Below, in pieces: positions 1 to 36,593 of a stretch of DNA of 36,593 nt. The stretch comes from a virus (Duplodnaviria; Caudoviricetes), in the IMG/VR virus record IMGVR_UViG_3300003965_000009, positions 1 to 36,593 of that record; one strand, 5' to 3'. Numbering within the stretch: the stretch's first letter is position 1; each line of letters begins with the position of its first letter. A model generated the notes under the pieces. That model saw nothing but the letters and a program-made list of their open reading frames with translations. It was not told where the DNA came from and did not search any database. The position numbers and the translations under genes were made by a program.

Positions 1-457
1 CCGTCAGCAGGTCGTTGATGTGGCTCTGCAGGATGGTCTGCAGCAGATGCGGATCGACGCTGATCTCGGCGGCGATCAGGCCCGAGACACGCGCCGGCCA
101 GTTCAGCAGGGCGTCGCGCATGGTGCTGCCGATCTCGTCGAGCGCGGCGTTCGCCTCGTTGACGTCCAGCAGCCTGCGCTTGGTCTCGTCCAGCGAAAGG
201 CGCTGCGCCTCCACCTTCAGGGCAAGCTGCGCGACCTTCAGCCGGGCGAAGGGCGAGCCCTCGGCGCCAGCACCGTTAGCCAAAGGCGAGCGCGCGGGAT
301 CGGCGGTCTCGGCCAGGCGGCGGCGGGTCTTGTCGATGTCCCAACTGCCGTCCGGCTCGCGGGCGATGCGGCCAGCCCGTTCGGCCTTGTGGATCGCGGT
401 GTCGCTGACGCCGAGGCGGCGGGCGGCCTCGCGCGTGGAGGCGGTCAGTTCCGGCAT
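1..457 (-). CDS. Phage terminase small subunit-like protein (Nu1-type, N-terminal HTH); truncated by window edge
   Basis: Not in the ORF track; read manually: ATG at 457, GGAGGT RBS at ~465-470, MPELTASTREAARRLGVSDTAIHKAERAGRI...RDALLNWPARVSGLIAAE..., open to base 1. HTH + coiled coil + LNWPAR pattern and position after the methylase/DUF3489 genes fit the small subunits that precede GpA-type terminases. Confidence 0.7.
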   Translation of the reverse strand, partial: MPELTASTREAARRLGVSDTAIHKAERAGRIAREPDGSWDIDKTRRRLAETADPARSPLANGAGAEGSPFARLKVAQLALKVEAQRLSLDETKRRLLDVNEANAALDEIGSTMRDALLNWPARVSGLIAAEISVDPHLLQTILQSHINDLLT

Positions 458-731
458 GGCGGCGACCTCCCGCCGTAGCGACGCAGGGTGCCGCGCAAAC
501 AAATTAAAGAGTGGAGATGGTGGGGCGACGCACGATGGATGACACTTCGCAAAGGAGCGCCCCGAAAGGACGCACACCGTGCTGTCTGCCCAACGCAACG
601 AAGCAGCAGATGCAGCTAATTTTTAGTTTCCGACACGGCAAGTCGTCCGCATTTAGGCGCGCAATTGGTTTGCGCGCGGGACTGCTCAGGGCTGACGGCG
701 ACCTCCCGCTGCACGAGATGGTCTCAACGAG

Positions 732-765
732 CGAGGGCCCGCTACCTGCCGGCGGCGGGCCCTCG
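732..765. terminator. GC-rich hairpin downstream of the DUF3489 gene
   Basis: CGAGGGCCCGC (732-742) / GCGGGCCCTCG (755-765) perfect 11-bp stem; no clear U-tract. Confidence 0.4.
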
Positions 766-783
766 ACGTGTCCGGAACCGTGG

Positions 784-1641
784 TCAGGCCGGCAGGTGGT
801 AGATGGTGAAGGAGCCCTTCGCCCCCGTCTTGTTGGGGCCGACCATCCGCTCGCGCGACATCACCTCGACCGCGTGGCCCTTTTTCTTCAGGCCAGCGAA
901 GAAGCCGCGTACCGTATGCTGCGCCCAGCCCGTGGCCTCGGCGATCTGCGCGACCGTGGCGCCCTCGGGCCGGCGCAGCATGGCCAGCACCTGCTCCTGC
1001 TTCGTGCCTTCCCGCGGCTTGCGTGGCGCGCCGGGCTCGCGCGGGGCACGGGCCGGCTTGCCAGCGAGCAGGGCGCGTAACGCTTCCATCGGGGCATCGA
1101 GCGCGGCGATCATGTCCGTGGCGCGGTTGGCCTCGTCATCCCAAGCGGCGAGCACCGCGGCGGCAGCGTCGCGCAGGCTGCTGCGCGGCGTGGCGCTGCG
1201 CAACGCCAGGGCCTGGTCGAGGATGGCGATCTCCTCCGTCAAGGGAGCGGGCTGGGCGGCTTCGGCGACCTTGGCGTCCTGCGTCGCGGGCTCCGCGGCG
1301 GGCGCCACCGTGGGCGCCGTGTGGGGCACGCTGCCCTCGACGCCTGAGCAGTCGGGCTCGCCGGCCACCGCGCCGCCCTCGTTTGGGTCGATGCCGATGG
1401 CCCTCAGCCCTTCGTCGGTGATCCGCGCCACGATCCAGGTACCGTCGTCATCCTGCCGCCAGCCCAGCCCGACCTGCTCGCGCGAAGCATTGATCTCGGT
1501 GAGCAAGTTGTTCTTGATCAGGCTGCGGAACACCGCGTTGCGCGCGGCGGCCGGTAGGGTCTTCGGTGCATGGGCGAGGCCCATCTGATGCTGCGCGGCG
1601 GCGCTCAGGATCATCGACTGCGTTTCGGAAAGCTTGGTCAT
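784..1641 (-). CDS. DUF3489 domain protein (C-terminal HTH)
   Basis: Start MTKLSETQ with GGAG RBS; C-terminal REGTKQEQVLAMLRRPEGATVAQIAEATGWAQHTVRGF is the DUF3489 signature; 285 aa. Confidence 0.85.
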   Translation of the reverse strand: MTKLSETQSMILSAAAQHQMGLAHAPKTLPAAARNAVFRSLIKNNLLTEINASREQVGLGWRQDDDGTWIVARITDEGLRAIGIDPNEGGAVAGEPDCSGVEGSVPHTAPTVAPAAEPATQDAKVAEAAQPAPLTEEIAILDQALALRSATPRSSLRDAAAAVLAAWDDEANRATDMIAALDAPMEALRALLAGKPARAPREPGAPRKPREGTKQEQVLAMLRRPEGATVAQIAEATGWAQHTVRGFFAGLKKKGHAVEVMSRERMVGPNKTGAKGSFTIYHLPA

Positions 1642-1736
1642 CGTGGTGGTCTCCGGTTCCGGGTGCCGGTCATCGGCCCCTACTGCCGGGAGCCCCGCCG
1701 GCGCAGCCGGTCGGGGCGGTGCGGGAGCGGCCCGCG

Positions 1737-1973
1737 TCAGGCGGCGTATTCGCCGCGGCGGAAATGCTGGTCCGCGATGTCCTTCAGCTTCGCAGTGGCA
1801 TCCGAAAGCCAAGCTGCTTTGCCCCAAAGCACCGTCTCGGGGTCCGCGTCGAAATGGTCCGCGCTGGCCTGCGTGAGTTCCGCGAGGAGGGCGTCGAATT
1901 CGGCCTTCTTCGCGAGGAAGGCGGCCAGGCTACGCTCCTGGTTGCCGGCGGCGCGGGCTTCGCGGTCGGTCAT
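1737..1973 (-). CDS. Small conserved prophage hypothetical protein (78 aa)
   Basis: ATG with GGAGACCACG RBS; LAAFLAKKAEFDALLAEL...DHFDADPETVLWG...GEYAA, a type usually found next to DUF3489. Confidence 0.75.
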   Translation of the reverse strand: MTDREARAAGNQERSLAAFLAKKAEFDALLAELTQASADHFDADPETVLWGKAAWLSDATAKLKDIADQHFRRGEYAA

Positions 1974-2072
1974 CGTGGTCTCCGTCTGTTGCTGCAGGGC
2001 ATTCCCTGCGTGTGACGGACCATTCGCGCTGTGCCGCGCACGAGCCAAGCAAGACGCAGCGTCGTGAGATTG

Positions 2073-3341
2073 CTATGTTTCGGCGGTCTGGATCACATCA
2101 TGATCGACGACGCCACGCGCCGCGGCGACATCGGCGAAGATGCGATCATCACCTTCCAGCACGGCGGCCTCGCCGGTGGTCTCCTGCCAGCGCCGCACGA
2201 TCACGTCGGCATAAGCGGGGTCGATCTCCAGCAAGACAGCGCGGCGCCCCGTGCGTTCGGCGGCGATCATGGTGGTGCCCGAGCCGCCGAAGCAGTCCAG
2301 CACGGTGTCGCGCGGCTTGCTGCTGTTGCGGATGGCGCGCTCCACTAGCGCCACCGGCTTCATCGTCGGATGCAGGTCGTTGCGCGCCGGCTTGTCGAAG
2401 TGCCAGACGTTCCCCTGGTCGCGCGCGCCGCACCAGTAGTGCTGGGAGCCAGCCTTCCAGCCATAGAGCATCGCCTCGAACTGCTGGTGGTAGTCGGCGC
2501 GGCCAAGGGCGAAGGTGTTCTTCGCCCAGATGATCGTGCTGGACCATTTGCCGCCCGCCTCCTGCCAGACGCGATGCAGCGTCGGCCATTCGGAAGAGGA
2601 CATGCAGACGTAGCAGGCGCCCTTCGTGACCGAGAGCATGTTGGCCAGCGCGGGGCGGAGGAACTCGGAAAAGCCGCCGCCGAGCGCGTCGTTGGCGATG
2701 GTCATCTTGGCCGCGGTGCCGCCCTCGTAGGCGACATTATAGGGTGGATCGACGAAGCCCATGTCGGCCAGGTTGCCGGCGCCAAGGGCGCGCTGCACGT
2801 CCTCGATCTTGGTGGCATCGCCGCACAGCAGGCGGTGCTCCCCGCAGCGCCAAAAGTCGCCGGTGCGAGTGACGGGCACCACGGGCGGTGGCGGCGCATC
2901 GTCCGCATCATCGCCGAGACCAGCGTCGGCAGCCGCCAGTAGCCGGTCCAGCTCCATTCCGGAGAAGCCGAGCACATCCAGGTCGACCACCGCCTCGTCG
3001 CGGATGCGGACGATCTCGGCGGCGAGCAGCGCCTCGTCCCAGCCCGAATTCAGCGCGATCTGGTTGTCGGCTAGGCGCAGCGCACGCGCCTGCGCCGGGG
3101 AGAGGTGGCCCAGCCGCAGCACCGGCACCGAGGCGAGCCCAAGCTGCTTCGCGGCCATGACGCGGCCGTGGCCGGCAATCAGCACGCCCTCTGCGTCGAC
3201 GAGCACCGGGTTTACGAAACCGAACTCGGCGATGGAGGCCGCGATCTGCGCGACCTGCGACGGCGAATGCGTCCGGGCGTTCTCGGCATACAGGACAAGT
3301 CCCGCCACCGGCATGCTGCTCACCACGAGATCAAGCTGCAT
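2073..3341 (-). CDS. ParB/Srx-N-terminal DNA amino-methyltransferase (beta class, DPPY)
   Basis: NARTHS...IAGHGR...LADN ParB-like domain; DPPYN motif IV; HPTMKP; DCFGGSGTT motif I; start MQLDLVV overlaps the upstream gene end; 422 aa. Confidence 0.9.
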   Translation of the reverse strand: MQLDLVVSSMPVAGLVLYAENARTHSPSQVAQIAASIAEFGFVNPVLVDAEGVLIAGHGRVMAAKQLGLASVPVLRLGHLSPAQARALRLADNQIALNSGWDEALLAAEIVRIRDEAVVDLDVLGFSGMELDRLLAAADAGLGDDADDAPPPPVVPVTRTGDFWRCGEHRLLCGDATKIEDVQRALGAGNLADMGFVDPPYNVAYEGGTAAKMTIANDALGGGFSEFLRPALANMLSVTKGACYVCMSSSEWPTLHRVWQEAGGKWSSTIIWAKNTFALGRADYHQQFEAMLYGWKAGSQHYWCGARDQGNVWHFDKPARNDLHPTMKPVALVERAIRNSSKPRDTVLDCFGGSGTTMIAAERTGRRAVLLEIDPAYADVIVRRWQETTGEAAVLEGDDRIFADVAAARGVVDHDVIQTAET

Positions 3342-4800
3342 TGGCAGTGACCTCCGTCCGTGCCGCGGCAACGGCGTCGTAATCGCGGTCATCGTCGGCC
3401 AGCGTGACCGGGAGGTCGGGATGCAGCATCCGCCACCGCGCCACGGCCAGGTCGACATAGGCTGGCGCCAGCTCGATCGCACGGACGCGGCGGCTGGTGC
3501 GCTGGCCGGCCAGGATCGTGGTGCCGCTGCCACCGAATGGCTCGATCACCACGTCGCCCTCGTCCGTGTAGGTGCGCATCAGGAATTCCGGCAGCACGAC
3601 CGGGAACACCGCCGGGTGCTCCGTCTCGATGCCGCGGCCCTTATGGCGCGTGAGGCGCAGCACGTTGTCCGGGATCCGGAAGTCCTGCACCGGCAGGCCG
3701 GCATGCTGGTATTCCGAGATGGTCCCGTCGGCGGCGCGCAGCCCGCTGCCCTTGTTCGGCGTGCCGGCCCATTTGCAGGGCACGATCTTGTTCGCCTGGC
3801 GGGCCTGGCGGTTAAAATGGAAGACCAACTCGAAGGCAGGCGCGAGGCGGCCGTTCCAGTCGCCGGGGAGGCCCGGTCCCTGATCCCAGGTGTAGAGCCC
3901 GAAGCGGCGCCAGCCGCGAGCGCGCATCCAGTCGAGCCAGCCCGACCAATACGGGATCCATTCGCTGTCGCGGTGGATCAGCCCGAGGTTTACCAGCACC
4001 TGGCCATCGGGCCGCATGGCCGCGTCGAGATGCTGGAACACACCCTGCATCAGCGCATCCCAATCCGTGACGCCGCCGGTCGTGTAGTCGCGCTGGTTTC
4101 CATAGGGCGGCGAAGTGAAGAGCAGCGCCGCGCGGTCGTCGCCCATCACGCGCGCCACGCTGGCGGCGTCCGTGCTGTCGCCGCAGAGGAGACGGTGGTC
4201 GCCCAGCAGCCAGAGATCGCCAGGCCGGGTGACAGCCTGGCGCGGCGGCTCCGGATCAGCGTCGGCGGGGCCCTCCGCCGGACCCTCCTCCGCCACCGCA
4301 GCGCCAGTCGCACCGCCCGGCTGGGCGGGATCCGCGGACAGAGCCTCGGGCGCGTCGCCGTCGGACACGGCATCTCCTGCCGCCGCGAGGATGTCCGCGA
4401 GCTCATCCGCCGAGAAGCCGAGCGCGGCGAGGTCGATGTCCTGCGCCGACTGCACCGCGGCCAGCGCATCACGCAGCAGCGCCTGGTCCCAGGTCGCGTT
4501 TTCCGCGATGCGATTGTCGGCGAGCCGCAGCGCCTCCTTCTGTGCCGCGGAAAGATGCCGCAGCACGATCACCGGCACCTTGGCGATGCCGAGCGCCGCC
4601 GCGGCCTCGAGCCGACTATGGCCGGCGATCAGCACGCCGTCCTCATCCACCAGCAGCGGGTTGGTGAAGCCGAAGGCCAGCATGCTGACCTTGATCTGCT
4701 CCAGCTGCTCGGCGCTGTGCACGCGCGCGTTGCCGGCATGCGGGCGCAGCTCCGCCACCGGACGCAGCAGGATCTTCGCCGCCATCCAGGGGAGCGTCAT
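3331..4800 (-). CDS. ParB/Srx-N-terminal DNA amino-methyltransferase (beta class, SPPY, probably N4-C)
   Basis: NARVHS...IAGHSR...LADN; TSPPYG; HPAVFP; EPFGGSGTT; 489 aa. Confidence 0.9.
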   Translation of the reverse strand: MTLPWMAAKILLRPVAELRPHAGNARVHSAEQLEQIKVSMLAFGFTNPLLVDEDGVLIAGHSRLEAAAALGIAKVPVIVLRHLSAAQKEALRLADNRIAENATWDQALLRDALAAVQSAQDIDLAALGFSADELADILAAAGDAVSDGDAPEALSADPAQPGGATGAAVAEEGPAEGPADADPEPPRQAVTRPGDLWLLGDHRLLCGDSTDAASVARVMGDDRAALLFTSPPYGNQRDYTTGGVTDWDALMQGVFQHLDAAMRPDGQVLVNLGLIHRDSEWIPYWSGWLDWMRARGWRRFGLYTWDQGPGLPGDWNGRLAPAFELVFHFNRQARQANKIVPCKWAGTPNKGSGLRAADGTISEYQHAGLPVQDFRIPDNVLRLTRHKGRGIETEHPAVFPVVLPEFLMRTYTDEGDVVIEPFGGSGTTILAGQRTSRRVRAIELAPAYVDLAVARWRMLHPDLPVTLADDDRDYDAVAAARTEVTANAA

Positions 4801-5040
4801 CGGGCCATCCGGTGCGAGGGGTGGGGCAGCTCGCGGTACGCCTGCGCACCACTATTCGACGCTGCTGGCGCGCTGTCTCGATGTGCCGACAGGGCGGGGC
4901 TGGGCGCTGCCGCTCGTAAGGCGTTCTGGAGCTACAAAATGATTGTCGCCATGCATGGGAGAGGCATAGGCTCGACCCCTCCGCTTAGCCGTGTGCCTGG
5001 ACGGATAGAGCGCAGGCTCGGCAAGAAGGGATCAGCGAGC

Positions 5041-5337
5041 ATGACCGCCTTCAACTCTGTCAGATTTCGCGTGAAGCCGGGCCGTGAGCAGGACTTCCTC
5101 GACGCGCATGCCAACGTCCATCAGGCTTGGCCGGGCCTCGTGCACGCTAACATCATCAAGACTGGCGATCAGACCTACAGCATCATCGCCGAGTGGACCG
5201 GCGTCGATGCGCTTTCGCAGGCTCGACCGAGCATGATCGCGACACTCAATTCCTTCCGCGACACGCTGGAAGATCTTGGTGGTGGTCTTGGGGTTACAGA
5301 TGCCGCGTCAGGGCCCGTGGTGATGACACTCAAATAG
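5041..5337 (+). CDS. Small dimeric alpha/beta-barrel (ABM/DUF718-like) protein, moron-like
   Basis: MTAFNSVRFRVKPGREQDFLDAH...YSIIAEW... ABM-like pattern; AAGAAGGG RBS; 98 aa at the end of an otherwise spurious 858-aa shadow ORF. Confidence 0.75.
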   Translation: MTAFNSVRFRVKPGREQDFLDAHANVHQAWPGLVHANIIKTGDQTYSIIAEWTGVDALSQARPSMIATLNSFRDTLEDLGGGLGVTDAASGPVVMTLK

Positions 5338-5376
5338 ATGTGAACAAGTTTTGATGCGAACAAAGGTGCCAGTGGC

Positions 5377-5519
5377 TGCAAACCTGGTGGGCATGGTTTG
5401 CGGGCTATCTGTTTGATCGCACTGCGGAAAGGGTGCAAACTGCAAACCATAAATCCGGCCTGGCGCTAGCGACCTTGCGCGCTTCCGCCCCCCGCATACA
5501 GCAGGGCCAGGAAGGACCC
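5377..5519 (-). other. Putative cos packaging site (cosQ/cosN-like, plus cosB-like GCAAAC repeats)
   Basis: Minus strand GGGTCCT (5519-5513, identical to lambda cosQ), then TCCTGGCCCTGCTGTATGCG-GGGGGCGGAAGC-GCGCA; TGCAAAC at 5377, 5434 and 5441, inverted GGTTTGC at 5395. Confidence 0.6.
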
Positions 5520-5665
5520 TGCGGCTCGAGAGCCACAGTGGCTGATCAGCTGGCGAGTGGCTCGGGAGCCGCGGTGCTCGACGCACCTTCTCAACGTGTC
5601 ACCATCATAGCCAACTCGATTTGCGCGCCGCCATGGGGTCTATTGTAACAGCGCAGCCGAGATGT

Positions 5666-6001
5666 TCAGAGCGATGCCGACGCTCGCTCGACCGCGTCAC
5701 GCGACGCCTGCAGCGCAGCGAGGGTGAGGCCAGCCTGCTTCACGGCGGCGGCTTCGCCTGGATCGCCGTAGGTCACCTGCTCCTCAGCGTCGGCAACGCC
5801 CGCAACGATCTGCTCGCGCAGCTCGTCCAGCCACGTCTTTGCGTCGGATGGATCGGCGTCGGGCTCGCGCAGCCATTCGGCGACGATCATCTCGACCTCG
5901 CGTGCGATGCGGTGCGGCGGCACGCCCTTCGCGGCGAGCGCCATCAGTCGGACAATCGCGGCGTCAACGGGACGCACCCGTGCCTGCCTCCGAGCGGCCA
6001 T
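5666..6001 (-). CDS. Hypothetical protein (111 aa), preceded by a LexA box
   Basis: ATG at 6001 with AAAGGAGAAG RBS; helical protein with GC-rich codon usage. Confidence 0.65.
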   Translation of the reverse strand: MAARRQARVRPVDAAIVRLMALAAKGVPPHRIAREVEMIVAEWLREPDADPSDAKTWLDELREQIVAGVADAEEQVTYGDPGEAAAVKQAGLTLAALQASRDAVERASASL

Positions 6002-6037
6002 AGATCTTCTCCTTTCGGTTCCCGATCTGCATAGCAC

Positions 6038-6052
6038 GTTCTTGTCTTGTTC
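6038..6052. promoter_or_regulatory. Alphaproteobacterial LexA (SOS) box GTTC-N7-GTTC
   Basis: GTTC TTGTCTT GTTC exact match, intergenic, 36 bp upstream of the 6001 start. Confidence 0.65.
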
Positions 6053-6076
6053 TCATAGGGGGAGCTATGGTCAGGC

Positions 6077-6289
6077 ATGCCCGATGGCGACCAGCCCCGC
6101 TCTGCGCTGCCGTGGCTCAGTCGGGCTACGGTGGCGGCTGCGCGGGCAGCACGCCGCCCGCCTGGCGCGCTTGCCTGTACGGGTGAAAGCGATAGCAAGG
6201 CTGTGCGCGATGTCGTCCTGGCACACCACCCAGCCTTGCCGCTCACGATGATCGCCGAGGCCGTCGCCTACGTCCTCGGCTCCGAATGA
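6077..6289 (+). CDS. Possible small hypothetical protein (70 aa)
   Basis: Fills the gap between minus-strand genes, GGAG upstream; no recognisable motif. Confidence 0.35.
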   Translation: MPDGDQPRSALPWLSRATVAAARAARRPPGALACTGESDSKAVRDVVLAHHPALPLTMIAEAVAYVLGSE

Positions 6290-6301
6290 CGACGCCCCGC
6301 G

Positions 6302-6856
6302 TCACGCCGCCTGTGATCGCGGCATCAGCCCGAAGTGCATCGCCAGTATGCCGAGTGCCGCGACCAGCATGCCACCCGCGATCGGCTGCGGGACTGGCTT
6401 GCCGCTCCAGCCTTGGCGGGCCGCCCATTCGCGGACCGACATCTCGAGGCCGACGACGAACCACGCGCAAGAGCCGGCCGGGCTGTCGTGGCCACCCAAG
6501 GCATCCAGCGCCGCGAGAACGCGGCGGCGCGCGTCGAGCTGGCGGTTGGACATCGTGCCTGCGGTCGATCCGGGCAGGTAGATCAACTGCGAGGTGGACA
6601 TGCTGTCGATCGCGGCGCTGCGGAACAGCGCCCGGAAGATGCAGCCCGCCTCGTGCATCTGCGGCGTGATGTTTCCGTTGGCCAGCATCATGCCGAGCGT
6701 GTCCACGGCGCGACGATGCGCCACGGGCGACCCTGTGTCCGGGTCCGCCTCGCGGATCGGCTCCGAGAACCCGCCATGCTGCAGCCGCCATTTCGAGGGC
6801 TTTGCCAGGTCGTCCTGCTTGGGCTTCGCCGCTTTTGACTTCCGCTTAACGGCCAT
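6302..6856 (-). CDS. DUF6456-like phage protein (late-regulator/antiterminator position)
   Basis: Start MAVKRKS with GGAGAG RBS; DTLGMMLANGNITPQMHEAG...CAWFVVGLEMSVREWA...LAMHFG; lies just upstream of cos; 184 aa. Confidence 0.7.
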   Translation of the reverse strand: MAVKRKSKAAKPKQDDLAKPSKWRLQHGGFSEPIREADPDTGSPVAHRRAVDTLGMMLANGNITPQMHEAGCIFRALFRSAAIDSMSTSQLIYLPGSTAGTMSNRQLDARRRVLAALDALGGHDSPAGSCAWFVVGLEMSVREWAARQGWSGKPVPQPIAGGMLVAALGILAMHFGLMPRSQAA

Positions 6857-7076
6857 GGTGATTCTCTCCATTGCGACGCCCCCAGCGCCGATTAGCTTCG
6901 TTGGTGATGGCCTGGCGCAGCCAGTCGTCGGTGATGTCGGCGACCGGCAGGGCGGCGACGCCATGCCGATGCCAGGCGGCAGCCCGCATGGCATTGACCT
7001 CGGCGTCGTTCGTCGGGCTGCGCGTGCCCCGGTCGAGACAGGACCGAGGCGGCTGCGGTGCGCCGTGCAAGCTCAT
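6846..7076 (-). CDS. Small conserved phage hypothetical protein (76 aa)
   Basis: ATGA overlap with the RuvC-like gene; AAAWHRHGVAAL...ITDDWLRQAITNEANRRWG. Confidence 0.65.
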   Translation of the reverse strand: MSLHGAPQPPRSCLDRGTRSPTNDAEVNAMRAAAWHRHGVAALPVADITDDWLRQAITNEANRRWGRRNGENHHGR

Positions 7077-7618
7077 GCGCGGCCTCCGGTGGGATCGGTC
7101 GCCCAGAGCAGCAGAGCGATGGCGTCTGCCTCATTGTCGTCGGCAGGCAGAAAGCCGCGAGCTCGGACGGCCTCGATCATCGCCGCCTTGTCGGCAGTGC
7201 CCTTGCCGGTGGCGTAGCGCTTGATCGTGCCGACCGGCACGCCCTCATAGGGGACCTCATGCTCCTCGCACCAGGCCGTAAGGGTGCCGAGGAAGCCGCC
7301 GTAAACGTGGCTGGCGTCCGTTCCGGCGTGCCGGCGCACCTCCTCGAACACCACACGTCGGAGACCGTGCGCGTGCATGGCGATTTCGACGAGCCAGTCG
7401 GTGAAGCGCAGAAAGCGCATCCCGCCGCCTTCGAAGCGACCGGGCTTGAAAGTCATGGTGCCGGAGGTCGTCCCGCCATCCCCGAAGCGCAGGGCCCAGC
7501 CGGTGGTGGTGCCGAGATCCAGGGCGAGGATGCCGGGCTTGCGCGGCCGGTAGAGATTGGGATCGGGCAGGACGGTGCTTGCGTCAGGGGCGGGCATGGT
7601 GAGAGTCGCGAAATCCAT
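7073..7618 (-). CDS. Phage RuvC-like Holliday junction resolvase
   Basis: ILALDLGTTTGWA, FEEV, ATGKGTADK and DDNEADAIALL acidic motifs; start at 7618 with GGAG RBS; 181 aa. Confidence 0.85.
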   Translation of the reverse strand: MDFATLTMPAPDASTVLPDPNLYRPRKPGILALDLGTTTGWALRFGDGGTTSGTMTFKPGRFEGGGMRFLRFTDWLVEIAMHAHGLRRVVFEEVRRHAGTDASHVYGGFLGTLTAWCEEHEVPYEGVPVGTIKRYATGKGTADKAAMIEAVRARGFLPADDNEADAIALLLWATDPTGGRA

Positions 7619-7790
7619 GGTGGTCTCCGAAAGGGGATGATCCTGGTGAGGGCGGCGACGGCGCGGTTCTTGGCGGAGCTCGCCGTCGCTGCCCGGCTTG
7701 GTGGGAAGTGGCCCCAGTGTGGGCGGTCCCCGGACCCGAACCAGGCGTCCCCGGGTGTGGTGTGCGCGCGTCTTTGGGACGCGCACGCAC

Positions 7791-8015
7791 ACCCCCCGTA
7801 GGGGGGTAGCATTTTGCGGAACTTGCGGAACTTGCCTAAGCGACTGATTTCGCGAGCTATTTTGAAGTTCCGCAAACAAGTTCCGCAGAGCCTCGCTGCG
7901 GAACTTGCGGAACTTAGTCAACCCACTGATATCGCTGGACGATTCAAGTTCCGCAGGGAAGTTCCGCAGGCTTGCGGAACTTGCGGAACATGGGAGTTCC
8001 GCAGCAAGTTGCGCA
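7791..8015. repeat. Iteron-like array of 12 TGCGGAACT 9-mers in alternating direct/inverted pairs; probable replication origin
   Basis: Forward copies at 7815, 7824, 7897, 7906, 7973, 7982; reverse copies at 7866, 7879, 7947, 7960, 7995, 8007 (two have 1 mismatch); adjacent hairpin ACCCCCC-GTA-GGGGGGT at 7791-7807. Confidence 0.85.
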
Positions 8016-8043
8016 CAGTGCGATGGCGCATCGAATTGGCGTT

Positions 8044-10395
8044 TCATGCCTGGGCCTCCGGGTCGTTCAGCACCCAGATTTCCGGATTTTCGACGGGCAG
8101 AACCGCGTTGTTGGTCTCCGATTGGAAGTGCGTGGGGAGCAATGGAACGAGGGTGCGCGTGATCTCGCCGGTCTCAGGATCGACCGTCTCGCCGTCCGTC
8201 CCGAAGAGCATGTCCTGCACCAGGAGGTAGCCCTTGGTGGATTTGCTGACGGGAATGCCGAGCTGGGGCGCGTCGCGCAGGAACTTGATGTAGCCCTTGT
8301 TGGCGAGGACGTTGATGCGGCGGGCGATGGTGTCGTCACCGCCCAGCCCGTGCGTGTTCTCGAACTGTGCGGCGAAGGCGCTGCCGGTGAAGACCTTCCC
8401 CTCGCGGGCCTCGTTGGCGATGATTTGCAGGATGACGTCGTGACGCCGGCTGCGCTCGGCATCGAGCTTGCCGCCGATGTCTTTCCGCACCAGGCGCTGG
8501 CCCGTGCGATCGAGCTCCACCCAGGCGCCACCACGTTTGTCGACCAGCATCGGCTCGAGGCCGGGCCCGTTGCGGAGCTCGACATGAAGCTCGCGCTCGG
8601 TCTGCTCCTCGTCGGGGCGGAACAGGATGGCGCCCGAGGTGTAGTAGCCGCGCAGCGCGCTGGCGCCGGACAGCGCCAGGAAGGGATCATCCTTCACCTG
8701 CTGCTTGCTGAGCTTCTTCGTATGGTGGGCGAGGATGATGCCGCCTTCCGGGGCGACCTCGTCCCGCAGCGCCTCCACGCGGCTCTGCAGGAAGAACATC
8801 ATCGCGCTGTTGTCGTTCTCCCCTTCGCCCGCGGGCCCACCATCGAAGAGGTTGCGGATGGGGTCGATGCAGATGATGTCTGGCGGCGCATCGGGGAAAG
8901 CAGCGCGGATGGAAGCCGCGACGAGGGGCACTCCCTGTTCGTCCAGCAGCATACGGAGCTTTGGGGTAACAACGAGGGTGTTGCGAGCGCGAGCGACGAC
9001 CGCGGGATCGAGCCGGAGCTGCTGCAGGCGTTCGCGCAGGTAGTGGTATTGGATCTCGGCCTGCAGATAGAAAACCCGCAGCGGGCGCGGTGCGGTGAAT
9101 CGCAGGAACGGTGCGCCGGCGGCGGCGTGGACCAGCAGGCTGATCAGGAAGTCGGATTTGCCGACCTTCGGCGCGCCGCCGAGCACCAGCATCCCACCCG
9201 GGGTCAGCAGGCGTGGCCCGATGAGGTCGTCGGGCATCGGCGAGGTGTCGTCGAGCAGCGCGCCGAGCGTGTGCGCGGGCATGGCGCTGGACGGCGGCGC
9301 AGTGGCGCGAAGCAACGGCGGCCCATTGCGGTCGACGTGCAGTGCCCAGATGCTGTCCGCCTCGACCTTGAGGCGGCCCAGAGGCCAGGCCGGGCGGAGG
9401 CAGGCGGCGTTGTATTGGCAGATGGCCTCCCAGCCGTCGTCGCCGGTCATGCGGCCCTCATGGACCATGCGGACGAAGTGGCCGATGGCGGCGCTGGCGC
9501 CCTGGAAGCGGGTCCAGGCGTCCTGGCTGCCCTCGCGCACCGGCGTGGTCAGGACGGAATCGAGTCCGGGGCGGGTGGCGCCAGGGGCGGCGGTGGGCGC
9601 CGCCAGGCCCGGCATAGTGGGCATGGCCGCGACCGCTGCGGCGAAGTCGGCGAGCTCCACCTCGACCCTGGGCCGGTGCTCGCGAATGGTGACGCGCCGC
9701 TGCACGCCATGCTTCTGGTGGACGGTGCCGGGCACGCGGATGGGCTGGTGCGCGGAGCGGAAGTGCAGGTCGCCACCGACCTTCTCCGCGATCTCACCGC
9801 GCAGCACGCAGAGGCGTGCCAGATCTTCACCCTCGGCCGGCTCGGACAGCCGCCACCAGGCATGCAGCTTGGCGGCGCCCTCCGTGGTGCGGCCGCCGCT
9901 CTCGACCAGCAGTGTGGGTGCGCCGAGATGTTGGACGAGGTGGCCCAGCTTGGCAGCGATGTCGCCGGCGTCGAGGTCGACCACCACCGTCTGCATCTGC
10001 AGCACATGCTCGGCGCGGGCCTGGCCCTGCTCGCCGACAGTGCCGGGGATGACATAGACGGCGCTGCCTTCGCGCACGGCCCAGGTGGCATAGGCGCTGA
10101 GGGATGCGGCGGCGTGCCGGTCGGCCGGGACCCAGATGTTGTGCGGCTTGGTGTCGAGGCCCTGGCCCTGGTCAACGAAGCCGCGGACGGGGATCAGCCC
10201 GTCGCAATAGCCGAACACCACGTCGAGGAAGGCGGCGATCTGCTCGATGTCCAGCGTGACGTGTCCGCCAGCGTGCGGCATTGGCTGCCCAGTGCAGGGA
10301 AGTCGATCCATCTCGACATTCCCACTGGCGGGAATATCGGTCGCGCCATCATCCGCCAGCGGCGCCGCATCGTTGAAGTCGCCCCATGCGTTCAT
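8044..10395 (-). CDS. Primase-helicase fusion (RepB/AEP-like primase + AAA_25 RepA-type helicase)
   Basis: VVDLD...VESGG...KLHAWW...PIRVPGT primase motifs; GGAPKVGKS Walker A, ICIDP Walker B, HHTKK, SGASAL; ATGA-coupled start; 783 aa. Confidence 0.85.
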   Translation of the reverse strand: MNAWGDFNDAAPLADDGATDIPASGNVEMDRLPCTGQPMPHAGGHVTLDIEQIAAFLDVVFGYCDGLIPVRGFVDQGQGLDTKPHNIWVPADRHAAASLSAYATWAVREGSAVYVIPGTVGEQGQARAEHVLQMQTVVVDLDAGDIAAKLGHLVQHLGAPTLLVESGGRTTEGAAKLHAWWRLSEPAEGEDLARLCVLRGEIAEKVGGDLHFRSAHQPIRVPGTVHQKHGVQRRVTIREHRPRVEVELADFAAAVAAMPTMPGLAAPTAAPGATRPGLDSVLTTPVREGSQDAWTRFQGASAAIGHFVRMVHEGRMTGDDGWEAICQYNAACLRPAWPLGRLKVEADSIWALHVDRNGPPLLRATAPPSSAMPAHTLGALLDDTSPMPDDLIGPRLLTPGGMLVLGGAPKVGKSDFLISLLVHAAAGAPFLRFTAPRPLRVFYLQAEIQYHYLRERLQQLRLDPAVVARARNTLVVTPKLRMLLDEQGVPLVAASIRAAFPDAPPDIICIDPIRNLFDGGPAGEGENDNSAMMFFLQSRVEALRDEVAPEGGIILAHHTKKLSKQQVKDDPFLALSGASALRGYYTSGAILFRPDEEQTERELHVELRNGPGLEPMLVDKRGGAWVELDRTGQRLVRKDIGGKLDAERSRRHDVILQIIANEAREGKVFTGSAFAAQFENTHGLGGDDTIARRINVLANKGYIKFLRDAPQLGIPVSKSTKGYLLVQDMLFGTDGETVDPETGEITRTLVPLLPTHFQSETNNAVLPVENPEIWVLNDPEAQA

Positions 10396-11159
10396 GCAGG
10401 CTGTGCCCAGCAGCGCTTGGCCCAGGCGCAGAAGCGACACTCAAAATGATCGGCTTGGGAGGCAACGCGGGGCAGCAGCTCGCCGGCATCCGTCGCGGCC
10501 AGGATGCGCACGGCCCGGTCCGACATGCGCTGCGCCAGCTCGGCGTTGAACGGCACCAGCTCGTGATGGAGCTCGGCGGTGTCCTTGTTGATGGCGGTGA
10601 ACAGCGCCGGATTATCCGCCACGCCTGGGACACTGGCGTCCATGTACGCCTGATAGACCGCGATCTGCGCCGCGTAGATCGGCTTGGCCACAGCTACGCC
10701 CTTGCTGGACGTCTCGCGCCAGGACTTCGCGTTCATGGTCTTGCATTCCCACAGCGCGGGGAACGCCATGCCAGGGATGGTCGGGCCGCCGGCCAGCACA
10801 CCATCGACATGGCCGCGGATGCGGCCGCCTGCGACCGAGAAGCCGAACTGCTCGCCATGCTCGCCACCGCCACGGCGCGTGTAGAGATCAAAGCCAGCGC
10901 CACGGAGCCAGGCCACGGCCACATCCTCCAGCGCGTGCCCGATCCCAAAGATGCGCAGCAGCCGACCGTCGAAGTCCGCCCCCTCATCCTTCGGCGCCTT
11001 TGCGAACTCGAACTGCAGCGCGCGCTCGCAGGCGTGGCCCAGCCGGGAGCCACCCAGATAGTCGCGCGGCGGCGTGGCCGCGTTGGTGGCGACCAGCGCG
11101 GCATCGATGGCGGCGTTGACGTGCCCCGAGGTCTGGCTGCGGCTGTTGAGGTCCAGCAT
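10392..11159 (-). CDS. Cas4-like PD-(D/E)XK exonuclease (phage, not CRISPR-linked)
   Basis: CERALQF...GHVDG...WECK...QIAVYQ...CRFCAWAKRC (1+3 Cys Fe-S pattern); 255 aa. Confidence 0.8.
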   Translation of the reverse strand: MLDLNSRSQTSGHVNAAIDAALVATNAATPPRDYLGGSRLGHACERALQFEFAKAPKDEGADFDGRLLRIFGIGHALEDVAVAWLRGAGFDLYTRRGGGEHGEQFGFSVAGGRIRGHVDGVLAGGPTIPGMAFPALWECKTMNAKSWRETSSKGVAVAKPIYAAQIAVYQAYMDASVPGVADNPALFTAINKDTAELHHELVPFNAELAQRMSDRAVRILAATDAGELLPRVASQADHFECRFCAWAKRCWAQPA

Positions 11160-11551
11160 CAGAAGGGCGCATCCGCAGCGGTGAGTGGGCGGTGCGGAGC
11201 TTGTGCCTGCGCGGCGGTGGCCTGCATCGCATCCTGGAAGCCGCCGACGGCAACCTCGATCAGCGTCAGCACCTGCGGCTCGGTCAGATCGATCAACCGA
11301 GTCTGCCAGCCAATCTCGCCCAGGCATTCGCCGAGCGGGCGCATGGTTGCGCGGATGGCTGCCTGTTCCTGTTCAGTGAGATCAACCACGGACGGTGCGC
11401 TCCTCGCAGCAAGGGTGGTCCAAAGCGCCTGGCAGGCGATGCCGCAGAAAGAAGCGGTGGGGCGTGGCGGCCGCCGCCGCGTCGGATCGAACCAGCCAAA
11501 GCCGCGCGTGGAGCGGCGGCAGATGGCGCAGGGCAGGACGGGATTACGCAT
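11159..11551 (-). CDS. DUF6511-like protein with Zn-binding cysteines
   Basis: CAICRR...GFGW...FCGIACQ; ends in PF; coupled to neighbouring genes. Confidence 0.7.
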   Translation of the reverse strand: MRNPVLPCAICRRSTRGFGWFDPTRRRPPRPTASFCGIACQALWTTLAARSAPSVVDLTEQEQAAIRATMRPLGECLGEIGWQTRLIDLTEPQVLTLIEVAVGGFQDAMQATAAQAQAPHRPLTAADAPF

Positions 11552-11557
11552 GGCTGG

Positions 11558-13234
11558 TCATGCAGCCTGGCCCAGCGTCGCGGGCTGGGCGTTGCGCACC
11601 AGGCTGCGGATGGCCTGGCGGTTAAACTTGAAGGTCAACAGCGCAGAGGCCTGGTAGCGCGTCATGCCGAGATCAGCCCTGGCCTCGGGCGGCAGGTGAA
11701 TCAGCTGGCGCTCCGTCGGCGGCTCGCGCAGCCAGCGGCGGCTCTTGTGGGCGCTCTCGTCGGTCTCGTGGGCGTTCAGCCAGTCGTCCGCTGCGGCCAG
11801 CGCCACCAGCCGCTCACCGATGGACAGCAGGCGCGGCCGCTCCTCCTTGGCGCCGCCGACCGCGTGCCAGGCCCCGTTCAGGAAGAAGATACCCGCCCAG
11901 CCGTTGAAGCCATTGGCCAGCAGGGCGCCGTCGTCGCCGAACAGGTCGCACCACTGGAAGGCCGAGCGCCGGAGGAGGTCGATCTCCGTCATGATGAAGT
12001 CGGTGAGCGGCGCCGTCTCGCGCCCGCGGGGCTCGAAGGCGTGGCCGCAGATCGGGCACTCCATCACCGCGATTGGCACCTCGGCCTCGCAGGAGGGGCA
12101 GGTCTTGGTGGGCGGCTCACCTTCGCCGGGCTGGCTGTCGAGATCGACGTCCTGCTCCAGACAGCCATGGATCTGTGAGGAGGTGCCGAAGTCGAGCACG
12201 ATGCAGTCGCGCTTGACGATGCCGGGATGCTCGGTGGGATCGACGGTGCGCAGCCCGCGACCGACCATCTGGATCATGGTGCACTTGAAGGAGCTGGGCC
12301 GCAGAAGGATGACGCAGGAGGTGGGGGGATGGTCCCATCCCTCGGTCAGCACCGCGACATTCACGACGATGCGCGCCTCGCCCCTCGCATAGGCGGCCAG
12401 GACGGAGCGCCGCTCCCCCTCCGGCATGTCGCCGGTCACCATGACGGTGGGGACGCCGGCCGCATTGAAGGCCGCGGCGACGTGCTCGGCATGCGCAACC
12501 GTGGAGCAGAAAGCCACGGTCTGGCGGCCGCCGGCCTTCTCCTGCCAGTGCTTCACCACGGCATCGGTGACCGGCACCGTGTCCATGACGCGGGCGACCT
12601 CGCCCATGTCGAAATCGTCGCCGCTGCGCCGCACCGCGCGAAGCTCATCCTGGACGCCGACATCGATGATGAAGGTGCGTGGCTGCACCAGGTGGCCGGA
12701 GGCGATCAGTTCGCCGAGCCGGATCTGGTCGGCGACGTTGGAGAAGACCTGGCGCAGCCCGACCTTGTCGCCGCGGTTCGGCGTGGCGGTGACGCCGTAG
12801 ATCCGGCAGGTCGGGTTGCGATCCAGGGCGTGGTCGATGATGCGGCGATAGCTGTCGGCGACGGCGTGATGCGCCTCGTCGATCACCAGAAGGTCCAGCG
12901 CCGGCATCAGTTCAAGATTGGCGGCGCGCGTCAGCGTCGGCACCATGGCGAAGGTGACCTGGCCGCCCCAGGACTTCTGGCCGGCATCCACCACGGAGGT
13001 GGTCACGCCAGGATTCACGCGGCGGAACTTCGCCAGGTTTTGCGCCGTGAGCTCATCCCGATGGGCGAGGACGGCAGCCTTGGCGGCGCTGCTGCCGATA
13101 TGCTCGCCCACGGCCGCCGACAGCATGATGGTCTTGCCGGCGCCGGTCGGAGCGACGCCGAGCGTGTTGCCGTGCTCGTCGAGCGCACGAAGGCTGCGCT
13201 CGACGAAGAGCTTCTGGCGGGGGCGGAGCATCAT
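11558..13234 (-). CDS. SF2 DEAH-box helicase with Zn ribbon
   Basis: APTGAGKT, DEAHH, TATP, LTEGWD, QMVGRGLR, CPSC...CPIC; 558 aa. Confidence 0.92.
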   Translation of the reverse strand: MMLRPRQKLFVERSLRALDEHGNTLGVAPTGAGKTIMLSAAVGEHIGSSAAKAAVLAHRDELTAQNLAKFRRVNPGVTTSVVDAGQKSWGGQVTFAMVPTLTRAANLELMPALDLLVIDEAHHAVADSYRRIIDHALDRNPTCRIYGVTATPNRGDKVGLRQVFSNVADQIRLGELIASGHLVQPRTFIIDVGVQDELRAVRRSGDDFDMGEVARVMDTVPVTDAVVKHWQEKAGGRQTVAFCSTVAHAEHVAAAFNAAGVPTVMVTGDMPEGERRSVLAAYARGEARIVVNVAVLTEGWDHPPTSCVILLRPSSFKCTMIQMVGRGLRTVDPTEHPGIVKRDCIVLDFGTSSQIHGCLEQDVDLDSQPGEGEPPTKTCPSCEAEVPIAVMECPICGHAFEPRGRETAPLTDFIMTEIDLLRRSAFQWCDLFGDDGALLANGFNGWAGIFFLNGAWHAVGGAKEERPRLLSIGERLVALAAADDWLNAHETDESAHKSRRWLREPPTERQLIHLPPEARADLGMTRYQASALLTFKFNRQAIRSLVRNAQPATLGQAA

Positions 13235-13249
13235 GCTGGTGCGGCCCCC

Positions 13250-13918
13250 TCAGCGCGCCCAGGCGGGACGGGGATCGTTGCCGGGGCCTGGCTGAGGCGT
13301 GGGGACCGGGAAGGCGCCCTGCTGCATGGCGGGCGCGGCGGGCGGGGGCGTATGCACGGGCGGCGCATAGCCCTGGGACGGCGGGGCATAGGCAGGCGCC
13401 GCATACCCTGCCGGGGCGGTGGTGCGCCCCATCGCCTGCGCGTAATCCCGATGGTCCGGCGTCACCGCCATGCGGATTTCGTTTTTGGTCTCGCCGCCGG
13501 CGTCGGTGCCGTGCTCGATCTTCGCGACAAACTCCAGCCCCTCCAGGTCCGCGAAGCCGCCGATGCGGCGCGCCGCCTGCGCCTGGGGCGAGACATCCTT
13601 GTCGGAAATGCCGCGCGCGGAGTTCAGCATCCCCCGCAGGAAGCTGCGGCCCATCCCCGCCCATTCCGGACCCTTCGGGCTGTAGAGGCCGATCAGCGTG
13701 AAGATTTTCCGCTTGGCGTAGGGGCCCTCCAGCACGGTGAACTCGCCGTTGAGATAGACGGCGCCGGTGCTGCCGCGTGTGGCGTAGCCGCCGGTCCAGC
13801 CCTGGCTCGGATCGTCGAAGCCGCCGGGCCGGATGGTGAGGCGAACCTTCGCCAGCGTCCCCTTGGGGATCAGGTTCGGGTTCGACTGGGCGTCGTTGTA
13901 GTCGTTCCAAGAAGCCAT
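13250..13918 (-). CDS. Phage ssDNA-binding protein-like (DUF669-type)
   Basis: LIPKGT...YLNGEFTVLEGPYAKRKIF OB-like core, Pro/Ala-rich tail ending RPAWAR; follows the Sak4-like gene. Confidence 0.7.
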   Translation of the reverse strand: MASWNDYNDAQSNPNLIPKGTLAKVRLTIRPGGFDDPSQGWTGGYATRGSTGAVYLNGEFTVLEGPYAKRKIFTLIGLYSPKGPEWAGMGRSFLRGMLNSARGISDKDVSPQAQAARRIGGFADLEGLEFVAKIEHGTDAGGETKNEIRMAVTPDHRDYAQAMGRTTAPAGYAAPAYAPPSQGYAPPVHTPPPAAPAMQQGAFPVPTPQPGPGNDPRPAWAR

Positions 13919-13934
13919 GGTGCTTCTCCTCCGG

Positions 13935-14801
13935 TCAGGTGGTGGGGGTGTCGGTGGCGGCAGTGATGAGCGGGGCCGTCAGCGCGGGCGCCGCCGCACT
14001 GGGTGCTGCGGTGCCGCGGATCTTTGCGAAGAGGCGGCCGAGGTCTGGTGGCTCCAGCAGGTCAAGCCGGCCGCTGCGGTCCTTCGCCGGATAGCCCCAG
14101 GGGTTCAGCGTGTGGCAGACCAGCGCTCGGAACGGCTGCCCGCCCTGGTCCTTGATCTCCGCCAGCGTCAGCACTTCATCGACGATGCCCGGCAGTTCGA
14201 GGCTGGTCTTGCTGCCCTCGATCTGCAGGCTGAAGACGCGGCGATTGAAGTCGTCGAGCTTCTCGTCGAGGATCCCGACGAAGATCACGTTGCGGCCGCG
14301 GGCGTGCTGCAGATGCGTGAGCCAGGCGATCATCTCGCGCCCATGCAGCCCGTAGGCGCCGCGCACGTCAGGCTTTCCGGTGCGCTCCGCGAAGGCCTCG
14401 GGCTGGCCGCGGCACCACTGAAAGCAGAGACGACCGGCGACGGTGATGCTGTCGATGAACAGCGTGACGTAGTGGTCCATGCGCGCCGGATCGCCGTACT
14501 CGCGAACCACCCGCGCATGCTGAGCTGCGGAATAGGGCTGGTCGTCGCGCAGCGCGGGGTTCGGGCCGGCGAGGAACAGCGCCAGGTCGCGGCATTCCTC
14601 CCATGTCCGCGGGCGGATCGAAGCGCCCCGCCAGCCCTGCACGGCGAGATCACCCGCCTCGAGGTCCATGAAGAGAGTGGTCACGGCGCAGGTGGTGTTC
14701 AGAAGCCAGGTCTTGCCCATGCCGGGCTTACCGAGGATGGCGGCCTTGACGCCGCGCTCCTCGGCCTGCCGCTCGTCGGCGGTGATGATGCGCAGCGCCA
14801 T
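13935..14801 (-). CDS. AAA_24 ATPase (Sak4-like single-strand annealing protein)
   Basis: GKPGMGKT, DLEAG, FIDSIT, AKDRSG motifs; start MALRIIT overlaps the upstream stop; 288 aa. Confidence 0.85.
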   Translation of the reverse strand: MALRIITADERQAEERGVKAAILGKPGMGKTWLLNTTCAVTTLFMDLEAGDLAVQGWRGASIRPRTWEECRDLALFLAGPNPALRDDQPYSAAQHARVVREYGDPARMDHYVTLFIDSITVAGRLCFQWCRGQPEAFAERTGKPDVRGAYGLHGREMIAWLTHLQHARGRNVIFVGILDEKLDDFNRRVFSLQIEGSKTSLELPGIVDEVLTLAEIKDQGGQPFRALVCHTLNPWGYPAKDRSGRLDLLEPPDLGRLFAKIRGTAAPSAAAPALTAPLITAATDTPTT

Positions 14802-15346
14802 CAGCGGCCTCCCTGCAGCGGGATGACGCCCGCGCCATGCGGGCTGTCGCGCAGCGCCGTCTCGGACATGATGGCGAGGCGATACGTGGCGCGGCCGGTG
14901 CGGACCGTGCGGGCCGGCTCGAAGGCTGTGCGAATGCGGTCCGGCCAGGCGGTGTAGGCCCGCTCCGAGACCTTGAAGCTGACCTCGACGTATTGGCCCG
15001 GATCCTCGCCGCCAGCGCGGATCTGCTCCGACAGCGCCGCGAGCCGCGTCTGATCCCATTCCACCCGCTTCGGCAGATCGACCGCGATCTCCACGGCGCC
15101 GTCCTGAAAGCGGACCGTGCCGGTGTCCTTGCCAGCAGCGGCACGGGCGCCGATCGCGCGCTGCTCGTAGCGGAGCGCGATCGCGGCCTCGATCCAGTCC
15201 TGCATGCGCTTGGCGGCATCCAGCGCCTCGCGCGCATCGGTCTGCAGCAGCGCGAGATGCTCGGCGGGGAGCGCGATGACGTCGCTCACCGGCATGTGGC
15301 GCAGCGCATCGAGGGTGGGGCGGTTGGGGCGAGGCGCGTCCATCAC
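14801..15346 (-). CDS. Conserved phage hypothetical protein
   Basis: GKDTGTVRF...DLPKRVEWDQ...FEPARTV; overlaps both neighbours. Confidence 0.75.
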   Translation of the reverse strand: MMDAPRPNRPTLDALRHMPVSDVIALPAEHLALLQTDAREALDAAKRMQDWIEAAIALRYEQRAIGARAAAGKDTGTVRFQDGAVEIAVDLPKRVEWDQTRLAALSEQIRAGGEDPGQYVEVSFKVSERAYTAWPDRIRTAFEPARTVRTGRATYRLAIMSETALRDSPHGAGVIPLQGGR

Positions 15347-15684
15347 GCTGCCTCCGCGAGCAGCAGGGGCAGGATGGACGACGCATAGCGACGCGGTCGG
15401 CGGCGGGCGACGAGGATATAGGCGTAGTCCTCATAGCCGTGCCGGCGTTGCACGATGTCCGCCAGGCCGAGCTCGGCCAGCTTCCAGGCGCGGGCCGCCA
15501 GGCGCTGCAGCGCGGTGCGCTCGTGCTCGGGCAGGCACTGCAGATGCGGGCAGACCTGCCGGGCGAGCGCGCCGCGGTGGTAGATGATGCTGTCGCCGGG
15601 AGCCGCGGCGCCCAGCCAGGTGCAGAGCGACGCCTCGGTAAGAGGCTTCGACACTGCGCGGATGTCGGTGATGTTGGTGTCCAT
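15343..15684 (-). CDS. Conserved phage hypothetical protein (113 aa)
   Basis: CTWLGAAAPGDSIIYHRGALA...IVQRR...YAYILVAR; in operon. Confidence 0.7.
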   Translation of the reverse strand: MDTNITDIRAVSKPLTEASLCTWLGAAAPGDSIIYHRGALARQVCPHLQCLPEHERTALQRLAARAWKLAELGLADIVQRRHGYEDYAYILVARRRPRRYASSILPLLLAEAA

Positions 15685-15717
15685 ACTTAGCCCTACCCAG
15701 CCCCTCGCCGATGCGTC

Positions 15718-16293
15718 TCAGGCCGCCGCGGCGATGCCGCCGGCGAGGAGCCGCAGGCGCATTTCGCGGATGCGGCGGTAGAGGACAGACCGCGGCAGGG
15801 GGCCTTGCTGGCCGAGCTCATGCGGCGTGCACTGCGTCAGGGCTGCGCAGATGCTGTGGTCGCGCTGGTCCAGGACGGCGCCGGCGCGATCCAGGTCGAG
15901 GCGGCGCTCCAGCGCGGCCACCGCGTCGGTCTGCTGACCGCACCACGCCGCATACCCCTCCGATTCGGGGATGATGTCGGCCAGCGTCAGGTCCTCCTCC
16001 TGGCCGGGCACCACGTCGTCGAGCGACGCCTCATGCCGTTCGCGCTTCTCGCGGCGCAGGCGGGTCGCGAGACGGGACGCGCGGTGCTCGAAGCAGACCG
16101 TGGCGAAGGCCGCCAACGTCCCACGCGCCGGATCGAAGCCGGGCAACCGCGCCAGGAGGTCGAGCAGCATGTCCTGCTCCATGTCCTCCCGCTCATGGCT
16201 GGGCCGCCCCAAAGTCCGGCAGAGGCGACGCGCGTAGCGCTCAGCAAGGGGGTGAACGACGTCGAGATCGGCGAGGGAAAGCTCGGTGGGCAT
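15718..16293 (-). CDS. Sigma-70 region 2/ECF-like sigma factor
   Basis: EREDMEQDMLLDLLARLPGFDPARGTLAAF region-2 pattern, C-terminal HTH-like RSVLYRRIREMR; GGAG RBS; 191 aa. Confidence 0.75.
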   Translation of the reverse strand: MPTELSLADLDVVHPLAERYARRLCRTLGRPSHEREDMEQDMLLDLLARLPGFDPARGTLAAFATVCFEHRASRLATRLRREKRERHEASLDDVVPGQEEDLTLADIIPESEGYAAWCGQQTDAVAALERRLDLDRAGAVLDQRDHSICAALTQCTPHELGQQGPLPRSVLYRRIREMRLRLLAGGIAAAA

Positions 16294-16372
16294 CGGGCGT
16301 GGCTCCTGGAGGACGGCTATGACGTCCAGAAGCAACCACACGACCTGCCGGGGCGAAGAGGCAGAATGGGGC

Positions 16373-16414
16373 GCAATGGGGAATTGAAGTGTCCTGGGAT
16401 TTATTCCCCATTGC
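16373..16414. promoter_or_regulatory. Perfect 12-bp inverted repeat, candidate operator in the divergent switch region
   Basis: GCAATGGGGAAT (16373-16384), 18-bp spacer, ATTCCCCATTGC (16403-16414). Confidence 0.55.
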
Positions 16415-16532
16415 TAATTCAGAGACTTATGGCTGATTTCGACGAAAATCAGATGGATAGCCCGCTGATTTCCGCCCCATCCACGCGGGAAACGCGCGCC
16501 CGACTGCTCAACTGTGGATATCGGGGATAGTC

Positions 16533-16584
16533 GAACAAGAAGGGAACATTGCTGTTGACCAATCGCACAGCAATTCGTCATGAT
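16533..16584 (+). promoter_or_regulatory. LexA box (GAAC-N7-GAAC) next to a sigma70-like promoter
   Basis: GAAC AAGAAGG GAAC at 16533-16547; TTGACC 16555-16560, 18 bp spacer, CATGAT 16579-16584; ATG at 16591 has no RBS. Confidence 0.65.
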
Positions 16585-16590
16585 CCCGGC

Positions 16591-17325
16591 ATGTCCATCA
16601 CCGTTGAGTACCCGCATCACGCCGCCTCGGGCGCGCCTCGGCCGTTGTCCGCCCAGACCCTCTGGGCGGTCGCCGCGCAGGTGCGCCGCCAGGCCGTGAC
16701 GGAGCCTGGTGGATTCGCGCTACCGCTCGCCGCACTGGTCGCTGCCACGCGGACAGTGTCGGCGAACGGTCGGGCCATCGTGGTCGCCTGGGAGCTGGAC
16801 CATCCTGTGCACGATGCCAGTGGCGAGGCCGTGCTCGGCGTCTGCGAGACGGATCCCGACATGCCCGGCACGGCGCTCGTCTCCGTGAACGCGCGCATGG
16901 TGGCCGGGCGGCCGGACCTGGCGGTGAGCACCGCGGCGCATGAGCTCGGCCATGTGGTGTTCGACGTGCCCGTCGCACTCGGCACGCCGGCGCGGCGCTA
17001 TCGCTCGGTGACGGCGGGCCCGAGCGCGCTACTCGATCGGACCACAGCGGCCTCCGAGCGTCGGGCGAATGAATTCATGGGTGCGTTACTCGCTCCCCCG
17101 GTGCAGCTCCATCTCCGGATGCTGGTGCACGCGCGGTCGGAGCGGCTGCGCACGGTCCATGCGCCGCATCGGGGACGGCAGGGCTGTCGCGTCCTGGCGG
17201 CCGACAACCCGCCCGAGGTGATCGAGGGGGTGGTCGCCGCGCTGGCGGGTGACTTCGGCGTATCGGAGCGCTTTATCGCTGTACGGCTGAGCCGCTACGG
17301 CTTGGTTCAAGGAGAGCAACGGTGA
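16591..17325 (+). CDS. ImmA/IrrE family metallo-endopeptidase
   Basis: STAAHELGH (HEXXH) and ERRANEFMGALLAP; 244 aa from ATG 16591. Confidence 0.88.
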   Translation: MSITVEYPHHAASGAPRPLSAQTLWAVAAQVRRQAVTEPGGFALPLAALVAATRTVSANGRAIVVAWELDHPVHDASGEAVLGVCETDPDMPGTALVSVNARMVAGRPDLAVSTAAHELGHVVFDVPVALGTPARRYRSVTAGPSALLDRTTAASERRANEFMGALLAPPVQLHLRMLVHARSERLRTVHAPHRGRQGCRVLAADNPPEVIEGVVAALAGDFGVSERFIAVRLSRYGLVQGEQR

Positions 17326-17603
17326 GCTTTGGATCGGTCATCCGCGAGCGACGGACTGCGCTCGGCATCGGGTTGAACGATTTCGCGGAGCGATTGGAAA
17401 TCTCGGCGGCCTATTGGTCGCGCATTGAGCGTGACCAGGAGAACCCGCCCCGCGACGAGCTGATAGAGCGCGCCGCCGCCATTCTCGGCGTGCGGATGGA
17501 TGATCTGTTCGTCGAGGCGCAGCGACTGCCGCCCGACATGCGGAAGGATATGGCCAAGGTTGTGCAAGCGTATCGGCGGTTGCGCTTTGTCGGGAAGGGA
17601 TGA
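17322..17603 (+). CDS. XRE-family HTH regulator (ImmR-like repressor)
   Basis: FGSVIRERR...LNDFAERLEISAAYWSRIERD; GTGA overlap with the peptidase, GGAG RBS. Confidence 0.9.
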   Translation: MSFGSVIRERRTALGIGLNDFAERLEISAAYWSRIERDQENPPRDELIERAAAILGVRMDDLFVEAQRLPPDMRKDMAKVVQAYRRLRFVGKG

Positions 17604-18295
17604 ATGTCGTGGGCGGCCGAATTAGCAAGAAGCCTCACTATGGAATCGAAGAGGCCTGCCGGCGATGGGAGATTTCTGCGGCCGACCTCGCTGGCTTTGT
17701 GATTGAACGTGAGATTGTGCTGTCGGTCGTTGTGGCGAGGCTCCCGGTCGATGTCGGTACCATTGAGGACATGGATGGGGGCGACTGGTTTCGAATTCCG
17801 GAGGGGCGGCGGCACCTTACTGGCGCGGTAGATCTTCTGCCGATCGACGCATGGCATGTCCTTACTGCTGGCTCGCAGACGATCACCTCATTCAGGGGCG
17901 AAGGCGATGCCTACATCGACATTGCCGATCGTGGTGATGAGCCGGGTGACATGGTGATCGCGCGCGAGCAGCTGATCGTTCGGCACGCCGAACTCGTGCG
18001 ATTCGAGGCGGCACAGGATGAGGGGATCGCATCGGCGAGCGGTCTGGCCACGCCGGCGACGCCGCCACCGGCCGCGCGCGGCGCAGCACCGCGCTATGAC
18101 TGGGACGCTTTCTGGGCCGAGGCGCTGGTCAGCATGTTTCAGGACGGGCCGCCGGCGACGCTGGCGGAATACGTCCGCCGCATGGAGGCGTGGTTCGCTG
18201 ATCGTGGCGAGCATCCGGACTCCAGCACGATCAAGAAGAAGCTGAGCCAGCCGTGGCGGCGGATTGCGCCTCAGTTGGAACGTCGCCGCGCCTGA
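17600..18295 (+). CDS. Hypothetical protein, probably DNA-binding (231 aa)
   Basis: ATGA-coupled; N-terminal YGIEEACRRW HTH-like start; C-terminal GAAPRYDWDAFW...PDSSTIKKKL. Confidence 0.7.
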   Translation: MNVVGGRISKKPHYGIEEACRRWEISAADLAGFVIEREIVLSVVVARLPVDVGTIEDMDGGDWFRIPEGRRHLTGAVDLLPIDAWHVLTAGSQTITSFRGEGDAYIDIADRGDEPGDMVIAREQLIVRHAELVRFEAAQDEGIASASGLATPATPPPAARGAAPRYDWDAFWAEALVSMFQDGPPATLAEYVRRMEAWFADRGEHPDSSTIKKKLSQPWRRIAPQLERRRA

Positions 18296-18332
18296 TTGGG
18301 ACGGATCGCCGCCGCCGCGGGTAGGGCTAAGT

Positions 18333-18548
18333 ATGAAGCCATCGCCCGCGGGACTGAACGCTCACCTCCCGCCGCACCTCCGCGAGGTCTGCGGCATCCT
18401 GGCCAGGGGCCTGGTGCGGCTGCGCAGCCGCGTTGCCGAGGATGAAGCGCGCGATGCCGAAATAGCTCGGGGGGTGGGAGACGTTCCCCTACACTCCACC
18501 GCCCACCAGCGCCTGCATGCGAACCCCAACAGGAAGGGACTCGCATGA
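18333..18548 (+). CDS. Small hypothetical protein preceding DUF2924 (71 aa)
   Basis: LREVCGILARGLVRLR; ATGA overlap with the DUF2924 gene. Confidence 0.55.
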   Translation: MKPSPAGLNAHLPPHLREVCGILARGLVRLRSRVAEDEARDAEIARGVGDVPLHSTAHQRLHANPNRKGLA

Positions 18549-19042
18549 CCAGACGATCCACCGCCGCGCCCGCGCCGGCGCCCACCATCCCGAAGATCCC
18601 GCCGACGCAGGTGCTGAGCCGCCTCGCCGCACTGCAGGCGGCGCCGACTGCTACGCTGAAGCAGCAGTGGCGCGAACTGTTCGGCAAGGAGCCGCCGCCC
18701 TGGAACCGCGCCTACATCCAGAGCCGGCTGGCCTATCGCATCCAGGAATTGGCCTATGGCGGGCTGAAGCCCGAGACCGTCGACCGGCTGGTGGCGCTGG
18801 GCGAGCAATTGGATGGCGGCAACGTCGTCCTGCGCCGCATTCGTGCCGACAGCCGGCCGCTGGCTGGCACACGCCTGCTCCGCGAATGGCAGGGCGTGCA
18901 GCACGTGGTCACCGTGCGCGTCAACGACTTCGAATTCGAGGGGCGGCCTTACCAGTCGCTCTCAGCCATCGCGCGCCACATCACCGGCACGCGCTGGAAC
19001 GGCTGGACGTTCTTCGGGCTGCGGGCGCGGGGTGAGACATGA
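18545..19042 (+). CDS. DUF2924 domain protein
   Basis: LAYRIQELAYGGL...GTRLLREWQG...YQSLSAIARHITGTRWNGWTFFGL signature. Confidence 0.92.
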   Translation: MTRRSTAAPAPAPTIPKIPPTQVLSRLAALQAAPTATLKQQWRELFGKEPPPWNRAYIQSRLAYRIQELAYGGLKPETVDRLVALGEQLDGGNVVLRRIRADSRPLAGTRLLREWQGVQHVVTVRVNDFEFEGRPYQSLSAIARHITGTRWNGWTFFGLRARGET

Positions 19043-20391
19043 CCCGCCGCACCCGCATCGAGCCGGCCATGCCGGCCACCACGAAGAAGCTCCGCTGCGC
19101 GGTTTACACGCGGAAGTCCACGGACGAGGGGCTGGAGAAGGAGTTCAACACCCTCGACGCGCAGCGCGACGCTTGCGAGGCGTACATCACCAGCCAGCGT
19201 GCCGAGGGGTGGGTGCTGGTGCGTGACCGCTACGATGATGGCGGGTTCTCGGGCGGAACACTGGAGCGACCGGCGCTGCAGCGTCTGCTGCGCGATATCC
19301 AGGCCGACCTGGTCGACGTCATCGTGGTCTACAAGATCGATAGGCTCAGCCGCTCGTTGATGGATTTCGCCAAGCTGGTAGAGGTGATGGACGCGCATGG
19401 CGTGACCTTTGTGTCCGTCACCCAGTCGTTCAACACGACGACCAGCATGGGCAGGCTGACGCTGAACATCCTGCTCAGCTTCGCGCAATTCGAAAGAGAG
19501 GTCATCGGCGAGCGCATCCGCGACAAATTCGCGGCGTCCCGTGCCCGCGGCATGTGGATGGGCGGCAAGGTGCCGCTCGGCTACGACGTGGTGGCGCGCA
19601 AGCTAATCGTAAATGAGGAGGAGGCGCCGCGGGTGCGCCGCGTGTTCGAGCTTTTCGCCGAGACGGGATCGGGCATGGAGACGGTGAAGCGCCTTCGTGA
19701 GGAGGGCCTCACCAGCAAAGTGGGCCGGCCGCTGGACAAGGGCGACGTCTACAAGCTGCTCAACAACCGGACCTATGTCGGCGAGGCGGCGCACAAGGGA
19801 AACATCTATCCCGGCGAGCACCAGGGCATCGTGCCGCGGGAGCTATGGGACCGAGCGCATGCCGTGCTGCAAATCAGCCCACGGGTCCGCGCCAACCAGA
19901 ACCGGGCTCAGACGCCAGCACTCCTGAAGGGGATGATCTTTGGGGTGGATGGCCGGGCGCTGTCGCCGACCCACGCCAGGAAGAACGGCCGCCTCTACCG
20001 CTACTACGTGGCGCAGCGCGTGCTGAAGGGCGACGCTGCCGGCGACGACACCATCGTGCGCCGGGTATCGGCAGCGGAGATCGAGGCGGCGGTGGTCGAT
20101 CAGGTGCGGGCTTTGCTGCGGCAGTCGGAGATCGTGGTCGGCACCTGGCGGGCGGCGCGCAGGGAGGCGCCGGATCTGACCGAAAGCGAGACGCAGGACG
20201 CGCTGCACCGGCTCGACCCGCTTTGGGAGCACCTATTCCCGGCGGAGCAGGCGCGGATTGTGCGGTCGCTGGTGGAGCGGGTGGTGGTCGGCCCGGCCGG
20301 CGCGGACATTCGGCTGCGGCTTGACGGGCTCGGTGACCTAGTCCGCGACCTCGGCGCCATCGCGCCGGCTGCCCTCAGGGCGGCAGCATGA
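19039..20391 (+). CDS. Large serine recombinase (resolvase + recombinase domains)
   Basis: CAVYTRKST (catalytic Ser), DDGGFSG, RPALQRLL, VYKIDRLSR, AQFERE, GGKVPLGY; 450 aa. Confidence 0.95.
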   Translation: MTRRTRIEPAMPATTKKLRCAVYTRKSTDEGLEKEFNTLDAQRDACEAYITSQRAEGWVLVRDRYDDGGFSGGTLERPALQRLLRDIQADLVDVIVVYKIDRLSRSLMDFAKLVEVMDAHGVTFVSVTQSFNTTTSMGRLTLNILLSFAQFEREVIGERIRDKFAASRARGMWMGGKVPLGYDVVARKLIVNEEEAPRVRRVFELFAETGSGMETVKRLREEGLTSKVGRPLDKGDVYKLLNNRTYVGEAAHKGNIYPGEHQGIVPRELWDRAHAVLQISPRVRANQNRAQTPALLKGMIFGVDGRALSPTHARKNGRLYRYYVAQRVLKGDAAGDDTIVRRVSAAEIEAAVVDQVRALLRQSEIVVGTWRAARREAPDLTESETQDALHRLDPLWEHLFPAEQARIVRSLVERVVVGPAGADIRLRLDGLGDLVRDLGAIAPAALRAAA

Positions 20392-20786
20392 CGGCCGCCA
20401 CCAGCATCACGGTCCGGGTACCGCTGGCGATCCGCCACCGGCCAGGGCGGAAGACCGTCGTGACACCGATGACCGATGGCGTGGCGCCGGTCACAACGCG
20501 GGCCGACCCCACGCTGGTCAAGGCACTGGCCAGGGGGTTCCGGTATCAGCGTCTGCTGGACGAGGGCCGATACGCGTCCATCAGCGAGATGGCAGAGGCC
20601 GAGCGAATCGAGCGGGGCTACCTGGGCAGCCTGCTGCGACTGACCCTCCTGGCGCCCGACCTCGTATCCGATGCGCTCGACGGTCGGCACATGCGCTCGG
20701 TCACCCTGGCCACCCTGCTGGAACCATTCCCCCTATGCTGGCGCAGCCAGGGCGAATTGTTCGGCAATGACGGGTCGGGAAAGTAA
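20388..20786 (+). CDS. Recombinase-associated small HTH-like protein (132 aa)
   Basis: ATGA-coupled; DPTLVKALARGFRYQRLLDEGRYASISEMA...RLTLLAPD. Confidence 0.8.
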   Translation: MTAATSITVRVPLAIRHRPGRKTVVTPMTDGVAPVTTRADPTLVKALARGFRYQRLLDEGRYASISEMAEAERIERGYLGSLLRLTLLAPDLVSDALDGRHMRSVTLATLLEPFPLCWRSQGELFGNDGSGK

Positions 20787-20841
20787 CGGCCCCGGCCACA
20801 TGGCCATTATGCGAAAGCAAAGTCCGTGGCATCTTCGGGGC

Positions 20842-23800
20842 GTGACAGGCCCCGTGATCGACAACCCGATTCTCAATAGCCCCTTCGCGGAACCGTCCCG
20901 CCATTGGGAGCTCGACGAGAACGGCATCCCCACTGGCACACCGGCCCCCGGCCGGCGGCGCAGCGAATTCATCGTCCCCGTCCCCCCGCCGAAGCACAAG
21001 GTAAAGGCTCAGGCCACCCTCGACCTGGAGGATGAGTACGGGAAGCGCCAGCCGAACGACTACATCAATGAAATCAGGGCCAAAGTCGCCCAATGGCGCT
21101 CCCTCGGCGAACAGGGCCTTCGTCCCGTCACGCCCGTCACCGCCCGCCTGCTGCGCCACTGGCGCGAACAGGGCCGAGCCCGCCCGCTCTTCTTCTGCCA
21201 GGTCGAGGCGGTCGAGACCGCCATCTGGCTGACCGAAGTCGCCCCCCGTGCCGAGACCGAGCGCCTGCGCACTCTGAATTCGGAGGCCAATCCGGACCTC
21301 CTGCGCATCGCCTTCAAGCTGGCGACCGGCGCCGGCAAGACCACAGTCATGGGGATGCTGATCGCCTGGCAGACCCTCAACGCCGCGCGCACGCGCAACT
21401 CGACCCGCTTCACCGACGCCTTCCTGATCGTGGCCCCCGGCCTGACGGTGAGGGACCGCCTGCGGGTGCTCCACCCGTCCGACCCGTCCAACATCTACGC
21501 CGCCCTCGACATCGTGCCGCGGGAGCTGCGCGACGACCTCCAGCGCGCCCGGATCGTCATCACCAACTTCCACGCCTTCAAGAAGCGCGAAACGCTCGAG
21601 GCACCGAAGCTGGCGAAGGAAATCCTGGCTGGCCGCACCGGCAAGGTCGAGCGCCCTGAAACCGATGGCCAGATGGCGCAACGCATCTGCAAGGACCTGC
21701 TCGGCCGCAAGCGCATCATCGTCATCAATGACGAAGCCCACCATTGCTATCGCCAGAAGGTCGGCGCGGCGGATGACGCCAGCGCGAAGCTCGACGCCGA
21801 AGGTAAGGCCGAGGCCAAGAAGAACAACGCCGCCGCCCGCCTCTGGATCAGCGGTATCGAGGCCCTGCAACGCGTGGTCGGCCAGCCCGTCCTGGTCTAC
21901 GACCTTTCGGCCACGCCCTTCTTCCTGCGCGGCTCAGGCTACCCCGAGGGCACGCTCTTCCCCTGGGTCGTCTCCGACTTTTCCCTGATCGACGCCATCG
22001 AATGCGGCATCGTGAAGGTGCCGCGCGTGCCGGTGCAGGACCTGCCAGGCGCCGACGAGCCGGTCTATCGCCACGTCTACCGCTACATCCAGGAACATTC
22101 GGATGTGAAGCTGCCCAAGGCTGGCCGCGCCAAGCAGGGCAAGCAGCTCACGCCCGACCAGCTTCCCTCCCAGCTCACCGGCGCGCTCCAGGCGCTCTAC
22201 GGTCACTACCGCCAGGTCTTCGAGAACTGGGCCAGCCGCGGCGGCAGCACACCGCCCGTCTTCATCGTGGTGTGCAACAACACCGCGACCTCCAAGCTCG
22301 TGCACGACTGGATCGCAGGGTACGAGCGCATCGAGACCGACGCCGAGGGCGCCGAGCGCCGCGTCATCGTGCCCGGCAACCTGCCGCTGCTCTCCAATGT
22401 CACCCAGGCCGGCATCGGCCAGAGCAGCATGGTGGAGCGCCCCGTCACCATCCTGATTGACAGTGAGGAACTCGAATCCGGCGAGGCCCTGTCGGACAAC
22501 TTCCGCAAACTGGCCGGCCCCGAGATCGACGCCTTCAAGCGCGAACTCCGCGCCCGCGGTCGCCATGTGGATGCCGAGACGGTCACCGACAGTGACCTGC
22601 TGCGGGAGGTGATGAACACCGTCGGCCAGCCCGGCCGGCTGGGTGAGCCGATCCGCTGCGTCGTCTCCGTCTCCATGCTGACCGAGGGATGGGACGCGCG
22701 CACCGTCACCCATGTGCTGGGCGTCCGCGCTTTCGGCACGCAATTGCTGTGCGAGCAGGTGATCGGTCGCGCGCTGCGCCGTGTCTCCTACGACCCGGTC
22801 GGCGTGGATGACGCCGGCAACGCCATGTTCGCACCGGAATATGCCGAGGTGCTGGGGATCCCCTTCAGTTTCGTGCCGGCCAATTCCAAGGCCGACTACA
22901 CCCCGCCGAAGAAGACCACCCAGGTCCATGCCGTGTTGCCGGAGCGCGCGGCGTTGGAAATCCGATTCCCCCGCGTCATCGGCTATCGCACCGTGCTGCC
23001 GCCCGGCCGCATCACCGCTGCCTTCACCAATGAAAGCCGCCTTGAGATCGATCCGACGGACGCGCCGCCCGAAGCCGTCAGCGCTGCCATCATCGGCGCC
23101 GAGCACACGCTGACGCTGAACGACCTGCGCCACCAGCGCGACACCACCATCGCCTTTCACCTGGCGGGCCACACGCTGCGCACCTGGTTTCGCGACAGCG
23201 AGGACCACCTGAAGCCGTGGCTGTTTCCACCGCTGCTCACCATCACGCGGCGCTGGATGGCGGAATGCCTGACCTGCATCGGCGGTACCTTCCCGGCCTA
23301 CCTGCTGTGGCGTGACATCGGCGACAAGGCCGCGGAGCGCATCTTCCGCGCATGCACGCCCGAAGTCGCTGGTCCCGGCACGCTTCGGCCGATCCTGGAC
23401 CCCTACAACGAGGCCGGCAGCAGCCGTCATGTCAGCTTCGCCACCACCAAGACGAATTTCTGGACCCCCGACGCGCAGAAATGCCAGGTCAACCTGATCG
23501 TCTGCGACGAGAATTGGGAGGCCGCGGCGGCCCAGGCGCTGGACGGCATGCAGGAGGTGCTGCGCTACGTGAAGAACGACCGGCTGGGCTTCGAAGTGCC
23601 CTATGTGGATGGCAGCACCGAGCGCCACTACCGGCCCGACTTCATCGTGGTGGTGGATGACGGTCGCGGCCCGGACGATCCGCTGCACCTCGTGCTGGAG
23701 GTGAAGGGCCGCCAGACCGCGCAGGACGACGTAAAGCACGACACCATGCGCAAACTCTGGGTGCCGGCGGTGAACGCGCTGGGGCGCTTCGGCCGCTGGG

Positions 23801-23886
23801 ATTTTTGCCGGGTGGATGGACCCTATGGCGTGGATGAGATCATCCGGCGGCGGCTGAACGCCGACGCTCTCTCACGCGCCGCCTGA
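20842..23886 (+). CDS. Type III-like restriction endonuclease Res (SF2 helicase + C-terminal PD-(D/E)XK; BPTD_3080-like)
   Basis: IDNPILNSPF start, FFCQVEA, KLATGAGKT, NDEAHH, SATP, MLTEGWD, QVIGRALRR, YRPDF...LEVKG; start probably GTG 20842 (or 20854). Confidence 0.9.
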   Translation: MTGPVIDNPILNSPFAEPSRHWELDENGIPTGTPAPGRRRSEFIVPVPPPKHKVKAQATLDLEDEYGKRQPNDYINEIRAKVAQWRSLGEQGLRPVTPVTARLLRHWREQGRARPLFFCQVEAVETAIWLTEVAPRAETERLRTLNSEANPDLLRIAFKLATGAGKTTVMGMLIAWQTLNAARTRNSTRFTDAFLIVAPGLTVRDRLRVLHPSDPSNIYAALDIVPRELRDDLQRARIVITNFHAFKKRETLEAPKLAKEILAGRTGKVERPETDGQMAQRICKDLLGRKRIIVINDEAHHCYRQKVGAADDASAKLDAEGKAEAKKNNAAARLWISGIEALQRVVGQPVLVYDLSATPFFLRGSGYPEGTLFPWVVSDFSLIDAIECGIVKVPRVPVQDLPGADEPVYRHVYRYIQEHSDVKLPKAGRAKQGKQLTPDQLPSQLTGALQALYGHYRQVFENWASRGGSTPPVFIVVCNNTATSKLVHDWIAGYERIETDAEGAERRVIVPGNLPLLSNVTQAGIGQSSMVERPVTILIDSEELESGEALSDNFRKLAGPEIDAFKRELRARGRHVDAETVTDSDLLREVMNTVGQPGRLGEPIRCVVSVSMLTEGWDARTVTHVLGVRAFGTQLLCEQVIGRALRRVSYDPVGVDDAGNAMFAPEYAEVLGIPFSFVPANSKADYTPPKKTTQVHAVLPERAALEIRFPRVIGYRTVLPPGRITAAFTNESRLEIDPTDAPPEAVSAAIIGAEHTLTLNDLRHQRDTTIAFHLAGHTLRTWFRDSEDHLKPWLFPPLLTITRRWMAECLTCIGGTFPAYLLWRDIGDKAAERIFRACTPEVAGPGTLRPILDPYNEAGSSRHVSFATTKTNFWTPDAQKCQVNLIVCDENWEAAAAQALDGMQEVLRYVKNDRLGFEVPYVDGSTERHYRPDFIVVVDDGRGPDDPLHLVLEVKGRQTAQDDVKHDTMRKLWVPAVNALGRFGRWDFCRVDGPYGVDEIIRRRLNADALSRAA

Positions 23887-23905
23887 ACCCGGAAGACAGC
23901 GCAGC

Positions 23906-26761
23906 ATGGCCCGCCCGAAGAAGCTCAAACCCGACGCACCCGCCACTGAGGTGGAGACGCTCGTCCACCCCGCCGATATCGCGCGCAAGAACATCCCAAC
24001 CGCGGAGACCGCGGCGCTGATGGCGGAGGAGGAAGCGCGGGCTGAACCCAAGCTCTATCCCCGCAACCCGGACCTGGACCCGCAACTGGTCTGGCGCGGG
24101 AAGGACGAGCAGGACAGCGCACCGCTGCGGGTCGAAACGGTCCCCATCTATATCCAGGAGAAACTTTATCCGGAGGCGCTGATCCGCGATCTGCAACGCG
24201 TGTCGGCGAAGGAAGCGGCACCGCAGGCCGATCTGTTCGGCAGCTTCGACCGCATCACGGATGAGGCGGCGCGGCTCGAGTTCTACCAGCACGCCGAGAA
24301 CTGGTCGAACCGGATGATCCTGGGCGACTCCCTGCTGGTGATGAACAGCCTGGCGGAGAAGGAAGGTCTTCGCGGCCAGGTGCAGATGATTTTTCTCGAT
24401 CCACCCTATGGAATCAAATTCAGCAGCAACTGGCAGCCGAGCACGCGCACGCGCGATGTGAAGGAGGGCAAGGCCGAAGGGCTGTCGCGCGAGCCAGAGC
24501 AGATCAAGGCCTTCCGGGACACCTGGAAGGATGGCATCCACAGCTATCTGGCATATCTCCGAGATCGACTGGCTGTAGCGCGGGAACTATTGGCCGAAAG
24601 CGGCAGTATCTTCGTTCAAATCGGCGACGAGAATGTCCATGTTGTGCGTAGCCTTCTCGACGAAGTTTTCGGGCCAGCCAACTTCATCGGACAGATCGCT
24701 TATCAAAAGACCACCGGTGCGACCTCTGATTTTCTCGGCGGCACGCTCGACTACCTGCTGTGGTTTGGAAAGAACCGTCAGCAAGCGAAATTTCGCGCCA
24801 TGTACAATCTGAAAACAGCCGGCGAAGAGGGTGCGACCAAGTATCGCAAGTTGATCCATCTCGATGGAGCGCGGAGACCTGCCGCAGAGGGAGAAGTCTC
24901 GGGTGCGACGGCGCTCCCAGATGGCTGGAAGTTGTACACCGACGACAACCTCACCAGCCAAAGCGCCGGCCGCGAAAAAGGAGAAGGCGCAGCGTCCTGG
25001 TTTGAAGTGAAACATGACGGCCGAAGTTTTCTTCCGACGATGCAATCCCGTTGGAAAACCAATGAAGCTGGGATGGGCCGTCTCCAGGCCGCTGGCAGGC
25101 TTGAGCCTGCGCGGAACATACTGCGCTACGTGAGGAAGCTGGATGATTTTGCCGCAGTCGAGATCAACGATCTCTGGCGGGATATCGGCGGCATCCAAAG
25201 CCGAAGCGATCCGAAGGTCTACGTGGTCCAGACGTCCACTACGGCAATTGAGCGCTGCATGCTCATGACCACCGATCCTGGTGACCTCGTCTACGATCCG
25301 ACCTGCGGTTCCGGCACCACCGCCTTCGTCGCCGAGCAATGGGGCCGCCGCTGGATCACCACCGACACCTCCCGCGTCGCCCTGGCGCTGGCACGCACGC
25401 GCCTCATGGCCGGGCGCTTCCCCGCCTACCTGCTGCGGGACAGTCGTGAGGGCGCAGCGAAGGAGGGCGAGATCACTGGCCGCCCACCCGAGGAAGGCCC
25501 CTTCCGCCACGACATCCGCCAGGGCCTGGTGCTGGAGCGCGTGCCGCACGTCACGCTGAAATCCATCGCCAACAACGCTGAGATCGATGTCATCCACGCC
25601 AATTGGGCGCCGAAGATCGAGGCCGCGCTCGCTACCCTCAACGCCGCTCTCGGGACAAAGCATGCGGAGTGGCAGGCTCCCCGCAACCTGCCCGAAGACG
25701 CGAAACCGGCGGTGCAGGAGGCGCATGCGGCATTCTGGGCCACTCGCCGCGCTCGGCAGGCGGAGATGGACGCCTCCATCGCCCGGAACGCCGATACCGA
25801 ATTCCTGCACGACCGGCCCTACACGAAGAAAAACGCCGTCCGCGTCACCGGCCCGTTCACGGTGGAGAGCCTCTCGCCCCACCGCGTCCTGCCCGCGGAT
25901 GAGGAAGACCAGGCGGTAATGGAGGCGCTGGCGCAGGAGGCGGGTGAGCCCGTGCCCGAACGCCGCCCGCTCCGCACCCGGCCCGACAGTGGCGATGACT
26001 TCGTGACCGCCGTGCTGGACAACCTGCAGAAGGCCGGCGTGCAGAACACGAAGAAGGACGAGCGCCTGACCTTCGCCACGCTGCGCCCCTGGCCTGGCGG
26101 CAGCCGCGTCTCGGCCGAGGGCGAGTACGAAGAAGCCGGCGTGAAGAAGCGTGCCGCCATCGTCATCGGTCCCGAATACGGCACCGTCGGCCCCGACCTG
26201 GTGCGCGAGGCCGCGCGCGAATGCCGTGATTGGGCGGACAGCATGGTCGTCTGCGGCTTCGCCTTCGACCCGCAGGTGGGCGACAGCACGATGAACCTCG
26301 GTCGGCTCGTGGTGCTGAAGGCGCGCATGAGCCAGGAGCTGCGCGCCGCCGAAGCCTACAAGGCGGGCGGCGGCAACCTGTTCGTCGTTTTCGGTGAGCC
26401 GGATATCGCGCTCGATCAGGCCGACGGTGAGTGCGTCGTGCGCCTGAAGGGCGTGGACATCTTCGACCCGACCACGGGTGAGGTCCGTTCCTCCGGCCGC
26501 GTCGAGGATGACGTGGCCTGCTGGTTCGTGGACACCGACTATGACGGCGACAGCTTCTTCGTCCGCCACGCCTATTTCCTGGGCGGCAAGGACCCCTTCG
26601 AGAAGCTCAAGACCGCGCTGAAGGCCGAAGTGGACGAGGACGCCTGGGCCAGCCTCTACCGCACCGAAAGCCGCCCCTTCGCGAGGCCGAGATCAGGCCG
26701 GATCGCGGTTAAGGTGATCAACCACTACGGCGATGAAGCGATGCGGGTGTTTCGGCTCTGA
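23906..26761 (+). CDS. Type III-like modification methyltransferase Mod (beta class, m6A)
   Basis: ILGDSL, FLDPPYG, central variable region, DPTCGSGTT, C-terminal IAVKVINHYGDE; 951 aa; 19 bp after res. Confidence 0.92.
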   Translation: MARPKKLKPDAPATEVETLVHPADIARKNIPTAETAALMAEEEARAEPKLYPRNPDLDPQLVWRGKDEQDSAPLRVETVPIYIQEKLYPEALIRDLQRVSAKEAAPQADLFGSFDRITDEAARLEFYQHAENWSNRMILGDSLLVMNSLAEKEGLRGQVQMIFLDPPYGIKFSSNWQPSTRTRDVKEGKAEGLSREPEQIKAFRDTWKDGIHSYLAYLRDRLAVARELLAESGSIFVQIGDENVHVVRSLLDEVFGPANFIGQIAYQKTTGATSDFLGGTLDYLLWFGKNRQQAKFRAMYNLKTAGEEGATKYRKLIHLDGARRPAAEGEVSGATALPDGWKLYTDDNLTSQSAGREKGEGAASWFEVKHDGRSFLPTMQSRWKTNEAGMGRLQAAGRLEPARNILRYVRKLDDFAAVEINDLWRDIGGIQSRSDPKVYVVQTSTTAIERCMLMTTDPGDLVYDPTCGSGTTAFVAEQWGRRWITTDTSRVALALARTRLMAGRFPAYLLRDSREGAAKEGEITGRPPEEGPFRHDIRQGLVLERVPHVTLKSIANNAEIDVIHANWAPKIEAALATLNAALGTKHAEWQAPRNLPEDAKPAVQEAHAAFWATRRARQAEMDASIARNADTEFLHDRPYTKKNAVRVTGPFTVESLSPHRVLPADEEDQAVMEALAQEAGEPVPERRPLRTRPDSGDDFVTAVLDNLQKAGVQNTKKDERLTFATLRPWPGGSRVSAEGEYEEAGVKKRAAIVIGPEYGTVGPDLVREAARECRDWADSMVVCGFAFDPQVGDSTMNLGRLVVLKARMSQELRAAEAYKAGGGNLFVVFGEPDIALDQADGECVVRLKGVDIFDPTTGEVRSSGRVEDDVACWFVDTDYDGDSFFVRHAYFLGGKDPFEKLKTALKAEVDEDAWASLYRTESRPFARPRSGRIAVKVINHYGDEAMRVFRL

Positions 26762-26878
26762 GGGGGTCGGCGGGGACACGGCGGAGTGCAGCGCTGCAGG
26801 GACGCCGCGCGGTTAGGCCGCCTCGGGTCGCTTTCAGATTGAGTGCAGAATCACCCCGCGACCCTATACGATGGGGGA

Positions 26879-29176
26879 ATGTCGAATCGATTCGCCACGA
26901 GGCAGCCGCCTGTACTGGCGCTGAACGCCATCCGGCTCATCTGCCCTGAGCAGCCCATCCCGGCGGCTTTGGTTCCATTCGATCGCGTACAACTCCATTC
27001 ATTCCTAGATCGCGCGACTCAGGATGTTTTTGCCACTCGATTCGCCGGAACGAATATGGCTGTTGTGCCAATTCTTCACGGCGCTGAGCTACCAGCCCCG
27101 CGCGAGAATTTGCTCGCCGCCGATAACATGCGCCTATTCTCGACACTTGCCCGAGAGGCCGTATTCCGACGTCTCCTGACCCTTCCCGGAAGTTACCGTG
27201 TCGTCAGTCGGCGTCCTCCAATTGTGGAGACAGCAAAGCAAGAGAACATTATCCCTACCTCTGTGGGGCTGCCGGATTGGCTCAAGAAGCGGGTAGTGCT
27301 CCGGTTCGAGACCCGGATCATCAGGCATCCCGGCGAAGCCCCCTATTTAGTATTAATTTGTGGAAATCGCCTTCGCACCGTCATCGATGTAGATTGCGGC
27401 CACTTGAATACTATCGGCGTTCCCCTGATCGGGAGTTATGTCTCAACCTGGATGAAAGACCCAGATCCAAAGGTGGCTGAACGGCTTCGACTAGCTGGGC
27501 GCGTCGTCGCCCACGATGGCGTCATGCTGACGCTCAGCGACCATGGCGACGGGCCTGCGGAGCTGCAGCTTCAATCAGCCTACCTCGAGCCAACGCGCGC
27601 GAATTTTAATGCCGTCGTTCAAGCCCTGGTACAGGGTCAGGCAGAGCGAGTACTCAGAGATCTCCAGGAGGTTGAAGGCGGACTTCGGGATGGCAAGGCC
27701 CACCTGAAGGCGCTGCAAAGCGCGCTGGAGTACTTCGGGCGCACTGATCTCGAAATTGCCGACGGGGTAACGGTACGATTCGGGAGTCTGCTTGACCAAG
27801 CGGCTGGATTGACGTTCCCGCCTGCCGAGGTTTTCCCAAAGCCTTCATTCTCGTTCGACCCGAGTGGGTCGCGCGACGATACCTGGACCCAGAGGCAGCT
27901 CGACTCGACGGGTCCATATGACCGAGCAACCTTTGAACGTAAGCGGCCGAGGATCGCGGTCATCTGCGAGGCACGGCGACGCGGCGACGTGGCAGAAACT
28001 GTCGCCCATTTCCTGGAAGGGCTCCCTACCATCAAGTCGCATAAGGGTCTCGTTCCACATGGGACGGGCTTGGTGGGCCGCTTCAGACTTCAGAAGCCGC
28101 AAGTCGAATTCTTCGAAGCCAGGGACGACAGCGGCGCCGCTTACGCTGACGCTGCGCGAAATGCGCTGTCGATGGCAGCGACCCGCGATCAGCCCTGGGA
28201 TTTGGCCTTCGTGCAGGTCCAAAGATCGTGGAAGGAGCGGCCATATAGCGACAGCCCTTATTGGTCAGCCAAGGCTGCCTTTTTGCGTCGAGACGTGCCC
28301 GTACAAGCCTTGTCGGCTGAAGTGATGTCTATGGGTGATTTTGAGTATGCATGTGCCCTGGCGAACGCCAGCCTCGCAGCCTACGCCAAGCTGGGTGGCA
28401 CGCCTTGGCTGCTAAAGGCTCGACCGTCGACGGACCACGAACTTGTCTTCGGCCTTGGGTCCCACACTCGCAAGGAGGGACGCCGTGGCGGAGGCGAGCG
28501 GGTCGTCGGAATCACGACCGTGTTCTCCAGTCAAGGGAACTACCTGCTGGATGCTCGTACGGCTGCGGTGCCATTCGAGCAGTACCCAACGACACTACGC
28601 GAAACTCTTGTGGCTGCAGTCGAGCGCGTTCGAAAGGAAGAGGCTTGGCGCGCAAGCGATACAGTGCGCCTGATTTTCCACGCATTCACGCAACTTCAAC
28701 AAGAAACAGCGGATGCCGTTGTAGCAGCGGTAGCGGGAATGGGGCTAACCGGAGTGAAATTTGCCTTTTTGCACGTAGCTGAAGACCATCCCTACACGCT
28801 GTTCGACCAGGCTTCGACGAGCGGTAAAGGGGCGTTCGCCCCCGACCGCGGTCAGGCAGTAGAGCTCACTGATCATGAGTGGCTTCTCACGCTCACGGGG
28901 CGCGATCAGGTCCGGGCTGCGTATCAAGGCATCCCCGATCCCGTTCTGCTCCGCCTGCACGAGAAATCGACGTTCCGCGACATGCGCACTCTAACCCGAC
29001 AGGTATCGGATTTCGCCTGTCACTCTTGGCGCACTTACGATCGCGCCCGTCTCCCTATAACGCTCCTTTATGCCGATGAGATTGCCAAGCAGCTCGCGGG
29101 GTTAGAGAGAACGCCGGGATGGGATCCCGACACAGCAGTGGTTGGCGCGGTAATGCGCAAGCCTTGGTTCTTGTGA
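26879..29176 (+). CDS. ago: Long-B prokaryotic Argonaute, RsAgo-like, catalytically inactive PIWI
   Basis: MID pocket Y-x3-K...Q...K (SPYWSAK...VPVQ...YAKLGGTPW); PIWI ELVFGLG, VGITTVF, TVRLIFHA, APDRG, HSWRT, PITLLYA, C-terminal WFL. The first and third tetrad Asp positions are replaced (GLG, FHA). Start ATG 26879 (765 aa) or GTG 26843 (777 aa). Confidence 0.93.
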   Translation: MSNRFATRQPPVLALNAIRLICPEQPIPAALVPFDRVQLHSFLDRATQDVFATRFAGTNMAVVPILHGAELPAPRENLLAADNMRLFSTLAREAVFRRLLTLPGSYRVVSRRPPIVETAKQENIIPTSVGLPDWLKKRVVLRFETRIIRHPGEAPYLVLICGNRLRTVIDVDCGHLNTIGVPLIGSYVSTWMKDPDPKVAERLRLAGRVVAHDGVMLTLSDHGDGPAELQLQSAYLEPTRANFNAVVQALVQGQAERVLRDLQEVEGGLRDGKAHLKALQSALEYFGRTDLEIADGVTVRFGSLLDQAAGLTFPPAEVFPKPSFSFDPSGSRDDTWTQRQLDSTGPYDRATFERKRPRIAVICEARRRGDVAETVAHFLEGLPTIKSHKGLVPHGTGLVGRFRLQKPQVEFFEARDDSGAAYADAARNALSMAATRDQPWDLAFVQVQRSWKERPYSDSPYWSAKAAFLRRDVPVQALSAEVMSMGDFEYACALANASLAAYAKLGGTPWLLKARPSTDHELVFGLGSHTRKEGRRGGGERVVGITTVFSSQGNYLLDARTAAVPFEQYPTTLRETLVAAVERVRKEEAWRASDTVRLIFHAFTQLQQETADAVVAAVAGMGLTGVKFAFLHVAEDHPYTLFDQASTSGKGAFAPDRGQAVELTDHEWLLTLTGRDQVRAAYQGIPDPVLLRLHEKSTFRDMRTLTRQVSDFACHSWRTYDRARLPITLLYADEIAKQLAGLERTPGWDPDTAVVGAVMRKPWFL

Positions 29177-30360
29177 CAGCCGGGCCTTTTATTCCGCAAA
29201 TCAGAGCGGGCTTAGAAGCGGCGGCGCAACCGACACACTCGACGGCTGCCCACGTACAGGCCTTTCGGGCGTGGTTACTGGGCGACCACGAACAGCTAAC
29301 CCGCCTGTCCGATGCCGCGGCTGTAAACCTCGAAGCGGGTGGCGTGCGGTCTGCTGGAGACGTAGCGACGCTTGGCTATGCGGACGCAGCTCTGCCACTG
29401 GTTACTCCGCTTCTTGATTCGTTGATCCGCGGGCTGACATGGTTGAGTGAGCGAGCGTGGTTCCGCCCGCATCAGCCGCATACGCTGGAAGCGGACGGGG
29501 TTGCTGCACTTGGCGTAGGGCTGGGCTCACAGCGACGAACCGTCAGCCCATCAGCGAGATGGCTGCAAGAGCTGGTGGTTCGGAGCGCGAGATCACCCGA
29601 CCTCTCCACTCTCGACCGCTCCCTCTTCATTGCTGCGGCACAAATATTGGACGCTCCCGGGCGTCAGGACGCCGCCGCTATGCTTCCGGAGGCTCGTTTG
29701 GCTCTCGCACGGCTAGACTTGGGGTCCATAGACGACGCCTGCCGCAGCGAGGCCTGGCAGCGCGCCTTGCGATTCTCAGGTGGTGAAGACGTGGTGCCGA
29801 GTGCAGCACTATTGCTCAAAACACTTGATATTTTAACTGATTACAATCTGCCTGCGCGCCTTGGCCATCTCAATCCACGCGACGTACTTCGAGTGTTGCA
29901 GGAAGTGCGGCGGTCTTTCAAGCGTTGGACATGGGAGGATGCTCCAAGAACGTCTAAGTCGGCTATGGCGCGTTGGGAGATCGAGAATGAATACCACGTC
30001 CAAAATTTGCTTTGGGGGATTTTGGCTCCCTTGTTCCCTGACTTGAATGACGAAGAAACTCTGCCGCCAGTTGGACAAAAGAATCCACGGGTTGATCTTT
30101 CCATCCCGAGCCTTGGCACCGTCATTGAGGTGAAGTTCATGCGACCCAACGCGACCTTCCAGGACGTCATCGAGCAGATCGCTGCGGATGCAAGCCTCTA
30201 TGCAACGGACCCGAAATGGACATCCCTCATCCCGTTTGTGTGGGACGATGCTAGACGCACTGAGCAACACCAGAAGCTTATCGCTGGCCTCGAACAGCTA
30301 CCGAGCGTCATCGGCGCCGTCGTGGTGTCGCGCCCCGGCAAAATGGATCGGTCAGCTTAG
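29173..30360 (+). CDS. Argonaute-associated PD-(D/E)XK nuclease (REase DpnII/MboI-like C-terminal domain)
   Basis: GTGA overlap with the ago stop; IENEYHVQNLL...DEE...RVDL...IEVKF...EQIAADASLY...FVWD; ~250-aa helical N-terminus; 395 aa. Confidence 0.85.
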   Translation: MTAGPFIPQIRAGLEAAAQPTHSTAAHVQAFRAWLLGDHEQLTRLSDAAAVNLEAGGVRSAGDVATLGYADAALPLVTPLLDSLIRGLTWLSERAWFRPHQPHTLEADGVAALGVGLGSQRRTVSPSARWLQELVVRSARSPDLSTLDRSLFIAAAQILDAPGRQDAAAMLPEARLALARLDLGSIDDACRSEAWQRALRFSGGEDVVPSAALLLKTLDILTDYNLPARLGHLNPRDVLRVLQEVRRSFKRWTWEDAPRTSKSAMARWEIENEYHVQNLLWGILAPLFPDLNDEETLPPVGQKNPRVDLSIPSLGTVIEVKFMRPNATFQDVIEQIAADASLYATDPKWTSLIPFVWDDARRTEQHQKLIAGLEQLPSVIGAVVVSRPGKMDRSA

Positions 30361-30673
30361 CCAAGAGGGGTCCGGCATCAGCGGACCGCGTTGCCTGCAA
30401 GCCAGCCTGATCGCGTCTCGGGTACCCTTTGCTTGGCGGTCAGCTTGTGGAAATCCCACAAGCCTCAACCCGGAAAAACGAGCCAATTTCAATGATATAA
30501 AGCTTGAGGGTTAAATCGCCATACCCCCAAGCTCCGGAGACTTCGGCGCCTCTGGAGAGAGATTTCCGGGCTGGCTGCGTTCTCCAACCCTCAAGCCAAC
30601 GCGGCAAAACCCCAGGAAACCTGCGGTTCACGGCGTCGTCGACGCGTGGAAAATTTGAGGTTGGAAAACCGAC

Positions 30674-30720
30674 TGGAGCGGGCGAAGGGATTCGAACCCT
30701 CGACCCCGACCTTGGCAAGG
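30674..30720 (-). other. att site: 3' fragment of tRNA-Gly(GCC)
   Basis: Reverse complement CCTTGCCAAGGTCGGGGTCGAGGGTTCGAATCCCTTCGCCCGCTCCA: anticodon arm, T arm, acceptor 3' strand and CCA; the D arm and 5' strand are absent. Confidence 0.9.
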
Positions 30721-30850
30721 CCTTTGGGGTGTTTTCGCCAACGCTTCTCTTTCTGCGCCATCAGACGCTAACGCCCTGCTACGGAAGTCTTTTCTGGCCC
30801 GTAGGCAAGCGTAGCCGTATCCCGGAACCGACCCGGCGTGCGCTCCCAGT

Positions 30851-30898
30851 TGCTTCCCCAGTGCTTCCCCGACCTCGGATGGCCGGGCCGGGGAAGCA
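30851..30898. repeat. Candidate integrase arm-type sites
   Basis: TGCTTCCCC at 30851 and 30862, inverted GGGGAAGCA at 30890, between att and the integrase. Confidence 0.65.
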
Positions 30899-30940
30899 GC
30901 GGCGCGAGCGCAGCCCTGTTGACGGGAGGCACTGAGCGCC

Positions 30941-32227
30941 ATGGCCAAGATCACAAAGCGCGTTGTAGACGGCCTCGACCCTAAGCCGAACGGCGATGTG
31001 TTCTCCTGGGACGGAGAACTGCGAGGCTTTGGCGTTCGGGTAAAGCCGTCCGGTGTGAAGACCTATCTCGTGCAGTATCGAAACGCGGAGGGTAGGACGC
31101 GTCGGCTGGTTCTCGGCCAGCATGGCGCATTGACGCCAGAGCAGGCGCGCAGTCTCGCTCTTCAGAAGCTGGCAGCAGTAGCACGGGGCGAAGACCCATC
31201 AGCGGCGAGGCACGCGGCGCGCGAGGGGATGACGGTCGCCGAAGTCTGCGATTGGTACCTGAAAGAGGCTCGTGCGGGTCGCCTACTCGGCCGAAGGCGG
31301 AGACCGATCAAGGCCTCCACGCTCGACTCTGATCAGAGCCGGATCGAGGCGCACATCAAGCCACTCATCGGCGCACGGGCTGTCCGCGGCCTTTCACTTC
31401 GAGACGTGGAGGGCATGCAGGCCGCGATCATCCAGGGAAAATCAGCGAAGGGGCGAAAGGGCCGTGGCGGAAGGACGAGCGGGGGGCCGGGCGTCGCAGG
31501 GAGAACGGTCGGCACGCTGAGAAGCATATTCGGCCACGCGCTGCGGTTCGAGATGATCGAGAAGAATCCCGCAGCGGGGGCACGACAGGTTGTGGGCGAG
31601 TACCGGAAGCGCCGTTTGAGCGAGGAGGAACTGCGGCTGCTCGGCCGGACGCTTCGCGTTTGCGCGGAGGACGGCGAGCACCCCACAGGGCTAGTCGCCA
31701 TTCGCTTGCTACTGCTCACCGGCTTCCGCCGGATGGAGGTGCTCGGACTTCAGCGCGCTTGGATCAATGATCGCCCGGGCTACGTGGCGTTCCCGGACAC
31801 GAAAGGCGGCGCGCAAGTGCGCGCGATCGGCAAGGCGGCGGTTGCGTGCATTACGGCCCAATCGACGGTAAGTCAGCATTCTCGCTATCTTTTTCCGGGC
31901 GACTGGGGGGAGGGGCACTTTGTCGGCCTTGTTCGCGTGCTCGACCGCGTCTGCGCGCGCGCGGGACTGACCGATGTCACTCCGCACACTCTGCGCCATA
32001 CCTTCGCGAGCGTGGCGGGTGATCTGAACTTCTCGGAATTGACGATCAAAGGCCTGCTCGGTCACGCGTCGCGCGGCGTCACGCAGGGCTATGTCCACCT
32101 GGACGCCGCCCTTGTCGTCGCGGCCGACGCCGTGTCCGTCAGAATCGCAAGGCTATTGGGGAGCACGGGCTCGCAGTCGCCGCAGCGGGTCACCAAAGCT
32201 CACGCCGCGGTCGCAACAGCCGAATGA
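30941..32227 (+). CDS. int: Tyrosine integrase with N-terminal arm-binding (DUF4102-type) domain
   Basis: WDGELRGFGVRVKPSGVKTY; catalytic TGFR, DTKG, HTLRH, LLGH, TQGY; GGGAGG RBS. Confidence 0.95.
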   Translation: MAKITKRVVDGLDPKPNGDVFSWDGELRGFGVRVKPSGVKTYLVQYRNAEGRTRRLVLGQHGALTPEQARSLALQKLAAVARGEDPSAARHAAREGMTVAEVCDWYLKEARAGRLLGRRRRPIKASTLDSDQSRIEAHIKPLIGARAVRGLSLRDVEGMQAAIIQGKSAKGRKGRGGRTSGGPGVAGRTVGTLRSIFGHALRFEMIEKNPAAGARQVVGEYRKRRLSEEELRLLGRTLRVCAEDGEHPTGLVAIRLLLLTGFRRMEVLGLQRAWINDRPGYVAFPDTKGGAQVRAIGKAAVACITAQSTVSQHSRYLFPGDWGEGHFVGLVRVLDRVCARAGLTDVTPHTLRHTFASVAGDLNFSELTIKGLLGHASRGVTQGYVHLDAALVVAADAVSVRIARLLGSTGSQSPQRVTKAHAAVATAE

Positions 32228-32493
32228 CGTTGTTTCCAATACGATCTGGCGCGTGAAGTCGTGACCCTGACGAGACGAGTTGCACGTTAGCCGCAGCTGT
32301 GGATCTGCTCGACGCGGGTGGGCGGTCAGCTCTCCTCGGCTGGAAACGCCGGAATGTGATTGCAAGTCGTTCATCTGCTCGGGCAGGTTCCTGGCGTCAG
32401 GTTAGGCAGAGGCCGGTCCTGCGCGCCGGCGGCGCGCTCCAAGGCCCGTGTGCGACCGGGATCGGGGTCGGCCGGCGTTGGAGGCTGGCCTAG

Positions 32494-33432
32494 GTGCCGC
32501 GACGGCCGCAGCGGCGGAAACGAGGAACGACGCTTCAGGGGGCAATCGACCTGCGCGGGATGACGTTGGCTGTCGTCGTGGCCCGGACCGGCAGCATCCG
32601 TCTTGCTGCGCGCGAAGCAGGCATAACGGCATCCGCAGTAAGCCGCAGTATTCGGGCGCTTGAGGACGGGCTCGGCGCCTCACTGTTTGAACGGCGGCCG
32701 TCGGGGATGAAGCTGACGGCAGCCGGCGTGGAGTTCCTCGTGGAAGCGATGCGCGTGCTTGGCGGCATTCGGACTGCGGTGGAGCGGGCGCGCAACGCAG
32801 GGTCCGCGGTGGCTGGTCAGCTGGTTATCGGCACCTACTTCTCCGCATCGGCAGGTCGTTTCCGCGAAACGCTGATGCGCTTCGTCAGACAGAACCCAAG
32901 GCTGCAGGTTTGGGTGCGCGAGGGGTGTCGGGATGAGCTTCTGACGGCGGTACGCCAAGGCGAGGTCGATCTGGCGCTGCTGCTCGGGCCGATGCACGAG
33001 CCGGGCTTGGATAGGCTCGCGCTCTGGCGGGAGGCTGTGATGGTCGCGCTGTCGGAGGGCCATCCGCTGGTCAGTCGAGACCTCGTGCTCTGGGCCGAAC
33101 TGGTGCAGGAGACGTTCATCATCACGCGCCGTGGGTCGGGGCCCGAAGCGCGCGAGAAGGTCGAGGCGCTTCTGCCGCCAGGTCACAAGGCGCGGTTCCT
33201 GCCGCACGACGTGGGCCGAGAGACCATGTTCAACTTGGTCGGCGCCGGACTCGGCATCGCGGTCCTGGCCGAGTCTGCCTCCGGCGCATCCTACCCGGCA
33301 GTAGTGTTCCGGCCCGTCGGCAATGAAAATGGCGCGACGATGGTGGAGGCGGCGGCGTACTGGGACCCGAAACGCGACAATCCGCCGCTGCGTCGGGTCC
33401 TGGCGTTGCTTCGCACGAATCAAGCTTCTTGA
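32494..33432 (+). CDS. LysR family transcriptional regulator
   Basis: GSIRLAARE...SAVSRSIRALEDGLGASLFER...LTAAG HTH plus substrate-binding domain; exact start uncertain. Confidence 0.92.
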   Translation: MPRRPQRRKRGTTLQGAIDLRGMTLAVVVARTGSIRLAAREAGITASAVSRSIRALEDGLGASLFERRPSGMKLTAAGVEFLVEAMRVLGGIRTAVERARNAGSAVAGQLVIGTYFSASAGRFRETLMRFVRQNPRLQVWVREGCRDELLTAVRQGEVDLALLLGPMHEPGLDRLALWREAVMVALSEGHPLVSRDLVLWAELVQETFIITRRGSGPEAREKVEALLPPGHKARFLPHDVGRETMFNLVGAGLGIAVLAESASGASYPAVVFRPVGNENGATMVEAAAYWDPKRDNPPLRRVLALLRTNQAS

Positions 33433-33692
33433 TCACGTGGAGGCACTGAAGGCTGAGGTAGCTGCGCGCGCGCTCGAGCCGCAGGGCGGCGTGCTGAGCG
33501 GAAACCCCGGTCGCTCGCCAGGAACCGCGCCAGCATCGGGGCCACCAGCTTCGTGGGCTCGACCTGTTGCCCCGTCTCGCGTGAGAGCGCCTCGGCGTAG
33601 GCGACCAGGTCGCGGTGCAGCTCCGCCGGCAACTCCACGCTGAGCTTCACCGGACGGTCGTCGAGGATCGGGCCGAGCTTCAGCTTCGGCAT
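33420..33692 (-). CDS. DUF2274 domain protein
   Basis: MPKLKLGPILDDRPVKLSVELPAELHRDLVAYA...MLARFLASDRGF; typical position after trbI. Confidence 0.9.
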   Translation of the reverse strand: MPKLKLGPILDDRPVKLSVELPAELHRDLVAYAEALSRETGQQVEPTKLVAPMLARFLASDRGFRSARRPAARARAQLPQPSVPPRDQEA

Positions 33693-33695
33693 GGA

Positions 33696-34856
33696 TCAGC
33701 CTCCATACGGCTCAAGCACGAGGTCGCGGTGGACGATGACGCGCACCAGAAAGCCGGGGCGCACGGTCAGCGTTGGCGGGACGGAAAGCTGCCGGCGGAC
33801 GATCTCCTCGCCGGCTCGGCCGACCGTGTCCTGGCCGCTGTCGCGGATGGCACGGGCGATGTCGCTCTCGTCGTCGCGGCCAAGTTCCAGGCCCAGGTTC
33901 AGAATCGTCGCGAGACCCGCGGCCAGGAAGAGCCGCCCCCAGTGGTAGTCGACGCCATCCTCGAGCCCGGCATAGCCGGCCTCGTCGGCGCCTGGCATGC
34001 GCTCCAGCACGATGGATCGGCCGTTGGGCAGGATGAGCCGGTTCCAGACGAGCAGGATGCGCCGCTGTCCGAAGCTGACGCGGCTGTCGTAGGCGCCGAT
34101 CAGGCGCGCGCCCTGCGGGATGAGCAGGTGCCGCCCCGTCGGGCTGTCGAAGACGTTCGCTGTGACCTGTGCGGTGATCTGCCCCGGCAGGTCGGAGCGG
34201 AGGCCGGTCAGCAACGCCGCGGGGATGACACTGCCGGCCTGGATGACGAAGGGGCTGACGGGCGCCTGGAGCCGGTCTGGCGAGGTCGTGCGGCGGTCGG
34301 CGGGGCCACCCAGGAAGGCGAGCCGCCGGTCGGTGGCGTCGGGACGCGCAGGCATGGCGCCGACGTCTGCTGCTGGTTGGGCGGCGGGCGTGACGCCGCG
34401 GGGTTCCCCCCGCGCCTCGACCTGCACGAAGAGCCGGCTGGTACGCGCCGCCTCTATCTCCTGCAACCGCCGCTGCTCGGCTGGGTCGGCAGTCGTGGGC
34501 GCTGCCGGCGGCACGACGGGTTGGCCACGCTCCTGCGCGCGCACGATTGGACGCCCGAGATCGCCGGGCAGCGGCGGCCCCAGCTGCGGAATGCCGGCAT
34601 AGTCGCGCGGCAGGGTCGCGAGGCCGTCGGCCTGCGGGTTCCGGTCCGTGCTGTAGAGCTCGCGCGGCCCCTCGCCGCCGCTCCGACCCTGGAGCGCCAC
34701 GATCAGCGCCGCGCCGATGCCGAGCCCGGCCGCGACGCCAAGCCCGATCAGCACCCGCCGCGAGAGCCGCACCACGCGCGGCGGGTCGGGGCGCAGGCGG
34801 AGCGCCGCGGCGATGTCGCGCTCGCTCGCGCCCCGTTCCGGCGCCGTCCCGCTCAC
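33696..34856 (-). CDS. trbI: Conjugal transfer protein TrbI/VirB10
   Basis: LRLRPDPPRVVRLSR, TM segment, PQLGPPLPGDLG, QAGSVIPAALLTGLRSDLPG, DYHWG, PTLTVRPG; current start GTG 34856 is created at the IS junction; 386 aa. Confidence 0.93.
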   Translation of the reverse strand: MSGTAPERGASERDIAAALRLRPDPPRVVRLSRRVLIGLGVAAGLGIGAALIVALQGRSGGEGPRELYSTDRNPQADGLATLPRDYAGIPQLGPPLPGDLGRPIVRAQERGQPVVPPAAPTTADPAEQRRLQEIEAARTSRLFVQVEARGEPRGVTPAAQPAADVGAMPARPDATDRRLAFLGGPADRRTTSPDRLQAPVSPFVIQAGSVIPAALLTGLRSDLPGQITAQVTANVFDSPTGRHLLIPQGARLIGAYDSRVSFGQRRILLVWNRLILPNGRSIVLERMPGADEAGYAGLEDGVDYHWGRLFLAAGLATILNLGLELGRDDESDIARAIRDSGQDTVGRAGEEIVRRQLSVPPTLTVRPGFLVRVIVHRDLVLEPYGG

Positions 34857-34879
34857 TGGTGCACCTTCGGGCTGTCGGG

Positions 34880-35075
34880 CGCGGAGCCGCGGAGCGGCGT
34901 AGTGTCCGGCAGCCCGAGCACCTGGCGTGACGGCCTGTTCCGCGCGCCGCTTGACGGCCACGATGAGACCAGCCGCACGTCAGGCGCCGGGAGATCTCGA
35001 CGGACCACAGGGTGATGCGCCAGAGCCGGCCAGCCAGAGCGCCAATCAGTGAGCGATCCGCGCGACCTCCCAGCC
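34880..35075 (+). ncRNA. Putative IS110 bridge RNA (boundaries approximate)
   Basis: CGATGAG (34961-34967) = revcomp of target CTCATCG; CACAGGGTG (35006-35014) = right-end 36332-36340; CAGTGAG (35047-35053) = revcomp of donor CTCACTG; flanking stems GGGAG/CTCCC, CGGA/TCCG, CTGG/CCAG. Confidence 0.75.
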
Positions 35076-35110
35076 CGGGTGAGCCTACCCCAAACCGAGG
35101 AGGTCAGCCC

Positions 35111-36316
35111 ATGCCTTTCCATGCCGGTCTCGACTGGGGTGGCACCGCCCACGCCGTCTGCGTCATCGACGCAACCGGTGCGGTGCTCGCCCGCATTGAG
35201 GTACAGCACGACGCCGCCGGCCTTGCCGACCTGCTTGCCCGCCTCAAGCGCATCGCCGCCCCAGCCAACTTGCCGGTCGCCATCGAGCGTCCCTCCGGCC
35301 TGATCGTCGATGCGTTGATCGAGGCTGGCCATCCGGTCGTCCCGATCCACCCCAACATCGTCAAGGCCTGCCGCCCGCGCTATCGCGCCGCCGGTGGCAA
35401 GTCCGATCCGGCCGACGCCTTCATGCTCGCCGACATCCTGCGCACCGACGGCCACCGCTTCCGTCCCCTCATGCCCGCCGCCGACGACATCAAGGCACTG
35501 CGTGCCCTGGTGCGCGGCCGCGACGACCTGGTCGGCCAGCGCGTCACACTCGCCAACACGCTCCGCTCCAACCTCGAGAGCTTCTGGCCCGGCGCAGCCG
35601 CCATCTTCGCTGACATCGACAGCCCGATCGCGCTCGCCTTCCTCCGCCGCTACCCAACACCGGACAGCGCCGCACGCCTCGGCCCCAAGCGCCTCGCCGG
35701 CTTCCTTGCCAGCCACGCCTATTGCGGCCGACGCAGCCCGGCCGAACTTCTTGCCCGCCTGCGCGCCGCGCCCACCGGCCGCGCCGGCGAGGCCGAAGCC
35801 GAGGCCCGCGGCGAACTGGTCCGGGCGTTGGCGGCCACCCTCGAAACCCTCGTCGCCGAGATCGTCCGCCTCTCCAGCCGCATCGCGCACGACGTCGCCG
35901 CCCTGCCCGACGGGCAGATCGTCATGTCCTTCCCGCGATCGGGCCGCATCTGTGCCGCGGCGATCCTCGCCGAGCTCGGCGATGTCCGCGAACGCTTCCC
36001 CACCGCCGATCAGCTCGCCGCCGAAGCCGGCGTCGCTCCCGTCACCAACGCCTCCGGCAAGTCCCGCGGCGTCACCGTCCGATGGGCCTGCAACCACCGC
36101 CTCCGGCAGGCCATCACCACCTTCGCCGACAACTCCCGTCATGCCTCCGCCTGGGCCGCCAGCCTCTACAACCAGGCCCGCCAGCGCGGATGCAAGCACC
36201 AGCACGCCACCCGAATCCTCGCCCGCGCATGGTGCCGCGTCCTGTGGAAGGCCTGGCAGGATCGCACCGCCTACGACCCCGCCCGCCACGCCGCCACGGC
36301 GAAACTCGCCGCCTGA
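35111..36316 (+). CDS. IS110-family recombinase (DEDD RuvC-like + Transposase_20)
   Basis: AGLDWG, VAIE, KSDPADA acidic tetrad; AGVAPVTNASGKS with conserved Ser; GAGGAGGT RBS; 401 aa. Confidence 0.95.
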   Translation: MPFHAGLDWGGTAHAVCVIDATGAVLARIEVQHDAAGLADLLARLKRIAAPANLPVAIERPSGLIVDALIEAGHPVVPIHPNIVKACRPRYRAAGGKSDPADAFMLADILRTDGHRFRPLMPAADDIKALRALVRGRDDLVGQRVTLANTLRSNLESFWPGAAAIFADIDSPIALAFLRRYPTPDSAARLGPKRLAGFLASHAYCGRRSPAELLARLRAAPTGRAGEAEAEARGELVRALAATLETLVAEIVRLSSRIAHDVAALPDGQIVMSFPRSGRICAAAILAELGDVRERFPTADQLAAEAGVAPVTNASGKSRGVTVRWACNHRLRQAITTFADNSRHASAWAASLYNQARQRGCKHQHATRILARAWCRVLWKAWQDRTAYDPARHAATAKLAA

Positions 36317-36342
36317 ACATTCAAAGCTGGACACAGGGTGTC

Positions 36343-36593
36343 TCATCGCGCCCGGCCGTCGGTGCGCACGATGCGCACGCGCTGCTGCCGGTCGCCGAGG
36401 CGCAGCTCGGCCGCCGCAAAGAGCCGGTCGACGATCACAAAATTCTGGCGGACGCGGTAGTTGACGAGCTGGCCCTCGCCCTCCGGCCCGATGACAAAGA
36501 GCGGCGGCATCTCGCCCTGGCCGATACCGCGCGGGAACTCGATGAAGACTTGGCGGCCGTCGTCGAAGGCGCGCAGCGGTCGCCAGGCCGGGC
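36343..36593 (-). CDS. trbG: Conjugal transfer protein TrbG/VirB9, 3' end
   Basis: Read manually: PAWRPLRAFDDGRQVFIEFPRGIGQGEMPPLFVIG...LVNYRV...VDRLFAAAELRLG...RTDGRAR-stop. Confidence 0.92.
   Translation of the reverse strand, partial: PAWRPLRAFDDGRQVFIEFPRGIGQGEMPPLFVIGPEGEGQLVNYRVRQNFVIVDRLFAAAELRLGDRQQRVRIVRTDGRAR

Follow-up and report, generated by a model that had tools for sequence, protein, structure and literature searches.

BPAN, in which a long-B prokaryotic Argonaute (pAgo) is paired with the nuclease bAgaN, is a published immune system. For the Escherichia coli system (EcBPAN), RNA-guided DNA recognition, collateral DNA cutting and abortive infection have been demonstrated (PMC10620215, PMC13535254). 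The helical N-domain of its nuclease, EcbAgaN, is autoinhibitory and docks on the Argonaute, EcAgo (PMC10620215, PMC13535254); a loop of this domain enters between MID and PIWI only once guide and target are bound (PMC13535254). Full-length EcbAgaN is harmless without EcAgo, which activates the nuclease and does not neutralise it (PMC10620215, PMC13535254). Mutants of the D-EVK motif are dead, and the C-domain alone is toxic (Song 2023, PMC10620215; Liu 2026, PMC13535254). EcbAgaN is not sequence-specific and also cuts methylated DNA (PMC10620215); once activated, the system breaks down the host's own genome in vivo and, in vitro, bystander DNA (PMC10620215, PMC13535254).

The helical N-domain type has been known since 2009. 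Effectors of the PTH_0722 family, RecB2 og_15 and the Af1317 type have been published, and swaps of other domains onto the helical domain (SEFIR, TIR, TM and HEPN) are likewise in print, according to the available text of PMC2743648, PMC6299218 and PMC10954474, the last of which also names the RsAgo ternary complex. As far as that text goes, these effectors, together with PADLOC pAgo_II and Aga_Helical-REase, are of the same kind as the pair analyzed here, an alpha-helical N-domain-PD-(D/E)XK fusion downstream of a full-length inactive Ago, and no difference from it is apparent; effector swapping on the helical domain was thus rejected as a new finding. SPARDA and SPARHA also combine a target-triggered collateral DNase with abortive infection (PMC13535254), properties that are predicted for the present pair. 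In these systems, the Ago is short and forms a stable heterodimer with an APAZ fusion whose gene lies upstream, whereas here a full-length Ago comes first and is followed by a separate effector without APAZ. An assignment to the SPARDA/SPARTA-type short pAgos was rejected, as the Ago has 765 aa, the upstream gene encodes a methyltransferase, and neither Pfam nor PADLOC gave an APAZ model match in the effector.

According to our analysis, the two-gene cassette in the window (the complete 36,593-nucleotide caudoviral record IMGVR_UViG_3300003965_000009) is a new copy of BPAN (Table 1). The best PDB matches of both proteins are the two chains of 23WQ, the cryo-EM structure of EcAgo with EcbAgaN. 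The two systems share the gene order in a two-gene operon, an inactive long-B Ago with a Y-K-Q-K pocket and two tetrad losses, a helical N-domain joined to a D-EVK nuclease, a docking loop of equal length and the C-domain dimer surface. They differ in that the present pair belongs to an alphaproteobacterial-type clade and lies on a prophage-like record; in addition, its N-domain shares only ~15% identity with that of the E. coli type, and the Ago-Ago, Ago-nuclease and octamer contacts are largely changed.

Table 1. Features of the Argonaute locus and its surroundings in the window.
Feature	Position	Strand	Basis
Type III restriction-modification-like pair (context only)	20671..26761	+	NCBIfam NF046055, PADLOC MTase_III
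Res; Mod	20671-23886; 23906-26761	+	upstream neighbours of Ago
Long-B prokaryotic Argonaute, 765 aa, inactive type	26879..29176	+	EcAgo, RsAgo and PADLOC pAgo_II matches
bAgaN effector, 395 aa	29173..30360	+	GTG start overlapping Ago stop (GTGA); EcbAgaN match
Helical N-domain, effector residues 1-225, predicted Ago-docking/autoinhibitory module	29173..29847	+	model, profile matches
Loop 94-103, aligned to EcbAgaN protruding loop Q81-R90	29452..29481	+	alignments, model coil
PD-(D/E)XK nuclease domain, effector residues ~235-391	29875..30345	+	Pfam PF18742 DpnII-MboI, E 4.2e-50
tRNA-Gly(GCC), 3' part	30674..30720	-	sequence

The Ago has the full-length long-B architecture (N, PAZ*, MID, PIWI), and its close relatives are likewise 765 aa long. 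RsAgo of Rhodobacter sphaeroides (PDB 5AWH, 6D8P) uses an RNA guide and a DNA target. It shares the long-B inactive PIWI with the present Ago, but at 227 bits (E 2e-66) it is more distant than EcAgo (362 bits, E 5.7e-107, residues 13-765 of 765 aligned), and the NCBIfam RsAgo model gave 274 bits, below its cut-off of 700 bits; PADLOC pAgo_II matched at full length (E 1.8e-223). The first-pass annotation's description of a slicer-dead Ago with an intact MID pocket was borne out. In the alignment, the 5'-phosphate pocket Y461/K465/Q476/K504 with the C-terminal L765 corresponds to EcAgo Y426/K430/Q441/K469/L731 (EcAgo numbering from PMC13535254, counted by hand on the alignment), and among 45 aligned Agos K465 is retained in 44 and each of the other four residues in all 45. 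The GLG and FHA motifs lie at residues 525-527 and 600-602. The catalytic tetrad positions are G527, E567, F603 and D733 (EcAgo G492, E532, Q568 and D700) and thus read G-E-F-D, with two of the four catalytic residues lost. An active long-A pAgo was rejected for the want of an intact DEDX tetrad, with G527 and H601-A602-F603 lacking an aspartate. Two first-base contacts are altered in comparison to EcAgo (N424 to S459 and N460 to A495), each in 11 of the 45 Agos, and would predict a weakened or altered first-base bias. The annotated phage collection held no match to the Ago. Contigs with ~94-95% likeness to the Ago gene occur in an RNA-library run, but as contigs they cannot show transcription.

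The overlap of the effector GTG at 29173 with the Ago TGA was confirmed, and may reflect translational coupling of the two genes. In 52 of 78 paired relatives, a start codon likewise lies in frame at -4 (CTG and TTG allowed, many being ATG); because it is so common, the alternative ATG at 29119 (413 aa) was rejected as a probable over-extension. The effector matches EcbAgaN (23wq_1) with E 6.5e-43, and its family profile matches EcbAgaN 53-387 with E 3e-93. D308/E319/V320/K321 align to EcbAgaN D298/E309/V310/K311, and E273, D308, E319 and K321 are invariant in 56/56 effector homologues, so the nuclease site is complete, as had been read from the sequence.

The N-terminal part had been described as an unrecognised helical region of ~250 aa. 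It is helical, but the predicted model gives 11 helices in ~225 aa (mean pLDDT 93.5), and it is not unrecognised, since PADLOC Aga_Helical-REase spans effector residues 8-392 (E 1.5e-120). Profile evidence makes it a distant homologue of the N-domain in EcbAgaN. An N-domain-only profile with E. coli-like rows matches EcbAgaN 48-213 (E 3.3e-18), and an independent profile-profile test without these rows scored the N-domain match at 81% (E 1.1e-5, 134 columns; reversed decoy 0.3%). The broad profile minus the two E. coli-like rows scored L069 at 26 bits and L081 at 9 bits, with the best reversed decoy at 7 bits; with the profile of the present pair's own subclade, the N-domain of the E. coli type went undetected (0.11%). 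Loop 94-103 keeps the length and register of Q81-R90 across the profile alignments and is a predicted coil between helices 80-92 and 109-120; by analogy with PMC13535254 it may insert between MID and PIWI. No Pfam family was found for the N-domain in 56/56 members (best E 0.027), and neither the N-domain nor the basic domain described below had an ESM Atlas hit at 0.9 or above. A Foldseek search of the solved structures, run with the whole effector and with the N-domain, found nothing at E 0.001, and 23WQ is probably absent because the structure library ends in April 2026. The top VIA-align ranks for the N-domain are alpha/alpha-toroid proteins (GH105 4xuv, Z 10.7, rmsd 4.3, 216 aligned), with GH88, terpene cyclases and thioester domains also among them; Z values below ~13 may reflect a common helical arrangement, and we treat this likeness of the model as a lead only.

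We consider it highly probable that the present pair, a non-cutting long-B Ago with a helical-domain/PD-(D/E)XK nuclease, works in the same way as its homologues in EcBPAN. By its sequence, with G527 and F603, the Ago is unable to cut. Its pocket points to the loading of short 5'-phosphorylated RNAs, and the guide would, as in EcAgo, recognize a matching ssDNA target. The resting nuclease would be an N-domain-inhibited dimer, which is consistent with the eight of ten dimer site 2 contacts of the EcbAgaN C-domain that are identical here (K250, R251, T253, E255, W268, H275, N278 and D293; E269 and W281 are conservatively replaced). Target-bound Ago would then engage loop 94-103, which is present although many contacts differ, and drive a higher oligomer; the nuclease, recruited through its N-domain, would be switched on for non-specific DNA degradation, and the infected cell would die. 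Such abortive infection may shield the lysogen population from plasmids or rival phages, as the E. coli data and the exchangeable-cargo position, terminal in a prophage-like element, suggest. Points against a shared mechanism are the low identity of the N-domain and its escape from the narrow profile, the changed interface and first-base contacts, and related copies in which the nuclease gene is deleted or interrupted. The proposal of the first-pass annotation, that the N-domain senses Ago and autoinhibits a non-specific DNase programmed by RNA, is supported by this homology and is very likely right for the present pair. Its implied novelty is not supported, the mechanism having been published for the E. 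coli homologue (PMC10620215, PMC13535254).

The interfaces bear on whether the same parts could act locally, with Ago bringing the nuclease to the invader, cutting confined to the target's vicinity and the cell surviving. Most Ago-Ago and octamer contacts known from the 8:8 complex of E. coli are lost, as none of three EcAgo-EcAgo contacts (D400 to T435, R552 to E587, H726 to R760) and three of ten octamer contacts are retained, and a surviving host would benefit the prophage. On the Ago side of the nuclease docking site, three of seven contacts are kept and four differ from EcAgo; the nuclease-contacting residues Y347, F352 and D594 are retained. However, the interface residues vary across the whole Ago family (45 aligned Agos), which fits partner specificity, the C-domain retains its dimer surface and active site, and the E. 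coli homologue degrades host and bystander DNA; local action is therefore improbable. Because many contact residues differ, the clade of the present pair would have a partner specificity, and perhaps an assembly geometry other than 8:8, of its own. Distances of the N-domain and C-domain correlate with those of Ago (rho 0.66 and 0.55, 43 loci), but this was not counted as evidence of binding, since neighbouring genes share ancestry.

The Ago-effector gene order is kept in 78/82 loci found with the effector, and a helical-domain gene follows Ago in 80/87 loci found with the Ago profile. In comparison to copy L002 (92-95% identical), synonymous and other codon changes stand at 181 to 58 in Ago and 46 to 18 in the effector. 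The cassette, which is low in GC, occupies the end of a prophage-like element as exchangeable cargo. The partial tRNA-Gly(GCC) is likely an attachment site: its missing 5' half is present on contigs continuing past 30720, and ARAGORN found no whole tRNA in the window. Neither a sigma-70 promoter match nor an excess of terminators was found, and no repeat family was linked to the cassette. The overlapping genes on a mobile element, the low-GC cargo and the toxicity of the E. coli C-domain (PMC13535254) would also suit a prophage addiction or maintenance module, in which the helical domain and Ago mainly restrain a toxin and no invader is sensed. This reading is very improbable: the full-length E. 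coli nuclease is harmless on its own and Ago is its activator, and related elements have replaced the whole cassette or lost the nuclease alone. The Pfam name REase_DpnII-MboI and the methyltransferase gene directly upstream of Ago might suggest an independent DpnII-like restriction enzyme paired with that methyltransferase, Ago being a bystander, but this is scarcely credible given the linkage of its homologues to Ago, the Res partner that Mod already has and the cutting of methylated DNA by EcbAgaN (PMC10620215). The restriction-modification genes were also rejected as a third partner, as a close Mod adjoins Ago in 1/82 related loci and Res in 0/82.

Among the relatives, CHAT, CAP12-type TIR and small basic-domain fusions occur beside Ago, and a PNP fusion was seen by protein sequence only; protein sequences of relatives also include TM and other small-domain fusions. 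The available text of PMC2743648, PMC6299218 and PMC10954474 does not mention the CHAT, CAP12-type TIR, small basic-domain or PNP fusions. In 25/87 related Ago loci, a conserved small basic domain of 70-80 aa replaces the nuclease on the helical domain, with short repeats, ACGG(G/T)C(A/G), downstream. An excisionase-like gene, which leads a primase or integrase operon, comes next after the repeats in 21/25 of these loci, and their Ago is long-B with the guide pocket intact. This arrangement suggests Argonaute-controlled induction of mobile elements, for which we found no published report. It is a tentative and rather doubtful proposal that the helical domain is a portable Ago-docking switch, rewired in one relative clade outside the window from killing to gene control.

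Overall, publications already cover the system, its structure and what the N-domain does, and the present pair adds little in kind. It places BPAN in a prophage cargo slot and, being unlike E. coli in its interface and first-base residues, can serve as a second, distant test of how general the 8:8 bowl and the bias for 5'-A are, and of the swappability of Ago and effector between clades. The basic-domain loci are more interesting than the pair itself. If the proposed rewiring is true, a prophage or satellite would use RNA-guided DNA recognition to trigger its excision and replication, and this would be the first prokaryotic Argonaute to serve a transcription switch as its sensor. If the docking domain couples Ago sensing to a DNA-binding regulator, the function of long-B Agos would extend beyond suicide sensing, with the domain acting as a modular adaptor for programmable outputs.

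The two coupled-looking genes of the first-pass annotation are both real: an Argonaute gene (765 aa) and a partner starting at GTG (395 aa) overlap in a GTGA, and the expected motifs are all present, with GLG at 525–527 and FHA at 600–602 of the Argonaute and E273, RVD (306–308) and IEVK (318–321) in the effector. Compared with the near copy L002 (Argonaute and effector 92% and 95% identical), synonymous/nonsynonymous codon changes numbered 181/58 in the Argonaute and 46/18 in the effector, an excess of synonymous changes that is the pattern expected for working genes. Among solved structures, the Argonaute best matched EcAgo of the E. coli long-B pAgo–bAgaN system (EcBPAN, PDB 23WQ; E = 5.7e-107, residues 13–765), followed by RsAgo (2e-66), which uses an RNA guide and a DNA target; the effector best matched EcbAgaN of 23WQ (E = 6.5e-43, residues 209–391), both best relatives being chains of this single entry. 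PADLOC assigned the Argonaute to pAgo_II (E = 1.8e-223) and the effector to Aga_Helical-REase (E = 1.5e-120, residues 8–392), and Pfam placed PF18742 on effector residues 244–388. Counting by hand along the alignments, in the numbering of PMC13535254, we mapped the guide pocket of EcAgo (Y426/K430/Q441/K469/L731) to window Y461/K465/Q476/K504/L765, the tetrad positions (G492/E532/Q568/D700) to G527/E567/F603/D733, and the EcbAgaN nuclease site (D298/E309/K311) to D308/E319/K321, which is invariant in 56 of 56 homologues. The novelty of the pair is low: it is a further representative of a published system (BPAN).

An Argonaute lies directly upstream of the effector in 78 of 82 loci (the best 80 of 160 from a genome scan and 2 from a viral scan), and in 52 of these 78 an in-frame effector start overlaps the Argonaute stop by 4 bases; of the four exceptions, one locus offers just 229 bases ahead of the effector, and the other three are matched through the nuclease domain alone. 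The closest named relatives among the matches listed are alphaproteobacterial, and of 301 genomes from an alphaproteobacterial family, 2 were seen to contain the effector; a close BPAN with a nuclease gene split by ~2.7 kb was also observed in that family. The type III R-M-like pair Res and Mod was ruled out as a partner, as a close Mod adjoins the pair in 1 of the 82 loci and Res in none.

The helical N-terminal domain of the effector was modelled (m533b30c5d198) as 11 helices over residues 1–225 (pLDDT 93.5, pTM 0.91). A profile of 56 N-domains alone matched EcbAgaN 48–213 (E = 3.3e-18) with two E. coli-like rows included; without them the signal was weak (26 bits for L069 and 9 bits for L081, both E. 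coli-like effectors; best reversed decoy 7 bits). Profile–profile comparison of the remaining 54 rows with four E. coli-like N-domains reached 81% over 134 columns (E = 1.1e-5), the reversed decoy scoring 0.3%; in the same comparison, the profile of the window's narrow subclade alone gave no detection (0.1%). Identity between the window and L081 is 15% in the N-domain and 48% in the nuclease domain. Because of these profile, profile–profile and identity results, the N-domain, earlier called unrecognised, is assigned, at the sequence level, to the same domain as that of EcbAgaN, strongly diverged. The EcbAgaN docking loop Q81–R90 aligns without gaps to window residues 94–103. The model also shows similarity to a portion of an alpha/alpha toroid, as in GH88/105, terpene cyclases and thioester domains (Z at most 10.7), a likeness of middling score that may serve as a lead; it contrasts with PMC13535254, where no structural homologue is reported for the EcbAgaN N-domain.

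The N-domain profile found 487 cluster representatives, of which the best 150 were classified: 79 have the nuclease, 37 another tail of at least 60 aa, and 34 end early. Scanning 29 of the 37 tails revealed SEFIR/TIR (4), CHAT (2), CAP12-type TIR (1), PNP (1), and a weak HTH (1); P0253, an additional SEFIR/TIR case, also carries an Argonaute C-terminus. Further fusions, lacking genomic context (P0286, P0310, P0338, P0244, P0210, P0220, P0213, P0305), bring in a PNP nucleosidase, a weak HTH, helices that look hydrophobic by eye, and, within one clade, several small basic tails of other kinds; there are also nuclease-type proteins that have gained an EAD1-trypsin or EAD7 domain. With an Argonaute profile built from 14 sequences of another part of the family, 87 loci were examined (7 viral ones plus the 80 best-scoring out of 523 from metagenomes), and a helical-domain gene follows the Argonaute in 80 of them: with nuclease in 39, a small basic domain in 25, CHAT in 2, SEFIR in 2, and CAP12-type TIR in 1, while 11 are cut or frameshifted. 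The remaining seven comprise four at a contig edge and three with a different protein. In some viral records, a protein of 285–296 aa with no match to the N-domain profile and no Pfam family follows a long-B Argonaute. Effector swapping on the helical domain is already known: PMC2743648 describes the helical domain itself along with a SEFIR swap, and PMC10954474 lists TM, TIR, HEPN, and PD-(D/E)XK fusions. This stands against the statement in PMC13535254 that the domain is absent from other long-B effectors. SEFIR and TIR swaps are in print; a CHAT fusion was not found in the passages and literature searched.

The basic domain of the 25 loci (23 distinct proteins) is conserved, with a pI of about 10 and no Pfam family. 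An excisionase-like HTH_17 gene starts 161–201 nt downstream of the partner in 21 of the 25 loci and in 0 of 39 nuclease-type loci; primase-like or integrase genes come after it, and seven loci have a MerR-type gene in divergent orientation upstream. Short repeats follow the partner: the gap behind it has 1–4 copies of ACGG(G/T)C(A/G), a motif chosen by eye, in all 25 loci, and a single copy in 4 of 30 controls. Two of the loci lie within IMG/VR proviruses. The Argonautes of the basic-domain loci form one clade, sister to the nuclease type, and retain the guide pocket (24 were tested; L167 was dropped as too short), and the 25 loci are therefore not independent cases. Judging from charge and position, the domain is a putative DNA-binding regulator. 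Against this stands L176, in which the basic domain precedes an excisionase but the helical domain is incomplete and an Argonaute match is missing within 1.5 kb. The arrangement of Argonaute, helical–basic fusion, repeats and HTH_17 gene was found neither in the literature searched, which covered few subscription papers, nor in one supplement file of PMC10954474.

The window, a linear virus record 36,593 bases long, is estimated to be 35% complete. The left flank of the pair consists of a prophage-like arm closed by a serine integrase, followed by Res and Mod; the right flank carries a tRNA-Gly gene fragment (its 3' part) followed by a second element, likely conjugative and appended to the virus record. 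L082, another viral record, has a BPAN of 70–77% identity close to a serine integrase of this kind, but in the opposite orientation. Both cassette genes have 59% GC, and the neighbouring Res, Mod, and integrases 64–67%. In public run X1, the end of Mod (26763) is connected to 30486 by 2,890 different letters in one contig, and in a second one 29322–30422, nearly the whole nuclease gene, is missing; because of these two contigs, we recognise a swappable slot that accepts other cargo and from which the nuclease can be lost.

Coordinates of the features in the window and in related loci
Feature	Location	Content
Prophage-like arm	window 1-20786	small terminase, two ParB-methyltransferases, primase, helicase, Sak4, serine integrase
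Swappable slot	window 26764-30485	
Argonaute gene	window 26879-29176	
Effector gene	window 29173-30360	
Helical N-domain	window 29173-29847	
Second element	window 30674-36593	tRNA-Gly 3' fragment, tyrosine integrase, LysR regulator, TrbI-like gene, IS110 transposase
Helical fusions after long-B Argonaute	L095:6310-7701, L102:6244-7590, L154:6283-7587, L112:6292-7626, L165:3223-4230	CHAT protease 2, CAP12-type TIR 1, SEFIR 2 (one cut by contig end)
285-296 aa protein	L089:6274-7161, L090/L091:5695-6549	
Split BPAN (L173/L174)	G151:C3:135665-142645	
Basic-domain example, L101	5205-6203; about 6209-6350; from 6400	partner; repeats; HTH_17 gene
Basic-domain loci	L085, L086, L100, L101, L103-L106, L108, L113, L118, L119, L123, L127, L130, L133-L136, L142-L144, L151, L163, L167	

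According to PMC10620215, EcAgo loads 5'-phosphorylated RNAs and binds matching ssDNA without cutting it, and target-bound EcAgo activates EcbAgaN, leading to non-specific DNA degradation and death of cells with the trigger plasmid. PMC13535254 reports an 8:8 complex by cryo-EM with the N-domain loop inserted between MID and PIWI, a C-domain that is toxic alone and inhibited by the N-domain, and a block of one of six phages. By analogy, the window pair very probably shares this mechanism: its Argonaute would load 5'-phosphorylated RNAs and bind matching ssDNA without cutting, the guide/target-bound form would activate the nuclease for non-specific DNA degradation and cell death, and the N-domain would inhibit the C-domain at rest and insert its loop between MID and PIWI. 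Homology to EcBPAN supports the proposal that the N-domain is the Argonaute-sensing, auto-inhibitory module of an RNA-programmable non-specific DNase. The window pair keeps the guide pocket, the catalytic site of the nuclease, 8 of the 10 contacts in the nuclease dimer, and Argonaute Y347, F352, and D594, whereas all three Ago–Ago contacts, 4 of 7 Argonaute-side docking contacts, and 7 of 10 octamer contacts are changed, and S459 and A495 (each in 11 of 45 Argonautes) take the place of N424 and N460 at the first-base positions. Because these contact and first-base residues differ, they suggest clade-specific pairing, and the window pair may possibly have another guide bias or form another oligomer.
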